From the NCBI GenBank assembly GCA_937976305.1, contig CALJSB010000027.1:29368-93367 (forward strand): DNA of 64,000 nt. The letters are read 5' to 3'. This document shows positions 1-64,000 of this stretch, one piece after another (the first letter of the stretch is position 1; each line of letters starts with the position of its first letter). Source of the stretch: an uncultured Acidimicrobiales bacterium. GTDB taxonomy: Bacteria; Actinomycetota; Acidimicrobiia; Acidimicrobiales; SZUA-35. The translations under genes were made by a program, and so were the position numbers. The notes under the pieces are model-generated. The model was not told the origin of the DNA. It made no database searches and saw only the letters and a program-made list of their open reading frames with translations.

Positions 1-667
1 CCGGCGTTCCGACCTGCGTCACCTTCCCGTCCTCGATCACGATGATTCGATCTGCCAGCACGCTGGCATCGGTCGGATCATGCGTCACCAGAATGGTTGG
101 CGCCTCCACGGCGACCAGACGTTCTCGCAAGAGCCGCCGAATCGCAGTTCGAGTCGTCACGTCGAGGGCGGCCATTGGTTCGTCGAGAAGCAGCAGCTCC
201 GGATTGATAGCAAGCGCGCGGCCCAAGGCCACACGCTGCGCCTGCCCGCCGGACAGCTCATCGGCTGGCCGATCTGCAACCGACGTCAGGCCGAGTGCCT
301 CGACGAGCTCGCGGACCATGCGGCGAGATTCACCCTTCGAGTGGCCCTGGCTGACAACCCCGAAGGCAACGTTGTCGATCGCTGAGAGGTGCGGAAACAG
401 AAGCTTGTCTTGGAAGGCGACGCCGATCGCTCGCCGCTCGGGCTCGACAAAGACAGCACTCGCAGGATCATCAAGAACGCGACCTCCGAGCTCAATCGAT
501 CCTGAGGTGATTCGCTGCCAACCCATGAGTGCTTCGAGCGTCGTTGACTTGCCGGCGCCGTTCGGGCCGAGCAATGCCACGGTCTCCCCCGGCTCGACGG
601 AGAGCTCGATGTCGAGCACGAAGTTGCCCCGTTCGGCCTTCAACTGTGCGTGAAGGGCCCCGCTCAT
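1..667 (-). CDS. modC: Molybdate ABC transporter ATP-binding subunit (partial, runs off the window start)
   Basis: Not in the ORF track. Manual translation from ATG 667 (ATGA overlap with the modB stop) gives MSGALHAQLKAERGNFVLDIELSVEPGETVALLGPNGAGKSTT (Walker A), later LSGGQ and LLLLDEP. Follows modAB. Confidence 0.88.
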   Translation of the reverse strand, partial: MSGALHAQLKAERGNFVLDIELSVEPGETVALLGPNGAGKSTTLEALMGWQRITSGSIELGGRVLDDPASAVFVEPERRAIGVAFQDKLLFPHLSAIDNVAFGVVSQGHSKGESRRMVRELVEALGLTSVADRPADELSGGQAQRVALGRALAINPELLLLDEPMAALDVTTRTAIRRLLRERLVAVEAPTILVTHDPTDASVLADRIIVIEDGKVTQVGTP

Positions 668-1461
668 GTCCGCCACCACCGATCTCGGAGGCCAACGAGC
701 ACGGCAACGGAGATGACGACAAGCACCAGACTCATCGCGACGGCCTCGTCGCGATCAGATTCGAGGGCAACAAACACTGCGAGTGGCAGCGTCTGGGTGC
801 GGCCTTGCAGATTGCCGGCGAAGGTAATCGTCGCCCCGAACTCACCGAGAGCCCTGGCCCAGGCGAGCACGATCCCGGCCACGATCGATGGCCGGATCAT
901 CGGCAATGTCACTCGCCGAAAGACCTCAAGGGGCGATGCTCCGAGTGACGCGGCGGCGGCCTCGAAGCGGGGGTCGAGGTTGCGGAATCCACCCTCGACC
1001 GTCACAACGAGGAAGGGCAGCGCCACGAAGGTGTTGGCCATCACGACGCCAGCGGTCGAAAACGGCAACAACAGTCCCGTGACGTCTTCGAGGCCGCCGC
1101 CAACCAAGCCTCGCCGCCCGAACGCAAACAGGAGCGCCGCACCGCCGACAACCGGCGGAAGCACCATGGGCAGGGTCACGATCGCTCGAATCAGGCTTCG
1201 GCCCCGCAGTTCTACCCTGGCCAACAACCACGCAAGAGGAACACCGAGAATCGTCGATAGAGCGGCCGCTGCAAGCGAGCTCAGCAACGAGAGCACAAGG
1301 GCATCGCGAACCACGGGCCGGCCAAGAATCTCGGGCAAGTCAGTCCATGGAACGCGCCAGAGCAACCCGAGGAGCGGCACCACAAAGAAGGCAACGGCAA
1401 GCGCGGCCGCAGCAACGAGAACGGGAGGTGCTGATTTGATGGAGCGGAGCTGTCGCGTCAC
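664..1461 (-). CDS. modB: Molybdate ABC transporter permease
   Basis: Multiple TM segments; TLPMVLPPVVGG, EAAAASLGAS (EAA loop) and WARALGEFGAT motifs typical of ModB. Confidence 0.92.
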   Translation of the reverse strand: MTRQLRSIKSAPPVLVAAAALAVAFFVVPLLGLLWRVPWTDLPEILGRPVVRDALVLSLLSSLAAAALSTILGVPLAWLLARVELRGRSLIRAIVTLPMVLPPVVGGAALLFAFGRRGLVGGGLEDVTGLLLPFSTAGVVMANTFVALPFLVVTVEGGFRNLDPRFEAAAASLGASPLEVFRRVTLPMIRPSIVAGIVLAWARALGEFGATITFAGNLQGRTQTLPLAVFVALESDRDEAVAMSLVLVVISVAVLVGLRDRWWRT

Positions 1462-2285
1462 GAACTCACCGGCTGACCCAATCCGTGTCGCTCGAGAATC
1501 TCTTGCCCGACCGGCGACAAGACGAAGGCGATGAACTCGTCAGCAGCACCGTTGGAACCGGTGTTGGTCGAGTCCGCCACGACCGCGATCGCGTAATCGA
1601 CCTCGACCATCAACTCTTGTGGGAGCGGGATCGAGTCGCTCGTGCTTGAGATGAGATCAGATCGGTAGACAACGCCAACGTCGAGCTCGCCTTCTTCGAT
1701 CTTTGCGAGCAACGAGCGGACGTTCGGCTCTTGGGTGTCTGGGCTTGGTTGGAGGTCGGCGAGCTGGAAGAGCTGTGCGGCTGCCGCGCCACACGGCACT
1801 TCGACGGCGCAAATACCAACGACAAGATCTTCACGAGACAGGTCGGTGATCGACGTCACGCCAGCGGGGTTACCCGCCGGGACGGCGAGAACCACACCGT
1901 TCGTGGCGAACGTCATCGGAACTGACGCGATCGCCCCAGCATCGACAAGTCCGATCATGACATCGAGGTTTGCCGACGCGAACACGTCGGCTTGAGCGCC
2001 GTCAAGGATCTGCTCACGCAACGATGAACTGCCACCGAGGACGAGCTCGACGTTGACATCTGACTGTGTGCCTTCGAACGCAGCTGCCATATCGCCAAAC
2101 GCGTCGGTCAACGAGCTGGCGGCAAAGACCTGAATCGTCTCATCTGACCGAGCTGGAGAGCACGCCGAGGCAAGCAACGCAAGACTGAGCATGAGGCTGA
2201 CGGGCAGTGGCGGGGGCAGGCGCGAGCGACGGGCGCAGCAACACACCCGTCGAGGGCGCAATCGTCTCATGCTCGAAGTGCTCAT
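1458..2285 (-). CDS. modA: Molybdate ABC transporter substrate-binding lipoprotein (true start may be downstream, near 2192)
   Basis: Lipobox LLASAC; VFAASSLTDAF, GGSSSL, ADVFASAN, VPCG and GVVYRSD motifs of ModA. Confidence 0.9.
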   Translation of the reverse strand: MSTSSMRRLRPRRVCCCARRSRLPPPLPVSLMLSLALLASACSPARSDETIQVFAASSLTDAFGDMAAAFEGTQSDVNVELVLGGSSSLREQILDGAQADVFASANLDVMIGLVDAGAIASVPMTFATNGVVLAVPAGNPAGVTSITDLSREDLVVGICAVEVPCGAAAAQLFQLADLQPSPDTQEPNVRSLLAKIEEGELDVGVVYRSDLISSTSDSIPLPQELMVEVDYAIAVVADSTNTGSNGAADEFIAFVLSPVGQEILERHGLGQPVSS

Positions 2286-2288
2286 AAC

Positions 2289-2301
2289 GTCTCAGTGAGA
2301 C
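2289..2301. promoter_or_regulatory. Palindrome GTCTCA-G-TGAGAC, candidate operator between modA and the PadR gene
   Basis: Perfect 6-1-6 inverted repeat in the 25-bp gap between divergent genes. Confidence 0.45.
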
Positions 2302-2310
2302 TACTGTGCG

Positions 2311-2856
2311 ATGCAGGACGAAACCATGTCGACTTCTGCGCCAACTTCGCCGACACCCGAGCTCGAGCTACCGATGACCGAGCGTGCGGTTCTTGCGCTC
2401 CTTTGTGAGGGACCAGCCCATGGATTTGCGCTCGCCGCGGAACTCCAACCAGAGAGCGATATCGGCCGAGTCTTCACGGTTCGCCGTCCGCTCGTGTATC
2501 GAGCACTCAACAATCTCGTCGACCTCGATCTGGCCCGAGCCGACCGGGAGGAGCCAAGCACCGCAGGACCAAAACGAGTGGTTCACATCGCCACGCCGCA
2601 GGGTGTCGAACTCAACACGACGTGGCTCAAAGAACCGGTCGAACACATTCGGGATCTGCGTACGCAGCTGTTACTCAAGCTCCTACTGCTTCAACGATCA
2701 GGGCGATCGACACAGCAGTTGGTGCACGCCGAACGGCGTGAGCTACAGGACACACTTCAGCAACTCATTGACCGCAGGGAGTCCGGGGATGTTGTCGATC
2801 GCTGGCGGGCCGGATCGGCCCAAGCAACGCTTGACTTCCTTACCCAGTTGGGATGA
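2311..2856 (+). CDS. PadR family transcriptional regulator
   Basis: AVLALLCEGPAHGFALA...VYRALNNL...GPKRVVHIATPQG...WL winged-helix pattern with a helical C-terminus. Confidence 0.85.
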   Translation: MQDETMSTSAPTSPTPELELPMTERAVLALLCEGPAHGFALAAELQPESDIGRVFTVRRPLVYRALNNLVDLDLARADREEPSTAGPKRVVHIATPQGVELNTTWLKEPVEHIRDLRTQLLLKLLLLQRSGRSTQQLVHAERRELQDTLQQLIDRRESGDVVDRWRAGSAQATLDFLTQLG

Positions 2857-2883
2857 GGAAGTGCGCGCCGCTCGTGAGCCGGA

Positions 2884-3831
2884 TCAGGCTTCTAGGTCGT
2901 TCCAATACGGAGACAACAAATCTGTGTTGACGAGGTGAGTTGGTTCGTCGCCGTTCAGCACCAGCAACACTTGCTCGAGCGCCATCTCGAGCATTCGCTG
3001 CCGCCCCACAACAGTCGATGATGCGATGTGAGGGGTGACGATCACGTCGTCACGATTGAGGAGCGGATGGTCGGCCGGGAGTGGTTCGGGGTCGGTCACG
3101 TCGAGACCGGCATCGGACACTTGACCGGTGTGGAGAGCCTCAAGAAGCGCATCGTGGTCGACGAGACCGCCCCGACCGGCGTTCACGAACACGACGCCAA
3201 ACTTGCACTTACCGAACGCTTCGGCGTCGAAGATCTTGGCCGTGTCGGCGCTCAACGGAGCATGGAGTGACAGAACATCGGCGGTGGCGCACATCTCGTC
3301 GAATGAGACAAGCGTCGTCTTTGCCGGATCGCTTTCGAGGTCTTCTTGGTCCACGAACGGGTCATGCGCAATCACGCGCATACCGATGGCCGACGCAATG
3401 GCGGCGACTCGGCGAGCGATTCGGCCGTAGGCCAACAGCCCGAGCGTGAGCCCATCGAGTTCGATACCGGTGGCCAAACGGGAGTAGTCACCGGTTTGTT
3501 GCCGTAGCCGATGTTGGTGGCGAGGCAGGGTTTTGGCTGCAGCCAGCATCAGCGCAATCGCGTGTTCTGCGGTGGAAACCGTTGGCCCCTCGGGAGTATT
3601 CGTGACCGCGATGCCTCGCTCACTCGCCGCCGCCAAATCGACCGCATCGAATCCGATTCCGGTGCGAGCGATCACGCGCAGATCAGGGCACTGATCCATC
3701 AGCTCAGCGGTCCACGGTGAGCCACCCACGATGACGGCTTGAGAACCGGCACGGTCGATGTCGGCGGGTCCGACCAGAAGGTGACCGCCAGCATCCAATT
3801 CGGCGAAGGGCCGATCAATCCAGATCTTCAT
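2884..3831 (-). CDS. D-isomer-specific 2-hydroxyacid dehydrogenase (SerA/GhrB-like)
   Basis: RTGIGFDAVD, TAEHAIALML, YGRIARRVA, VNAGRGGLVD, LDVTDPEPL and TPHIAS motifs. Confidence 0.9.
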   Translation of the reverse strand: MKIWIDRPFAELDAGGHLLVGPADIDRAGSQAVIVGGSPWTAELMDQCPDLRVIARTGIGFDAVDLAAASERGIAVTNTPEGPTVSTAEHAIALMLAAAKTLPRHQHRLRQQTGDYSRLATGIELDGLTLGLLAYGRIARRVAAIASAIGMRVIAHDPFVDQEDLESDPAKTTLVSFDEMCATADVLSLHAPLSADTAKIFDAEAFGKCKFGVVFVNAGRGGLVDHDALLEALHTGQVSDAGLDVTDPEPLPADHPLLNRDDVIVTPHIASSTVVGRQRMLEMALEQVLLVLNGDEPTHLVNTDLLSPYWNDLEA

Positions 3832-4037
3832 GTCGCGAGACTCACGTGGCGTCTTCCTTGCTGGGTTGCCGATGGTGGACGAGCCCAGTTCATCTCAGCG
3901 ATGAGCAGCTGGCCAACTCTGGCGACCAAGGTAACTGCGTCAAGACGCTGCGAGAGCCGAAGCCTGCGCACCTCGACACCGTGCCCAACACCACGGCGCT
4001 CACGCCGAGACGCAATCGACGATTAGCCTCTTCAGGA

Positions 4038-4697
4038 GTGTCGAAGAGTCGGTTCAGCATTGCGGCGATGTCGCTACTTCTCGTAGGTGCGGCGTGCAGC
4101 CCAGCGGGCGCCAACGACATGCCAGAAAATTCGGTTTTGCGCCTCGAGTTGGCCCAATGCCACAACGGCAACGAACACCGAGCAACAGCGTTTGCGGTTG
4201 ACGACGGTTACGCCCTTTCGGTTGCCCATGCCTTCGACAACGTCGACGGATTTCGGGTCCTGACCGCCGACCAACGTGAGCTCCAGGCCGAGGTGGTGTT
4301 TCTCGATGCCGAACGTGACATCAGCGTGCTTCGGATCAGCGGTGACGACACTCCAGAGGGATTGTCGCTTCGCTCTGCTGCCGACGATGACAATGATGCG
4401 AGGTTCGCGACCTTCGCCGAAGAGGACGGGCCCGACACGAAAGACGCGACGATCTTGCGGTTCGTGCGGCTGACGCTCGACGGCGTTGGCGATCGCGCCG
4501 GCATTGAACTTGCTGCCGACATCGTTTCCGGTGACTCAGGCGGGCCACTGCTCGACGACGATGGCCGCGTGATCGGGATGGTTTTCGCTACCTCACGCCG
4601 GGGCGAGCGCGGCTGGGCCATCGCTACCGCTGAGCTCGAGAGTGCTCTCGAAGCTCGACAAGATGAGGCGATTGAGCGCCCGTGCGCTCCTCGCTGA
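4038..4697 (+). CDS. Trypsin-like serine protease lipoprotein (MarP protease domain-like); start uncertain
   Basis: Catalytic triad motifs SVAHA, RDISVL and GDSGGPL; lipobox LVGAAC; Cys near both ends of the domain. Confidence 0.8.
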   Translation: MSKSRFSIAAMSLLLVGAACSPAGANDMPENSVLRLELAQCHNGNEHRATAFAVDDGYALSVAHAFDNVDGFRVLTADQRELQAEVVFLDAERDISVLRISGDDTPEGLSLRSAADDDNDARFATFAEEDGPDTKDATILRFVRLTLDGVGDRAGIELAADIVSGDSGGPLLDDDGRVIGMVFATSRRGERGWAIATAELESALEARQDEAIERPCAPR

Positions 4698-4701
4698 CGA
4701 G

Positions 4702-5904
4702 CTAACCGAGTTCGCTGCCGACGATCGACACGAAGCTGACGCAATTGCCGGGCGCACCACCGAGGTTGTGCGTCATCCCGAGCTTCTTGCCACCCTCGGT
4801 CACGCTCTTGATCTGACGCTCTGGCGGTGCTTCTTCACGGAGCTGGAGCCAACACTCGAACAACATCCGAAGTCCTGAGGCGCCAATCGGGTGACCAAAG
4901 CTCTTCAGTCCGCCGTCGGGGTTCACCGGCAGTTCGCCGTCGAGGTCGTAGGTGCCCGCAAGCACCTCTTTCCAGCCGAGACCTCGCTCAGCAAAGCCGA
5001 GGTCTTCCATCAACACGAGTTCGGTTGGCGTGAAGCAGTCGTGCACTTCGGCCATGGCGATCTCGGCCCGGGGATTCTCGACCCCCGCTTGGGCGTATGC
5101 ATCTGCAGCACACGCAGAGACCTCGTGGAAGGTCGAGTAGTCGTAGTCAGAATCGATCGGGCCGGCTCCGGGGCCAGCGGTGAAGGCCAAGGCCTTCACG
5201 TACAACGGGTTGTCGGTGTACTTGTGAGCGTCTTCTGCCCGCACGATGATCGCCGCGGCTGCGCCGTCGCTGACACCCGAGCAGTCGAAGATGCCGAGCT
5301 GACCAGCAATCAGCGGGGCGTTGCAGATCTTCTCCTGGCTGACTTCCTTCTGGAACTGCGCACGAGGGTTGCGGGCGCCGTTGTAGTGGTTCTTCCACGC
5401 GATGCGAGTCATCACGTCTTTCATCTCGGTCTCGTCGACGCCGTACTTGCTGGCGTAGGCAGGGGCGAGAAGTGAGAAGCTGGCAGGAGCCGTCAGCGTG
5501 GGAGCCGTACCGTCGTCGGGAATGGTGCCGCCGACGAGGCCCGACATGCCGTTGTCCTTCAGCTTCTCGACGCCAAAGGCGGCGACCATGTCGTAGGCGC
5601 CAGAGGCGACGGCGTAGCAGGCGTTGCGGAATGCCTCTGAACCGGTGGCGCACATGTTCTCGACACGGGTCACGGGCTTGTAGTCGATCTTGAGCGCTCG
5701 GCTGAGCGTCAGACCGGACACACCCGAACCAAGGGTGCCAAACCAATAGGCGTCGATGTCGTCTTGATTGATGCCAGCCGAGGCGTAGGCCTCGGTCGAT
5801 GCGTCGACGAGCATGTCTTCGACGCTCTTGTCCCAGTGCTCACCGAATGGGGTGCAACCCATCCCGACGATCGCAACTTGATCCTTGATTCCTCGTGATC
5901 CCAT
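4702..5904 (-). CDS. Thiolase-superfamily acyltransferase (SCP2/PhlC/BbsB type)
   Basis: VAIVGMGCTPFG, RVENMCATGS (catalytic Cys), SDGAAA, EVHDCF, GGLKSFGHPIGASG and HNLGG. Confidence 0.9.
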   Translation of the reverse strand: MGSRGIKDQVAIVGMGCTPFGEHWDKSVEDMLVDASTEAYASAGINQDDIDAYWFGTLGSGVSGLTLSRALKIDYKPVTRVENMCATGSEAFRNACYAVASGAYDMVAAFGVEKLKDNGMSGLVGGTIPDDGTAPTLTAPASFSLLAPAYASKYGVDETEMKDVMTRIAWKNHYNGARNPRAQFQKEVSQEKICNAPLIAGQLGIFDCSGVSDGAAAAIIVRAEDAHKYTDNPLYVKALAFTAGPGAGPIDSDYDYSTFHEVSACAADAYAQAGVENPRAEIAMAEVHDCFTPTELVLMEDLGFAERGLGWKEVLAGTYDLDGELPVNPDGGLKSFGHPIGASGLRMLFECWLQLREEAPPERQIKSVTEGGKKLGMTHNLGGAPGNCVSFVSIVGSELG

Positions 5905-5939
5905 GGTGGTCCCCTAGTGGTTGTCTTTGGCCTTCGTGC

Positions 5940-7355
5940 TCAGGAGGCGAGTGGCTTTGCTTTCCAAAAGTAGTTGTGGATGCCTTCTGCTGTCAGCATC
6001 CGGCGAAAGGTCATCTCGACCCGATCACCGATCTTCACCTTGTCTGGATCGGCATCAGCGAGCTGACATTGAAATCGTCCGCCGCCATCGAAGTCGATCA
6101 CCACAGTAATCGTGGGAGGCGACAACGAGTAAGCGAGGTGGTCAATGGTGAACGTCGCGACCGTCGCCGGAACGTCGGCCATCACGACTGGCTCCATCTC
6201 ATCGACCGCGCCTCCCTTGACCGAAACCCGGGTCGGCGGAAGGTGAACGGTGCCGGTCGAACGGTCTCGAGAGCCGACAAACCCGTACTTCCACGCCTGG
6301 TTGCGGAGCGCTGGTGGAGCAAACGGAGGCACCGGGTCGGGCCGACGTGGTGGCTCGCGATCGAGAAAGCCACGCCAGGTCAAGAACGTGTTGTAGTCAA
6401 TCGTGGTGGTGTCTTCGAACTGAGACGCCAGCGTTGCCGATGGCTGATAGTTCGTGATGGCTTCGGTGGTTCGATAGAAGCCAACATCACAACCGTCGGC
6501 GAGGTGGATCACCATGATCGTCTCGCCGGCGCCGGCGTTGTCGAGCACAGACGAGAGCACGACGCCGGCCTGTGATGAGCCGGTGTTGCCAATCACTCCA
6601 GTGTGATCGTCGGCCATGGGCCGACCGTCGACACCTGCGGCTCGAGCTGCTCCCCGCACGGCTCGAGCGTGCATGCCGGCCACGACGACGTGGTCGATGT
6701 CGTCTGGTTCGAGGCTGCACTCTTTCAACGCAGCGCTGGCCGCGTCGGTAACGAGCGGCAGGTATGCGTGCTCGCCGAAGCGCTCTTCCCAGACCCGGCT
6801 GTAGTTCCACTCGGGCTGCCGCCAGCGGTCAAGGAACTCAGCGGTCGACGATGCGCCGCCGAGCCACTCGGCGATGACGTCGCCGTCGTTGTCGTCACCA
6901 ATCATCCAGGCGATGGCAGCGTCACCGAGCGCGGACTCGTCGCCAGAGCCAGGGCGACCGGAACGCACATCTGAGGCCACGACCATCGTTGGCTTCGACG
7001 AGTCGAGTGCTGAACGCAACGCGGCGTTGACCGACCGGGCCGAGCCCGTCATGTCGCCGGCAAACACGTGCTGGGGCAGGTTGAGTGCAGCGTGGATCAC
7101 CGTGGCGTTGGTCTTGTCGAGGTAGGGCGGCGTGGCGCTCGCGAAGTAGACGGCATTTGGCGTCAGCTTCTCGGTACCGCCGATCGATCGCAGCAAGCCC
7201 CGGGCGGCCTCAACCGACATCGAGGTGGCGTCTTCGTCGTAACCGGCAACCGAGCGAGTGCCTCGCCCACCGCCAGACCCAAGAGCCGCCGTGACGTCAG
7301 CTCGATCGAGCCGGTAGTACGGGATGTAGGCGCTGTAACCGAGAATGCCTCGCAT
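5940..7355 (-). CDS. HMG-CoA synthase/KAS III-like domain fused to a C-terminal DUF35 (ChsH2-type) OB-fold
   Basis: N-terminal GILGYSAYIPYYRL, DEDATSMSVEAAR and GNTG; C-terminal TVATFTID...DFDGGGR...IGDRVEMTFRR...NYFWKAKP. Confidence 0.85.
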   Translation of the reverse strand: MRGILGYSAYIPYYRLDRADVTAALGSGGGRGTRSVAGYDEDATSMSVEAARGLLRSIGGTEKLTPNAVYFASATPPYLDKTNATVIHAALNLPQHVFAGDMTGSARSVNAALRSALDSSKPTMVVASDVRSGRPGSGDESALGDAAIAWMIGDDNDGDVIAEWLGGASSTAEFLDRWRQPEWNYSRVWEERFGEHAYLPLVTDAASAALKECSLEPDDIDHVVVAGMHARAVRGAARAAGVDGRPMADDHTGVIGNTGSSQAGVVLSSVLDNAGAGETIMVIHLADGCDVGFYRTTEAITNYQPSATLASQFEDTTTIDYNTFLTWRGFLDREPPRRPDPVPPFAPPALRNQAWKYGFVGSRDRSTGTVHLPPTRVSVKGGAVDEMEPVVMADVPATVATFTIDHLAYSLSPPTITVVIDFDGGGRFQCQLADADPDKVKIGDRVEMTFRRMLTAEGIHNYFWKAKPLAS

Positions 7356-7433
7356 CGAACCTCTTTCACTCTGTGCCGTTTCACACGGTGCCGTCGCTCC
7401 CGAAACTATCTCTCCCCGCCGACTCGGTCGAAC

Positions 7434-8573
7434 TCACACGCTGAGATCGAGGGCGTTGTAGTCGACGATCTCTCGGCGGGCAGCGTCGTCGAATCGCACG
7501 TCTTGGCCCGCCAACGGCAGGTACTCAAACGGTTGCTCGTCGGGATAGCGCTGGCGCCGGGCATCGATCCCCCACCCGATCGCTTTCGAACGCTGAGCGA
7601 TGCGCTCTGCATCGAGCTCGCCAACCTTGCCGTGGATGCCGCTTCCGGTCTGCCCGAGCACCGATGCTCGGCGATGAAAGCCCATGTTGAGGGTCACGCG
7701 TCGATCAGGGCTCGTGTTGGCGAACGAACCGTGCACCGCCTGGCGATTGACAATGGCGACATCGCCAGGCTCGCACACGAGTGGAACGGCATCGGGCAGC
7801 CGCTCCGAACCAGCCGCCTCGACCATCCCGGCAATGTCGACCGTGCGCAGCTTGTGGGTGCCGGGCACGACCCACACACCGTTTGCTGGCGTGCACCCGA
7901 ACACCTGCCCCATCAGGTTGAAGCCATGGGAGCCCTGATCCCAGTCGGGCGAGTCCCAGTGGGTGACGCCATCGCGATGCCACGCAACCGAGGGGCCAAC
8001 CCCCGGGTCCTTCATGAAGAGCACCTCGTTGAACGGGGTGAAGTCTCGTCCGTTGATGGCGGCAGCAATGCCGAGCAGATCTGGGTGTCCGTACACCCGC
8101 AGACACGCATCGCTGAACTGCAACGTGCCGTGAACGACGTACACAACCTCATCGGGCGCGTCCGCCGGAGCTTCGGGCTCGTGCATCTTCACCGGATGAC
8201 GGCCGTGTGCCAGCTTCGTCCCGCCAACAGGATCAGACAGTGTCTTGGCCCAGATTACGTTCTGCGCTTCGAGATCGGTGCCGTAGGCCGGGTTGCCATC
8301 GCTGTCGACATCGGCCCCTCGATGCACCGGCAGACGCCGGCGAAACTGGGCCAAGTCGCTCTCGATATCAGCCAGTTCGTCGGGCCCGAGCACCCCTTCG
8401 AAGATGTAGAAGCCGTACTGCCAATAGGCCTCGACGATCTCTGGGTGAAGAACTCCTTCGCCCACAAACCGCACCGGGCCACGGTTGCCAAGCTCAAAGG
8501 CTCGGCGTTCTCCATCGGCGAAGTACTCCTGCAACTCGGCGCTGGCAACCATTCGCCACATTTGCACGAGCAT
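7434..8573 (-). CDS. Phytanoyl-CoA dioxygenase (PhyH) family Fe(II)/2-oxoglutarate oxygenase
   Basis: WHRD (HxD), NGVWVVPGTH, PGDV, VHGSFAN and RRVTLN motifs. Confidence 0.88.
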   Translation of the reverse strand: MLVQMWRMVASAELQEYFADGERRAFELGNRGPVRFVGEGVLHPEIVEAYWQYGFYIFEGVLGPDELADIESDLAQFRRRLPVHRGADVDSDGNPAYGTDLEAQNVIWAKTLSDPVGGTKLAHGRHPVKMHEPEAPADAPDEVVYVVHGTLQFSDACLRVYGHPDLLGIAAAINGRDFTPFNEVLFMKDPGVGPSVAWHRDGVTHWDSPDWDQGSHGFNLMGQVFGCTPANGVWVVPGTHKLRTVDIAGMVEAAGSERLPDAVPLVCEPGDVAIVNRQAVHGSFANTSPDRRVTLNMGFHRRASVLGQTGSGIHGKVGELDAERIAQRSKAIGWGIDARRQRYPDEQPFEYLPLAGQDVRFDDAARREIVDYNALDLSV

Positions 8574-8606
8574 CGGAAAACTTGCAAGGAACTCCGGAGA
8601 AGCTCG

Positions 8607-9794
8607 TCAGTTCGAACCGCCGCTCACCGCGAGTGCAGGGTCGAGACGAGCTGCTTTGGCGGCGGGGTAGAAACCAGCGAGCATGCCGATGACCAAGGCG
8701 GCGCCGAGACCGGATGCCAACGCGAGTGGTGGGAGATCAACCACCCAGCCTTGGCGGCGGGCATAGCCGATCGTGATGCCCGACCCGAGCAGGATGCCAA
8801 GCACCCCACCCAGGCCAGACAACAAAGCAGCCTCCAACACAAACTGAGAACGGATGTGGCCACGAGTGGCACCGAGAGCCCTGCGAAGACCAATCTCGCC
8901 CCGTCGTTCGAGCACAGAGATCACCATCACGTTGGCGATACCTACGCCTCCCACAAGCAGCGCAACACCACCGAGAGCCAGCAACAAGTTCTGAAGATTC
9001 TGATCGACCTCGGCGCGAGCCTCGAGCAGATCGGACGGGCGGGAAACATCAACCTTCGCTGGCCGACCCGGATGAGCCGTCGGGGCAAGCAGCGGACGTG
9101 TCTCGTTGATCAGATCGGGGTCGACGCGAACGTAGATCGCGGTCGGGTTCGGTTCGACGCCAAGCAGTTCGATTGCCGCTTGATCGCCAATGAGCACCTT
9201 GCGCGAGATATCGGGGTTGAGTGGTAGCTCGTCGAGGATGCCGACAACAACAAAGTCCTGTCCGCCCACGTCGATGACCGGACCACCCTCGAGGTCGGTG
9301 ATGCCCAGTCGAATCGCAGCCACGTCGCCCAGCACCACGACGGGGAGCGCTCGCAGTCCGTCATCCAACGGACGACCCGCTGTGGTGTCCACCCGCAGCG
9401 TCTCGAACAATTCGGGAGACGCCGCCATGGCGTTGATGCCAACGACGTTGGTGTCGCGGTCATTGCGCCGCACCTCGAATTCGGTGCTGATCACCGCAGC
9501 AGCAGCGTCGACATTTTCGACGCGCCTGATCATGGGTTCCGCCTCGATCGGCAGCGGTTCGATGCTGATGCCCGTCGACGAGGCTTCAACCCGAAGCAGG
9601 TTGGTGCCCAAGCTGTCGAGTTGGGCGATCAGCGCAGCCTTTGACGACGACGAGATACCGACGACCGCAACCATCGATGCAATACCGATGGCGATGCCGA
9701 GCGCCGTGAGCGCCGTGCGACCGCGCCGGCTGCGCAGTCCGACGACACTCGTCGACACCACATCGCGGGCTCGGAGTTTTGATCGATCCATCAT
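8607..9794 (-). CDS. MacB/FtsX-type ABC transporter permease
   Basis: RTALTALGIAIGIASMV, GGVGIANVMVISVLERRGEIGLRRALGA and YPAAKAARLDP. Confidence 0.92.
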   Translation of the reverse strand: MMDRSKLRARDVVSTSVVGLRSRRGRTALTALGIAIGIASMVAVVGISSSSKAALIAQLDSLGTNLLRVEASSTGISIEPLPIEAEPMIRRVENVDAAAAVISTEFEVRRNDRDTNVVGINAMAASPELFETLRVDTTAGRPLDDGLRALPVVVLGDVAAIRLGITDLEGGPVIDVGGQDFVVVGILDELPLNPDISRKVLIGDQAAIELLGVEPNPTAIYVRVDPDLINETRPLLAPTAHPGRPAKVDVSRPSDLLEARAEVDQNLQNLLLALGGVALLVGGVGIANVMVISVLERRGEIGLRRALGATRGHIRSQFVLEAALLSGLGGVLGILLGSGITIGYARRQGWVVDLPPLALASGLGAALVIGMLAGFYPAAKAARLDPALAVSGGSN

Positions 9795-10489
9795 TGGTCA
9801 ACCGCCCGCTGTCGAACCGCCCCGTCGCGAACCTCAATCTGGCGAGGGAGCTGAGCAGCGAGGTCGGCATCGTGGGTGATGACCACGATCGTCGACCCAT
9901 CGGCGTTGAGCTGTTTGAGTAAATCAACGATGCCGTCGCCGGTTGCCGTATCGAGGTTGCCGGTCGGTTCGTCGGCCAAGATCAGCGACGGTTCAGCCAC
10001 GATGGCCCTGGCGATGGCCACTCGTTGACGCTGACCGCCCGAAAGTTTGGTGGGGCGGGCATGCAGCCGATCACCGAGGCCGACCTTTTCGAGGGCGATC
10101 TGGGCCATCTCCCGTCGCTGACGCCCACTCGTACCTCGATACAGGAGGCCGGCGGCAACGTTGTCGAGAGCGCTCAGCGTTTCGATGAGATGGAAGCTCT
10201 GAAACACGAAGCCCAACCGGGCAGAGCGCAAACCCGACAACCGGCGATCACTCAACTTCGACGTATCCGTGCCCTCGATGAGAAGGCGGCCCTCGGTTGG
10301 CCGATCGAGTGTCCCCATGATGTTGAGCAGCGTCGACTTGCCCGAACCCGATGGCCCGACAACGGCAACCATCTCGCCGGCCTCGATCCGAAGATCGACA
10401 CCCACCAGTGCGTTGACTGGCGGCGAGCCCGGGTAGGTGCGGTGCACGCCCTCGAGCTCGAGAACTGCCGTGTCGCTGGCACGTGTCAT
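9791..10489 (-). CDS. ABC transporter ATP-binding protein (LolD/MacB type)
   Basis: GPSGSGKS, LGFVFQSFHL, LSGGQRQR, ILADEPTGNLD and ITHD. Confidence 0.93.
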   Translation of the reverse strand: MTRASDTAVLELEGVHRTYPGSPPVNALVGVDLRIEAGEMVAVVGPSGSGKSTLLNIMGTLDRPTEGRLLIEGTDTSKLSDRRLSGLRSARLGFVFQSFHLIETLSALDNVAAGLLYRGTSGRQRREMAQIALEKVGLGDRLHARPTKLSGGQRQRVAIARAIVAEPSLILADEPTGNLDTATGDGIVDLLKQLNADGSTIVVITHDADLAAQLPRQIEVRDGAVRQRAVDQ

Positions 10490-11544
10490 AGCGGTATGAC
10501 GACGTTGTCGCCCTCGTCGAGTCCATCAATGATGGCTGTTGTTCCAATCACCGAGACCAGTTCGACCTCGACTCGCTGCACCCCTCCGCCGTTGTCGACT
10601 TCCACCTGCCATCTGCCGTCCGACATCGCAAGGAGTGCGCGAACGGGGACGGTCAGCGCGTCGGTCGCCTGAGTCAGCGATCCGACGACTTCAACCGACT
10701 GACCGAGCTCATCGGGATTCACGCCGTCGACCGAGATCTCGATCAGTTGGCGAACCCCATCGTCGTCGCTCACCCGGGAAGAGCGAGTAACAACACCTGT
10801 CACAGGTGGCTCGGCGCTCACATCGATCGTGGCCCCTTCCGGGAAGAATTCCCGGAGGGTCGTCGATCCGCTCACCGTGAGCACGGTGCCGGTGCCGGTG
10901 ACTTCGATGGGTGTGAACGACTGCCCCACTCGATATTCGGTCTGGAGCAGAACCTCGCTTGTCATGAACACGATCTGTGCCGAATCGACGATGCCTGTTG
11001 CGGGATGGCCGACAGATTTCTGCCAGTCCTTGACCGCTCGCTGTGTCGACAGGCCGAACACCTCATCGAGCGTCATACGGCCCTTGTCGTCGAAGCCCAA
11101 ATCGAGCAAGTACTGCTGGAACTGAGCAACGTCGGCGCCTTTCTGTTGGCCGAGCCGTGTGCCCGCTTCGTCGACCTCCCAGCGACCAACCAACCGAAGC
11201 GGCCGGTAGAGCGGAGACTCACCAAGCACAAAGAACACCGGGCGACCGCCCACCTCAACCAACACGTCGCCGCTCTTCAAGGTGGTCAACGGGGGCGGGG
11301 CCCAGGTGACGAGCCCAACGAGTTCCACCGGCAGCGTGATGCTGGTGCCATAGCCGACAGCAGCCTGGGCTTTCTGCGTCTCGACAACATCTTGGCGGAC
11401 GACGGGAGCGAGCTCGGTGTCGACAGATGTCTCGGCCTCCGGGGCTGCGCTGGCCGGATTGTCGCCGCTCGAGCTACATCCGCCGGCGAGGACGGCGAGT
11501 GCAGATGCCGCAACCGCTGAGCCGATTGTTGACGTGCGGACCAT
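10486..11544 (-). CDS. Adaptor lipoprotein with a peptidoglycan-binding domain (MacA-like)
   Basis: ATG 11544, lipobox LAGGC; GADVAQFQQYLLDLGF...TQRAVKDWQKSVG (PG-binding 1); C-terminal VPVRAL...GLDEGDNVV. Confidence 0.82.
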   Translation of the reverse strand: MVRTSTIGSAVAASALAVLAGGCSSSGDNPASAAPEAETSVDTELAPVVRQDVVETQKAQAAVGYGTSITLPVELVGLVTWAPPPLTTLKSGDVLVEVGGRPVFFVLGESPLYRPLRLVGRWEVDEAGTRLGQQKGADVAQFQQYLLDLGFDDKGRMTLDEVFGLSTQRAVKDWQKSVGHPATGIVDSAQIVFMTSEVLLQTEYRVGQSFTPIEVTGTGTVLTVSGSTTLREFFPEGATIDVSAEPPVTGVVTRSSRVSDDDGVRQLIEISVDGVNPDELGQSVEVVGSLTQATDALTVPVRALLAMSDGRWQVEVDNGGGVQRVEVELVSVIGTTAIIDGLDEGDNVVIPL

Positions 11545-11546
11545 GC

Positions 11547-12074
11547 TCAGTTGTCCTCTCCGTACTTCTCGTACAGGTCCGGAACGACTTCGCGGTAGCA
11601 ATCGTCTTCGTCTTGGAGGTACTGGGCATCGTCGAAGCCCTCCGCCTGATCCGCGCTGTCGAGACTGATGCCGCCGCCGTCCATCGTCACGACGTAGCCC
11701 TTCGCGGTGATGCACTTCTCGAGATCAGCAGAGGCATCGATGAGACGTGCCTCGTCTTCGGGGTCCATCTCGAGGCCAGATGCGGCGGGCTCGAGCAGAC
11801 TCTCGCACTCGCGTTCGATCTCCAAGGCCTCTTCGTCAGACACACCCTCCGGAATACCCACACTGATGTCGAGGCCGCCGTTGTCGAAGTTCACCTCGCC
11901 TTCAAGGCCGGCCTCGGCCATGCAGTCGCGATAGTCCTCGGCGATCCGAGACTTCTCAGCCTCGCTGAGGTCATCGGTCGCAGACGCTCCACCAATGCCC
12001 CCGCAACCGGCCAGGAACACCGCCGCAACAAGTGCCGTTGCGATCCCAATCTGTTGCTCGCTGAATCGACGCAT
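11547..12074 (-). CDS. Acidic lipoprotein, paralog 1
   Basis: Lipobox FLAGC; two internal Cys-containing helical repeats; clearly similar to the upstream gene. Confidence 0.8.
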   Translation of the reverse strand: MRRFSEQQIGIATALVAAVFLAGCGGIGGASATDDLSEAEKSRIAEDYRDCMAEAGLEGEVNFDNGGLDISVGIPEGVSDEEALEIERECESLLEPAASGLEMDPEDEARLIDASADLEKCITAKGYVVTMDGGGISLDSADQAEGFDDAQYLQDEDDCYREVVPDLYEKYGEDN

Positions 12075-12625
12075 CAGTTTCCCTCTCCGTACTTCTCGTA
12101 GAGGTCTGGGACGACTTCGCGGTAGCAGTTGTCCTCTGCCTCAAGGTACGCGGCCTCGTCGAAGCTCTCGTCGAACTCGTCTTGATCGTCGCTGTTGAAC
12201 TCGATGCCGCCCTCGGGGTTGATGGCGACGACATACCCGGCCTCGGCCAGACACTGCTGCACGTCAGCCGAAGCATCGATCAGCCGGGCCTCATCCTCAG
12301 GATCCATCTGTTGTCCGGAGTCGAGATCTTCGAGGATCTTCTCGCACTCGAGCTCGATGGCTGTGATCTCTTCCATGGGCAGGGTCTCACCCTCGGGACC
12401 GATCTCTACGTCGATGCTCACGCCGTTGTTCTCGAAGGTGACGTGGCCGACGAGGCCACCTTCCTCCATGCAGTTGCTGTACTCCTGTGCCAGGCGTGAC
12501 TTGTCCGCTTCACTGAGGTTGGCGGTTGCCGATGCCCCACCGATCGCGTCACAAGCGGCAAGGAGGGTGACGCTCGCCAGTGCCACCGCCACCGTTCCTG
12601 CATTTCTCTTTGTCAGTTGTCTCAT
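12074..12625 (-). CDS. Acidic lipoprotein, paralog 2
   Basis: ATG 12625 with a GGAG RBS; lipobox LLAAC; shares MDPEDEARLIDASAD and CYREVVPDLYEKYGE with the downstream gene. Confidence 0.8.
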   Translation of the reverse strand: MRQLTKRNAGTVAVALASVTLLAACDAIGGASATANLSEADKSRLAQEYSNCMEEGGLVGHVTFENNGVSIDVEIGPEGETLPMEEITAIELECEKILEDLDSGQQMDPEDEARLIDASADVQQCLAEAGYVVAINPEGGIEFNSDDQDEFDESFDEAAYLEAEDNCYREVVPDLYEKYGEGN

Positions 12626-12672
12626 GTTTGCTCCATGTACGTTCGAGGTCGTTGTTCCATGTGGGCACCACC

Positions 12673-12749
12673 CTGAGCGCAAGGCCTGAGAAGGTTCTGA
12701 GAAGTCCTGAGAGCCGCTTATGCGTTCTCAGTTTTTCCTCAGAACCCAG
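12673..12749. promoter_or_regulatory. Array of CTGAG/CTCAG boxes at 10-13 bp spacing, candidate OmpR-family binding sites
   Basis: CTGAG at 12673, 12686, 12697 and 12707; inverted CTCAG at 12727 and 12738; lies between the divergent exporter and two-component operons. Confidence 0.6.
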
Positions 12750-12764
12750 TGAGAGACTGTGCTC

Positions 12765-13439
12765 ATGCGACTCCTGGTGGTCGAAGATGAACGAAACGTG
12801 GCCACTGCGTTGCAGAGCGGGCTGACTGCTGAGGGCTTCAGTGTCGACGTCGCCGACGACGGTGATACCGGCTTCTGGATGGCCAAAGAGCACGAGTACG
12901 GCCTGATCATCCTCGACGTGATGCTGCCGGGCCGGAACGGCTACCAGGTGTGTCGCGATTTACGGGCCGACGAAATCACCACACCGATTCTGATGTTGAC
13001 CGCCAAAGACGGTGAGTACGACCAAGCCGAGGGTCTCGACACCGGCGCAGACGACTATCTGGTGAAGCCGTTCTCGTTTGTGGTGCTGTTGGCGCATGTT
13101 CGAGCGCTGCTCAGACGCGCAGGCGGCCCCAACGATGAGCAAGCGGCGCTGATCGCTGGGGATCTGGAACTGAATCACTCCACCCGACAATGCAAAAGAG
13201 GTGACACAGCTGCCGAGCTCACCAAGCGCGAGTTCGACCTACTCGAAGTGCTTGCCTCCCACCCCGGTCAAGTGTTCAGCAAGGACCATCTGCTGTCACA
13301 GGTGTGGGGACCGACCTTTGACGGCGGCACCAACGTCGTGGAGGTCTACATCGGGTACCTCCGACGTAAGATCGACCGCGGCTCCCTTCCGGCTCGTATC
13401 GAGACCGTGCACGGCCACGGATATCGGCTGGCACCGTGA
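12765..13439 (+). CDS. OmpR/PhoB family response regulator
   Basis: MRLLVVEDE, ILDVMLP, MLTAK, GADDYLVKPF, VVEVYIGYLRRK and IETVHGHGY. Confidence 0.95.
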   Translation: MRLLVVEDERNVATALQSGLTAEGFSVDVADDGDTGFWMAKEHEYGLIILDVMLPGRNGYQVCRDLRADEITTPILMLTAKDGEYDQAEGLDTGADDYLVKPFSFVVLLAHVRALLRRAGGPNDEQAALIAGDLELNHSTRQCKRGDTAAELTKREFDLLEVLASHPGQVFSKDHLLSQVWGPTFDGGTNVVEVYIGYLRRKIDRGSLPARIETVHGHGYRLAP

Positions 13440-14905
13440 AGTCGATTCCACTCCGAGTTCGGATCACGCTGCTCGTGCTGGCCACGTCGGCGCTGACGAT
13501 TGCGGTCATCGTCTTGTTCGGTGCAGTGTCGTCAATCGATGAGGACGTAGCCGTTGAATCGTTCGAATCGACCTCGGAGGCGATGGTTCAAACCGACGAA
13601 CGCTTGCACACCTACAGCGAGCGCCTGCAGGCGAGGATCCGGGGGTGGTTCGAAGACGAGGGCGGCCAGCCGTTCCAGGACTGGAACGAAGAAGACGGGA
13701 TTGGAAATCTGCAGGTTCTCGACGTCGGCGGACGCGAGATTGAACTGATCAGCGATGGCCAAGTGCAGATCGTCGGCACCGTCCGCTGTCGCGCAACCGC
13801 CGACTTCCTCAATTGCCAAGAGGAAGACGACGGATCGGGTCCCGTGCGCTGGGCGATCAACGAGGTAGAACGCCGAGCAGAAACCGTTTCACTCGATGTA
13901 CCGGTGGTTGTCCACGGAATCGTGATCAGAGATTCAGCCGGCGACAACCTCCTGGTGCGATTCGAGGCCGACGTGTTTGCCGCGGACGAGGAGATCTCGA
14001 GTGGGATCGAAGACCTTGCCTTGATCGTGCTTCCCTTGCTTCTCGTCATCATCGGCGCCATCACATGGTTTTCCCTGGGCCGAGCGCTCAGCCCTGTTCA
14101 GGGCATGATCGATCAGGTCGACGAGATCGGTGTCGACAGTCTCGACCATCGAGTCCCCGTTCCCGAAGCAGACGACGAACTCAAACACTTGGCAACCACG
14201 ATGAATCAAATGCTCGATCGCCTGCAGGGAGCCAACGAGCGACAGCGTCAGTTCATCTCCGATGCCTCACACGAACTGCGCAGCCCCATCACGGCAACCG
14301 GGGCAACGCTCGAGGTGGCTCGGTCGAACCCGGACGAGGCCGATTGGGAACACGTCGCTGCAGTTGTCGACGAGGAAAACACTCGTCTCGCAAGCCTTGT
14401 TGATGATCTGCTTCTCCTGGCCCGAATGGACGAGAGCGCCGGCTCGAACCCAAGCAGCGGCGATTGGCAGGTCGACCTCGAAGAGATCTGCTTGGCAGAG
14501 GCAGATCGGCCTCACCCGGTCGACGTCAACGTGAAGGTCATCGAACCCGTGCGAGTGGCCGGCAATGTGTCGACGCTGACTCGTGCGATCCGCAATCTGG
14601 TCGACAACGCTGCCGCCCACGCCGCCACCGGAGTCCGCATCGAAGTTGGCCATCGTGGGCCTGAAGCGATTGTGCGCGTGCACGACGACGGACCTGGCGT
14701 GCCGCCTGAGTACGCAGACAAGATCTTCGAACGCTTTGTTCGGGCCGACGAGTCTCGCGTTCGCAACGGCACGGGCGGTGCTGGGCTCGGGCTCGCCATT
14801 GCCCGTCGGGTGGCCCACAATCACGGCGGTCGGCTCGATCTCGTGCCGGCGATTGAGGGAAGCGGCGCGACGTTCGAACTCGGCCTCCCTCGTGCGACCT
14901 TGTGA
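13436..14905 (+). CDS. HAMP-domain sensor histidine kinase
   Basis: Two TM segments, HAMP domain, FISDASHELRSP (H box), NLVDNA, DDGPG and GAGLGLAI. Confidence 0.94.
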   Translation: MKSIPLRVRITLLVLATSALTIAVIVLFGAVSSIDEDVAVESFESTSEAMVQTDERLHTYSERLQARIRGWFEDEGGQPFQDWNEEDGIGNLQVLDVGGREIELISDGQVQIVGTVRCRATADFLNCQEEDDGSGPVRWAINEVERRAETVSLDVPVVVHGIVIRDSAGDNLLVRFEADVFAADEEISSGIEDLALIVLPLLLVIIGAITWFSLGRALSPVQGMIDQVDEIGVDSLDHRVPVPEADDELKHLATTMNQMLDRLQGANERQRQFISDASHELRSPITATGATLEVARSNPDEADWEHVAAVVDEENTRLASLVDDLLLLARMDESAGSNPSSGDWQVDLEEICLAEADRPHPVDVNVKVIEPVRVAGNVSTLTRAIRNLVDNAAAHAATGVRIEVGHRGPEAIVRVHDDGPGVPPEYADKIFERFVRADESRVRNGTGGAGLGLAIARRVAHNHGGRLDLVPAIEGSGATFELGLPRATL

Positions 14906-14993
14906 GAATCGACTCCTCGACAGGCACGGACACATCGTGGAAGATCGTGACCACGGGACTGGCGAGGTTCCGGCGCAAACAAGGTGGGGAATC

Positions 14994-15944
14994 ATGCGGG
15001 TACTACGAAATATCGTTCTTTTGGCGGTCTTTGCGATGCTGGCCGTTGGCACGACGCCAGTGGCGGCCCAAACATCAGAAGCACGGCCGCAAGAACAGCG
15101 ATCAGGCGATCACATCGGCACGGTCGACGGGCTTCGGGTCGCCCGGACAGAAGGCAGCCTCGCCGTCATCAACTGGAATCGTGTTGCCGGCGCCGAGTCC
15201 TACAACGTGTATGTCGACGACAATCCAGCCATCTCAGATACGGACGGCTGGTTGACCATCAGGGACCTGGACTTCCTCACCTCATACAGCGTGACGGTGA
15301 CGGCCGTCGTTGCCGGCGTTGAGGGACCACGCTCGGCCCCGGTCACGTTTGAGACAAGAGACGTCACCTTGCGCGACCCGGGCTTGATCGTCGACTTTGG
15401 CATTTTCAAGCTCTCTTCCACCCGTGTGCCCTTCGCTTGGAGGGACGCGCCGGGAACAACCATCGAGCTCTTCCGCGACGGCGTGCAGATCCCAGCAAGC
15501 GAACTCGGCGACTTCTTTGAACGGCCGATCGACACCAACGTGGTTCCAGGTGAGACCTACGTCTACACGGCCCGGCTCAGCAGCAACGCCACCGGGGCCA
15601 AAGGCCCGTTTGGTCCTGAGCTCACCGTGACCGTTCCGCTCGGCGCCTCCGGCCCGCCGACGCTTGTTTCGAGCTACGCCGACACCAGCGTCACTGTGCT
15701 GCGTCTCGGCGGCCTGGCTGCGGAGCGGGGCAATAGCTTCGAGGTCGAACGCAATGGCGAGTCGATCGGCGTCTTTGCTCGTCGTCTCGCGGGAGCCAAC
15801 GAGTGGTTCGTTGACGATCGCGGGCGCCCAGACGGTGCGAGCACCTACCGAGTGCGCATCATCGGTGCGGGTGGCGAAGCTGGCCCATGGTCAAACGTTG
15901 CGGAGACGGCGCCACTCACGACTCCTCCAATCGTCGGCACCTGA
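14994..15944 (+). CDS. Secreted protein with fibronectin type III-like repeats
   Basis: Signal peptide MRVLRNIVLLAVFAMLAVG...AA; three beta-rich units with W...Y...Y.V and GPxS/GPW endings. Confidence 0.75.
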   Translation: MRVLRNIVLLAVFAMLAVGTTPVAAQTSEARPQEQRSGDHIGTVDGLRVARTEGSLAVINWNRVAGAESYNVYVDDNPAISDTDGWLTIRDLDFLTSYSVTVTAVVAGVEGPRSAPVTFETRDVTLRDPGLIVDFGIFKLSSTRVPFAWRDAPGTTIELFRDGVQIPASELGDFFERPIDTNVVPGETYVYTARLSSNATGAKGPFGPELTVTVPLGASGPPTLVSSYADTSVTVLRLGGLAAERGNSFEVERNGESIGVFARRLAGANEWFVDDRGRPDGASTYRVRIIGAGGEAGPWSNVAETAPLTTPPIVGT

Positions 15945-16065
15945 CGCCCACACAGCTCCCGCTGAGCGGGAACCTCTCCCCTTGGCCGACGGCTCGGTGC
16001 CAGGCTGAAATCAGTCACCGCCTACTGTGGAGCGGGACGTCGCGAGGTTGAGGAGCTGCACCAGC

Positions 16066-17049
16066 ATGTATCGCATTGACTGTTTGCAATTTGCGAACTG
16101 GTCAGAGTCGATCTTCCGCGAGATGAACGACGGCGGTGTGCACGCCGTCCACGTCACGATCGTGTACCACGAGACCTTTCGCGAAACCGTCGCCGAGATG
16201 TCGAAATGGAACCGCTGGTTCCAAGCTCATGGCGACCTGATCATTCACGGCAAGACAGCCGCCGACGTCGATCGAGCCAAAGAGAGCGGCCGCACGGCGA
16301 TCTTCTTCGGGTTTCAGAACCCATCCCCCATCGAGGCCGACATCGACCTGGTCGAGATCCTCCACGCGCTGGGCGCTCGCTTCATGCAGCTCAGCTACAA
16401 CAACCAGTCGCTGCTGGCGACCGGCTGCTACGAAGATGACGATCCCGGCATCACCCGCATGGGTAAAGAGGTGATCAAGGAGATGAACCGGGTTGGCCTT
16501 GTCATCGACATGAGCCACTCAGCTGATCGCTCGACGATCGAGGCCGCCGAGCTTTCCGAACGGCCGATCACGATCACTCACGCCAACCCCCACGCCTGGC
16601 ACCCAGCGCTTCGCAACAAGCGCCACGAGGTGATCAAAGCGGTGACAGACAACGGCGGGATGATGGGTTTCTCGCTCTACCCGCACCACTTGGCCGACAA
16701 GACCGACTGCACCCTCGAGAGCTTCTGCCACATGGCCTTTGATGCCGCCGAAACCTACGGCGTCGAGCACTTCGGCATCGGCAGCGACCTCTGCCAAGAC
16801 CAGCCAGACAGCATTGTCGAATACATGCGGGTAGGGCGCTGGACCAAAGGCATCGACTACGGAGAAGGTTCGGCTGCGGCCCCGGGCTTCCCGCCGCAAC
16901 CCGATTGGTTTGGCTCCAACCTCGACTTCGGCAACATCGAGGCGGGGTTGAAGGCCGTCGGCTTCGATGACGCTGGCGTTGCCGCAGTAATGGGCGACAA
17001 CTGGTATCGGTTCTTCGCCGAGAACTTCGGCCGACAGGAGTCGGCATGA
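16066..17049 (+). CDS. Membrane dipeptidase (M19, amidohydrolase fold) family protein
   Basis: RBS GAGGAG before ATG 16066; FGFQN, MQLSYN, IDMSH, ITHAN...RNK and GIGSD; N-terminal IDCLQ replaces the canonical HxD. Confidence 0.85.
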   Translation: MYRIDCLQFANWSESIFREMNDGGVHAVHVTIVYHETFRETVAEMSKWNRWFQAHGDLIIHGKTAADVDRAKESGRTAIFFGFQNPSPIEADIDLVEILHALGARFMQLSYNNQSLLATGCYEDDDPGITRMGKEVIKEMNRVGLVIDMSHSADRSTIEAAELSERPITITHANPHAWHPALRNKRHEVIKAVTDNGGMMGFSLYPHHLADKTDCTLESFCHMAFDAAETYGVEHFGIGSDLCQDQPDSIVEYMRVGRWTKGIDYGEGSAAAPGFPPQPDWFGSNLDFGNIEAGLKAVGFDDAGVAAVMGDNWYRFFAENFGRQESA

Positions 17050-18761
17050 GTGCAGCTGGCATGAGTGGGTCCGGCGCGGCGCGGCGCTCGCCCGAACTGG
17101 TGATGCGGCTCGAGCGGATGGGCTCGTTCCATCAGTGCCGGTTGTCGTTCATGCGCACGCTGCTGCGTCGGATGAAGCGCGAGGGCTGGTCCTTTGGCCG
17201 CCCCCGGTTCGAGATCGACGCAAAGGGAGTTGGCACGGCTCTCTACACCGCCACAACCTCCGGCGCGGACGGTGAGCCGCCTCGCACCTACACCCTTGTC
17301 GCTTTCGCCCACGACCTGCCGGCCGATCAGCGGTCTGACCGAGTGATCGCCACCGCGTGGGATGCCACCTTCGCATTACACGATGGGGTCCCGACCGACG
17401 CAGACATCGAGCGCTTGCGGGCCAACGTGCCGCTCCAAGAAAGCGGACGGGTCTCGGCCTCAGAGCTCACTCTTTCGCGGGCCAACCGGTCGGTGCGGTT
17501 GTTCTCGAGCGTGGTCGATTCGTTGGCCGCCGGACGCCAGCCCAAGGTCGAAGACGTCGAGTCGATTGGGTACGCGATGCGCACCACAGCGGTGTACGGA
17601 AGCGGCAAGTTCGGCGCCGCCGATCGCCAAGCGATCGAGGACCGCCCCGAACTGGTCGCCCCCTTCCAAGCCGAGATGCTCACCGTCTACCTGATCCGCA
17701 CCTTCGTGATGGACTTGGTCGAGCACATGGCCAGGATGGCGTCGCCCGACGCCGCGGTGATCGAACCATCACTCCGTCGCCGCTTTGGCGTCGGCAACTC
17801 GACGGGTCTCGGCATGGCCCCGTTCCTGCTCACCCACCCCCGCCTGATCAACAACTGGATCGAAGCCCGCGAAGAAGCACTGGCTCGGGTCCGAGCGCTG
17901 CCATCAGCGAGCGAGGCCGAGATCTCCATGTTCCTCGCGTCGATCGAAGCATCTCGACGAACGGTCGACAGCTGGCACTCAGAACACCCGATTCAGCAAG
18001 CCAAACTGACAGAGCTGCGAGCCGACCTCGACATGATCGACCAGCGCCTTGCTGAGGTTTCCTTGAACGCAGCCGACCCCTGGGACGAGCTGATTGCGTG
18101 GGCGCACGACGAACTGTCCGTCGAAGGCCAGGAGCTCCTCGTTTCGTTGGTGCTCGAACCGTACGGCCCCCTCGTCGACGAACTGACCGACACCATGCAT
18201 GCCGACGAAGCATCCCCGGTGCCGATTGACGGCTCTCGTCCGGTTGCGGACGTGAAAGCCATGGTCGATCAGGTCTACGGCTGGGCGCTTGCGATCGACT
18301 GGCAGTCCGCAGAAACCGATGCTCGGGCCTGGTACGTCTCTGAAGAGAAGCTCGAGCCCAGGTTGGGCGAGCGCCACGACGAGCCGATTGGCGACTACGA
18401 ACAACCGCTTCAGCCCGGGCGCGACGCCGCTCGGATGTACGCCGATCTCGACACGTGGGACGCTGAGGCAACGCTCGGCGACTTCCTCCGACGTCACCCC
18501 GAGCATCGCCACATCGCTCGCCGGCTTGAAGTGGTCGTCGATGCTCCCTACGCAGAGATTCGCGACAACACCATTGCTGCAGACATGCTGCCCATCGACC
18601 TGCTCCGGTCGAAGCTGTCGTTCTTCGGAGCCACGCACTTCGACCCGCGATCTGATCGCTGGGTGCGCATCAACATGTTCCGCGGTGCGCCCTTCCCGCA
18701 CGAGTTAGTCGACGCTGATCCAGACGCGTGGGTCTATCCCGAACCTCTCGCCACTACATGA
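17046..18761 (+). CDS. Conserved hypothetical protein (571 aa) in the dipeptidase/DUF3726 operon
   Basis: Long ORF with ATGA overlaps on both sides; conserved-looking blocks RSDRVIATAWD, MRTTAVYGSGKFG, GVGNSTGLGMAPFL and WYVSEEKLEPRLGER. Confidence 0.82.
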   Translation: MSAAGMSGSGAARRSPELVMRLERMGSFHQCRLSFMRTLLRRMKREGWSFGRPRFEIDAKGVGTALYTATTSGADGEPPRTYTLVAFAHDLPADQRSDRVIATAWDATFALHDGVPTDADIERLRANVPLQESGRVSASELTLSRANRSVRLFSSVVDSLAAGRQPKVEDVESIGYAMRTTAVYGSGKFGAADRQAIEDRPELVAPFQAEMLTVYLIRTFVMDLVEHMARMASPDAAVIEPSLRRRFGVGNSTGLGMAPFLLTHPRLINNWIEAREEALARVRALPSASEAEISMFLASIEASRRTVDSWHSEHPIQQAKLTELRADLDMIDQRLAEVSLNAADPWDELIAWAHDELSVEGQELLVSLVLEPYGPLVDELTDTMHADEASPVPIDGSRPVADVKAMVDQVYGWALAIDWQSAETDARAWYVSEEKLEPRLGERHDEPIGDYEQPLQPGRDAARMYADLDTWDAEATLGDFLRRHPEHRHIARRLEVVVDAPYAEIRDNTIAADMLPIDLLRSKLSFFGATHFDPRSDRWVRINMFRGAPFPHELVDADPDAWVYPEPLATT

Positions 18762-19408
18762 CCGACACCCAACTCGATCTGTCCCTCGGCGAGTTCCGTG
18801 CACTGGTGGCGAAGGCAGGGCGAGGTGTTGGCTTCACCTGGGGTCTCGCTGACGACCTCGCCTACTCAGCCAAGCGTCTCGCCGAGTTCGGCGCGCCGTC
18901 CAGCACGATGGTGATACGGCTGCTGCATCGCATCGACGGAGTCAGCCTCAGCCGGCTGATGCCCGACGACACATGGCAACCCGACGGCGACGCGCTTTGC
19001 CCCATCTGCACCGGAACCTCGCTCGCCGACAGCTATGCGAACGACGTGGAGACCGTGTCCGTTGACATCGGGCCGGTCATCGAGCCCGCGCTCCTCGTGC
19101 CGCTCGCGGCCACGGTTCTCCCATCGACTGAGTTCGTCTGCTCGGTGTCTTGGGACGGCGGTAGCTACACGTTGAGCGCTGTCGGCCATGAGCAGGTGGG
19201 TGCACTGCCGACGATGCCAGTCCCGGTCACGGTCCGCTGGGGACCGCAGCGCTCCGAAGCGCTCGGGCATGGCGAGGCAACGCCTGCTCTTCGCAACCAC
19301 CGCGTTCGATTGGACGTCAGCGTGTACGAAGATCTCGACCGGCTGGCACAACGCACCTACGCGCCAGCGACCGATGCGAGCCGCGATGCAGGCGCAGGTC
19401 CCGCCTAG
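18758..19408 (+). CDS. DUF3726-like protein
   Basis: SLGEFRALVAKAGRGVGFTWGLA, LCPICTG and C-terminal RTYAPATDASRDAGAG resemble DUF3726 as I recall it. Confidence 0.7.
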   Translation: MTDTQLDLSLGEFRALVAKAGRGVGFTWGLADDLAYSAKRLAEFGAPSSTMVIRLLHRIDGVSLSRLMPDDTWQPDGDALCPICTGTSLADSYANDVETVSVDIGPVIEPALLVPLAATVLPSTEFVCSVSWDGGSYTLSAVGHEQVGALPTMPVPVTVRWGPQRSEALGHGEATPALRNHRVRLDVSVYEDLDRLAQRTYAPATDASRDAGAGPA

Positions 19409-19570
19409 CACTGAGCGACAGAGAAGCTGAGCGGTAGCGAAGCCGAGCGTTAGGGCATCAGCGGGCTCAGCCAGGGCAGCCCGACGAATCTCGGCGACCC
19501 CCGATACGACCCCGACAACACCCGGGGTCCCCCCGATTGGGGATCGGCGAGCCTGCCTGAAACTCAGTAC

Positions 19571-20107
19571 ATGACCGCAGCCGCCACCATCGCTTCAACC
19601 CCAACGACTACCCGCCGAGCCACCTGCGTCAAGACCATCGTCTTCACCGACATCGAGTCATCGACTGAGTTGTCAGCGGCGCTCGGTGATGATGCGTGGC
19701 TCGATCTGCTCTTCGGCCACGAGGATGTCGTCGAGGTCTGCGCCGCTGAGTTCAACGGAACCGTCGTGAAGTCGCTCGGTGATGGGTTCATGCTGGCGTT
19801 CGACACGCCCTCCGACGCCGCTGCATTCTGCGTCACCCTCCGTCGCCGACTCGACGACCACCCGCAGCTCGGCGAGCTCCTCATTCGGGCTGGCATCCAC
19901 TGCGGCTCAGTCGTTCCCCGAGGCAGTGACTTCTTCGGCACCACGGTCAACACGGCGGCCCGAGTCGCTGGCCAGGCAATCGGCGGCCAGACCTTGGTGT
20001 CGGCAGACGTCGCTGCAGCCCTCGACATAACGGCGACCGTTCCGTTCGCACAGACAGAGCTGAAGGGCCTGCCCGGCACCTACCAACTCTCATCGCTGGT
20101 GGACTGA
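19571..20107 (+). CDS. Stand-alone class III adenylate/guanylate cyclase catalytic domain
   Basis: FTDIESST, VVKSLGDGFM, RAGIHCG, DFFGTTVNTAARV and LKGL. Confidence 0.92.
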   Translation: MTAAATIASTPTTTRRATCVKTIVFTDIESSTELSAALGDDAWLDLLFGHEDVVEVCAAEFNGTVVKSLGDGFMLAFDTPSDAAAFCVTLRRRLDDHPQLGELLIRAGIHCGSVVPRGSDFFGTTVNTAARVAGQAIGGQTLVSADVAAALDITATVPFAQTELKGLPGTYQLSSLVD

Positions 20108-20158
20108 AAACCCCGATCGACTGGATCCATCCATCCAAATCTGACACGCTCCGCCTTC

Positions 20159-22300
20159 ATGAACGGAGGGACCCAGGGCGACGTTCGCGAGGTGGTGCGC
20201 CGAAACGGATCGGAGCTCAGACTCGCTGCAGGTGACACCATCTGTTCAATCGGCGAAAGAAGCGACCGCGCCTTCCTCGTCGTCAACGGTGAAATCGAGG
20301 CCAGTTTGCGCGACGGTCTGATTGTCGCCACGCACGGGCCTGGTGCGCTGGTTGGGGAGATCACCGCCCTCGTCGGTGGCCGACGCACCGCAACGCTCAG
20401 AGCAGCTCAACCGGCGACGGTGATCGAAATCGACCGTGCCGGACTGCGGGCGGCGATCAGCGAAGCCGGACCAACGGCTGAAGCTGAGCTGGTAGCGGCC
20501 GCACGTGATCGCACCGACCGCAGTCGCGTCGCTTCACTCTTGGCCGACCAGCTCGGACCTGACCACTACGACGCCGCCACCGCCATCGCCGGGACCGTGT
20601 CGTGGATCTCACTGAGCCCGAGCGAACGACTCTTCTCTCAGGGTGACGACGCGGGCAGCGCATACCTCGTGGTGAGCGGCAGGCTCGAAGTGCTCGATCC
20701 GGCAGGCCCCGGTGCAGCCCCGTTGGCCACGATCGGTCGGGGCGAAATCGTCGGAGAACTCGGGTTGCTCGACGGCGCCCCGCGCTCAGCAACCGTACGC
20801 GCCGTCCGACGATCGCTCGTTGCTCAGCTCGGCCGGGAAGACTTCATTCGTCTCCTTGCGTCGCATCCCGAACTACCAGCGTTGCTTGTTCGACGATCCG
20901 CCGCCCGCATGACATCGAACGTCGAACGGTCAGCTGGGGCCCGCTCGATCGCTATCGCCGACTTCGTCGCCGAGGGCCACATGCTGCCAAACATCTCTGA
21001 CCAACTGGAGGCCATCGCGAACACGATGATGCTCACGCCGGGCGAGATCGATGCCGTGCTCGGTCATCCCAGCATCTCGGAGTGCCGGACCGGAGACCTT
21101 GGCGAGGCCCACCTCATTGAGCTGCTCCACGAAGCCGAGCAATCCAACGATCACCTGCTGTTCGATGTCAGCGACACCTCCGCTCCGATCTGGGCTCGCC
21201 GAGCCGTTGAGCGCGCCGATCTGCTGGTTGCGCTCGTTGACGCCAACCCAACGTCCACCCAGGTGGCCGACGTGGCAAACCTTCGTGCAGAGTCCTCGCG
21301 AACGGTTCCGCTTTGGCTCGGCGTCGTACATCCTGAACACGTCACGAAACCAACCGGCAGCGAGGCACTCCGTAAGCGCCTCGATGCTGATCGGCTCATT
21401 CACCTCAAGGGAACAAGCGACGCCGAGGTAGGTCGCCTCGCGCGGCTTGCTGCTGGGCGAGGCGTTGGCGTCGCACTCAGCGGCGGAGGCGGACGAGGCC
21501 TGGGCCATCTCGGCGTGTTGGAGGCCCTGGAAGAGCTGGGTGTGCCGATCGATGCCGTTGTTGGCACATCGATGGGCTCGGTCATCGCCGGCGTGCACGC
21601 CCAAGGTCTCGTCGGGCGAGAGCGCCGCGACGCCGTCGCAGAGCAGGTGAAGAAGCTGCTCGACTACACGCTCCCGATCGTGTCCATGATCTCCGGTCGT
21701 CGGATCAGCGACTCGATCGACAACCAGTTCGGCGACTGGGCGATCAGCGACACGTGGATTCCGTACGCCTGCGTAAGCACCAGCCTCACGCACTCGGAGC
21801 GGCGCACTCATCGCCGCGGCCCGCTCGGATCGGCCATCCGGGCATCCGTTGCCATTCCCGGCGTTCTTCCTCCGGTTCCAGCCGACGGTGAGCTGCTGGT
21901 CGACGGAGGCGTTCTCGACAATCTGCCGATCGGACTCCTCACCGAAGACGAAGGGATTGGCACGATCATCGCCTCTGACGTCGCCCCCACGCGCGGCCCG
22001 ATCGCCCGCGACGACTACGGCACGTCCGTTTCGGGGTGGCAGGCGTTGCGGCGTCAGGTTTCCAAAGGGCGGAGTCCCTACCCGGGCATCGTTGGGACAC
22101 TGCTGCGGTCGACGCTGGTGAGTTCGACGAGAGATCGTGATCGTCAGGTCGAGTCGGGCGTCATCGACTGCTATCTCCAACTCGACCTACGCGGCGTCGG
22201 CCTCCTCGAGTTCGAGGTGGTCGACGAAGTCGCCGATCGGGCCCGCGAGTTAGCCCACCCGGAACTTGCAACCTGGTGCGCCCAGCGAACCAAGGGCTGA
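20159..22300 (+). CDS. Patatin-like phospholipase with two cNMP-binding domains (NTE-like)
   Basis: GEITALVGGRRTATL and GELGLLDGAPRSATV phosphate-binding cassettes; GGGGRG, GTSMG and DGG patatin motifs. Confidence 0.92.
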   Translation: MNGGTQGDVREVVRRNGSELRLAAGDTICSIGERSDRAFLVVNGEIEASLRDGLIVATHGPGALVGEITALVGGRRTATLRAAQPATVIEIDRAGLRAAISEAGPTAEAELVAAARDRTDRSRVASLLADQLGPDHYDAATAIAGTVSWISLSPSERLFSQGDDAGSAYLVVSGRLEVLDPAGPGAAPLATIGRGEIVGELGLLDGAPRSATVRAVRRSLVAQLGREDFIRLLASHPELPALLVRRSAARMTSNVERSAGARSIAIADFVAEGHMLPNISDQLEAIANTMMLTPGEIDAVLGHPSISECRTGDLGEAHLIELLHEAEQSNDHLLFDVSDTSAPIWARRAVERADLLVALVDANPTSTQVADVANLRAESSRTVPLWLGVVHPEHVTKPTGSEALRKRLDADRLIHLKGTSDAEVGRLARLAAGRGVGVALSGGGGRGLGHLGVLEALEELGVPIDAVVGTSMGSVIAGVHAQGLVGRERRDAVAEQVKKLLDYTLPIVSMISGRRISDSIDNQFGDWAISDTWIPYACVSTSLTHSERRTHRRGPLGSAIRASVAIPGVLPPVPADGELLVDGGVLDNLPIGLLTEDEGIGTIIASDVAPTRGPIARDDYGTSVSGWQALRRQVSKGRSPYPGIVGTLLRSTLVSSTRDRDRQVESGVIDCYLQLDLRGVGLLEFEVVDEVADRARELAHPELATWCAQRTKG

Positions 22301-22362
22301 ACGTCGGGTGAGCCTGCCCCCGCTGGAGTTTGCCCTTCTGGAAGAATTGACTCATCGAACAC

Positions 22363-23757
22363 ATGCCCCCGCAACCGATGAGAACCGAAAACCCGCCGCT
22401 GGCGCAGGCTTGCTTGACGACGGCTGATCAGACGCCAACGAGCACGACGCCAACAGCACCGACCAGACGTCGCTCGACGTCGCTCATGGTTTTGGCCGGC
22501 GTGCTCGCTTTGCTTGGTGCCGCGTGCTCCGGCTCGACCGACGCCGCACCAACGGCCAACTCGATCTCCGAAGTCACCATCATCGAGGAAGACAGCGGCA
22601 CGTCGTCCGCCGACAACGACGGTGTCGAGGACGCCGGCGCCGATGCGGATGCCGATGAGGCAGCCGCCGACAGCTCTGTGACCGAAGACGAAGCAGATAA
22701 AGCCGTCGAACTTCTCGCCCGACCCATGCCGCTCGACGGCAATCGGATCTATGAAGGCGTTGCCGACTTCTCTTCCGAGCCGAAGATCTTTGACGGCTTC
22801 GATGCTGACGGAGTTTTGGCGTGGGAAGGACCGGACGGCATTGAGTGGGCGCCGTACGACCAGTCGATGCCCGTCGAAGTGGTGGCCGACCCCGACGGAA
22901 ACGTCAGCACCAGACCCCTGATGCTGGACTCGCAGCTTCCGGCGGCGTCGGGCGAGGTGCCCGATGCCATCGCAGTGATCGGCGACGAGGTTGTTGCTGC
23001 CCTCGCAGGACCAACCGAGCGATATCCGCACGGCGCGCTCGGCGACAACATCGAGGCATCAGCGGTGCTCGTCGGGGTCACCGCTCAAAACGATGCGGCT
23101 GTCACCGGGATCGAGATTCCGCTCGAAGAAGCTGACGTCGTCGAGGGCATCTCACCAATGCTCGCCGACCTTGATGGTGATGGTTCCGACGAGGTGATCG
23201 TCACGGTGAGCAACGCGTCTGGCGGCGCTCGTTTGGTGGCCTACGACACCACCGACCTCCTCGATGCTGCGAGCCCCGAAGAGCTTGTCGTCGCCGAGAG
23301 CGATCCCATTGGACTTGGCAATCGGTGGCGCCACCAGATTGGTGTTGGCGCAACGGGTCCGAACGGTGAGACCGAGCTCGTCGTGGTGCGCACACCACAC
23401 ATCGGCGGCAACATCGAGTGGTTCCGCCTCGACGGCCAGCGGCTCGAACTTGCCGGCACCTTCGGGCCGAGCACTGGTGGCATCCGCACGACGTCTCATG
23501 TGTTGCGGACCACGAATCTCGATCTGGCGGCGCTCTTTGATGCGGACGGTGACGGTGAGCTCGAGGTCGTCATCCCGATCCAAGAGCGGACAGCGCTGGC
23601 GATCGTCGGGCGAACAGCCGAGGGCGGCGAACTCGAGCAGGTGGTGGAGTTTCCAGGCGAGATCACGACGAACCTCGCCGTGGTCGAGCGAGACGACGGC
23701 ACCATCGCTGTTGCCATCGGTACCAGCGAGGGCCAAGTCGTCATCTGGGGCGGCTAA
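22363..23757 (+). CDS. Lipoprotein with FG-GAP/VCBS-like repeats (start may be downstream)
   Basis: Lipobox LLGAAC, acidic linker, PTERYPHGALGD, ADLDGDGSDEVIV and FDADGDGELEVV. Confidence 0.8.
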   Translation: MPPQPMRTENPPLAQACLTTADQTPTSTTPTAPTRRRSTSLMVLAGVLALLGAACSGSTDAAPTANSISEVTIIEEDSGTSSADNDGVEDAGADADADEAAADSSVTEDEADKAVELLARPMPLDGNRIYEGVADFSSEPKIFDGFDADGVLAWEGPDGIEWAPYDQSMPVEVVADPDGNVSTRPLMLDSQLPAASGEVPDAIAVIGDEVVAALAGPTERYPHGALGDNIEASAVLVGVTAQNDAAVTGIEIPLEEADVVEGISPMLADLDGDGSDEVIVTVSNASGGARLVAYDTTDLLDAASPEELVVAESDPIGLGNRWRHQIGVGATGPNGETELVVVRTPHIGGNIEWFRLDGQRLELAGTFGPSTGGIRTTSHVLRTTNLDLAALFDADGDGELEVVIPIQERTALAIVGRTAEGGELEQVVEFPGEITTNLAVVERDDGTIAVAIGTSEGQVVIWGG

Positions 23758-23786
23758 CGCTGCTCCGCATCCGGCCGCGACCCCAG

Positions 23787-23906
23787 GAATTGGCACCGTT
23801 TTGCACGAACGCTGTGCAGAAATCGTGCCAGTTCGACGAAACCCTGCCGTGGCCCCAGGAACTGGCACCAAATTGCACGGACGCCGTGCAGAGATCGTGC
23901 CAGCTC
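23787..23906. repeat. Two 48-bp imperfect palindromes (REP-like), period 72 bp
   Basis: GAATTGGCAC..TGCAC..GTGCA..GTGCCAGTTC at 23787-23834 and GAACTGGCAC..TGCAC..GTGCA..GTGCCAGCTC at 23859-23906. Confidence 0.85.
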
Positions 23907-23912
23907 GGCGCA

Positions 23913-24797
23913 CTACGAGGTGATGACGCCTCGGACCTCGGTCACCCGTACCTCCTGGCTGCCGGTAACGGCGAGCCCGGGCAAAGCGGGAACGTTGGCG
24001 CAGATACTTGCCGGGCTGCAGGCAACGCCGAGGTCGTACGACACCTGATTCGTGACGGTGAGCGGCCCTTCGTCAGCCGACAGCGCATCGACGTACACAT
24101 GCTGACAATCCGACACGGCGTCGACAGGCAGCGAAGCTGACCAGGGCGAGCCCTGTCCACACGAGATCGACGCTGACCCATCCCCCGGATTCCACACCGC
24201 CGAAGTCGGCGTCGCGGTCACCGTGACGACCAAGCCGAGCTCGGCGATCGCCGCAGACGCTTGGGCCTGGGTCCACGCCGCATCGTCGATCCAAAGCCAG
24301 ACCGGGAGCTGTGTGATGAACGGGAAGGCCACACCGTCGGGGCTCATGTTCGGTTCGGGCGGCACGATCGGCACTCGTGATCGGGCCGAACGAACAAGCA
24401 GGTCAATCACGTCAGATGGAACGGGATCACCCTGCTCCCACCAGCGAATGAAGCCGGCGTTGCAGCGAATGAGGACATAGACCGTTGGGTCTGGCACCGC
24501 CTCTTCACCGTCTGGCACCGCAGGCGGCGCACCAACGTTGGACGACAGCACTGACAGATCAAGCAGGCTCAGCCCACTGAAGACATCACACCCCGCATAG
24601 GGGTCAGGTCCGAGGTTGACCGCCCCGCCACCGCCATCGATACGCACATCGATGGACGCCCCAATCGACGGCGACGAACCGGACTCCGACGAAGTGGTGG
24701 TATCGACCTCTTCGTCCTTCACGCCTGCCTCGACAGGGGACGTAAACACCACCACCAACAAGATGCTGACCAAGGCAAATAGCTGCGCTATTCGCAT
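23913..24797 (-). CDS. Secreted actinobacterial protein with a PKD-like C-terminus (family often labelled 'ATP/GTP-binding protein')
   Basis: Signal peptide from ATG 24797; LPVWLWI, VTATPTSAVWNPGDG...C...DCQHVY and VRVTEVRGV; no Walker A motif. Confidence 0.75.
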   Translation of the reverse strand: MRIAQLFALVSILLVVVFTSPVEAGVKDEEVDTTTSSESGSSPSIGASIDVRIDGGGGAVNLGPDPYAGCDVFSGLSLLDLSVLSSNVGAPPAVPDGEEAVPDPTVYVLIRCNAGFIRWWEQGDPVPSDVIDLLVRSARSRVPIVPPEPNMSPDGVAFPFITQLPVWLWIDDAAWTQAQASAAIAELGLVVTVTATPTSAVWNPGDGSASISCGQGSPWSASLPVDAVSDCQHVYVDALSADEGPLTVTNQVSYDLGVACSPASICANVPALPGLAVTGSQEVRVTEVRGVITS

Positions 24798-25378
24798 TGC
24801 TGCTTCTCTGAGCCAAATGAGATGTCGCCTACTCGCCAAAGACCGTCATCGCCCAATACCAGCTCATAGGCCCTGATGTACGGGACCTCATCCGACTCAA
24901 CGACGACCGTGCCATCAGCTCCGATTGCGGCAATTGCGTCGAGACCGCACTCCACCACAGTGGCTGACCGGCCCTCGATCACGATGTCGATGATGTTCCG
25001 CCGCTCAAAGACACCTTCGTACCTGTGGCCAGCTTCCAGACGGGCTGACAGCGCCAACCGCAGGTCTGCTGCCATCTGCGGCACGTAGTAACGATCGAGA
25101 ATTGGCGAATCCGGATCAATCGGGTCGAGGTAGAAGATCGAATCCGCTCCGTCCAACGTCGCAATCAGCTCCGCCTCGATTTCTTCTTGACTGGAGGTCG
25201 GGGGTGCGGTCGGCTCGGGTGCCGTGGTCGTTGTTGAGGCCTCGGTGGTGGTCGACTCTTGCACCACGATGGTGGTGGTGAGCTCGGCGGTGCTCACCGG
25301 CGGGCTGGCTTCGTCCGTACAGGCGGTTGCGCTCACCAGCGCGGCCAGCGCAACGGCCATCCAAAGTCTGATTCTCAC
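24788..25378 (-). CDS. Lipoprotein with a Thr/Pro-rich linker and an NTF2-like C-terminus
   Basis: GTG 25378 after AGGGAAG; lipobox SATAC; ATVVEC...D and GLWRV pattern; overlaps the downstream gene by 10 nt. Confidence 0.75.
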   Translation of the reverse strand: MRIRLWMAVALAALVSATACTDEASPPVSTAELTTTIVVQESTTTEASTTTTAPEPTAPPTSSQEEIEAELIATLDGADSIFYLDPIDPDSPILDRYYVPQMAADLRLALSARLEAGHRYEGVFERRNIIDIVIEGRSATVVECGLDAIAAIGADGTVVVESDEVPYIRAYELVLGDDGLWRVGDISFGSEKQQCE

Positions 25379-25453
25379 AGCTTCCCTACGTTCACGATTC
25401 GACTGTGGCACGACGTGTGCGATTGAACCATGGGGCCCGCTCCCCATCCTCCG

Positions 25454-25573
25454 GAACTGACACGAAATTGCACGGACGCCGTGCAGAAACCCTGCCAATT
25501 GGCAGGGACTGGGCGGCAATCCGAAGAACTGGCACGAAAATGCACGGATGCCGTGCAGAAACCGTGCCAATTC
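25454..25573. repeat. Two more 48-bp palindromes of the same family, period 72 bp
   Basis: 25454-25501 GAACTGACAC..TGCACGGACGCCGTGCA..CTGCCAATT and 25526-25573 GAACTGGCAC..TGCACGGATGCCGTGCA..GTGCCAATTC. Confidence 0.85.
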
Positions 25574-25635
25574 GGGAGAACCGGGCGGTGGTTCGGGGGA
25601 AGAGGGTGAGCCGGGGGAAGGCAGTGAGCTGAGGC

Positions 25636-26262
25636 TCAGGTGTAGAAGGGGTTTTCGCCTGCTGAGTGATCGGTGGCGTCAACCACCTCGGTGATCTCGG
25701 GCAGGGCCTCAATCAGCATCTTCGAGATGCCGTCGCGCAGGGTCATGGCGCTGGCGGCACAACCTTGGCAGCCGCCGCCCATCGTCACGATCGCCTTCGA
25801 TCCGTCGACGCCAACCAGAGCAGCGAAGCCGCCGTGAGAGGCGAGCGCCGGATTGATGGCTCCGTCGAGCACAGCTTGGATCTTCTCGGGTAGTTCGCCG
25901 GTGAGGTCGAGATCGAGCCCATCGAGCGGGTTCGGCGTGTTGGGATTCCGAATGACCAGACCGCCGTTGTCGACGTTGGCCGGCACATCGAGGGTGGCGC
26001 CGGTCATCTTCTCGATCGAGTCTTTCGGGATGATCACGGTGAGTTCGTCGTGGTCGCCCTGGGTGTAGACGGCGTCGCCCTCTTCAGCCTCGGAGATGAG
26101 GCAAAGGTCGAGGGCGTACGTGAAGTCGGTCATGTTCGAGCCGGTGATGGCCACTCGCAGAGCGGACGCACCGGGGTCGTCTTCGGCCGCACGCACATCA
26201 AGCACGGTGGCCAGCGCTACTTCGGATACGGCCATCACTGTGTCTACATCAGTCGTCACCAT
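25636..26262 (-). CDS. nfuA: Fe-S biogenesis protein NfuA (degenerate A-type domain plus NifU C-terminal domain)
   Basis: ALRVAITG, GATLD...GGLVIRNPN, INPALASHGG, MGGGCQGC and VDATDHSAGENPFY. Confidence 0.88.
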   Translation of the reverse strand: MVTTDVDTVMAVSEVALATVLDVRAAEDDPGASALRVAITGSNMTDFTYALDLCLISEAEEGDAVYTQGDHDELTVIIPKDSIEKMTGATLDVPANVDNGGLVIRNPNTPNPLDGLDLDLTGELPEKIQAVLDGAINPALASHGGFAALVGVDGSKAIVTMGGGCQGCAASAMTLRDGISKMLIEALPEITEVVDATDHSAGENPFYT

Positions 26263-26307
26263 GTCAAGGATACCGACCCCGACCGCAGCGGCCATATCGT
26301 GCCCGTT

Positions 26308-27516
26308 GTGCCACGATCGACGAGCCCGGGAGCCGCAACGGCTGACGATGCGGTCTCTCAGCCGGTGTCGTGGCTCGCTGCGGTGTCTATTGCGCTGCGA
26401 ATTGCAGCTGCCGGGGCCCTGATCTTCGGTCCGTGGACCAACGAGGCAGTCGAACTGGCTGGTTGGGACATCGAACGGTTTTGGGAAATCGCCGGCATCA
26501 GTGGACGGCACTGGATCGACGAACCCGTCGAGTATCCGCCTGGCTCGGTTGTGCTGATCGAGGCATTGGTTGGTTCGTCCATCGTTGGCGCTCATCGACT
26601 GTTGGTAGCCATCTCGCTCGTGATCGACCTCAGCCTCGCCGCAGCACTGAACCGCTGGGTCGACCGCAACGCCGCGGCTGCCTATCTCATCCTTGGCCTG
26701 CCCCTCGTGCCAGGCGGCTTGCTCCGGTTCGACCTCTGGGTTGCCTTGCTCGCACTCGCAGCGTTGCTCGTTTTGCCTCGCCGCAAACCCCTGGCCTTCG
26801 GAGCGCTTGTCGCGACCGGAGCCGCCATCAAGATCATGCCGGTCGTGCTCATTCCTCTCGCCTTGGCGACGAGACAGTTCCGGTCTGCGATTGCCGCGTC
26901 GGCACTCGGCGTTGTTGCCATGGCTGGTTGGCTCGCGTACGGGTCAAGCGACGCCATTGGCCAGGTGTTGTCGCTGCGAGACGCGACGGGCTGGCACGTC
27001 GAGTCACTTCCCGGGGCGGCCATCGCTCTGTTTGGGGCAGAGACATCGCGGCTCGAGGCCGACGCCTTTCGCATCGGGACGATGTCGACAACGCTGGCCA
27101 ATGTCGGTCGGCTGATCTTCGCTGCTGCCGTCGTCGCCCTCGCCTGGGCTAGGGCAGCACACAAACGAACAGCTGACGACAACGCGAATGCCGTGATGGT
27201 GCTCGGCATGTTGGCAGCACTCGTGGTGACCGCTCCCCTGCTCTCCCCACAGTTTCTGCTCTGGCTCACACCGTTCGCCGCCGTCGCCGCCTCGCACCTC
27301 GGTTGGCGTCACCCGCTCATTGCCACGACCACCGCAACAGTCGTGATCACCGGCGCAACGCTCGCAGCCTTTGGCCCGCCCGACTTGCATGGCACGCCAC
27401 CGGCGGCCCTGCTCACCATTCGCAATCTCATGCTCATCGCCGTTGTCGCCCTGTCATGGCGAGAACTTTCCGTCAGCTGCGAACGTCCGACCAACAAGAA
27501 CGCTCCGAGCTCCTAA
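26308..27516 (+). CDS. GT-C fold membrane glycosyltransferase (GT87/DUF2029-like); start uncertain
   Basis: VEYPPGS, RFDL, GAAIKIMP, GWHVES and LSPQFLLWL; many TM helices. Confidence 0.78.
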   Translation: MPRSTSPGAATADDAVSQPVSWLAAVSIALRIAAAGALIFGPWTNEAVELAGWDIERFWEIAGISGRHWIDEPVEYPPGSVVLIEALVGSSIVGAHRLLVAISLVIDLSLAAALNRWVDRNAAAAYLILGLPLVPGGLLRFDLWVALLALAALLVLPRRKPLAFGALVATGAAIKIMPVVLIPLALATRQFRSAIAASALGVVAMAGWLAYGSSDAIGQVLSLRDATGWHVESLPGAAIALFGAETSRLEADAFRIGTMSTTLANVGRLIFAAAVVALAWARAAHKRTADDNANAVMVLGMLAALVVTAPLLSPQFLLWLTPFAAVAASHLGWRHPLIATTTATVVITGATLAAFGPPDLHGTPPAALLTIRNLMLIAVVALSWRELSVSCERPTNKNAPSS

Positions 27517-27522
27517 CTCGCC

Positions 27523-27570
27523 GAACTGGAGGCCGGTACCGTCCAAAACGTCGCTGGGAGACTCCAGAAC
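27523..27570. repeat. 48-bp palindromic element (GAACTGGAG...CTCCAGAAC)
   Basis: Lies between convergent genes; its reverse complement resembles the copy at 37634-37681. Confidence 0.7.
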
Positions 27571-27612
27571 GGGGTGTTCGTGGTCGGCAGGTGAGCGACG
27601 GGTGCAGTGGGG

Positions 27613-29859
27613 TCAGGCTTGGCGGAAGAGACGCTGGGGGTTGGGCACGCCGGCCCATGGTCGACTTGTGCGCAACCGCAGATCGATCACGTGGCCGACA
27701 AAGCGCGCACCCTGGCTCAGATCGGCTTTTGAGACGCCCTCAGCCCGGGCCTCGAACCGAAATGGGGTCTGACCAACGCTGAGCTCCGGGTGAGTCGCCA
27801 ATACTTCGACCAAGATCTTGAACCCGTCGGGCTCGAGCAGGCCGAGATCGAGCTGATCAAGACGCACGGCGAAAAACCCTGAAAGCGGATCATCAGTTCG
27901 TCCCAATCGGGACGGAAACAGCACTTGGGTCGAGCGAGACGCGGCCCGAGACAGCAGCGACCGTGAGCGAGAGAGCCCGACGTCAGAGCCACCCGGCATA
28001 CGCCGGCTCGCAACCACCAAGTTGTCGCCAGCACGGATGCCCCGAACGAGGTCGGGCAGTACCTCTGGGGGGTGTTGGAGGTCGCCATCGAGCACGACGG
28101 CTGTCGCTCCACGGGCCGCATTGAAGCCATCGACCACAGCCCCGCCAAGCCCACCCCACCGATCGGCGTCGGTGCGATGGATGAACGACACCGCGCCATC
28201 GCTGGAGGCAAGATCAGCCAGCACCGCTGGGGTTTCGTCGTCGGAGTCGTCAACAAAGATCAGCTCGTATGGCCACGCCGCTACCGCTGCAACCCGATCG
28301 GCGAGCTCCCTGACGTTGGCCGCTTCGTTCCGGGTCGGGACAATGACCGACACCAGATCGACTGAGCGCCGAACCGGCAAGACCGAGCGCACGGCAACCA
28401 CCGGATTGAACGTGAGGAACAGCAGCAGGGCGAGGGCCAGTGCGACGGCAAGGATGCGTTGGTCTTCGACGAGACCAAGCGCGAGTTGCGGGCCAGTCGG
28501 AAGCACAACGAGCGAAGCCATCGCGCTGATGGCAACGAAGCTGCGATTACGACCACCAGCCGTCGTGGGTGCCAGCAACATGAGCCCCCACAACAGGTAC
28601 CAAGGTTGCGTTGTGGGGTGGAGTAGGGCAAAGAGCGTGAGGCTCCAGCCGAGAGCGACCGGCGCCGATTGTTTGCCTGCCACCAGCAGCCAGACGGTGA
28701 CCACGCCGGCAAGCACGAGGCCGGAGGTTCTCGCCACGGCGAGCATCGTGGCCAAGTTGGCACCGGTGACGGTGTGGGCCGCCACCCCGATCACGCTGGT
28801 GACGCTCAGGTATGCCTCGACGGGATCGGCGCCCAACATGGCGTCGACCCAATCCCAACCCCAACCCGTGAGTCGCCCGGCCACACCGATGACGGAGAGT
28901 CCGAGCACTGCGGCGCCGACGGCGCGAAGCACGACCATCACTCGTGATGAAGCCGCTGTCACCCACGGCCACGCCAGGAACGCGACGCCGAGAACTGCAG
29001 GGATCTTGATCGACGCAGCGATAGCGCACAACACGATGCCAACGACCCGAAGCTGTGGCCGCAAACCGATCGCCACTCCGGCCAGCAGCACCGCCAGCAT
29101 CATGGCCTCGTTGTGTGCACCGGAAACAAGGTGGAGCAGGGTGAGCGGGTTGGCGATGGCCAACACCACAGCATCACGCGAGTTGCGCCCGAACCGTTTC
29201 GCCAAGTCGTGTACCGCCACGGCCGACACGATCAGGCCAACGATCGCAAGCCAGCGGAACATGATGACCGACCCAATCACATCGTCGGAGTTCGACGACA
29301 CGAGGGCTGAGACGTGCACAAAGATTGGGCCGTACACCACCGGTGCATCGAGGTAGAGCGGATCGATTGAGTCGAGCACTGCCGAGTCGCCGAGGGCACC
29401 CGGCCCTTCGCTGTAGACGTCAAAGCCCTCATCCGCGAGCTCTCCTTGAGCTGCGTAGGCGTAGACGTCGCGGCTCGCGAGCGGCGGACCAAGCGCAAAG
29501 GGCGCAGCCCACGCACAGATCACGAGCGCGAGCGCCAGCATCGGCACCGGCTCGGACAGCACAACCTTGCGCAGGCTGAGCCAGGCCCGCACCAGCAAAA
29601 TCATGCCGGCGTAGAACAAGCCCAGAGCGACGACGAGGTCGAGCGAGGGCGACACCGGAATCGTCGGCAGCGACCACAGCTGGCCATCTGCCCCCGGCGT
29701 TGCTGCGCCGGCCGCGGCACCACCAATCACGGCGAGCGACGTGGACAAGAAACCACCAACGGCAAGTAGGGCAAGCCGTCGACGAGGGACGGGTCGGCCA
29801 GTTGGCGATGGGGCGATCCCTTCCACGCCGGGATCGTACTGACTCTCCAACCCACGCAC
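27613..29859 (-). CDS. MptA/MptB-type polyprenol-phosphomannose alpha-mannosyltransferase fused to a GT2 (Ppm1/DPM1-like) domain
   Basis: N-terminal part PPLASRDVYAY, YGP, ANPL..LHLVSGAHNE, IK.PA, QPWY; C-terminal part VSVIVPTRNEAANV, FVDDSDD, GLGGAVVDG, DGDLQHPPE, VASR, DPLSGFF, GFKILVE. Confidence 0.85.
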   Translation of the reverse strand: MRGLESQYDPGVEGIAPSPTGRPVPRRRLALLAVGGFLSTSLAVIGGAAAGAATPGADGQLWSLPTIPVSPSLDLVVALGLFYAGMILLVRAWLSLRKVVLSEPVPMLALALVICAWAAPFALGPPLASRDVYAYAAQGELADEGFDVYSEGPGALGDSAVLDSIDPLYLDAPVVYGPIFVHVSALVSSNSDDVIGSVIMFRWLAIVGLIVSAVAVHDLAKRFGRNSRDAVVLAIANPLTLLHLVSGAHNEAMMLAVLLAGVAIGLRPQLRVVGIVLCAIAASIKIPAVLGVAFLAWPWVTAASSRVMVVLRAVGAAVLGLSVIGVAGRLTGWGWDWVDAMLGADPVEAYLSVTSVIGVAAHTVTGANLATMLAVARTSGLVLAGVVTVWLLVAGKQSAPVALGWSLTLFALLHPTTQPWYLLWGLMLLAPTTAGGRNRSFVAISAMASLVVLPTGPQLALGLVEDQRILAVALALALLLFLTFNPVVAVRSVLPVRRSVDLVSVIVPTRNEAANVRELADRVAAVAAWPYELIFVDDSDDETPAVLADLASSDGAVSFIHRTDADRWGGLGGAVVDGFNAARGATAVVLDGDLQHPPEVLPDLVRGIRAGDNLVVASRRMPGGSDVGLSRSRSLLSRAASRSTQVLFPSRLGRTDDPLSGFFAVRLDQLDLGLLEPDGFKILVEVLATHPELSVGQTPFRFEARAEGVSKADLSQGARFVGHVIDLRLRTSRPWAGVPNPQRLFRQA

Positions 29860-29887
29860 GTGGCTCGGCCCGGGAAGGTCCGCCCAG

Positions 29888-29944
29888 TTGACGAACCTAT
29901 GGAGTGTTATATACGTTTATTTACGTTCAAATGCCTTGAACGTA
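29888..29944 (+). promoter_or_regulatory. AT-rich sigma-A-like promoter with a 9-5-9 inverted repeat upstream of the WXG100-like operon
   Basis: TTGACG (29888), 18 nt, TACGTT (29912); then TACGTTCAA-atgcc-TTGAACGTA (29922-29944). Confidence 0.6.
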
Positions 29945-29975
29945 CGAAGCACAACAAACACAAGGGAACAAAATC

Positions 29976-30470
29976 ATGGCGATGCTCGGTGCAACACTCG
30001 AAGATCTGAACCAGCTGGCAACCAAGCTCAGCACAACTGCGGGAGACGTCGGAGCCACTCGGGAGGCAGCGCTCACGCTCACGACCGAAGTTGTTGACGG
30101 CGTGACCACCGCCGCAACCCGCGCCCAGCAGCAGATCACCACCGAAATGGACGCACTCAAGCTGTCGGTGACTGATGCCGTCGCCCAAGCCGACGCCGCC
30201 GACTGGACCGGCAACAACGCACAGCGGTTCCGGGAGTCGGCAGCCGGCTTCGGCGAAGCCATGGGAGCGGCTGAGCAAACAACGGCTGAGACCTTCGAAC
30301 TGTTCCGGGCCTCGGTCGTCGGCATGGCCGAGTCGCTCGATGCGTTTGTGCAGTCGCTGTCCGGGTCCCTCACCGAGGCCGAAAGCGCCGCTGGCGAAAT
30401 GTCTCGGGCCGTCGACGATCAATACAACGGCCTCGACCAGGTCATGAACCATGGCCTCGGCTACCGATAG
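29976..30470 (+). CDS. Elongated WXG100-like protein
   Basis: MAMLGATLEDLNQLA start, central DWTGNNAQRF, all-helical amphipathic sequence, C-terminal YNGLD (YxxxD); RBS AAGGGA. Confidence 0.8.
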   Translation: MAMLGATLEDLNQLATKLSTTAGDVGATREAALTLTTEVVDGVTTAATRAQQQITTEMDALKLSVTDAVAQADAADWTGNNAQRFRESAAGFGEAMGAAEQTTAETFELFRASVVGMAESLDAFVQSLSGSLTEAESAAGEMSRAVDDQYNGLDQVMNHGLGYR

Positions 30471-30845
30471 GTGCCGACCGCATCAGAGTTCGAGCAGTCC
30501 GCGCTCGAACTCGATCGAGCAGCAGAAGACACCGAGTCGTTGGTGGCCGGGGCCCGAGAACTGTTTGGCGAGAACGTGCTCAGCGGTGGAGGGCTCAGTC
30601 GCCTCGTCGAGTCAACGATCGACGTGACCGAACGGACGACTACTTCGACAGCAGCTGAGCTTCGCGAGTTGGCGAACGAGTGCCGATCCCGAGCGTCGGA
30701 GTGTCGTGCCTATGCCGCTGAGCTCGCGGCGTACAACGAACAGCTCGAGGCCTGGCAACGCGAACGCAACGCCCTACCACCAGGTGTCGCACCACCTCGC
30801 CGGCCAACCCGGCCAAGCCGCCCCGCTTCGTGGGTCGAGATCTGA
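30471..30845 (+). CDS. Small helical WXG100/LXG-like partner protein
   Basis: Abuts the previous stop codon; helix-LSGG-helix layout with a Pro-rich tail. Confidence 0.65.
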   Translation: MPTASEFEQSALELDRAAEDTESLVAGARELFGENVLSGGGLSRLVESTIDVTERTTTSTAAELRELANECRSRASECRAYAAELAAYNEQLEAWQRERNALPPGVAPPRRPTRPSRPASWVEI

Positions 30846-30857
30846 GAGAGATGAGCA

Positions 30858-32726
30858 ATGGGATCAGCGCAACAGGTCGCCATCGACCCAACTGAGGTTC
30901 GACGAAGCGCCGGACAGCTCCGCCTGCGGGCCGACAACGCAGACGACATCAGCGGAGAAGCAACTCGAGCGTTGTTCCGGGCCGGGCTGTCGTCGTCGGC
31001 GCCCTCTGCCCTTTCCGAGGTGGACGAAGAGCTGCACCTGTTGGCCGAAATTCTGGTGCAGCGAGCGAACATGGTCGACAGCAACCAGCTGACGCTCGCC
31101 CTCTACCCCTGGAGCCACGTCGAGCAGTTGTGGGAGTCGCTGGTCGACGGTGATGGTGCCACGGCGATCATCGCGGGCGACAACGCTCTTGTCATTGTGC
31201 GACAACACGCTGACGATCTCGACACCGACGGCGATGGCCTCATCGGGCTGACCGAGCTTCGGGCCGCTGCTGACGACCCAACCCACCCTGCCCTTGCTGC
31301 GGCGGCCACATCGCTCCTTGGGAGTCAGTCCACCCTCGACGCGCTCGTCGCCGCCACCGATGCCGAGATCTTCTTCGTGCCTGAGCTGGCGATCTCGACC
31401 TCCGCCCTCAGCGACCTGTTGGCCACCAACGACACATTGCGGCGGGACGCCGTGACCGCCGCATCCGCGCTGGCGGACGGCAAGACCACCGTCGAGATCG
31501 ACGGCAAGACGGTCGATGCCACGAAGATCGTTGCCGATGCGATCAACAATCAGGTGTTCTCCCACGACGCTGGTTCGGCCTATGAGTTCTTGCAGCTGTT
31601 GCCGAATTCGGCCAGCGGCGTACCCGGATTTTCGATCTTTGCCGCCCAGACCGACACGGTGCAGTCGCTCTACGACGCAGCCATGACCGATGTGGCCGAA
31701 GACGACTTCCTGACTCGATTCTCGATCGTGACGCAGATGCCCGAAACAACCGACGGGATCCGCAACCACTACATCACCGAGCTCTACGCCCTCGCTTCCA
31801 CATCCCTCGAGGGCATGGTCAACCCGGACCAGATGGGTGACCCGACGCAACCCGGCCATGGCGGAACCACCTGGCCCACGTGGGGCGCAGCCGCATCAAA
31901 CACCGTCAAGGGCGCCATTACCGGCGACACGACGATCCTCGGAAGGCCACCAACCAACATTGCCAAGCAGCTCATGGCAGACGGCAACCAAGAGATCGCC
32001 ACGACCATCCTCGGGAAGTACTTCGAGTTCGTCGAGATCTTCGGAGACGGCGACATCACTGACACCAAGGTCACGGACTTTCTCAACAGCTTCGACGAAG
32101 GCGAGCGCGAACTTCAGATTGCGTTTGCGCTCCAACTCGCAGCGATGACGACGGACGACCCGACGGAGAAACAGAAGTTCCAGCTCCAGTCAAACATCGC
32201 CGTCTCGGTCTACGAACAAGCAGTGATCGACGACGAACTCGACTTCAACCGGCTCGAAATCGAAGCGCGGATTGGCGCTCACGCTCTCACGGCCGTCATC
32301 TCGATCGCCTCGGGGGACCTGCCGCCCACATCGAAAAGTGTGGCGGAGATCATGACCGAGCACGGCAAACTCGAGCTCGAAGCCGAGGACGGCGAGGGCA
32401 CCTCTTTCGAGCTCGACGAACCCATCCCCCCGGGCCCGGAAGACAACAACCTCATCGATGACCTCGATCTCAGCGATGAGCTGAACCCGGCGAACTACGA
32501 ACTCAGCGAGATCGACATTCCGGGCATCGAACAGGTCGAACCCGTCTCGGGGATCGACACCACAACTGGACTGTCGGGCAACTCGAACGACTGGACGCAG
32601 CCGTCCACGCCCGTGTCGGACTGGACCACCTATGGCCAGCGAATGTCCGTCGTGGCAGATCTCTTGCACAAGCATCACGTGAATCCCGCCGCCTACGAAA
32701 ACGTCGACGTCATCCTCGATCGCTAG
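30858..32726 (+). CDS. Putative T7SS cargo protein: WXG100-like N-terminus, EF-hand-like motif, uncharacterised C-terminal domain
   Basis: VAIDPTEVRRSAGQL...RA N-terminus; DTDGDGLIGLTE; RNHYITELY...WPTWGAAAS...GNQEI...EQAVI. Confidence 0.7.
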   Translation: MGSAQQVAIDPTEVRRSAGQLRLRADNADDISGEATRALFRAGLSSSAPSALSEVDEELHLLAEILVQRANMVDSNQLTLALYPWSHVEQLWESLVDGDGATAIIAGDNALVIVRQHADDLDTDGDGLIGLTELRAAADDPTHPALAAAATSLLGSQSTLDALVAATDAEIFFVPELAISTSALSDLLATNDTLRRDAVTAASALADGKTTVEIDGKTVDATKIVADAINNQVFSHDAGSAYEFLQLLPNSASGVPGFSIFAAQTDTVQSLYDAAMTDVAEDDFLTRFSIVTQMPETTDGIRNHYITELYALASTSLEGMVNPDQMGDPTQPGHGGTTWPTWGAAASNTVKGAITGDTTILGRPPTNIAKQLMADGNQEIATTILGKYFEFVEIFGDGDITDTKVTDFLNSFDEGERELQIAFALQLAAMTTDDPTEKQKFQLQSNIAVSVYEQAVIDDELDFNRLEIEARIGAHALTAVISIASGDLPPTSKSVAEIMTEHGKLELEAEDGEGTSFELDEPIPPGPEDNNLIDDLDLSDELNPANYELSEIDIPGIEQVEPVSGIDTTTGLSGNSNDWTQPSTPVSDWTTYGQRMSVVADLLHKHHVNPAAYENVDVILDR

Positions 32727-32897
32727 CGGCCGCTGCTGGCCGCGCACCTGAGCTCGAGCACGGGCTGGGCCTCGGACTCTTGGTCGAGCGAGATTGTTGT
32801 TGCGGTAGACCGGCACCGTTGCCGGTGGTAGAAAAACGTCGGGCCAATCGGTGGAGGGAAAGCGGCAGATCGCCGGCCGAGGCCCGGAGGGAACAAC

Positions 32898-34022
32898 GTG
32901 AAGAAGATTCTTTTGGCGATGCTTCTCGTCGCCTCCGCCTTGGTTGCAACCGAGACCTCAGCGTCTGCGGCGTCCTACGACGGCACGACGTACCAGGAGC
33001 TACTACAAGACCCGACGCTGCACAACGAACACTCGATCGTGATCCGGTTCTACGCCGCCGTGTTTGCACGACAGCCAGACAACGACGGCATCCGGTTCTG
33101 GCTCGACCAGTACGACGGCGGTGAATGGTCAACGCGTCGCATCGCTGACTTCTTCGTGACCAGCGACGAGTTCAAAGCGCTGTACGGCGACAACACGTCG
33201 AACGCCCAGTTCGTCGACGCCGTGTACCCGAATGTTCTCGGCCGCCAACCCGACGCCAACGGTCGGTCCTTCTGGATCGGCTTTCTCGACGAGGGCAACA
33301 CTCGAGCCGAGATGGTCCTCCTTGTCTCGAACTCGCCCGAGTTCATCAACGCAAACCCACTGCCGTCCGACGGTCGGCCCATTCCGGCCCCGGTTGATGC
33401 CACTCGAGTCTTTGACGGACTCGTCAACTACAACGGCGTGGCGTTCCCCACCGAGAACGACTTTTCGAAGGGAACAAACGCTTGGTGGTATGCAGGCTAC
33501 GTCAACGTGTTGAGGCAAAAGTTCGACGCGCCACTCAACGCCACCAGTCGCACGCCGGTGGCGGGTGGTTACCAGTACGTCCTGGACACTGGTGACGTTT
33601 TTGAGTTCACCAATCCATCGTTGGACGTCTCCGGGCGACTCGCTCACTTCGATGTCAGCCGCGTGCCCCTCGAAACGCGATCAGCGATCGTCGTCGACGA
33701 GGTTCCCGATCTCGACCTCAGCTTCTTCGCCTACCAGTTCGTCAGCGGAAACGGCCGGATATCGGTCTGGGTGAGGTTCGCTAACGAGTCGGCGAGCAAC
33801 CAAGAATCGTTTGCCACCGAATGGGTACTCACCGATGCATCGGGCAATTCGTCGCTACCAGTCGTCGAATCAGGTTTGTCGGTGATACCAGCCGGCGGTA
33901 TCCGCGACGAGATCGCCATCTTCGAGTCAGACGCCGCAAAGGGGGGCACCGTCACCCTCGATGTGCAGTTCCAGGTCAACGGTCAGACCAACACCCGGAC
34001 CTTGACCCTCGACTTCGGCTAG
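32898..34022 (+). CDS. Secreted DUF4214-domain protein
   Basis: Signal peptide; RFYAAVFARQPDNDGIRFW...FVTSDEF...YPNVLGRQPDANGRSFW...SPEF; RBS GGAGGG. Confidence 0.82.
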   Translation: MKKILLAMLLVASALVATETSASAASYDGTTYQELLQDPTLHNEHSIVIRFYAAVFARQPDNDGIRFWLDQYDGGEWSTRRIADFFVTSDEFKALYGDNTSNAQFVDAVYPNVLGRQPDANGRSFWIGFLDEGNTRAEMVLLVSNSPEFINANPLPSDGRPIPAPVDATRVFDGLVNYNGVAFPTENDFSKGTNAWWYAGYVNVLRQKFDAPLNATSRTPVAGGYQYVLDTGDVFEFTNPSLDVSGRLAHFDVSRVPLETRSAIVVDEVPDLDLSFFAYQFVSGNGRISVWVRFANESASNQESFATEWVLTDASGNSSLPVVESGLSVIPAGGIRDEIAIFESDAAKGGTVTLDVQFQVNGQTNTRTLTLDFG

Positions 34023-34044
34023 CCCGTATCGCTGGCAGCGAAGC

Positions 34045-37000
34045 TCACGCAGCCAACTGCACGACGGCGACTCGGCCGCGGTCAACGATGACCGACCGGC
34101 CAACCGGCGCGTCGCGCAGGTCGGGGATGACGACCCGACAGATCTCTCCGTCGCGGCTCGTCGGGTTCACCAACATCACGGTGGCGTCGCTCAGCAACTT
34201 GCCGATCCAACTGTCGAACCCCTTTGCCGACCGAGGGCTCGCCGCAATCACCAGCGGCCGGCCCTCGGTGGCAGCCTGCGCGACCAGGGCAACACCCTCA
34301 TCGCGGCCGACGAGATCAGCGTTGCTCACAACCAGCGGGTCACTCGCTGCAAGCCGAGCCTCAATTCGATCGACGACCGCCCCGTGGGGTTCGCTCCCCT
34401 CACCCAGGACGACAAGCGGCCGCCCCGGCCGAACTTCGACCGAGCGCACCTCGAGATCTTCGTCGAGCCCGACAGCGAGCCTGTGGGTTGAGCCGTTGGT
34501 GACAACCTCAGGCAGGTCGGCGAGTGAGACCGTGGGCCCGAGTGTGCGGATCGGACTCGGCACTCCGCCGGCTGGCCGGAGACGGCGAACACGCTCGAGC
34601 CGGGATCGTGACAGGTCAGCAACCATGCCGATGAGTCCTGTGTCGGGATCGACAACGCTCAACGGCGCCCCAAGATTCGGGGCCCCACGGAGACCAAACA
34701 TCGCATAGCTCGATGGGTCTGCCAGATTGTGCAGCAGTCGAGTCGCAAGTCGACTGCGAACCCGGCCAGGTACGTCCCGATCGCTGGCACCAGTCACCAC
34801 GATCGGCGCGCCAGCGGCCAACCCTTCGCGGACCAAGCGTTCGAGCTCCACCGCTGCCTCGGCGCCACCTGCCGCAGCCACACCATCGGCAACGCTGGCC
34901 CAACCCCGAACCACGATCGCTGGTGGCTCACCGCCGTTCCGCACCGCTCGAGCAAGAACGCCAAGGCCCTTCAGAGCTCGCTCCGGCTCCCGGGGGCTGA
35001 GCACATCACCAACGCCAACGAAACTGTTGAGATCATCCAGCCCTCCGAGGCCGTCAAACACGTAGACAGAACGTCGCTGCTCCAGCAGGCCAACAACAGC
35101 GAGACGAATCGAATGCTCAACCGACGCTCGATCGCTCCCGAGAATCAATAGGCCCGACTCGGCGCTCGGCCAAATCAGGGGCAGCCGGCGCCGATGTTCC
35201 GGGTCATCAAGAAGGCCGAACGGAAGATCACCTGGTGCGTGGTCGGCGGCCTCATGCATCGCCACAGCGACATCATCGATCGCCACAGCTGTGAGCGGCT
35301 CGAGCCAGGGTGCACCGGCCCGCACTGCGGTCGAAGCGGACATCGCCGCTGCGATGGTGTCAACCGACGTTTCGGCACCATCATCAACCGCTTCGCACGC
35401 GTGGCCGGCGTTGAGTTCGGCCACGGTGTTGGCGTAGGTCGCAGCGAAGACGGGATCTTCGGCGAAGATTGCCGGATGAAGGACGAAGGGCTCGAACCTC
35501 TGGTCGACCTGCGTCTCACTCACGCTGGCCACCTGCACCTGGGCTAGCCGCTCAGCGCCGATCGCCAGCAGAGCTCGGCCAGGGATGGCCGGCAGTCGCG
35601 CTCCATCTGGCTGGTCGATCACATCGATGCTGTCGTTGCGGTCCTGCACACGGAGGCACACTCGGAGGTTGGTGTTGGCTCGGATCTGACCCGTCACGAC
35701 GCCCGCGGGTCGCTGGGTTGCCAACACGAGGTGAACACCGAGGGACCGTCCTCGGCGGGCGATGTCGACCAGACCGTCGAGGAAGTCGGGCAGCTCGTCG
35801 GCAAGGGTGGCGAACTCGTCAACGATCAGAACCAGCCGGGGAATCTCGACCGCCGCAGCCCGTTCAAGGTCAGATACATCACTTACACCCAACCGACGCA
35901 ACGTGCGTTCACGATCGGTAAGTTCGGCTCGCATGCTCGTCAACGCTCGAGCCGCTTCATCGGCATCAAGGTCGGTGACGACTGCCGCGACATGGGGCAG
36001 CCCGCTCACCGGATCAAAAGCACCTCCGCCCTTGAAGTCGACCAAGACGAACGACAACAACTCGGGCGGCTGGCGGAGGGCCAGGCTCGTCACGAGTGTT
36101 CGCAGAAACTCAGACTTACCCGAGCCGGTGGTTCCTGCCACGAGGGCGTGCGGGCCTTCGGCCACGAGGTCGAGTGAGACAACGCCGCCGGCCCCCATGC
36201 CCACGTCAGCAACGAGACGATCGGGTCGAGCATCCTGCCAACCCGTTTCAAAGTGAGGCGTTCCAAGGTCACCGATGCCGAAACGGTGCGGTAACGCCGT
36301 TGCCCCGTCAGCGGCGAGGGGGTCGACGAATGGGGCAAGCCCACGGGCCCACCCGAGCGCATCGTCGAGCGACAACGTCCATGCAGCCTTGATGAGATCG
36401 ACCGCCCCGCCCGAGAGAGTGCCGCCCGAACGAAGGCGAGCCCCGCCGTCTGCCGTGGCGTCAACCGTTACACCGCACGCTGCGGGCACCAGGGTCGAGG
36501 AGCCAATCCACAGCAAGCGGTGCGCGGTGTCGATACCCGCCAAGGCCTCGGCAAGCCCGCCAGCCCGAGTGGGTTCGACCCCATCGACGATGAGTAGACC
36601 TCCGACGTCAGAGCCCGTCACCTCTGCCAGCAATTCGTCTGTTTCCTCACAACCAACGCCAACACCAGCCAACGAAGGCAGCCACTTGGCCCAGTCCCAC
36701 TCCACCAAACGGTCAGCGGTGGTGATGAGAAACACCGGGAGCGACGCTGGACCATGGCGAACGACCTGTTCGAGCACAGCCCATCGCATCACTGCCATGG
36801 CGGGGCCACGGTCTCCGGTGATGGCCAAACCCATCCCAGCCGAAACGGTCACTGCAATCGGGACATCGCGAAGAGCCACTGCCTCGGGTACCAACTCGAC
36901 AACGGCGGGGTCATCGGTCCCGAACTCAAGAAGCGGCGTGGCCTCTTGCGTTCCCCGGCCGATGCTCACGGTGAGTTCGGCGGCATCGAGCTCTTGCCAG

Positions 37001-37569
37001 GGATAGCCACCGGCCACCAACGGATCGACGAGGGCGTCGGGATCATCGACCACGGCACGACGACGTCCCGCTTCTGCAACCGCCCATGCGCTCGCGGCGT
37101 CCGCGATCCGGTCTGCAGCAATCACGAGATCAGCAGACCGCCGACTCATCGCTCGACGGTGGGTCCACCTCGAGCCCAAGCTGCGACCGATCAACCCCAA
37201 GGCCGAGACCGCGGCGAGGACGGCGAACAAAGGTGAGAAGATCAGGGCAACCACTGCACCAGCAACGATCGACGAGGCCACCGCGGCCCACGGAATCGCA
37301 GTGGGGTCGCTTGGAAGCGGCTCAACATCGAGGATGAGACGAACCGCCTCGGGCTGCGACGCGACAGCCGTCGGCCCACGCTGCACGACGATTCGACCGT
37401 CCGCATCCGGCCGTGTTGGCCGGACCCACGTTGACACGGCACCGTCGATCAGGTCACCCCGACACACACCACCTTCGGGTTCGTCGCCGATCGCAGTGGC
37501 ATCGCCAACCACCGACACAGCAACATCGCCCCACCCGAGATTCCGCACGACATCCCATGACTTCGCCAT
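34045..37569 (-). CDS. FtsK/SpoIIIE family ATPase, EccC/EssC-like
   Basis: Two TM segments; GPHALVAGTTGSGKSE, VDFKGG, IVDEFA, ARRGRSLGVHLVLATQRP, IRANTNLRVCLRV and PGRA; later ATPase domains degenerate. Confidence 0.88.
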   Translation of the reverse strand: MAKSWDVVRNLGWGDVAVSVVGDATAIGDEPEGGVCRGDLIDGAVSTWVRPTRPDADGRIVVQRGPTAVASQPEAVRLILDVEPLPSDPTAIPWAAVASSIVAGAVVALIFSPLFAVLAAVSALGLIGRSLGSRWTHRRAMSRRSADLVIAADRIADAASAWAVAEAGRRRAVVDDPDALVDPLVAGGYPWQELDAAELTVSIGRGTQEATPLLEFGTDDPAVVELVPEAVALRDVPIAVTVSAGMGLAITGDRGPAMAVMRWAVLEQVVRHGPASLPVFLITTADRLVEWDWAKWLPSLAGVGVGCEETDELLAEVTGSDVGGLLIVDGVEPTRAGGLAEALAGIDTAHRLLWIGSSTLVPAACGVTVDATADGGARLRSGGTLSGGAVDLIKAAWTLSLDDALGWARGLAPFVDPLAADGATALPHRFGIGDLGTPHFETGWQDARPDRLVADVGMGAGGVVSLDLVAEGPHALVAGTTGSGKSEFLRTLVTSLALRQPPELLSFVLVDFKGGGAFDPVSGLPHVAAVVTDLDADEAARALTSMRAELTDRERTLRRLGVSDVSDLERAAAVEIPRLVLIVDEFATLADELPDFLDGLVDIARRGRSLGVHLVLATQRPAGVVTGQIRANTNLRVCLRVQDRNDSIDVIDQPDGARLPAIPGRALLAIGAERLAQVQVASVSETQVDQRFEPFVLHPAIFAEDPVFAATYANTVAELNAGHACEAVDDGAETSVDTIAAAMSASTAVRAGAPWLEPLTAVAIDDVAVAMHEAADHAPGDLPFGLLDDPEHRRRLPLIWPSAESGLLILGSDRASVEHSIRLAVVGLLEQRRSVYVFDGLGGLDDLNSFVGVGDVLSPREPERALKGLGVLARAVRNGGEPPAIVVRGWASVADGVAAAGGAEAAVELERLVREGLAAGAPIVVTGASDRDVPGRVRSRLATRLLHNLADPSSYAMFGLRGAPNLGAPLSVVDPDTGLIGMVADLSRSRLERVRRLRPAGGVPSPIRTLGPTVSLADLPEVVTNGSTHRLAVGLDEDLEVRSVEVRPGRPLVVLGEGSEPHGAVVDRIEARLAASDPLVVSNADLVGRDEGVALVAQAATEGRPLVIAASPRSAKGFDSWIGKLLSDATVMLVNPTSRDGEICRVVIPDLRDAPVGRSVIVDRGRVAVVQLAA

Positions 37570-37573
37570 CCCA

Positions 37574-37611
37574 TAACTGTAATTGAATGTATTTAACAGT
37601 AGTTACAGTTA
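37574..37611. promoter_or_regulatory. AT-rich inverted repeat TAACTGTAA-N20-TTACAGTTA overlapping a leaderless -10 box of the FtsK gene
   Basis: Minus strand reads TACAGT, 6 nt, ATG (37569). Confidence 0.6.
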
Positions 37612-37633
37612 GGTAAGTTCGCCCCGCATCTCC

Positions 37634-37681
37634 GTTCTGGAGGCTCCTACCGTCGTTTCAGACGGTGGAGTGCTCCAGAAC
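37634..37681. repeat. 48-bp palindromic element (GTTCTGGAG...CTCCAGAAC)
   Basis: Strong hairpin with inner CTCC-ACCGTC/GACGGT-GGAG pairing; same length as the other five copies; may also act as a terminator. Confidence 0.75.
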
Positions 37682-37714
37682 GGGGTTCAGGGTGCCTGTG
37701 TTGTTACGGGTTGG

Positions 37715-38974
37715 TCAGTCGTCAGAGAGGCTGGGGAATCCCGAGTGGTCGCGTTTGCCGGTTGCCGCTTCGGCCATGGCTTTGACGCCTTCGACGGTGG
37801 CGAGCATGTTGGTTCGGAACATCTCTTGGCGTCGGCCGATCACAACGCTCTCGAGTTCTCGCGCCTCGCTCTCAGAGGCCCCGCCATCGACAGCACGATC
37901 GATCATGTCGGAGAGACCCGATCGACCAGGACCGATCCGGCCGTGGAATCGCAGTCGACTACCGCCCGGAACCTTCTCGATCGCGAAGCGCCAGCGGCCA
38001 GCTGAATCGTCGACGTCCTCGACATGCCAAGCAAAGGCCTTCGGCGCGTCCCACTCGACCACGTGACTGGTTGTGGTCCACTCAGCCCCGTCCCGCTTGT
38101 TGCGCCCCGTGAACGTCGAGCCGACACCAGGGGCCTCATCCGGAGCGTCCCAGCTTCCTCCGACGTACTCGTCGCTGAACTCGGCGGGGACGTTGAGATC
38201 CGTCACGAGATCCCACACCACCCGAGGGCTCGCCTTCACATCGACCTCGACCATGACCCCCGGTCCGTCCGCGATCGACCGAGGTTCACTCCGGCTGTCG
38301 GCGAGCGTGCGCCCGTAGCGGTCAAAGTAGGTGATCTCACGCGCCGGGTAGCGCCTGCTGGTCGGCTTGAAGTCGGCCCCGATCGTGTGGGCCACAGGGA
38401 ACAACGCGATCTGCGTCACGTCATCGGGCAGCTGCAGAAGCTCCGCGACGTTGTCGGCCTCGTTGAGGAACATGGTGGTCCACACGGTGCCCAGGCCACG
38501 AGCTCGCAGAGCAACCATGAAACTCCACGCAGATTGGATGACTGAATCGAACAGACCCGGACGCCCACTCCCGTCGTGACGGCCGATGATCGTCGGGATC
38601 ACCAGGGCCGGCGTTCGGGCAATGTTCTCGCCCAGATGCTTGGCCCCGAGCATCAGCTTCTCGTTCTGGTGGCCGGTTCCTTCGAGCTCCTCGGCCTTCT
38701 TGATCACCCATTCGACGCCAGCAGAGAGGTAGAGCTCGGCCATGCGATCTTTGGTCGCTTGATCGCGAATGATCATCCAACGACGACTGCCGTTGTTGCC
38801 CCCAGTCGGCGCCTGTTCGGCCACGTCGATGCAGTCGAGGAGGACCTGATCATCGACATCACGGTCGAAGTCGAGCCTGGCCCGCACCCCTCTTGTGGTC
38901 GTGAGCGCATGGTCGACGAGATCGACGTAGCTCGCTGATGCTGGCGCAAACGGTGGGTCTTGTGCTGTCGTCAT
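37715..38974 (-). CDS. Nitroreductase family domain fused to an SRPBCC (polyketide cyclase-like) domain
   Basis: LTTTRGVR, AEQAPTGGN, ALRARGLGTVWTT; C-terminal VEVDVKASPRVVWDLVTD...GSTFTGRN...FAW...WRF. Confidence 0.85.
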   Translation of the reverse strand: MTTAQDPPFAPASASYVDLVDHALTTTRGVRARLDFDRDVDDQVLLDCIDVAEQAPTGGNNGSRRWMIIRDQATKDRMAELYLSAGVEWVIKKAEELEGTGHQNEKLMLGAKHLGENIARTPALVIPTIIGRHDGSGRPGLFDSVIQSAWSFMVALRARGLGTVWTTMFLNEADNVAELLQLPDDVTQIALFPVAHTIGADFKPTSRRYPAREITYFDRYGRTLADSRSEPRSIADGPGVMVEVDVKASPRVVWDLVTDLNVPAEFSDEYVGGSWDAPDEAPGVGSTFTGRNKRDGAEWTTTSHVVEWDAPKAFAWHVEDVDDSAGRWRFAIEKVPGGSRLRFHGRIGPGRSGLSDMIDRAVDGGASESEARELESVVIGRRQEMFRTNMLATVEGVKAMAEAATGKRDHSGFPSLSDD

Positions 38975-38984
38975 AGATCTGTCG

Positions 38985-40046
38985 TCATCGGGTCGCTTCG
39001 TTGTCGGCCACAGCGTTGATCTTGGCCAACGCCATCTCGTCTGCGACATCTGAGGACGGCCGCGACTCGTCGCGTGCCGTCTGCAGTATCGATCGAATCG
39101 TGTCGTAGAGCCCGTCGATCTTGGTGAGCGAGGCTTCTCGTGATGGCGGTCCGTAGATGACGGTGGCCGCCCCCATGACACCGCCGGCGTTCACCACGAA
39201 GTCGGGCACATACGCGATCCCACGATCCCGCAGGGCCGCACCATGTCGTGGCTCGGCGAGCTGGTTGTTCGCCAACCCACACACCGCCGTTGCCTGCAGT
39301 TCGCTGATGGTCTGATCGTTGAGGACGGCACCCATGGCGCACGGCGCAAACACGTCGACGTCTTGGGCGTGGATGACGTTTGGCGCCGCTGCTTTGGCGC
39401 CGAAGGCCGCTACGGCGTCGGCAACCGCCGCCTCGTCGATGTCGGCCACGATCAGTTCGGCACCTGCTTCGTGGAGATGGCCGGCGAGCCGCGATCCGGT
39501 CGCCCCAAGGCCTTGGATAGCGACCCGAACGCCGGAAAGATCATCGCTCCCCCGGGTGTGCGCCATGACCGCCCGGATGCCGTTGAGTCCGCCGAGCGCA
39601 GTGAACGCTGACGGATTGAAGCCCGGTTCGTATTGGCTGGCCCGAGCGAACGTGTAGTCGCACGTTTCCGCCAACACGTCGGCATCCGCCGGGCCGACAC
39701 CGACATCGATCGCCGTCCAATATCGCCCGGCCAAGGCCTGAACATGGCGACCGAATGACCGCAGCAGCACGTCTTTGTCGGGTCTCGACGGATCAGCGAT
39801 GATGACGCACTTGCCTCCGCCGAGGGGCAGGTCGGCCAGCGCATTCTTATAGCTCATGCCCTGTGACAGCCGCAGCACGTCGCGCAGCGCATCTGCCTCT
39901 GTTGCATAGGGCTGCATACGGCAACCACCGGCTGCGGGACCGAGCGCAGTCGAGTGAATGGCAATGATCGCCGAGAGCCCAACGCTGGGATCAGAGCAGA
40001 ACACAACCTGTTCGTGCCCGTCGAAGTCCTGGTGCTCGAAGATCAC
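38985..40046 (-). CDS. Glu/Leu/Phe/Val dehydrogenase
   Basis: HEQVVFC, IAIHSTALGPAAGGCR, MSYKNA, GGGK, DVG, QGLG, APCAMG, ANN and PDFVVNAGG. Confidence 0.92.
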   Translation of the reverse strand: MIFEHQDFDGHEQVVFCSDPSVGLSAIIAIHSTALGPAAGGCRMQPYATEADALRDVLRLSQGMSYKNALADLPLGGGKCVIIADPSRPDKDVLLRSFGRHVQALAGRYWTAIDVGVGPADADVLAETCDYTFARASQYEPGFNPSAFTALGGLNGIRAVMAHTRGSDDLSGVRVAIQGLGATGSRLAGHLHEAGAELIVADIDEAAVADAVAAFGAKAAAPNVIHAQDVDVFAPCAMGAVLNDQTISELQATAVCGLANNQLAEPRHGAALRDRGIAYVPDFVVNAGGVMGAATVIYGPPSREASLTKIDGLYDTIRSILQTARDESRPSSDVADEMALAKINAVADNEATR

Positions 40047-40059
40047 GTTCGGTGCAGGC

Positions 40060-41193
40060 TCAGGCGAACTCGCCGACAAGCCGATCGACGACGGCATCAA
40101 GCACGGGACGAGTCGTTGCCACATTCAGTCGGGCATAACCCCGGCCGCCGTCGGTGAAGTCGCAGCCGGGCGACAAGGCGATGCGGGCCTGATCAAGGAG
40201 ACGAGCCGCCGGCTCGTCGCCCCCATCGACACCACGGAAGTCGAGCCACGCCAAATACGTCGCCTCAGGGATCTGCCACGAAACACCGGGCAGTTCGGCG
40301 GCGAGTCGACCGGCGAGATGATCACGCTGGTCGGTGAGGTGAGCCTGGGTCTCCGCGAGCCAGTCATGCCCCTCCGTCCATGCCGCCAATGTGGCGAGCG
40401 CTCCCGGTGTGCTGACGGCTCCCCGAAAGTGGTTCGGCAAGCCGTCGAGTGTTGCCATCACCGTGTCAGAGCCGACCGCAGCCAGGGCACATCGCAACCC
40501 GGCGAGGTTGAAGGCCTTGCTCGCCGCCGAGAAGATCACGCTTCGGTGGTTGGCTACGTTCGCAAACGGAATGTGCGTGGCCCCCGGGTGCAACACGTCG
40601 GCCCAGATCTCGTCAGACAGCACAAGCAGATCGTGTTCTTCTGCAACGGCGGCCAACCCGGCCAGCTCTTCTGCATCGAACGCACGACCCGTCGGGTTGT
40701 GCGGATTGCACATGAGAATCGCGGTGGTCCGCTCGTCGATCACCGACCGCAGCACGTCGGTGTCGAGTCGCCAACCATCGGGATCGAGCGGGCAGTCGAT
40801 GAGACGACGGCCGGACGACTCGAGGGCTCGAATGAACGGCGGATAGATCGGCGTGAGCAACACGACGCCATCGCCCGGCTTGGTGTTGGTCCACAACACA
40901 ATGTCGATGCCGTGCAGCACATCGGTGAAGGGCACGATCCGGTCGACCGGTGGCATCCAACCGTGGTAGCGACTCTGCCATTCGGCAAATGCCTCGGCGA
41001 CGGTCGGCATCGTCGTGCGTTGCGGGTAGCCGAAATCACCGCGATCAATCAGATCACGAAGTGTCGCGTCGATGCACGGAGCGGGCGGCAGATCCATGTC
41101 GGCGACCCACGCCGGCAACACGTCTTCCGGATCTCGCGTCCACTTGGCTCCGGTGAGTCGTCTCAGGCGAGCGAGATCCTCGGCTAGCGCCAC
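40060..41193 (-). CDS. MalY/PatB PLP-dependent enzyme (cystathionine beta-lyase-like)
   Basis: AKW, AWVADMD, PIYPPF, CNPHNPTGR, SDEIW, SKAFNLAG and ATYLAWLD. Confidence 0.9.
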   Translation of the reverse strand: MALAEDLARLRRLTGAKWTRDPEDVLPAWVADMDLPPAPCIDATLRDLIDRGDFGYPQRTTMPTVAEAFAEWQSRYHGWMPPVDRIVPFTDVLHGIDIVLWTNTKPGDGVVLLTPIYPPFIRALESSGRRLIDCPLDPDGWRLDTDVLRSVIDERTTAILMCNPHNPTGRAFDAEELAGLAAVAEEHDLLVLSDEIWADVLHPGATHIPFANVANHRSVIFSAASKAFNLAGLRCALAAVGSDTVMATLDGLPNHFRGAVSTPGALATLAAWTEGHDWLAETQAHLTDQRDHLAGRLAAELPGVSWQIPEATYLAWLDFRGVDGGDEPAARLLDQARIALSPGCDFTDGGRGYARLNVATTRPVLDAVVDRLVGEFA

Positions 41194-41942
41194 TCCTGCC
41201 CTCCCCCGAAGACGTTGAGCTTTTCGCCGGTCACGAGGAAGGCGCGATCAGACATGAAGAAGCGCACCGCATCGGCGATGTCTTCTGGCGTGCACACACG
41301 GCCGAACGGCTGCTTGTCGTGCACCTCAGCGATGTCGTCGATGCCGGCCGCCCCCTTCACCAACCGCCGACCCATTTCGGTGTCGATCAGACCAGGAGCA
41401 ACGATGTTGACGCGCACGCCATGCGGACGTTCTTCTTTGGCCAGCGTGAGGGCCAAGGCCTCCATTGCTGCTTTGCCCATGTTGTAAGGAGCGCCATTGG
41501 CGTTGTGGTTGAGTGTCGCAACAGACGAGATGAATACGACATCGGCTCGCTCGTTGTTGCGCAGGTGCGGGGCTGCGACTGAGCAGAGATGGTGGGGGCC
41601 GAGAGCATGGACCGCCATGACTCGGTGCAGCTCATCGGCCTGGGTGTCGGCCACAGTCAAACCCCGGGAGGCAACGCCGGCGTTGCAGACCAGCGCCTGC
41701 AGCCCTCCAAGCTCCTCGACGGTCGCAGCGACGGCTTGCTCGTTGTCGGCAGTAACGCTGACATCGCTCTGGATCGCCAGCGCCCGCCGACCCATGGCCC
41801 GGATCTCGTCCGCGGTCTCCTCGGCCTCGTCTGCCCCCTTGCGATAGGTCAACGCAATATCGAACCCATCTTCAGCAAGGCCGAGTGAGATGCCGCGGCC
41901 AGCGCCGCGCCCACCCCCGGTGACCAGTGCGACACGTTCCAT
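41184..41942 (-). CDS. Short-chain dehydrogenase/reductase
   Basis: TGGGRGAG, CNAG, ISS, YNMGK and VAPGLIDT. Confidence 0.92.
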   Translation of the reverse strand: MERVALVTGGGRGAGRGISLGLAEDGFDIALTYRKGADEAEETADEIRAMGRRALAIQSDVSVTADNEQAVAATVEELGGLQALVCNAGVASRGLTVADTQADELHRVMAVHALGPHHLCSVAAPHLRNNERADVVFISSVATLNHNANGAPYNMGKAAMEALALTLAKEERPHGVRVNIVAPGLIDTEMGRRLVKGAAGIDDIAEVHDKQPFGRVCTPEDIADAVRFFMSDRAFLVTGEKLNVFGGGQEWR

Positions 41943-42028
41943 GTATGCGTTCTCCTTCGATCGCCAGCATCAGCGTGGATCGCATCCTGTCCCAAGTTCG
42001 CCTGAGCCGCCAGCGACAGCACCGTGAT

Positions 42029-43801
42029 CTATCGGCCTGCTTGTTCCTGCTCGTCCGCAAGTTCGAGCCATCGTTCTTCTGTCTGCGCCAACTCGGCCTC
42101 GATATCGGCCAACTCCTGACCAAGCCGAGACATCTCGTTGTGGTCGTCTGTGATTTCGACCAGTTGAGTTTGCAGACGATCTCGCTTCTTCTCGAGCTTC
42201 GCCATCGACTTCTCGGCTTCGCGAATGAGGTGACCAATCGTGCTGGAGGACCGACCGGACGATTTCTCGCGGTTCTGCTTGGACTTCGCAGTCGACTTCG
42301 CCGGGCCGGCAGTCTTCGAGCTGACCGTTCTCGATCCCCCGTTGGCTTTGCGCTGCTCGTCCCAGGCGTTGAAACCTCCGGGCCAACGAGTCGCTCGACC
42401 TTCGCCATCGATCACCAGCGCATCGGCCACAACCCGCTCGAGAAACGCTCGATCGTGACTCACGACAACAACCGCCCCGGGCCAGTCTTCGAGAAAATCC
42501 TCAAGCGCCCGCAACGTTTCGAGATCGAGATCATTGGTCGGCTCATCGAGCAGCAGAACGTTTGGCTTCGAGGCCAACACGGTCAGCAGCTCGAGCCGTC
42601 GGCGCTCACCTCCCGACAACGTGCTGACCTGAGCCCATTGCGCATCGGCGTCGAACCAAAAAGAAGACAACAACCGGGCGTCGGTCCAGTCGGGCTTGCG
42701 ATCAGGCCCCGCGATCACCTCGCGAGCCCGGGCGTCTGGGTCGAGATCAATACCGAGCTGACGGAAGTAGCCGAGCTCAACCGTCGAACCCCAGTTGACG
42801 GTCCCCGCCTGTGGATCACGACGCTGCGCCATGATGTCGAGCAGCGTGGATTTGCCGGCGCCGTTCGGCCCGACGATCCCAAGGCGTTCTCGGGGATCGA
42901 GCTTGAGTTCGAGGCCCGAAAACAGTGTTCGCCCATCAGGCGTCGCCGCATCGATGTTCGCGAGTTCGATCACGACATCGCCCAAACGAGGTGTGGGGAA
43001 CTCGAGGTGCAGTTCACTCGGTCGAGCTGGTCCTTCAGGTTTCGTGTCGATCAGCTTCTTGGCTGCTTCGACTCGGTACTTCGGCTTCGACGTGCGAGCT
43101 TTCGCCCCTCGGCGAAGCCACGCCAGCTCTGACTTCGCTAGGTTTCGGCGGATGGCCTCTGCGTCGGCCGCGGCGCTTTCTCGATCAGCTCGGTTCTCGA
43201 GAAAGTCGTCGTAGCCACCCTCGTGCACATGCACGTTGCCTCGATCGAGTTCGATCATTCGCGTCGTCAGCCGGTCGAGGACGTGGCGGTCGTGGGTGAC
43301 GAGCACAAGACCGCCCCGGTAACTCATGAGGCGCTGCTCGAGCCATTCGATGCCTTCGAGATCGAGATGGTTTGTCGGTTCGTCGAGAATCAACATGTCA
43401 CACGGCGTGACGAGCGCTCTCGCCAAGGCCACGCGCTTGGTTTCGCCGCCCGAAAGTCCGGCGGTCGATCGATCGAGGTGATCACCCATACCAAGCCGAG
43501 TGAGCACCGACTCGGCCTCCCACGGCTCGGGGGCCACGGCGGCAACCACATCTCGAACGGTGCCGGCTGGCAACTCGTCGGTCTGGTCGAGCATCGACAG
43601 ACGAACGCCGTTGCCGAACACCACAGAACCAGATTCGGGATCTTGGCGACCGGCAATCACCCGCAGCAGGGTCGACTTCCCCGTTCCGTTGATGCCCACG
43701 ACTCCGAGCCGATCACCGGTTGAGATCGTGACGGACGCACCGGAGAACAGCGGCTTGTCTGGCCGAGAGACAGAAACGTCTGCGACGTCAACAAGGATCA
43801 C
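42029..43801 (-). CDS. ABC-F family ATPase (Uup-like)
   Basis: Two ABC domains (GINGTGKST/LSGGE/DEPTNHLD and GPNGAGKST/LSGGE/DEPTNDLD), linker ELAWLRRGAKARTSK, coiled-coil C-terminus; leaderless TACGCT-6nt-GTG. Confidence 0.92.
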   Translation of the reverse strand: MILVDVADVSVSRPDKPLFSGASVTISTGDRLGVVGINGTGKSTLLRVIAGRQDPESGSVVFGNGVRLSMLDQTDELPAGTVRDVVAAVAPEPWEAESVLTRLGMGDHLDRSTAGLSGGETKRVALARALVTPCDMLILDEPTNHLDLEGIEWLEQRLMSYRGGLVLVTHDRHVLDRLTTRMIELDRGNVHVHEGGYDDFLENRADRESAAADAEAIRRNLAKSELAWLRRGAKARTSKPKYRVEAAKKLIDTKPEGPARPSELHLEFPTPRLGDVVIELANIDAATPDGRTLFSGLELKLDPRERLGIVGPNGAGKSTLLDIMAQRRDPQAGTVNWGSTVELGYFRQLGIDLDPDARAREVIAGPDRKPDWTDARLLSSFWFDADAQWAQVSTLSGGERRRLELLTVLASKPNVLLLDEPTNDLDLETLRALEDFLEDWPGAVVVVSHDRAFLERVVADALVIDGEGRATRWPGGFNAWDEQRKANGGSRTVSSKTAGPAKSTAKSKQNREKSSGRSSSTIGHLIREAEKSMAKLEKKRDRLQTQLVEITDDHNEMSRLGQELADIEAELAQTEERWLELADEQEQAGR

Positions 43802-43861
43802 CGGTAGAGCGTACGGGCACCCGACCGTGGTGTTCGCCTCTCCAGCTGAGACACTCCGGTC

Positions 43862-44650
43862 GTGGCCAACTCCGACTCAGAGGTGACGTCGCCGAGATTG
43901 CTGGACGATCTCGTCGTGAAACGGCCTGGTCCCGGCGTGCGGGCCATCGGGTTGGTGATGTCGGGTGTCCGCAAGATCACGAACCAAGTACCTCTCTACA
44001 CCGAGTGGTGGAGCAAACAGAATCATCGAGTTGTCGAGCAGTTGCTGGCGGAGCACGGGTCGGGAACAGCGGCAACCAAGCTACTGGTGTCGATCGGCGA
44101 CTCGAGCGCACTCGGCATCGGCGCCAAGACCCCAGCGCTGAGCTACATCGGCCAACTCACCGAACTTCTCTCACACCGCGATGCCGACGCTGGTTCAACG
44201 TGGCGAGCCATCAACCTCTCAATGTCTGGCGCCCGCGTCCGCGATGGCATCGACCGCCAGCTGCCGCTGCTGCGTCGGCTCGATGCGGCCGGGCTCGTTC
44301 CCGACCTCGTGATCTGCGTGATCGGGTCGAACGATGTTTTCTGGGGTTCGGGCCGGCGTCGCCAATCCAAGACGGCGGCCAACGCCAAACTTCGACGGGA
44401 ACTCACCGAGATCATCGCTGAACTCCCCGCCACTGCGATTGTGGGCGAGGCGGCGGGCAAATCAGAACGCGGACAGTTGGCCAACAAGGCGATCCGGGCC
44501 GCCTGTGAAGAACACAGCCTGCCGTCGCTGAACCCGTGGCGAGGCGACGACAGCGACAGCCGACCCCGGTTGTCCGAAGATCGGTTCCATCTCAACGAGC
44601 TCGGGTATGCAGCCATGGCCCACAACTTCTTCACCCTCATCAACACCTAA
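43862..44650 (+). CDS. SGNH/GDSL hydrolase
   Basis: IGDS, SGA, IGSND and DRFHLN..GY blocks. Confidence 0.88.
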   Translation: MANSDSEVTSPRLLDDLVVKRPGPGVRAIGLVMSGVRKITNQVPLYTEWWSKQNHRVVEQLLAEHGSGTAATKLLVSIGDSSALGIGAKTPALSYIGQLTELLSHRDADAGSTWRAINLSMSGARVRDGIDRQLPLLRRLDAAGLVPDLVICVIGSNDVFWGSGRRRQSKTAANAKLRRELTEIIAELPATAIVGEAAGKSERGQLANKAIRAACEEHSLPSLNPWRGDDSDSRPRLSEDRFHLNELGYAAMAHNFFTLINT

Positions 44651-44728
44651 CCCGCATCAACGCGTCACCCGAGTCACGGCTGGCCGACCATTGCCAGCAG
44701 CGCTGGCTGCGCTCGCTACTCTCGCAAC

Positions 44729-45547
44729 GTGTCCGGCATCCTCAGCGACCTCGACATGGGCGAGCCACAGCGACGGCGTCCAGCATGGCCAAACCTTCCT
44801 GCAACCAAGGGTTTGCTGGTTCGACACCGCAGCTCTGGATACGTCGGCAAGGTCCGGCGATTCACGGCGACATGGGTGATGATCATCGACCAAGACGGTC
44901 GTGAGCAGACATTGCGGAACGAGCGAGGTGCGTTCTCCGTCGATGGAAAGACCGTCAGCCTCGTCGCTCCACCCGTGCCAACCGAGCGAGAACAGACGAA
45001 GACCGCATCCGGCTCGATTGCTCAGCCGACCGAAAAGGCCAGAGTTGCCCGTGCCAGCCGCATCCTGGTCGAGGGCATCCACGATGCCGAACTCGTCGAG
45101 AAGGTGTGGGGTGACGATCTGCGTATCGAGGGCGTCGTCGTCGAACCACTCCATGGCGCAGACGACCTCGACGAGATCGTGCAGAGGTTCGGACCCCGTC
45201 CCGGGCGTCGCCTCGGCATCCTTCTCGACCACCTCGTCAATCACTCGAAGGAGAGTCGAATCGCGGCCACGATCGACCACCCCGATGTTTTGATCACCGG
45301 CCATCCCTATGTCGATGTTTGGCAGGCGATTCGACCACGGGTGCTTGGCATCGAGGTATGGCCAACCATCCCAAAGGGCCAAGACTGGAAAACCGGCATC
45401 TGCAAGGAGTTCGGTTTTCATGGGCCACCCGGTGAGCTCTGGCGCCATCTCCTTGGCCGGGTGAACAACTACGCCGATCTCGAGCCAGGACTCGTCGGCG
45501 CGGTCGAACAACTCATCGACTTCGTGACCGAACCCGCTCGCCTGTGA
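44729..45547 (+). CDS. DUF3097 family protein
   Basis: TASGS, ARASRILVEGIHDAELVEKVWGDDLRIEG, DHLV..SKESR and EQLIDFVT; leaderless TACTCT-6nt-GTG. Confidence 0.85.
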   Translation: MSGILSDLDMGEPQRRRPAWPNLPATKGLLVRHRSSGYVGKVRRFTATWVMIIDQDGREQTLRNERGAFSVDGKTVSLVAPPVPTEREQTKTASGSIAQPTEKARVARASRILVEGIHDAELVEKVWGDDLRIEGVVVEPLHGADDLDEIVQRFGPRPGRRLGILLDHLVNHSKESRIAATIDHPDVLITGHPYVDVWQAIRPRVLGIEVWPTIPKGQDWKTGICKEFGFHGPPGELWRHLLGRVNNYADLEPGLVGAVEQLIDFVTEPARL

Positions 45548-45568
45548 GCGATCCGGGCTCTCCCTGCT

Positions 45569-47281
45569 TCAGGCGCGGCGAGCTGGCCGGTGATGGGCCT
45601 CTGGGTTGGCGAAGGCTCGGCTCACCTCAAGCGGGGTGAGGCCTGGCTTCGGTGCTCCGGGACCGGCGGCCGGCCGAGATTCAAACCACTTCTCCGGGTC
45701 GACCATTTGTGCGGTGACCGGTTGGTTGAAGAGGTACCCCTGCATGATCGAGATGCCTGAATCACGAAGACCCTTGAGCTGCTGCTCGCTCTCGACACCC
45801 TCAGCCACCACTCGCAGATCGAGCGCCTTGGCCATGGTCACCACTGCATCGATGATGGCTCGATCGGTTTCACCGTTGCCCATCTCGTCCACAAACGTCT
45901 TGTCGATCTTCAGGATCGACACCATGTCGAGCTGCTTGACATAGCCGAGCGACGACTGCCCGGTTCCAAAGTCGTCGATCGCGAGACCAACCCCGAGCTG
46001 CTTTATCCGCCGGAGCATGTTGAGACCATCAAGATGGTCGACGATCACATCCTCGATGATCTCGAGGACGAGCTGCTCGGGCGGCAACCCGGACCACGCG
46101 ATCACTTCTTGGACGAGCTCCGGGAAGGTTGCATCGAGGAGTTGCTGCTCAGCGATGTTGACGCTCATTCGCACGCCACGGGCCTCTGGAGCGAGGTAGT
46201 TCCACACCGCGGCCTGAGCGCATGCTTCGCGCAGAACGAGCTCGCCGATGGCCGCCATCATGCCCGTTTCCTCCGCGACATCAAGGAAAGCGCCCGGACC
46301 GAGAAGACCACGAGTCGGATGGTCCCAACGCACCAACGCCTCGAAGCCGTATAGCCGACGCTCATCGACATTGACGATCGGCTGGTAGTACACCTCGAAC
46401 TGGTTCTCATCGAGGGCACGAACGAGGTCCCGCTCGATGTCGAGGCGATTGATCACCATGAGGCGCTGCTCTTCGTCGAACACCGCGAAACCGCTCCGGG
46501 TCTTCTTGGCCTTGTACATCGCAGCGTCAGCATCTCGCACCAAGTCTTCGGGGCGTCGTTGATCGTCCGGCTTTGCAATGGCCACCCCGATGCTCGTCGA
46601 GATGACCTGAGCGCCGCCGTACAGCGACACCGGCTCAGCGAAGTTCTTCAGGATCGACTCGGCGACGGCGACGACCGATTGCTCATTCATCAGGTCGCGG
46701 CACACAACCACAAACTCGTCGCCACCGAAGCGAGCAACGACATCGCTGCCCCGGACCGACGACTTGAGACGACTCGCGACGATACGAAGCAGCTCATCAC
46801 CGGCTTCGTGGCCCATCGAGTCGTTGATCACCTTGAATCGATCCAGATCGAGGAACAACACACCCATCGTCGTGTCACCGCTCTGAGACTTCTGAAATGC
46901 GCTGTCGAGCTCGTTGAACAGCGCGCTCCGGTTGAGTAACCCCGTGAGCTGATCGTGTCGGGCATCGTGTTCAGCTCGGGCAATGTCGGCTGAGGCATCA
47001 CGGACACTCCACGTGTGCCAAAGGGAGCCGACGGCACCGCCGACAGCGCCAAAGACGCCCGCGGCACCAGCGACGATGATTGCCTCAATGCCCAGCCCCT
47101 GGAGGGCATAGACAACGAGCACAAAGATCATCGTTGAGAAGAGACCTGATCCGAGAACGATCCCGGGTGAAGCCGCAAGGCGTCTGTCCTGCACATCACG
47201 ATTAACGGACGAAAATGGACCCGGGTTGAGAAGCAATCGAGCAATGCCCACGGTCCGTTCCGGATTGCCTTTCGACGCCAA
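45569..47281 (-). CDS. Membrane-bound GGDEF-EAL protein
   Basis: Two TM segments; HDQLTGLLNR, RGSD I-site, RFGGDEF, FEALVRW, DDFGTG, KID, AEGVE and QG. Confidence 0.93.
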   Translation of the reverse strand: MASKGNPERTVGIARLLLNPGPFSSVNRDVQDRRLAASPGIVLGSGLFSTMIFVLVVYALQGLGIEAIIVAGAAGVFGAVGGAVGSLWHTWSVRDASADIARAEHDARHDQLTGLLNRSALFNELDSAFQKSQSGDTTMGVLFLDLDRFKVINDSMGHEAGDELLRIVASRLKSSVRGSDVVARFGGDEFVVVCRDLMNEQSVVAVAESILKNFAEPVSLYGGAQVISTSIGVAIAKPDDQRRPEDLVRDADAAMYKAKKTRSGFAVFDEEQRLMVINRLDIERDLVRALDENQFEVYYQPIVNVDERRLYGFEALVRWDHPTRGLLGPGAFLDVAEETGMMAAIGELVLREACAQAAVWNYLAPEARGVRMSVNIAEQQLLDATFPELVQEVIAWSGLPPEQLVLEIIEDVIVDHLDGLNMLRRIKQLGVGLAIDDFGTGQSSLGYVKQLDMVSILKIDKTFVDEMGNGETDRAIIDAVVTMAKALDLRVVAEGVESEQQLKGLRDSGISIMQGYLFNQPVTAQMVDPEKWFESRPAAGPGAPKPGLTPLEVSRAFANPEAHHRPARRA

Positions 47282-47384
47282 AAACTAGGCCAAACGGCTC
47301 ATCCCGTCGCAGCGGTCGGCGAGATTGACCGTTGAGTAGCACCACCTGCTCAGGAGGCACCATTTTTCGCCGATAGAGCAAGCG

Positions 47385-48158
47385 ATGGGAGATTCAGCTC
47401 GCACCCCAGATCTGGCGACCAGTCGCCATGCCCAACTTGCCGAAGCATTCGAGATCTTTGCCAGGGGCATGGGTCCGTTCATCGACGAGCGGATGGGCGA
47501 CTACTTTGCGGACGAAATGTCGTGGACGGAGACCGCGGCGAACCGCATGGGGCGACCGGCCGAACATGGTGCGACCGACCCACTCTTTCAACTGCTGGTG
47601 CTTCGTCGGTTTTGGGGTCCGGTCTTTGCCGAACACTTTGGCGACGACCTGCGGGGCCTGATCGGCCAAATCATCGAGGCCCGAAACCTCTGGGCCCACT
47701 TCAACCTGCCGGACGACACCGCGTATCTCGACCGCATCCTGCTGTCGATCGAACGAGTGCTCGCCCCCGTGGCTCCCGAGGATGCATCGAACCTCCGTCC
47801 CATCCGCACCAGGCTCAAGAATCCCATCTCCGGCGACGACCGGTCGGACGACCACATCGACCGGGTCGACAAAGACAACCTTCAATCGCAACTGCTCGAG
47901 ACCGAAGAAGCGTTCGAAGACCTTCAGACCCAGTACTCCGATGTCAGCGACGAACTCAAGCAATCGCGACGAGCCGCTGCTGACAAGCAGCTGCGGATTG
48001 CGACGATCGAGCGTCAGCTCACCGAGGTGCACGGCCGCTCAGAAGCGCTCGAGACCTACCTCAATGCCGAACGTTCCAGCCGCAACCGACTCGAGTGGCT
48101 CTTCGTTGGCTTCATCACCGTCATGTTGGTGCTGATGGTGATCATCTCAATCAGCTAG
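47385..48158 (+). CDS. Swt1-like HEPN domain protein with a coiled coil and C-terminal TM anchor
   Basis: DPLFQL...W..VF, EARNLWAH (RxxxxH), heptad-like middle region, hydrophobic tail WLFVGFITVMLVLMVIISIS. Confidence 0.72.
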   Translation: MGDSARTPDLATSRHAQLAEAFEIFARGMGPFIDERMGDYFADEMSWTETAANRMGRPAEHGATDPLFQLLVLRRFWGPVFAEHFGDDLRGLIGQIIEARNLWAHFNLPDDTAYLDRILLSIERVLAPVAPEDASNLRPIRTRLKNPISGDDRSDDHIDRVDKDNLQSQLLETEEAFEDLQTQYSDVSDELKQSRRAAADKQLRIATIERQLTEVHGRSEALETYLNAERSSRNRLEWLFVGFITVMLVLMVIISIS

Positions 48159-48202
48159 TACGGCGGCTCGAACCTCGCCCCAACGCGACGGCTCTTCGCT
48201 CT

Positions 48203-49117
48203 TCACGCCCGGGCGACGGCACGGTCCGCCCGGTTGATCGCGGCGAGGACCACATCGGTGCCGTTCGGCGACATGATGACCCCGTTGTGATCCAACAGCG
48301 GGACGTCGTGGCTACGACCAACGGGCCGACCAACCGCCAGTTCGTGCCCTGACCGGACAATCTCGACGGGTCCCGTCCATGCTCGCTGGGCAGAGCCGTG
48401 CAACTCGCGATCGAGATTGCCGCCTTCCTGTTGTCCACCGTCTCGCCGAGCGATCTCGAGATCGACACGGATCACCAAGGGGCCGGACCCCTCTCCATCG
48501 TGATCGGCGACAGCAGCAGCATCGGCTTCTCGACATCCAGAAGGCGCGAGCTCATCGATCCAAAATCGGCGCAAACCATCCCGGGTTGCAGGTGGCGTAC
48601 CCAGCCGCTGAGGAGCCACCTGCCAGACCGAAGGGTCAATGGCCACGATGGCGCACACCATCTCGGGAGAGCGCTCAGCAAGCTGACGGCCGACTTCGGT
48701 CCCCCATCCGTGTCCAACAACAAGCACGCGATCGACGCCGAACTCTTCGAGCAGAGCGACGACATCATCGGCGTGGCTCACGGGTTGATCTCGCTCTCGT
48801 GGCGGCATTCCGAAGCTGGCGCCCCGGCCGCGAAGATCCGGGGCGAGGGCAAGACGACCCGCGCTGACAAGCCGCCGCACCACGGGGGTCCATACGGCGG
48901 CATTGGCATCGATGTCGTGCAACAACAACAGAACCTCAGCGTCGACTGGCACTGCTGGGTCGACCACCAGCGTGGCCACAAGATCTCGAACGCGATCGGC
49001 ATCACGAAGCACCGTGCCATTGGGGAACTCGCGGGAAGGTACAGCTCGTTCGGACTCCGCTCCTCGCGGCCCCGCGTTGCCGTCTTGTCCCACCAACGTG
49101 ACCGTAGTGCGAGTCAT
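48203..49117 (-). CDS. Alpha/beta hydrolase fold protein with a degenerate catalytic motif
   Basis: LLLLHD, APDLRGRGAS, HADDVVALL, VGHGWG and AIDP. Confidence 0.7.
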   Translation of the reverse strand: MTRTTVTLVGQDGNAGPRGAESERAVPSREFPNGTVLRDADRVRDLVATLVVDPAVPVDAEVLLLLHDIDANAAVWTPVVRRLVSAGRLALAPDLRGRGASFGMPPRERDQPVSHADDVVALLEEFGVDRVLVVGHGWGTEVGRQLAERSPEMVCAIVAIDPSVWQVAPQRLGTPPATRDGLRRFWIDELAPSGCREADAAAVADHDGEGSGPLVIRVDLEIARRDGGQQEGGNLDRELHGSAQRAWTGPVEIVRSGHELAVGRPVGRSHDVPLLDHNGVIMSPNGTDVVLAAINRADRAVARA

Positions 49118-49135
49118 GTCCTAACTTCGCCAACC

Positions 49136-49900
49136 ATGGAACTTCGACTCGATGGAAAGTCAGCTCTCGTCACCGGTGGGTCTCGCGGCATTGGCAAGGC
49201 GATAGCCAAGACCTTTGCCGAGGCTGGGGCAAAGGTCATGATCGTGTCGCGCAAGACCGAGACGCTCGAGGAAGCGGCCGCAGAAATCGGGAACGGGTGT
49301 CAGTGGCTCGCCGGCAACACCGGAGACGAAGAGACGGCCAACGCAGCCATCGCCGCAACCATGGAAGCGTTCGGCTCCGTCGACATTCTGGTGAACAACG
49401 CCGCCACCAACCCCTACGCCGGCCCCATGATCGATGTCGACCGGTCTCGTTGGGACAAAACGATTCTGGTCAATCTCACCGCCCCGCTGACGTGGACCCA
49501 GGCCGCCTGGAACGCCTCGATGAAAGAAAACGGCGGCGTGGTGATCAACATTTCGTCCGTTGGCGGGCTGACGACGAGTCCAGTCCTCGGCGTGTACGAC
49601 CTCACCAAGTCGGCCTTGATCCACATGACCGAGCAGCTCGGGGCCGAACTCGGTCCGGGCGTGCGGGTCAACGCCATCTGCCCCGGCCTGATCAAGACCG
49701 ACTTCGCCCGGATGCTCTGGGAAGGCGAACGAGGAGAAGAAGTCGCCCAGATGTACCCGCTGAAACGACTGGGTGAAGTCGAAGACATCGCGGGTGCAGC
49801 GCTGTACCTCGCCGCCGAAACCGGCTCGTGGATCACCGGCCAACACATCGTGCTCGACGGCGGTGGCCTCGTTCGCTTCAACGATGCCGAGTACGAATAG
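49136..49900 (+). CDS. Short-chain dehydrogenase/reductase (DHRS4-like)
   Basis: TGGSRGIG, NNAATNP, ISS, YDLTK and ICPGLIKTDF. Confidence 0.92.
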   Translation: MELRLDGKSALVTGGSRGIGKAIAKTFAEAGAKVMIVSRKTETLEEAAAEIGNGCQWLAGNTGDEETANAAIAATMEAFGSVDILVNNAATNPYAGPMIDVDRSRWDKTILVNLTAPLTWTQAAWNASMKENGGVVINISSVGGLTTSPVLGVYDLTKSALIHMTEQLGAELGPGVRVNAICPGLIKTDFARMLWEGERGEEVAQMYPLKRLGEVEDIAGAALYLAAETGSWITGQHIVLDGGGLVRFNDAEYE

Positions 49901-49944
49901 TTCTCTGATCACCGATCCGGCAAGCCATCGGCCACAATGATCGG

Positions 49945-51126
49945 GTGCGGACCACCCTTCGAGCCGGCCGCCTCGCCGGCATTCCCATCGAGATCAACAT
50001 CAGCATCATTGGTGTGGCCGCGTTTGTCATCTGGACGCTCGCGTTCCGAATCCTCCCGCAGGTGGACACCGACGCATCGCTCCGAGTCCGACTGATCGCA
50101 GCCGTTGCCTGTGCGGCCCTGTTCTTTGCCTCCATTCTCGGTCACGAACTCGGTCACGCTCTTGTCGCCCGGCGCCACGACGTCCAGGCAACAGCCATCA
50201 CCCTCTGGCTACTCGGTGGCGTTGCCAAGCTTGTCCGCCAGGCACCAACACCCCGGGCCGAGTTTCAGATTGCCGCCGCCGGACCCTTCGCCAGCTTCCT
50301 GTTTGGTCTTGGATTTGCAGGGGCAGCAGCGCTGTTCGTCGACCGGCCTGACTTTCGACTCACCTACGTCGTCCTGGCCTGGCTCGGCGCGGTCAACATT
50401 CTGCTGGCGATCAGCAACCTGTTTCCCGCCGCTCCACTTGACGGCGGCCGAGTACTCACCGCTGCGCTGTGGAAGCGGCTCGGAGATGCTGAACGGGCCC
50501 GATTGATTTCCGGACGGTGCGGGCTCATTCTCGGCGCCGTTCTGATCGTCGGCTCTGTGGTTGCGCTGGTGTGGGTCGGCGCCGTCACCTTTGGATGGGT
50601 CTCGACCCTGGTGATGGGCGCCTTCCTGCTCTTTGCGGCCCGAGGAGAGATCATTGGTGCTGCTGTTCGAGGACGGCTCGCCAAGCTCCCCATCAATCAA
50701 CTCATGTCGAGCTATCCCGCCGCGGTCCACGGCAACCAGACCATCGAACAGTTCCTCACCACCACACCGCCAGGGGGAAGTGCAACTGCCCGTCCGGTCG
50801 TGCGCTGGGATCGGACCCCCGTTGGCTATGCCGTGCCGAGCCATCTCTCCGAAGTCGTCGGTCCGGAACGAAGCTGGACCACCCTGGGCGACTCGATGAT
50901 TGACGCCAAGCATGTGCATCGGGCGTGGTCAACCGAGACGGCGGCTGCAGTGCTCGAACGGCTCGACATCGACGAACCAAGCGTCGTGGTCATCCACGAT
51001 CCCGAGACTGGTGCAGAGATCGGCACGCTGTCTGACGAACAGCTTCGGCGCGCGCTGGTGTTTCCCGATGCCTGGGGTCGTTTGCCTGAGCTCGAAAAGG
51101 CTGACGTCGTGCCAACACCAGCGTGA
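49945..51126 (+). CDS. Site-2 protease (M50) with a degenerate CBS-like C-terminus
   Basis: HELGH, LGGVA, AAAGP and NLFPAAPLDGGR. Confidence 0.9.
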   Translation: MRTTLRAGRLAGIPIEINISIIGVAAFVIWTLAFRILPQVDTDASLRVRLIAAVACAALFFASILGHELGHALVARRHDVQATAITLWLLGGVAKLVRQAPTPRAEFQIAAAGPFASFLFGLGFAGAAALFVDRPDFRLTYVVLAWLGAVNILLAISNLFPAAPLDGGRVLTAALWKRLGDAERARLISGRCGLILGAVLIVGSVVALVWVGAVTFGWVSTLVMGAFLLFAARGEIIGAAVRGRLAKLPINQLMSSYPAAVHGNQTIEQFLTTTPPGGSATARPVVRWDRTPVGYAVPSHLSEVVGPERSWTTLGDSMIDAKHVHRAWSTETAAAVLERLDIDEPSVVVIHDPETGAEIGTLSDEQLRRALVFPDAWGRLPELEKADVVPTPA

Positions 51127-51178
51127 CACAGCGAGACACATCGTGTCCGCTATCGCGCTGACCTAGAGTCCGTCAGCA

Positions 51179-52489
51179 ATGGAAGGTTCGACCGGCGAGA
51201 CCGACGGCAGCCCAGAGACTCGCGGCAACCCGACGTTTGAGGGAAGCGCAGTGTCTGACGGCCGCGCCGTGACTGAACTCGCGGAGCCGCGCGACGACAC
51301 CCATATTCCTCCGTGGGTCCGTCGCGCCATCTTCCTCTGGTGGACGGTCCTCGTCGGCCTCTGGCTCACGTTGCTCGTCGTTCGTCAGATCCGCGGCTTG
51401 CTCGTCCAGGTCGCGCTGGCACTGTTCTTGTCGTTTGCGCTCGAACCGCTCGTCGATCGGCTCGGACGCCGAGGCCTCAGCCGTGGGCTCGCGACTGCTC
51501 TCAGCCTGCTGGGCCTGTTCCTCGCGACAATTTTGTTCTTTGCCGCGATGGGGCAGCTCGTCGCAACCCAGCTCACCGATCTCGTCGACAACCTCCCCGG
51601 CTACTTGCTGGATGGGCAGGCATTTCTCTCGACGCAGTTCAGCATCGAGGTGGAGGCAGACGACCTCATCGACCGCTTCCAAGATGGCGGCGACGCTGCG
51701 AGCTACGCCTCATCAATCGCCGATCAGCTGCTCAGTGCAAGCACCACAATCGCCAACCTGTTGTTTCAAACGCTGACCGTTGCCCTTTTCACCTTCTACT
51801 TCACCGCCGACGGCCCCCGCTTGCGCCGTTCGATCTGCTCGATGCTTCCCCCTGCTCGTCAGCACGAGGTGCTGCGCGTGTGGGAACTGGCGGTCAACAA
51901 AACCGGTGCCTACATCTCGTCTCGCTTCCTGATGGCTGTGATCAGCGCCGTGTACCACTGGATCGTCTTCACGGTTCTCGACCTGCCGTCCGCGGTTGCC
52001 CTCGCCTTGTGGGTCGGTCTCATCTCGCAGTTCATACCGACCCTCGGCACGTACCTCGCCGGCGTGCTTCCCGTTTTGGTCGCGGTCGGTGTCGAACCCA
52101 GCAAAGCTCTGTGGGTCATCGCCGCCGTTGTCATCTACCAGCAGGTCGAGAACTACGTGCTGCAACCTCGCATCACGGCCCAGACGCTCGACCTTCACCC
52201 AGCAATCTCGATCTTTGCCGTGCTGGCAGGCACGTCACTGTTCGGTGGACCGGGCGCATTGCTGGCCCTCCCGGTTGCTGCCACAGCCGGTGGCTTTCTT
52301 GCCGCCTACATCGAGCGACACGAAGTCGTCGCAAACAGGCTGACAGGTGCATCAGAGAACCACGACCCAGAGAGCTCCAACTCGAAAAAGGCCGATTCGA
52401 ACCACATCGATTCAAAAGGGGCCGATTCGACCAACCGCGTCCCCGGGGAACACGACACGCCCGAGAATGGTTCTACTACTCATGACTGA
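51179..52489 (+). CDS. AI-2E family (PerM-like) transporter
   Basis: LEPLV, FTFYFTADG, FIPTLG, YQQVENYVLQP, LHP and GALLALP. Confidence 0.9.
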   Translation: MEGSTGETDGSPETRGNPTFEGSAVSDGRAVTELAEPRDDTHIPPWVRRAIFLWWTVLVGLWLTLLVVRQIRGLLVQVALALFLSFALEPLVDRLGRRGLSRGLATALSLLGLFLATILFFAAMGQLVATQLTDLVDNLPGYLLDGQAFLSTQFSIEVEADDLIDRFQDGGDAASYASSIADQLLSASTTIANLLFQTLTVALFTFYFTADGPRLRRSICSMLPPARQHEVLRVWELAVNKTGAYISSRFLMAVISAVYHWIVFTVLDLPSAVALALWVGLISQFIPTLGTYLAGVLPVLVAVGVEPSKALWVIAAVVIYQQVENYVLQPRITAQTLDLHPAISIFAVLAGTSLFGGPGALLALPVAATAGGFLAAYIERHEVVANRLTGASENHDPESSNSKKADSNHIDSKGADSTNRVPGEHDTPENGSTTHD

Positions 52490-52763
52490 TTACGAAGCAA
52501 CATCAGAAGCTGGCGTCGCCTTTTACTGGCGGCCAGGTTGCCCCTTCTGTATGGCACTCGAGCGTTCGCTGAACAAGGCGGGCATCCCTCTCGACAAGCG
52601 GAACATCTGGGACGACCCGGATGCCGCCGCGTTCGTACGCAGTGTTGCTGACGGCAACGAAACAGTGCCGACAGTCGCCGTCGGGCAGACCTTCATGGTC
52701 AACCCAAATCGCAAGCAAGTCGTCAAGGCAATGAAGGCCGAGGCCCCGCACCTTCTTCCATAG
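52482..52763 (+). CDS. Glutaredoxin-like protein (mycoredoxin/NrdH-like)
   Basis: YWRPGCPFC, NIW.DP.AA..V and GNETVPTV. Confidence 0.88.
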   Translation: MTDYEATSEAGVAFYWRPGCPFCMALERSLNKAGIPLDKRNIWDDPDAAAFVRSVADGNETVPTVAVGQTFMVNPNRKQVVKAMKAEAPHLLP

Positions 52764-52960
52764 AGTGGAACATTCGTGGGAGATCTTCGTTCCCAATCAC
52801 CCAAATCTGGGGATAAGTTCGTTTAAGATCACGTTCGACGTACATTCACCTCGCCCAACATGAGTGAAGAACGTTGCAAATCCTGGAGACTCCAGGTGGC
52901 GGGACCCGGGCGGGATCTCGACCAAAAGTTTTGAAGACGCGGAAGGAATGAGGCCGACAA

Positions 52961-53197
52961 ATGTCCGAAGACACCGGGCGTAAGGCGCTGCACGCGTACG
53001 TGAGCGATGGCGCTCACGACCAGTGGCATGAGTTTGCAGCGGAACAGGGAGTCAGCGTCAGCGCTGTGCTCGAAGCCCTTGCGCCAGAACTTGATACTGA
53101 GCTCGAGACGGCCGCGGAGCCCCTTCGGGATCGGCTCAGCGGTGTTGTGCGGGCTGCTCGGCGAGTCGACGCAGAGCGTCGGCGCCGTCGCCGCTAG
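52961..53197 (+). CDS. Small protein, possibly ribbon-helix-helix DNA-binding
   Basis: RKALHAYVS (strand), helix, GVSVSAVLE (helix); Arg-rich tail; RBS GAGG. Confidence 0.65.
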   Translation: MSEDTGRKALHAYVSDGAHDQWHEFAAEQGVSVSAVLEALAPELDTELETAAEPLRDRLSGVVRAARRVDAERRRRRR

Positions 53198-53267
53198 CTC
53201 ACCGGCAACGTTCGCGGCTCAGCGCTGAGGCCTTCGGCGCGTCGTATTGGAACCCGGGGGGTGTCCG

Positions 53268-54104
53268 GTGTCCGAACCAACCCAATCTATTGGCCTCAAT
53301 GAGGCAGCCGACGAGCTCGGCGTTCATTACATGACGGTCTACCGCCATGTTCGTACCGGGCTCCTCCCGGCTGAGCGGCTTCCCTCGGGATGGTCGATCT
53401 CTCGCACTGATCTCGATGCCTATCGAGCTCGCGGCAAGGGAATGCCTGCGATCGAGCGGCAGCAGCAGATCGAAGAACGGCTCCGCCAGGGCGACGACGC
53501 TGCAGTCTGGACCATCGTCGAGTCCGTGCTCGCAAGTGCAATGCCGGTCTCGTCAATCATCGGCGACTTGTTGATCCCGTCGATGCGATCGATCGGGGAC
53601 CGTTGGGCCGCCGGCGAACTCACCGTTCTTGAAGAGCACCGGGCAAGTTCGGCCATGTCAGTCGTGCTCTCACGATTGAGCCCGCACACCGCACGGGTCG
53701 AGGTACGCGGCAAACCCGTTGTGGTCGCGACGCCAGCGAACGACACCCACGGGCTGGCAGCGTGGTTGTTGGCCGAGCTCTTACGGGCGCACGGACACCC
53801 CGTCATCGAGCTCGGCGCCGCCACTCCACCTGAGTCGTTCGCTGAAGTCACTCGAGAAAAATCCCCTGTCGCAGTTGTGGTGACGATGTATCGGGTCGAC
53901 GACGATGTCCCCGACATGATCATCGAGACCATCGAAGCCATTCGAGCGGCCAATCCGAGCACCTACATTGCGCTCGGCGGCCCGGGAATCGACCAACTCG
54001 GGGGGCACGACATTGCGGCCGACGCGATGCACAATGACTTTCCGCGACTGATTGACGATCTCAAAGCGCTCGAGCAAGGGACTCTCAACCCCTCGACAAG
54101 CTGA
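53268..54104 (+). CDS. Excisionase-type HTH plus cobalamin-binding (CarH/LitR-like) regulator
   Basis: LNEAADELGVHYMTVYRHVRTG; W-x9-EH (WAAGELTVLEEH); DTHGL; LG..TP; LGG. Confidence 0.87.
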   Translation: MSEPTQSIGLNEAADELGVHYMTVYRHVRTGLLPAERLPSGWSISRTDLDAYRARGKGMPAIERQQQIEERLRQGDDAAVWTIVESVLASAMPVSSIIGDLLIPSMRSIGDRWAAGELTVLEEHRASSAMSVVLSRLSPHTARVEVRGKPVVVATPANDTHGLAAWLLAELLRAHGHPVIELGAATPPESFAEVTREKSPVAVVVTMYRVDDDVPDMIIETIEAIRAANPSTYIALGGPGIDQLGGHDIAADAMHNDFPRLIDDLKALEQGTLNPSTS

Positions 54105-54153
54105 AGTCCGCCGCTTTGGGCCGAATGTTGGGCATGATCAGGTCGGCGTCATG

Positions 54154-54263
54154 ACGGCGCGAGTCGGTGATCTTCATTCGATAACGCCGACTCTGTGCCG
54201 TTGCGTGAGAACACGGCAATCTTTCTGGCCGAGCTGGTCCAGATATCTGTGCCTCACGGCAAC
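54154..54263. other. Two adjacent long hairpins upstream of parC
   Basis: ACGGC-GAGTCGG...CCGACTC-GCCGT (54154-54201) and GTTGCGTGAG...CTCACGGCAAC (54200-54263). Confidence 0.5.
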
Positions 54264-54335
54264 ACTGCTGGTTGATTCGTCGCCTGTTCATCCGCTGTTC
54301 GTCCCCCGAAGTTCACATCCCGCTGAAAGGCCCGC

Positions 54336-56816
54336 ATGGCACCCGGTTCCCGGCCCCGGCAAACCGAACTACTCCCCTACGCACGGGAAGTCATCGACGT
54401 CCCCGTCGCCGATGAACTCGGCGAATCGTTTCTTGCGTACTCACTGTCGGTCATCCAGTCACGGGCAATCCCCGACGTGCGTGACGGGCTCAAGCCAGTG
54501 CAGCGCAGGATCATGCACTCGATGAACGAGATGCGACTGAACCCAGACCGACCGCACCGCAAGTGTGCACACGTGGTGGGCGACGTCATGGCCAAGTTTC
54601 ACCCGCACGGCGACAGTGCGATCTACGACGCCCTGGTGCGCCTCGGTCAGGATTTCTCCCGTCCGGTCACCCTTGTCGACCCCCAGGGAAACTTCGGCAG
54701 TCTCGATGACCCTCCAGCGGCCTACCGCTACACCGAGTGCCGCTTGACCGACGCCGCACTCGATCTACTCGCCGAGATCGACGAAGAAACCGTCGAGTGG
54801 CGGCCGACCTACGACGGCGAGACGCTCGAACCCGCCTACCTGCCCGGCCTGCTCCCCAACCTGCTGGTCAACGGCACATCGGGAATTGCCGTGGGCATGG
54901 CCACCAACATGCCGACGCACAACCTCGCCGAGATCTACGAGGCCATCAAAATCGTCATGTCGAAGCGGCGGCCGAAACCAACGATCGACGAGCTCATGGC
55001 CGTTGTCCCGGGGCCCGACTTTCCGACCGGTGCCATGGTCGTCGACGACGACCTTCGCACCGCTTACCAAACTGGACGCGGTACGTTCCGAATCCGGGCC
55101 ACCGCCGAGATCGTCGACGTCACCAAGGCTCGCAAGGGCATCGTCGTCACCGAACTCCCGTATCTCGTAGGTGTCGAGCGTGTGGTGGCCAAAATCAAAG
55201 AGCTCGTCCAGTCAGGCAAGATCACCGGCATCTCCGACGTCAAGAACCTGTCGGACCGAACGAGCGGGCTCCGGCTCATCATCGAGTGCAAGACCGGAAT
55301 CAACCCCGACGTGCTCTTGCAGCACCTCTATAAGTACACGCCGCTCGAAGAGTCCTTCGGCATCAACAACGTGGTGTTGGTCGATGGTGTGCCCACGACG
55401 CTTGGCCTCTACGACCTCTGCTGGCACTACATCGAACATCGACTCGATGTGATCGTGAAGCGTTCCGAGTACCGCCTTCGTCAAGCGCAGGAACGGCTTC
55501 ACAAAGTCGACGGCTACATCATCGCCATCGACAACATCGACCGAGTTGTCGCCATCATCCGCGGCTCATCGGATCGAGCATCGGCCCGAGAGGCCCTGAT
55601 GGCTGAGCTTTCGTTGTCCGAAGTTCAGGCCGAGGCGATTCTCGAACTTCGCCTGGCTCGCCTGACGGCTCTTGCCTACGACGAGTTGGTCGACGAGCGA
55701 ACCACCTTGCTCAACACAATCGCTGATCTCGAGAAAATCCTCGGTTCCGAACAACGCCGCAAGACCATGGTCATTCGGGAGCTGGGCGAGATGGTCGAGA
55801 AGTACGGAACCCCACGGCGCACTCGCATCATTTCCCCCGGACAGATTCCTGCGCTTGAAGAAATCCAAGAGGAGCTCGTCGCTGATCAACCAGACGATCC
55901 GTGCGTCGTCACACTTGCGGCATCTGGTGTCGTGGGCCGTGAGCCACTTGGCAGCTCAAAGTCGTATGCCCCTGGTCGCCACGACGTCATCGAATCGGTG
56001 GTCGTGAGCTCGCTTCGTCGCCCGGTCGGGGCAATCACATCTGGTGGTCGACTACTGCGAGCCAACGCGCTCGACATTCCCGAGGTCGGCGGCCGAAGTC
56101 GCGGCCGCGACGCCTCCGAGGTCTTCTCGGCTGACCGCGGGGAGGAGATCATCGCGCTCGTCGATCTGCACCTCGACGGCGACAATGCTGACGGCGCCAG
56201 CAAGAACGACGACGGGACCGAACTGCTCGTGCTCGTCACCGCACTCGGCATGGTCAAACGGACCGAGCGTTCGGCTCTGGCCGAGCTCAAGAGCGGCCGA
56301 GCGGTCATGAAGCTTGACGATCGAGATCGCCTCGTTGCCGCTCTTGCTGCGCCGGACTCCTCAGATCTGATGCTGATTGCTTCGGATGCACAGACGCTTC
56401 GCACGCCACTCGAGGGTGTGAGCGTTCAGGGTCCCGGGGCGAAAGGCGTCGCCGGCATCAGCCTCAAGGGCAACGCCAGAGTGACCGGCGCAGGCATTGT
56501 CGACCCAGGCCAAGAGCTTTCTGTGGTGTTCACCGTGACCGACCAGGGCACCGCAAAGTCGACCTCAGTGGCGGAGATTCCGAGCAAGGGCCGAGGCACC
56601 GGCGGCGTTCGCATCACCAAGTTCCGAGATGAGACCCGTATCGAATACGCATGGGTTGGCGTGCCCGATCGAATCGTTGCGGTTGTCGGGCAGCAAGATG
56701 CACCGAGCAAGCCGGACAACTCGCCGGAGTCAATCGCCATCAAGCCGACTCGCCGAGATGGTGTCAGTTCTTCAATACCTCGCCGAATCCTTCGCATCGG
56801 CACCCTACGGTGGTGA
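54336..56816 (+). CDS. parC: Type IIA topoisomerase subunit A, most likely topoisomerase IV ParC
   Basis: [45 protein letters not shown] and GPDFPTG; no canonical GyrA box in the C-terminal domain. Confidence 0.88.
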
Positions 56817-56821
56817 GCAAG

Positions 56822-58876
<2,055 letters not shown>

Positions 58877-58943
58877 GCAAAGCTCGGGTGATCTCCGGCG
58901 CAGGCTCCCGAACGGCGGCCGTCGCTGCTGATACGTTCGCCAA

Positions 58944-59138
58944 GTGGACTTGCTGCGCAAATTGATGTTCTGGCGAGACGACTCGGCTGCTTGTGATGTG
59001 GCGGATGTCAAGGTCGAGGCTGTCGACGGCTACTCGGTCGACGGTTGCTTCACGCTTCCGGGTGAGGAGCAACCAGAGCAGCCGGCAGAGGTTCTCGATG
59101 CACAATCCCTAGGTACTGAACGGCCCGAGTCAAGCTGA
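58944..59138 (+). CDS. Putative leaderless small protein (64 aa)
   Basis: Extended -10 TGaTACGTT (58929-58937) exactly 6 nt before the GTG; amphipathic N-terminus MDLLRKLMFWR; overlaps the helD 3' end antisense by 89 nt. Confidence 0.5.
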   Translation: MDLLRKLMFWRDDSAACDVADVKVEAVDGYSVDGCFTLPGEEQPEQPAEVLDAQSLGTERPESS

Positions 59139-61128
59139 CGTACAGATGCCGCAAGCCGTTGGGCAGTGTGGCAATGGCAGCTGGTTCGACCACAATCACG
59201 GCGTCGAACTCAAGGCCCTTGACCTGTTCTGGGCTCACGAGGGCCACCGAACCAGCGCCCGGCAATCCACGTCGCCCAATCCGCTCGTAGGGGATCTGGC
59301 CGTCGGCCATCACCGCCTCGACCTCGTCGAGGTCAGTGTGGACGCCGACGATCGCAACGCTGCTTGTCTTCTCGCGAAGCGCCTCGAGCTCAGCAATCAA
59401 TGCGGAACCGACGTCGCCCGCACCAGCATCGACCACAAGCGGGGCCGCACCACCGGGCCGCACTGAGCGTGCGGGCGTGACTTCGGGCGCAGCTTCCGGG
59501 AGGAGACGGTTCGCCATGTCGAGGATCGCGGCCGGAACCCGATACCCGACGGTGAGCTCGGCCATGCGCACATGCTCGTCGTTCAGACTGTGCCCCATCG
59601 CAGCAAGCGCGAGTTCCCACGAGCCTGGCGCCACCACCGACGTCGCTTGTGCCAAGTCGCCAAGCACCGTCATCGATCCGGATCGGGCTCGTCGGCGCAA
59701 CATGCGAAGCGCCATGGCCGACAGATCTTGTGCCTCATCAACGACAACATGGCCATACGTTGTGGCAACACCAGCAGTGAGAAAGACCGCTTCGTCGAGC
59801 AGTCCCATGTCGGCGTCAGTCCACTGCTCGTCCGCCAGCTTTGATGATGGCTTTCGTCGCAGCAACGACTGCTCATCGCTGCTCAGGAGTCCATCAGCAG
59901 CAGCGGCCAGCCTCTTGGGCGAACCGAGCAGCTCGCGCACGATGACCGCGGCAGACATGGTCGGCCACATCTTGTCGAGATCCTTCTTAAACGTGGCGTC
60001 GGACTGCAGGGCGCGGGTGAACGCGGGCTGCGTGCCGGTGTCGACTCCTGCTCGTTGCCCATGACGGCGCCACGCTTCTCGGATGAGCATCTGGCGGAAC
60101 ACATCTCTGGCGTCGTTGGCTGGCAGCTTTCGGGCCAGCGCAGTTTTCTGAAGTTGTTCGACCTCAGATGCATCCAGCCGCACGACGTTGACGCCAGCCC
60201 GAAGCTCCAGCCCGTCTTTGGGCACCTGCACCCGCGACCGCACGGACTGCTCGATGACGGCTGCCATTCGCACGTCGCCCTTGATCCTTCTGACGATGTC
60301 GTCATCTGACCCTCGCACTCGAAACCGGGCGCCGAGCAGATTCGGCGCGGTCGTCTGGATCACCGATGTCTCACCGAGAGACGGCAGCACTTCTGCGATA
60401 TAGCGCAAGAACACAGTGTTCGGGCCAACCACGAGCACCTGCGTGTCAGCGAGCAATTCTCGGTGCTGAAAGAGCAGATACGCAGCACGATGCAGGCCGA
60501 CCGCTGTCTTGCCGGTTCCCGGGCCACCCTGCACGATGAGAAGCTCATCGAGATCAGCACGAATGATCTCGTCCTGCTCAGCGGCGATCGTCGCAACGAT
60601 GTCGCGCATCTGGCCCGACCTAGCTCGGTCGAGTTCGGCGAGCAGCGGGTCGGGCAGTCCGCCGCCACCGCCACTGTCCGGATCGGTCAAATCCTCATCG
60701 AAGAGGGCAACAACCGTGCGATCGTCGATGCTGTAACGCCGGCGATGAACGAGACCACAGGGGTCGACGGACGTTGCCCGATAAAAGGCGGCAGACACCG
60801 GTGCCCGCCAATCCAGAATCACTGGCTGGCCGTCGGCATCCTCGACGTGCCGACGCCCGACGTACCAGAGATCACCCGCCTTGGCTCCGTACCCCTCTTC
60901 CTCGATGCGACCAAAACACAGCGGCCCCGAACCGACCTGCAGATCTCGCTCTCGCTTCCTCAGGTGCCACTGAGCGATGCGGGCATCAACGGTGTTCTCA
61001 TCGCGCACAGCACGATCTGAAACAGCACGGGCGACTTCGGCTCGCCCCTGCATCGCCTCGAGACATTCGTGAGCCCAGTCAAGCAGCCGTTGCTCGGCCA
61101 GCAGCTGTTCGTCTTCTGGATTCGACAT
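59050..61128 (-). CDS. helD: HelD-like SF1 ATPase (RNA polymerase recycling factor)
   Basis: FGRI, YVGR, DWRAP, MRDIVATIAAEQDEIIR, QGGPGTGKTAVGLHRAAYL, VLPSLGE, VDEAQD, GDLAQ, KGLEFD and YVSLTRA. Confidence 0.88.
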   Translation of the reverse strand: MSNPEDEQLLAEQRLLDWAHECLEAMQGRAEVARAVSDRAVRDENTVDARIAQWHLRKRERDLQVGSGPLCFGRIEEEGYGAKAGDLWYVGRRHVEDADGQPVILDWRAPVSAAFYRATSVDPCGLVHRRRYSIDDRTVVALFDEDLTDPDSGGGGGLPDPLLAELDRARSGQMRDIVATIAAEQDEIIRADLDELLIVQGGPGTGKTAVGLHRAAYLLFQHRELLADTQVLVVGPNTVFLRYIAEVLPSLGETSVIQTTAPNLLGARFRVRGSDDDIVRRIKGDVRMAAVIEQSVRSRVQVPKDGLELRAGVNVVRLDASEVEQLQKTALARKLPANDARDVFRQMLIREAWRRHGQRAGVDTGTQPAFTRALQSDATFKKDLDKMWPTMSAAVIVRELLGSPKRLAAAADGLLSSDEQSLLRRKPSSKLADEQWTDADMGLLDEAVFLTAGVATTYGHVVVDEAQDLSAMALRMLRRRARSGSMTVLGDLAQATSVVAPGSWELALAAMGHSLNDEHVRMAELTVGYRVPAAILDMANRLLPEAAPEVTPARSVRPGGAAPLVVDAGAGDVGSALIAELEALREKTSSVAIVGVHTDLDEVEAVMADGQIPYERIGRRGLPGAGSVALVSPEQVKGLEFDAVIVVEPAAIATLPNGLRHLYVSLTRAVQYLGIVHREPLPAALVAPHPEA

Positions 61129-61191
61129 GGGCCGAGCAATCTAGCTTGGCCAATCCTGTTCGTTCAACGAAAGAGGAGACGAGGGCGGTTG

Positions 61192-62274
61192 TCAGCCCGC
61201 AGGTTGTGCGCGGTCGGCGAGCCCAACTTCGGGTGAGATCGCGCCACCGAGAGTCCGGTACAAGAAGAACAATCCGATGCCCCAGATCGCCGAAGTCAAT
61301 CCGCTGAGCAGTGCGCCAACGACCTGGAGGGCAAGGAACAAGGGGGCATTCGAGGCGCCAAACAGGTCGGCGACGATGATGATCGAGGCCTCAGGGTCGA
61401 CCTGATTGCCGAACGCTCCGCCGATCGGCGCCGTGATGAGACCACCCGTGAGCTGAATGCCGGCGAGGAGAACGACAAGCAGGCCAAGCCGGCCGGTGAT
61501 GCCCCAGAACGCACCGCTCGTAAGCCGCCACGAGCTGGTGAACGAGCCAACACCTCGAGGCGCTACCGCCGCTCCGGTTGACACCAGTGACAGCCGGACA
61601 CCGAGGTAGAGGCCGAGCCCGATCAACAAGAACCCCACCAGCACCGCCAATCCGGCACCACCGATTGATGCCATTGCAGCGACGAGCAGCAGCCCGACGA
61701 CGCCAAACACAATGAACAGGAGGACAAGACCCAAGAAAGCACCAAGCACCCGTGGGAGACGGCGGCCAGCATGGGCCAGCGACTCACCCCAGGGCAGAGG
61801 CGCTCCGGCCTTGGCGTGACCAGCCTGATGCACGATGGCAGCAGCCAAGATGAGCCCGGCCACCGTCGATAGGAGAAACGAGCCGAAGAAGAGGTAGCTG
61901 GTTCGGGCCTCAAAGCCGACGAACTCGATGGTGCCATCCACCCGATCGACATTAAGCACCAGGCCCTCGAGCGCCTGAAAGGTCAACAACCCACTGATCA
62001 GCGCAACGGGGAGAGAAATCACAACGACCAGCGTGAACAGGTGGCCGGCACGTTCCCGAATGATGTCCATCACCGAAGAAAGCCACGTGCCAACCGGTTC
62101 AAGATCAGAGGAAGGAGAGCCTTGCGGACCGGCCTCGGGCTGCAACCTGGCCTGGGTCCATTGCGAACCATCCCACCAGCGATGCTGACCTGGTTGCTCG
62201 GGGTCGGCATACCAGCCCGGCACGGGAAGCGAGTTGCTCTCTCCCAGGGGATCATGATGTGGGTTGTCGCTCAT
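61192..62274 (-). CDS. DUF2510-domain integral membrane protein
   Basis: PGWYADP...HRWWDGSQWT followed by about 6-7 TM helices with SWRLT.G.FW; ATGA overlap with the upstream gene. Confidence 0.82.
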   Translation of the reverse strand: MSDNPHHDPLGESNSLPVPGWYADPEQPGQHRWWDGSQWTQARLQPEAGPQGSPSSDLEPVGTWLSSVMDIIRERAGHLFTLVVVISLPVALISGLLTFQALEGLVLNVDRVDGTIEFVGFEARTSYLFFGSFLLSTVAGLILAAAIVHQAGHAKAGAPLPWGESLAHAGRRLPRVLGAFLGLVLLFIVFGVVGLLLVAAMASIGGAGLAVLVGFLLIGLGLYLGVRLSLVSTGAAVAPRGVGSFTSSWRLTSGAFWGITGRLGLLVVLLAGIQLTGGLITAPIGGAFGNQVDPEASIIIVADLFGASNAPLFLALQVVGALLSGLTSAIWGIGLFFLYRTLGGAISPEVGLADRAQPAG

Positions 62275-63083
62275 GTGTTGTCCCGGGGACGGCGTTCGTC
62301 GAGTTCGACCACCACGGCGGAATGATCCGATGGTACGACGCCTTCGTGGGGCTCCAGACCCGCAAGCCACGCTCGAAGCGGATTGCCGGTGGGTTTTGGT
62401 CGCGGCCACGACGTCATGACGTAGTCGAGTCGACGACGAGGCCATTGGGCATCGGGTGAGTGTTGGTTCTCGCGAGTCCAGGTATGCCCTGGACCATCAC
62501 CAACCGCAGCCCACGCATCGGTGAAGACAACGCCGGGCACATAGGAGGGCGCAAGGCCTGTGAGCCGCCGGATCTCATCGGACTCAGGTACGGAGTTGAA
62601 GTCGCCCCCAAGGACAACAGGAAAAGCGAGGCCCTCGACATCGCCGATGAGCGAATGTGTCCAGTCCATCACTGCCTGCAACTGGCGTTGCCGCGTTTGC
62701 GAACCGTCGTATCGCCAATCGAGGTGAGTGCAGACAGCCCACACGGGCCCCTGCGGACGGTCGATCTGGGCCGCAACAGCGGAACGGTGCCCGGGTGCAC
62801 CATCAGGGCCAGGGAGGATCAGCGTCTCGTGGCTCATGATGGGCCAGCGGCTCAGAATGGCGTTGCCAAACTCGTGGCGCCTGCCATCGGCGCGGTGACT
62901 TCGGGCGACGTGATATCCGAGAGGCTCAGCGAGTAGATCGGCCTGATCATCGTCATCGTCGGACCAGACTTCTTGGAGAAGGGAAAGGTCAGCATCGACT
63001 CGGGCGAGTTCGGTAGCGATTGCCGGTTGGCGCTCTACCCAGGGGCCGAATCGCCACCACAGATTCCAAGTCATCACTCGCAT
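62271..63083 (-). CDS. Endonuclease/exonuclease/phosphatase family protein
   Basis: MTWNL, LQEV, GNAILSRWP, THL, GDFN, RLDYV and SDH. Confidence 0.92.
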   Translation of the reverse strand: MRVMTWNLWWRFGPWVERQPAIATELARVDADLSLLQEVWSDDDDDQADLLAEPLGYHVARSHRADGRRHEFGNAILSRWPIMSHETLILPGPDGAPGHRSAVAAQIDRPQGPVWAVCTHLDWRYDGSQTRQRQLQAVMDWTHSLIGDVEGLAFPVVLGGDFNSVPESDEIRRLTGLAPSYVPGVVFTDAWAAVGDGPGHTWTRENQHSPDAQWPRRRLDYVMTSWPRPKPTGNPLRAWLAGLEPHEGVVPSDHSAVVVELDERRPRDNT

Positions 63084-63211
63084 TATCAGACGCTATCGGA
63101 GGACCTCAGAGCTCAAGCTGTCGCCGAATGAGCGGTGATGGCCACAACGACCGACAAGCGATATTGCGCCTGATGCTCCATCCTTGTGCCGGCTCCTCGT
63201 ACTCTCTGACC

Positions 63212-64000
63212 ATGGCTGGACCAGAAACGACCGAGTCTCAGCCTGAGATGATCACACTGGCCGAGGCAGCTGAGACGCTCGGCGTGCACTACATGACCGC
63301 CTACCGGTACGTGCGACTCGGACGTCTCAAGGCCGAAAAAGTGGGTGTCGAGTGGCGAATTCAGCCTGAGGATCTTGCTGCGTTCTCCACCGACCAACCC
63401 CCGAAGAAGAGGGCGCTGACCGAAGACGAGCTGCTGACGCTTCGCCCGACACTGATTGCGGCTCTGGTCGCTGGCGATGAAGCCAAAGCCTGGGAGGTCG
63501 TCGAGCCACTCCTCGATCAGGCAACCGATACAACCATGCTCCATACCGGCCTGCTCGGCCCGGCAATGGCTGACATCGGCGAAGCTTGGGCAAAGGGCCA
63601 ACTGTCGATCACCGACGAGCACCGAGCGACGGTGGTCGTTCGACGAATCTTGGGCCGGTCCCGGCCCTGGTTCCGTGGTCCGGGCCGTAGGCGAGGCATG
63701 GTGGTGGTTGGCGCTCCTGAATCTGACCACCACGCCCTCCCAACGGCGATGTTCGCGGATCTGGTGCGGGCCAACGGGCCGGATGCGATCGATTTGGGTG
63801 CTCAGACACCGGCATCGACTTTCAGTGAAGTCGTACAACGCAGCTCTGGTGGCCTGGTCGTCGCCGTTGTCGTGACGAACGACCACGCCCTTCGTGAAGC
63901 ACAACAATGTGCCGCTGCAGTTCGAGAAGCTGGTCCGGCTGTACCGGTCGTCGTCGGCGGCTACGCCGTGAAGAGCCGCTCCGAGGCCGAGCTGCTCGGG
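63212..64000 (+). CDS. Second excisionase-type HTH plus cobalamin-binding (CarH-like) regulator (partial, runs off the window end)
   Basis: Not in the ORF track. Manual translation gives LAEAAETLGVHYMTAYRYVRLGRL...WAKGQLSITDEH...ESDHHALP...DLGAQTP...VVGG. Confidence 0.87.
   Translation, partial: MAGPETTESQPEMITLAEAAETLGVHYMTAYRYVRLGRLKAEKVGVEWRIQPEDLAAFSTDQPPKKRALTEDELLTLRPTLIAALVAGDEAKAWEVVEPLLDQATDTTMLHTGLLGPAMADIGEAWAKGQLSITDEHRATVVVRRILGRSRPWFRGPGRRRGMVVVGAPESDHHALPTAMFADLVRANGPDAIDLGAQTPASTFSEVVQRSSGGLVVAVVVTNDHALREAQQCAAAVREAGPAVPVVVGGYAVKSRSEAELLG

What the first reader, a model, noticed from the sequence alone, without database searches (positions are those of the whole stretch)
29976..37569. 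Minimal type VII secretion-like locus: three WXG100-like genes, a secreted DUF4214 protein and a lone convergent EccC-like ATPase
Seen: an operon of a WTG/YxxxD protein, a small helical partner and a 622-aa protein with a WXG-like N-terminus, then a Sec-exported DUF4214 protein, facing a membrane FtsK ATPase with EccC/EssC ATPase-1 motifs. Each end has its own AT-rich promoter with an inverted repeat. Known: T7SSa needs EccB/C/D(/E) and MycP, and T7SSb needs EsaA/EssA/B/C. I recognise none of those partners in this 64 kb. Inference: a stripped-down 'ATPase plus substrates' secretion module, possibly a distinct T7SS subtype used for competition or surface assembly.
Basis: partly seen in the sequence, partly recalled or inferred. 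Interest (0 to 1): 0.75.

Follow-up and report, generated by a model that had tools for sequence, protein, structure and literature searches.

The report
Stripped-down type VII-like secretion module
An uncultured marine Acidimicrobiales bacterium carries a conserved gene set, with one membrane ATPase of the type VII secretion kind and three helical proteins, that looks like a pared-down, untested variant of a known protein-export system.

Summary
All five genes are real and conserved. The 1174-aa protein is an EccC/EssC-type ATPase: a membrane hairpin, an EccC-like DUF region and D1-D2-D3 in the EccC order. Only D1 keeps its ATP-binding motifs.

The 164-aa protein folds with high confidence as one long helical hairpin, with an invariant W-x-G at the turn. 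It is a stretched, remote relative of WXG100. The 124-aa protein and the N-terminus of the 622-aa protein are helical but have no WXG.

The pair 164+124 lies beside this ATPase clade in three different gene orders across Acidimicrobiales. The third gene keeps a ~95-aa N-domain while its C-terminus varies. That layout resembles Lap1-Lap2-LXG effector cassettes.

EccB, EccD, EssB, EsaA and YukD were not found in this genome (91.6% complete). EccB and EccD passed their cut-offs in only 1 of 61 family genomes.

A second, FHA-type EssC locus with a canonical WXG100 gene lies on another contig. Some relatives lack that locus yet keep the module.

The YxxxD motif and the inverted repeats are not conserved. 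DUF4214 is a variable, Sec-exported extra.

Verdict: a new variant of a known kind. Secretion itself is untested.

The parts
29860..29975 (.). AT-rich intergenic region upstream of the three-gene operon. It lies between the operon and the divergently transcribed MptB/GT2 gene.
   Evidence: GC is 0.47, with the core 29900-29950 at 0.37. A perfect 9-nt inverted repeat spans 29922-29944 and appeared in 11 of 2000 shuffles. Across 5 of 5 related loci only TTGAC and a doubled ATTTAC motif are conserved, not the inverted repeat. There is no consensus sigma-70 hit.
29976..30470 (+). g164: a 164-aa elongated WXG-hairpin protein, remotely WXG100-like. It is either a candidate TsxA/EsxA-like core substrate or a Lap1-like targeting factor.
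   Evidence: AF2 gives pLDDT 91.9 with helices 8-74 and 80-162 and W77-T-G79 in the turn. W77 and G79 are invariant in 64 of 64 sequences; D154 and M157 are kept in 63 of 64. Pfam WXG100 does not hit this protein itself, but it hits 9 of 56 distant family members at E<=0.01. hhalign against canonical WXG100 gives E 1.4e-3 and 1.2e-4.
30471..30845 (+). g124: a 124-aa helical partner with a Gly-Gly turn and a Pro/Arg-rich tail. Its GTG start abuts the g164 stop.
   Evidence: It is found with g164 in 31 of 32 loci. G40 is invariant, the Cys-Arg motifs are conserved and the tail is Pro-rich. No WXG100 relation was detected (hhalign probability 0.6%; Pfam WXG100_2 at E 0.05, under cut-off). An ESM-feature lead points to actinobacterial T7SS_signal/WXG100 clusters at 0.86-0.90.
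30858..32726 (+). g622: a 622-aa candidate cargo. It has a conserved ~95-aa helical N-domain, one EF-hand loop at residues 120-137, and an all-alpha body of unknown family.
   Evidence: The N-domain is shared by 11 of 11 aligned third genes, whose C-termini differ and whose lengths run 287-629 aa. AF2 gives mean pLDDT 74.5; the N hairpin (helices 11-42 and 48-74) sits at pLDDT ~57-67 and residues 110-460 at ~69-96 in 10-residue blocks, mostly 80 or more. The EF-hand hits are under cut-off. There is no fold or family match.
32898..34022 (+). A Sec-exported DUF4214 protein of 374 aa. It is an accessory gene and not part of the conserved core.
   Evidence: Pfam DUF4214 hits at 4.2e-27. An N-terminal hydrophobic segment covers residues 3-23. 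It matches over its full length only in the same-genus locus; only the DUF4214 stretch (residues 48-150) matches in 4 other loci; it is absent from the rest of the 15.
34045..37569 (-). EccC/EssC-type membrane ATPase of 1174 aa, with no FHA domain. Layout: variable N-terminus, TM hairpin, DUF-like region, then D1, D2 and D3.
   Evidence: phmmer to T. curvata EccC (4nh0) gives 1.7e-68. D1 identity is 54-80% to the Acidimicrobiales clade, 38% to the genome's own FHA-type EssC and 37% to a canonical ESX EccC.
37174..37302 (-). ATPase residues 90-132: one 43-residue hydrophobic stretch, read as a two-helix membrane hairpin.
   Evidence: Kyte-Doolittle 19-residue windows above 1.6 occur only here. 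The stretch is conserved in 14 of 14 orthologues, with an FSP(L/I)FA centre.
36673..36894 (-). ATPase residues 226-299: a stretch matching the EccC DUF (degenerate first NTPase-like) domain.
   Evidence: It matches 4nh0 residues 24-97 (domain i-E 0.012) and the EccC5 fragment 8rin_A at 4.1e-4. It also matches NCBIfam EccCa model positions 168-244.
35500..36228 (-). ATPase D1, residues ~448-690: the only domain with intact Walker A (GTTGSGKS) and Walker B (VDEF).
   Evidence: Pfam FtsK_SpoIIIE hits at 2.6e-33. Both motifs are kept in 14 of 14 orthologues.
34048..35472 (-). ATPase D2-D3, residues 700-1174. It is homologous and colinear to EccC/EssC D2-D3, but both P-loops have decayed. The last ~45 residues are strongly conserved.
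   Evidence: The profile hits 4nh0 residues 593-982 at 1.2e-19 and EssC 4lya at 1.7e-18. In D2, 0 of 14 orthologues have GK[ST]. In D3, 0 of 14 have the lysine and 12 of 14 have GxGR[ST][ST]; this window's protein has neither that motif nor the acidic Walker B pair.
37570..37714 (.). AT-rich region upstream of the ATPase gene.
   Evidence: GC is 0.51, with the first 60 nt at 0.38. A 9-nt inverted repeat joins 37574-37582 and 37603-37611 and appeared in 15 of 2000 shuffles. Conservation is partial in the same-genus locus L044 and absent in L045.

Best explanation
This is a divergent type VII-like protein export module that belongs to the core genome of a clade of Acidimicrobiales.

Proposed mechanism, with shown and inferred steps marked:

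1. The ATPase (shown by sequence). It is an EccC/EssC homologue anchored by a two-helix hairpin. It probably works as a hexamer (inferred from solved EccC complexes, recalled). Only D1 can hydrolyse ATP. D2 and D3 are kept as non-catalytic domains, with the conserved D3 C-terminus as a likely substrate dock (inferred).

2. The hairpin proteins. The 164-aa long WXG hairpin (fold shown by model) and the 124-aa helical protein are co-translated. They are inferred to bundle with the ~95-aa helical N-domain of the third gene product. That would give a rod-shaped pre-secretion complex like Lap1-Lap2-LXG or EsxA-EsxB.

3. Docking signal (inferred). The conserved C-terminal Q-x-x-x-L-D-x-x-M-N-x-G-hydrophobic motif of g164 fits D/E, h and the last H of the WXG100 pattern HxxxD/ExxhxxxH. 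It would be the part that meets the ATPase.

4. Cargo. In this genome the cargo is a 622-aa all-alpha, EF-hand-bearing protein of unknown activity. In other lineages the same slot holds shorter Gly-rich, membrane-active-looking proteins followed by small membrane ORFs, which suggests toxin/immunity pairs (inferred).

5. DUF4214. This protein leaves by Sec and is only a neighbour.

6. Other machine parts. No known T7SS membrane partner is recognisable. Either the ATPase suffices or its partners are unrecognised.
For: ATPase is EccC-like:
- NCBIfam EssC, EccCa and EccCb are the top hits.
- The DUF region and D1 match 4nh0 and EccC5.
- D2-D3 are colinear with EccC/EssC structures at 1e-19 to 1e-8.
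- There is a TM hairpin.

g164:
- Hairpin with WXG in the turn, pLDDT 91.9.
- Invariant W and G.
- 9 of 56 distant family members hit Pfam WXG100 and 6 of 56 hit YwqH-like.
- hhalign E 1.2e-4 with 55% probability.
- The wide g164 HMM weakly hits the genome's canonical WXG100 (E 1.4e-3).

Linkage:
- 12 of 15 orthologous ATPase loci carry g164 and g124.
- 18 of 32 g164 loci hold the ATPase: 13 convergent, 4 divergent and 1 co-directional, the last five in unrelated flanks.
- 2 more co-directional loci were found.
- Adjacency was also seen in G030:C26, G018:C39 and G054:C4.
- Of 33 of 61 family genomes with g164, 32 have an ATPase match at E<=1e-50.

The module does not depend on another T7SS:
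- In the five relatives of genera g6 and g12 that were checked (G025, G005, G019, G047, G012), one search shows no other EssC-like ATPase besides FtsK.
- Pfam WXG100 over cut-off was found in 0 of 5, and YukD in 0 of 5 genomes (G000 plus four of these five).
- WXG100 was found in 0 of 15 genomes of g6, g10 and g12 together.

Modular third gene: a shared N-domain with variable C-termini. One g164-family member is fused to a NucA/NucB domain over cut-off.
Against: - Nothing shows secretion, and no RNA data exist for this DNA.
- g164 itself fails the Pfam WXG100 model. Profile searches of PDB sequences give only coiled-coil noise. hhalign with the close-family profile reaches only 18% probability.
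- Long helical hairpins are a generic fold. EsxA, Lap and LXG structures appear among many unrelated hairpins at tied Z scores.
- g124 shows no detectable relation to WXG100.
- YxxxD is not conserved.
- Four g164-g124 loci with at least 7.5 kb on both sides have no ATPase nearby. In genera g8 and g14 the two lie on different contigs.
- In 13 loci the adjacency could partly reflect frozen core-genome synteny, because the glycosyltransferase and aminotransferase flanks are conserved too.
- D3, the known substrate-binding domain of EccC, is the most decayed domain in this very genome.
Confidence: 0.6

Rival explanations
1. The system is not minimal. It is still a T7SS-like exporter, but essential membrane or ubiquitin-like partners exist. 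They are either too diverged for current HMMs or encoded elsewhere, so 'ATPase plus substrates' is an artefact of annotation limits.
For: The genome is 91.6% complete and lies in 160 contigs. The EccE search had no positive control ring, and EssA was not searched. Garrett et al. 2024 (sections read) show that new T7SS subtypes carry subtype-specific parts such as TsdH and TsdI that no standard HMM finds. The C73 locus carries FHA, PP2C and two unknown proteins that could be shared.
Against: Nothing else is conserved next to the ATPase across three gene orders. EccB and EccD passed their cut-offs in 1 of 61 genomes, and EssB in 0 of 61, including near-complete assemblies of 2-8 contigs. YukD was found in 0 of 5 and EsaA in 0 of 5. 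Relatives without the C73-type locus keep the module.
Confidence: 0.3
2. The three helical proteins are substrates or adaptors of the other T7SS-like system in this genome, the FHA-type EssC with a canonical WXG100 on contig C73. The adjacent short ATPase would then have a different or regulatory role.
For: A second locus exists with an EssC-like ATPase of 1426 aa, FHA domains, and a Pfam-positive WXG100 (54.6 bits), PP2C and FHA protein. Lap-LXG cassettes are often encoded away from their machine (Garrett 2024, section 15). Some g164 cassettes are unlinked from any ATPase.
Against: G025, G005, G019, G047 and G012 carry g164 plus the short ATPase but no other EssC-like ATPase and no Pfam WXG100 (0 of 5). 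Genera g6, g10 and g12 have WXG100 in 0 of 15 genomes. g164 sits beside ATPases of its own clade in three arrangements.
Confidence: 0.07
3. The module is not a secretion system. A membrane ATPase with one live motor domain, together with long coiled-coil proteins, would serve an intracellular or envelope task such as membrane remodelling, cell-wall assembly or a stress response.
For: The location is core-genome, between GT87 and MptB/GT2 cell-envelope glycosyltransferases and an aminotransferase, and is conserved in 13 loci. The g164 hairpin resembles many non-secreted coiled coils, including chemoreceptors, SMC, PspA and EnvC. Two of the three ATPase domains are dead.
Against: The DUF region and D2-D3 colinearity are specific to EccC/EssC. 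The WXG turn is invariant and the link to WXG100 is transitive. The third gene is modular, and one family member is fused to a DNase domain, which is typical of exported polymorphic toxins. Linkage persists outside the glycosyltransferase context.
Confidence: 0.12

Closest known systems
T7SSa / ESX ATPase EccC (T. curvata EccC 4NH0; M. tuberculosis EccC5 7NP7)
   Same: It has an N-terminal TM hairpin, no FHA domain, a DUF-like region and then three FtsK-like domains in the same order. The best PDB sequence match is 4nh0 at 1.7e-68, and D2-D3 match at 1.2e-19. It is actinobacterial and has a WXG-type hairpin protein next door.
   Different: EccB, EccD, EccE and MycP were not found. The NCBIfam EccCa and EccCb cut-offs are not reached. 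The D2 and D3 P-loops have decayed. D1 is only 37% identical to a bona fide ESX EccC of the same bacterial family. The WXG protein is 164 aa instead of ~100, and it is not paired with a second WXG paralogue.
T7SSb LXG effector cassettes with Lap1 (DUF3130) and Lap2 (DUF3958) targeting factors (Klein et al. 2022, PMC9600955, abstract read; structure 8GMH)
   Same: Two small helical genes precede a larger gene. That larger gene has a conserved helical N-domain and a variable C-terminus. Lap proteins are WXG100-like hairpins with a C-terminal FxxxD-type motif, and g164 has a conserved C-terminal L-D-x-x-M motif. 8gmh chains appear among the top structural hits for both models, but tied with unrelated hairpins. 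6 of 56 g164 relatives hit Pfam YwqH-like.
   Different: Neither the LXG family nor the Lap families (DUF3130, DUF3958) appear among the Pfam hits. The host is an actinobacterium. No EssB, EsaA or YukD was found. The ATPase has no FHA domains. No recognisable toxin domain or immunity gene is present in this genome.
T7SSd of Olsenella/Bifidobacterium and the wider T7SSc-j set (Garrett, Higginson & Palmer 2024, PMC11217815; abstract and sections 7, 9, 15, 16 read)
   Same: It is an actinobacterial T7SS variant built around a TsxC ATPase and a TsxA hairpin without EccB/D/E, and T7SSd also lacks the ubiquitin-like TsxB. Substrates sit with small WXG100-related partner genes. The genome's own C73 locus (FHA-EssC, WXG100, PP2C, FHA protein) resembles the kinase/phosphatase/FHA-rich subtypes.
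   Different: The focal ATPase has no FHA domain. No kinase gene (TsdD) lies at the locus, and TsdH-like or TsdI-like genes were not searched for. The paper states four predicted NTPase domains for each TsxC, whereas only D1 keeps its motifs here. Acidimicrobiia are not mentioned in the sections I read. The list of accessions is in supplements that I could not open.
'Minimal' WXG100 + FtsK/SpoIIIE-ATPase modules noted by comparative genomics (Pallen 2002; Sutcliffe 2011; Zhang, Iyer & Aravind 2012). These are recalled, or named in earlier scan notes, and were not read here.
   Same: The idea is that an EccC/YueA-like ATPase plus WXG-type proteins can stand alone without the ESX or Ess membrane parts.
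   Different: Those reports concern other phyla (Chloroflexi, Planctomycetes, Helicobacter and others). This clade, with its 164-aa hairpin family, its 124-aa partner and the shared N-domain of the third gene, is confined to Acidimicrobiales in every search made here.

Membership tests
EccC/EssC (TsxC) type VII ATPase | N-terminal transmembrane hairpin | tested here: met
   There is a single hydrophobic stretch at residues 90-132. It is conserved in 14 of 14 orthologues.
EccC/EssC (TsxC) type VII ATPase | DUF (degenerate NTPase) followed by three FtsK/SpoIIIE domains, colinear with solved EccC/EssC | tested here: met
   The DUF stretch 226-299 matches 4nh0 residues 24-97, and D1 (450-713) matches 276-552. 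The D2-D3 profile matches 4nh0 residues 593-982 at 1.2e-19, 4lya at 1.7e-18 and EccC5 at 3.5e-12.
EccC/EssC (TsxC) type VII ATPase | Score over the curated NCBIfam cut-off (EssC, EccCa, EccCb) | tested here: not met
   Scores are 302.7 against a cut-off of 778.4, 263.3 against 509.15, and 163.3 against 346.55. These are still the three best-scoring families.
EccC/EssC (TsxC) type VII ATPase | Walker A/B motifs in D1, D2 and D3 | tested here: not met
   D1 is intact in 14 of 14 orthologues. D2 has no GK[ST] in any of 14. D3 has the lysine replaced in 14 of 14 (GxGR[ST][ST] in 12), and the motif is lost altogether in this window's protein. EssC D3 is also reported as degenerate in some Firmicutes (recalled).
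EssC / TsdC subtype | N-terminal FHA domains | tested here: not met
   There is no FHA hit in the 1174-aa protein at E<=0.1. The C73 paralogue has FHA at 1.2e-11.
WXG100 (PF06013) | Helix-turn-helix hairpin with W-x-G in the turn | tested here: met
   For g164, AF2 gives helices 8-74 and 80-162 with W77 and G79 in the loop at pLDDT 91.9. W and G are invariant in 64 of 64 sequences. This is not met for g124 or for the g622 N-domain, which have no WXG.
WXG100 (PF06013) | About 100 residues | tested here: not met
   g164 is 164 aa, and nearly all of the 114 library relatives are 160-167 aa.
WXG100 (PF06013) | Sequence match to the family model | tested here: inconclusive
   g164 itself has no hit at E<=0.1. 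9 of 56 distant relatives hit at E<=0.01, the best at 1.9e-5. hhalign against 18 canonical WXG100 proteins gives E 1.4e-3 with 18% probability and E 1.2e-4 with 55%. For g124 the probability is 0.6%.
WXG100 (PF06013) | C-terminal HxxxD/ExxhxxxH pattern (Poulsen et al. 2014, PMC3935865, passages read) | tested here: inconclusive
   D154 and M157 are kept in 63 of 64 sequences and position 161 is hydrophobic in 63 of 64. The first H position is Tyr in 4 of 64 and Arg in 53.
T7SSa (ESX) | EccB and EccD | tested here: not met
   The own genome has 0 matches while the controls rang. In the family, 1 of 61 genomes is over cut-off for each, and it is the same genome, G049. The own genome is 91.6% complete.
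T7SSa (ESX) | Mycosin MycP | tested here: not met
   There is one subtilase match at 135.3 bits against a cut-off of 278.75, at the end of contig C24.
T7SSa (ESX) | EccE | tested here: inconclusive
   0 of 5 genomes matched, but the model rang in none of the control genomes.
T7SSb (Ess) | EssB, EsaA and the ubiquitin-like EsaB/YukD | tested here: not met
   EssB was found in 0 of 61 genomes, the EsaA N-terminus in 0 of 5 and YukD in 0 of 5. The controls rang. EssA was not searched.
T7SSd (Garrett et al. 2024) | FHA-bearing TsdC with kinase TsdD, TsdH and the Ig-rich TsdI | tested here: not met
   The focal ATPase has no FHA domain. No kinase hit was seen among the 17 window neighbours scanned with Pfam. 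TsdH and TsdI have no public model and were not searched.
LXG effector with Lap1/Lap2 | Two small helical genes directly upstream of an effector with a conserved helical N-domain and a variable C-terminus | tested here: met
   This gene order holds in the window and in relatives.
LXG effector with Lap1/Lap2 | Pfam LXG, DUF3130 or DUF3958 membership | tested here: not met
   None of these families appears for g164, g124, g622 or the 11 third-gene products. YwqH-like is hit by 6 of 56 g164 relatives.
DUF4214 | Pfam PF13946 over cut-off | tested here: met
   The score is 94.4 bits against a cut-off of 23.2, in two stretches.

The most novel reading that the evidence does not exclude
In these monoderm Acidimicrobiales, a single polypeptide is the whole type VII translocon. 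That polypeptide is an EccC-like ATPase with one live motor domain and two 'fossil' domains reused as substrate docks. A hexamer of its two-helix hairpins would form the channel. A 164-aa double-length WXG hairpin plus a 124-aa partner would act as the universal adaptor for swappable cargo. If so, this is the simplest natural T7SS, and a tractable minimal system for asking how folded helical bundles cross a membrane.
Probability: 0.2. Interest if true: 0.8.

Novelty: new variant of a known kind. Interest (0 to 1): 0.55.

Why it matters
How type VII systems move folded helical dimers across the membrane is still unsettled. It is also unclear which parts are truly essential. Every studied subtype has several membrane partners.

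This module belongs to a clade that is kept across many genera. It has only the ATPase, one catalytic domain, no ubiquitin-like protein and a distinct double-length WXG adaptor. If it exports protein, it narrows the minimal parts list. It also offers a small system to reconstitute.

It would extend type VII-like secretion, and possibly contact-dependent competition, to abundant uncultured marine Acidimicrobiales. A full-text search returned no paper linking this class with type VII secretion.

Tried and rejected
- Complex prediction of g164 with g124 (alignments A1, A2): score 0.00, no verdict. It says nothing either way.
- Profile searches of PDB sequences with g164 and g124 gave only coiled-coil noise, such as coronavirus spike HR1 and dynein regulatory complex.
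- Foldseek on both models gave no match at E<=0.001.
- VIA-align wide search. For g164, generic long hairpins rank top at Z 11.4-8.8, with EsxA 2vrz at Z 9.3 and LapD2 7uh4 at Z 9.3 among them. For g622, only the N-terminal hairpin was effectively tested: 8gmh_E at Z 8.9, EsxOP at 8.3 and EsxA at 8.2, tied with unrelated hairpins.
- The g622 profile against PDB sequences gave 0 hits at E<=1.
- The word-index search with g622 found only itself and one same-genus protein. The same kind of search with the ATPase C-half found 7 proteins.
- The ESM Atlas lead for the g622 body, DUF6571/TPR_23 at 0.87, was not borne out by Pfam.
- The YxxxD export motif was rejected as a family feature.
- The inverted repeats were rejected as conserved operators.
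- The simple promoter/terminator scan found nothing in the intergenic regions.
- Sequencing runs: three DNA holders from one marine metagenome study and no RNA holder listed.
- The careful phylogeny did not finish within the time limit. Only a quick tree with long-branch warnings is available, so I rely on D1 identities.
- I considered and rejected a conjugative TraB/FtsK DNA translocase. The NCBIfam FtsK and TraB scores are far lower, at 74.7 and 36 bits, and the DUF and D2-D3 regions are EccC-specific.
- Earlier scan notes: none exist for this place or for look-alike sequence.

Full report
**What is there.** The window is part of contig C27 of a 4.42-Mb, 160-contig genome that is 91.6% complete. 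Relatives are named as uncultured Acidimicrobiales or Acidimicrobiia MAGs, and the DNA is held by runs labelled marine metagenome. One search gives five ORFs:
- g164, 29976-30470 (+)
- g124, 30471-30845 (+), whose GTG start abuts the g164 stop
- g622, 30858-32726 (+)
- a 374-aa gene, 32898-34022 (+)
- a convergent 1174-aa gene, 34045-37569 (-), which ends 22 nt from the 374-aa gene

All five have orthologues in other genomes, so they are real genes.

**The ATPase: overall match.** Pfam finds one strong FtsK_SpoIIIE domain at residues 448-622 (2.6e-33) and no FHA domain. NCBIfam ranks EssC (302.7 bits), EccCa (263.3) and EccCb (163.3) first, all under their curated cut-offs. FtsK (74.7) and plasmid TraB (36) score far lower. 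Against PDB sequences the best hit is T. curvata EccC 4nh0 (1.7e-68). A stretch at 226-299 aligns to the EccC DUF domain, and it also matches the EccC5 fragment 8rin at 4.1e-4. D1 aligns at 450-713.

**The ATPase: D2-D3 and membrane anchor.** A profile of the C-terminal half (residues 700-1174, 14 orthologues, A9) matches EccC/EssC D2-D3 colinearly:
- 4nh0 residues 593-982 at 1.2e-19
- G. thermodenitrificans EssC 4lya at 1.7e-18
- EccC5 at 3.5e-12
- EccCb1 at 1.3e-9

The only hydrophobic stretch is 90-132. It is long enough for a two-helix hairpin and has a conserved FSP(L/I)FA centre.

**The ATPase: motif state.** In 14 aligned orthologues:
- D1 keeps GTTG(S/A)GKSE and (V/I)DEF in 14 of 14.
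- D2 has no GK[ST] in any.
- D3 has lost the Walker lysine in 14 of 14. Twelve have GxGR[ST][ST]. This window's protein and L052 lack even that, and this window's protein has also lost the acidic Walker B pair.
- The last ~45 residues are the best-conserved part of D3.

So the protein has the full EccC layout, but only D1 looks catalytic.

**The 164-aa protein: fold and motifs.** With a 64-sequence alignment, AlphaFold2 gives a mean pLDDT of 91.9. The model has two long helices (8-74 and 80-162) joined by a loop that holds W77-T-G79. W77, G79, N81 and F85 are invariant in 64 of 64 sequences. At the C-terminus Q149 is invariant, and L153, D154, M157, N158 and G160 are kept in 63 of 64. This fits the D/E, h and final H positions of the WXG100 pattern HxxxD/ExxhxxxH (Poulsen 2014, passages read). 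The first position is Tyr in only 4 of 64 and Arg in 53.

**The 164-aa protein: relation to WXG100.**
- Pfam WXG100 does not hit g164 itself.
- A profile search of 1.84 billion representatives finds 114 proteins at E<=1e-3, nearly all 160-167 aa.
- Of the window's g164 plus 55 of these library members, scanned one by one (56 in all), 9 hit Pfam WXG100 (best 1.9e-5) and 6 hit YwqH-like.
- One member, P0150 (417 aa), carries a NucA/NucB DNase domain over cut-off after the g164-like part.
- hhalign against 18 canonical WXG100 proteins from the same bacterial family gives E 1.4e-3 at 18% probability with the close profile. With the wide profile it gives E 1.2e-4 at 55%.
- The wide HMM also weakly hits the genome's own canonical WXG100 (E 1.4e-3).

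Fold searches do not discriminate. Long hairpins match chemoreceptors and SMC as well as EsxA, LapD2 and the TelA-LXG complex at tied scores. My reading is that g164 is a remote, double-length member of the WXG100 superfamily. The hairpin and motif are shown. The homology is supported but weak.

**The other two helical proteins.** g124 has no WXG. It has:
- an invariant Gly-Gly turn near residue 40
- conserved C-R-x-R-A-x-x-C-R-x-Y
- a Pro/Arg-rich tail that often ends in W-V-E-(I/V)

hhalign shows no relation to WXG100 (probability 0.6%). ESM features point only to actinobacterial small-protein clusters, some labelled T7SS_signal or WXG100, at 0.86-0.90. That is a lead only.

g622 folds at a mean pLDDT of 74.5. 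It has a low-confidence N-terminal hairpin (helices 11-42 and 48-74, pLDDT ~57-67) and an all-alpha body that is mostly confident (residues 110-460, 10-residue blocks at ~69-96). It has one canonical-looking EF-hand loop at 120-137, under the Pfam cut-offs. No family or fold match was found for the body. The DUF6571/TPR_23 lead at 0.87 was not confirmed.

'Three WXG100-like genes' is therefore an overstatement. There is one WXG hairpin and two helical companions.

**Conservation and linkage: orthologous ATPase loci.** A scan of 61 genomes of the same family finds full-length orthologues of the ATPase, 39-63% identical and ~1150-1300 aa, in five genera. I fetched 15 of their loci. g164 and g124 are present in 12. 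The three misses are cut by contig ends, and g164 lies on another small contig in those genomes. The order is:

GT87 glycosyltransferase, MptB/GT2 fusion, g164, g124, a third gene, sometimes a DUF4214 gene, the convergent ATPase, then an aminotransferase.

Because the flanks are conserved too, this alone could be inherited synteny.

**Conservation and linkage: g164 loci across GTDB.** The wider test is a scan of GTDB species genomes with the g164 alignment. It returns 32 loci, all from Acidimicrobiales or Acidimicrobiia MAGs.
- g124 accompanies g164 in 31 of 32.
- An ATPase of this kind is present in 18 of 32: 13 in the convergent order, 4 divergent just upstream, and 1 co-directional. The last five sit in unrelated flanks.
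- Two further loci (G011, G056) have g164-g124-ATPase co-directional.
- Of the 14 loci without an ATPase, 10 lack sequence on at least one side.
- Four have at least 7.5 kb on both sides and truly lack it.
- In genera g8 and g14 the two genes lie on different contigs.

So the cassette is usually, but not always, next to the ATPase. The same is true of Lap-LXG cassettes in Firmicutes.

**Conservation and linkage: co-occurrence.** g164 occurs in 33 of 61 family genomes. Thirty-two of those have an ATPase match at E<=1e-50. The exception is a genome that is 79% complete. Of the 28 genomes without g164, 16 still have such a match. Those matches cover mainly the D1 region of longer proteins of 1286-1957 aa. 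These genomes are kin, so the counts are descriptive only.

**The third gene is modular.** Eleven third-gene products share the first ~95 residues, with the pattern V-x-I-D-P...L-R...E-E-L-x-x-L...R. After that they differ:
- Seven are 605-629 aa and alignable to g622 throughout, at 29-56% identity.
- G025 carries two tandem copies of 328 and 352 aa, and G034 one of 332 aa. The 328-aa and 332-aa copies end in Gly/Ala-rich hydrophobic tails, and each of these genes is followed by a small ORF (148-189 aa) with one or two predicted membrane segments; the 148-aa one is lipoprotein-like.
- One is 287 aa.
- More distant loci have 474-, 842-, 912- and 1047-aa versions.

This is the architecture of polymorphic effectors. 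In this genome itself there is no recognisable toxin domain and no immunity-like gene.

**DUF4214.** The 374-aa protein has a Sec-type N-terminus and DUF4214. It matches over its full length only in the same-genus locus. Only the DUF4214 stretch is shared in 4 other loci. I treat it as a neighbour, not a part of the module.

**Missing partners.**

| Component | Own genome | Relatives |
|---|---|---|
| EccB | 0 | over cut-off in 1 of 61 (G049) |
| EccD | 0 | over cut-off in 1 of 61 (G049) |
| EssB | 0 | 0 of 61 |
| EsaA N-terminus | 0 | 0 of 5 (own genome included) |
| YukD | 0 | 0 of 5 (own genome included) |
| Mycosin | one generic subtilase, 135 bits against a 279-bit cut-off | not searched |
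| EccE | 0 | 0 of 5, but no control genome rang, so uninformative |

Positive controls rang for every search except EccE. G049 holds two ordinary ESX loci. EssA was not searched. No T7SS-related family was found among the 17 window neighbours scanned.

**A second T7SS-like locus.** Contig C73 encodes a 1426-aa EssC-like ATPase with FHA domains. Upstream of it lie a Pfam-positive WXG100 (54.6 bits, reading F-x-G in place of W-x-G), a PP2C phosphatase, an FHA protein, two unknowns, a transglutaminase-like protein and MoxR. It recalls the kinase/phosphatase/FHA-rich subtypes of Garrett et al. 2024 (sections read).

Could it be the real exporter of g164? Probably not.
- G025 (2 contigs), G005, G019, G047 and G012 have g164 plus the short ATPase. 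In one search they have no other EssC-like match besides FtsK, and Pfam WXG100 over cut-off is found in 0 of 5.
- WXG100 over cut-off is found in 22 of 61 genomes, but in 0 of 15 in genera g6, g10 and g12.

**Where the ATPase sits.** D1 of the window's ATPase has the following identity to other ATPases:

| Compared with | D1 identity |
|---|---|
| Short-type orthologues | 56-80% |
| Longer (~1100-1600 aa) ATPases of other Acidimicrobiales genera, several adjacent to g164 homologues | 54-64% |
| G049:C70 | 47% |
| Own FHA-type EssC | 38% |
| A bona fide ESX EccC (G049:C90) | 37% |
| FtsK | 35% |

A quick tree groups the short and longer forms and puts the FHA-type, ESX and FtsK rows on very long branches. 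The careful search did not finish and the tool warns of long-branch joins. I use this only as a description.

**Regulatory claims.** Both intergenic regions are AT-rich and hold perfect 9-nt inverted repeats that are rare in shuffles. The repeats are not conserved. Upstream of g164, 5 of 5 loci share TTGAC and a doubled ATTTAC motif. Upstream of the ATPase, only the same-genus locus shares a stretch next to the start codon. The consensus promoter scan found nothing there.

**Comparison with what is known.** The module works like a type VII system as the field defines one: a TsxC ATPase plus a WXG-type hairpin (Garrett 2024). Its substrate side works like Lap1-Lap2-LXG cassettes (Klein 2022, abstract read). 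It is not a member of T7SSa or T7SSb, because their defining partners were searched and not found. It is not T7SSd either, because the ATPase has no FHA domain and no kinase gene lies nearby.

The idea of ATPase-plus-WXG-only modules is old (Pallen 2002, Sutcliffe 2011, Zhang 2012; recalled, not read). Earlier notes of this scan describe such modules in Planctomycetota and one in another Acidimicrobiales genome. No look-alike of this sequence is in those notes. A full-text search for 'type VII secretion' with 'Acidimicrobiia' gave 0 papers. The accession lists of Garrett et al. are in supplements that I could not see, so I cannot exclude that this clade was sampled there.

**Verdict.** This is a real, conserved, clade-specific variant of a known kind of system. 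Four points are new:
- the 164-aa WXG family
- its fixed 124-aa partner
- the shared N-domain of the third gene
- an FHA-less ATPase with a single live domain and no recognisable partner

Export itself, the complex between the three helical proteins, and the sufficiency of the ATPase are inferences.

Noticed in passing
L012 (G000:C73:24000-43999) 2800-13552: A second T7SS-like operon lies in the same genome. It encodes a transglutaminase-like protein, an unknown protein, a PP2C phosphatase, an FHA protein, another unknown, a WXG100 (Pfam 54.6 bits, with F-x-G in place of W-x-G) and a 1426-aa EssC-like ATPase with an N-terminal FHA domain. A MoxR AAA gene lies just upstream.
   Followed up: partly
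window 26050-27516 (+) and 27613-29859 (-): A GT87-family membrane glycosyltransferase and a 748-aa fusion of an MptB-like mannosyltransferase with a GT2 domain sit beside the module. They are conserved there in 13 related loci.
   Followed up: partly
window 37715-39181 (-): A 488-aa ORF combines a nitroreductase domain with an SRPBCC/polyketide-cyclase-like domain. Among the loci compared, it sits between the ATPase and the aminotransferase only in the window and the closest same-genus genome (L044/L091).
   Followed up: no
window 37623-37692: A 32-nt imperfect inverted repeat (72% complementary, 6-nt loop) lies between the end of the nitroreductase-like gene and the ATPase upstream region. 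It may be a terminator or a leader structure.
   Followed up: no
protein P0150: This 417-aa metagenomic protein has a g164-like N-terminal hairpin region (profile residues 3-150, E 1.2e-7) followed by a NucA/NucB DNase domain over the Pfam cut-off. The hairpin here serves as the N-domain of a nuclease.
   Followed up: partly
protein P0129: This 5033-aa protein matches the g164 profile in 43 separate stretches (E 4.2e-15). It is probably a giant coiled-coil repeat protein and not a relative.
   Followed up: no
L059, L061-L064, L123, L124 (genome G049): Only one of 61 family genomes, G049, has ordinary ESX loci. It has two of them, each with EccB, EccD, EccC and WXG100 pairs. This suggests a separate origin from the Acidimicrobiales-type modules.
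   Followed up: no
L110 10001-13286; also L109 and L119: In ATPase-less cassettes, g164 and g124 are followed by a 473- or 474-aa gene with the shared N-domain. In L110 and L109 a 287/288-aa ORF comes next; the L110 one is an FGE-sulfatase (SUMF1-like) domain protein (5.3e-81).
   Followed up: no
L114 (CBESNA010000026.1) and L107 (CBESNA010000040.1): One MAG carries two complete modules on different contigs. One is of the convergent short-ATPase type. The other has a divergent ATPase ORF (open frame 1449 aa) whose D3 region gives P-loop-family Pfam hits at residues ~1250-1360, together with a 1047-aa third gene.
   Followed up: partly
window 20159-22300 (+): A 713-aa protein combines two cyclic-nucleotide-binding domains with a patatin-like phospholipase domain.
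   Followed up: no
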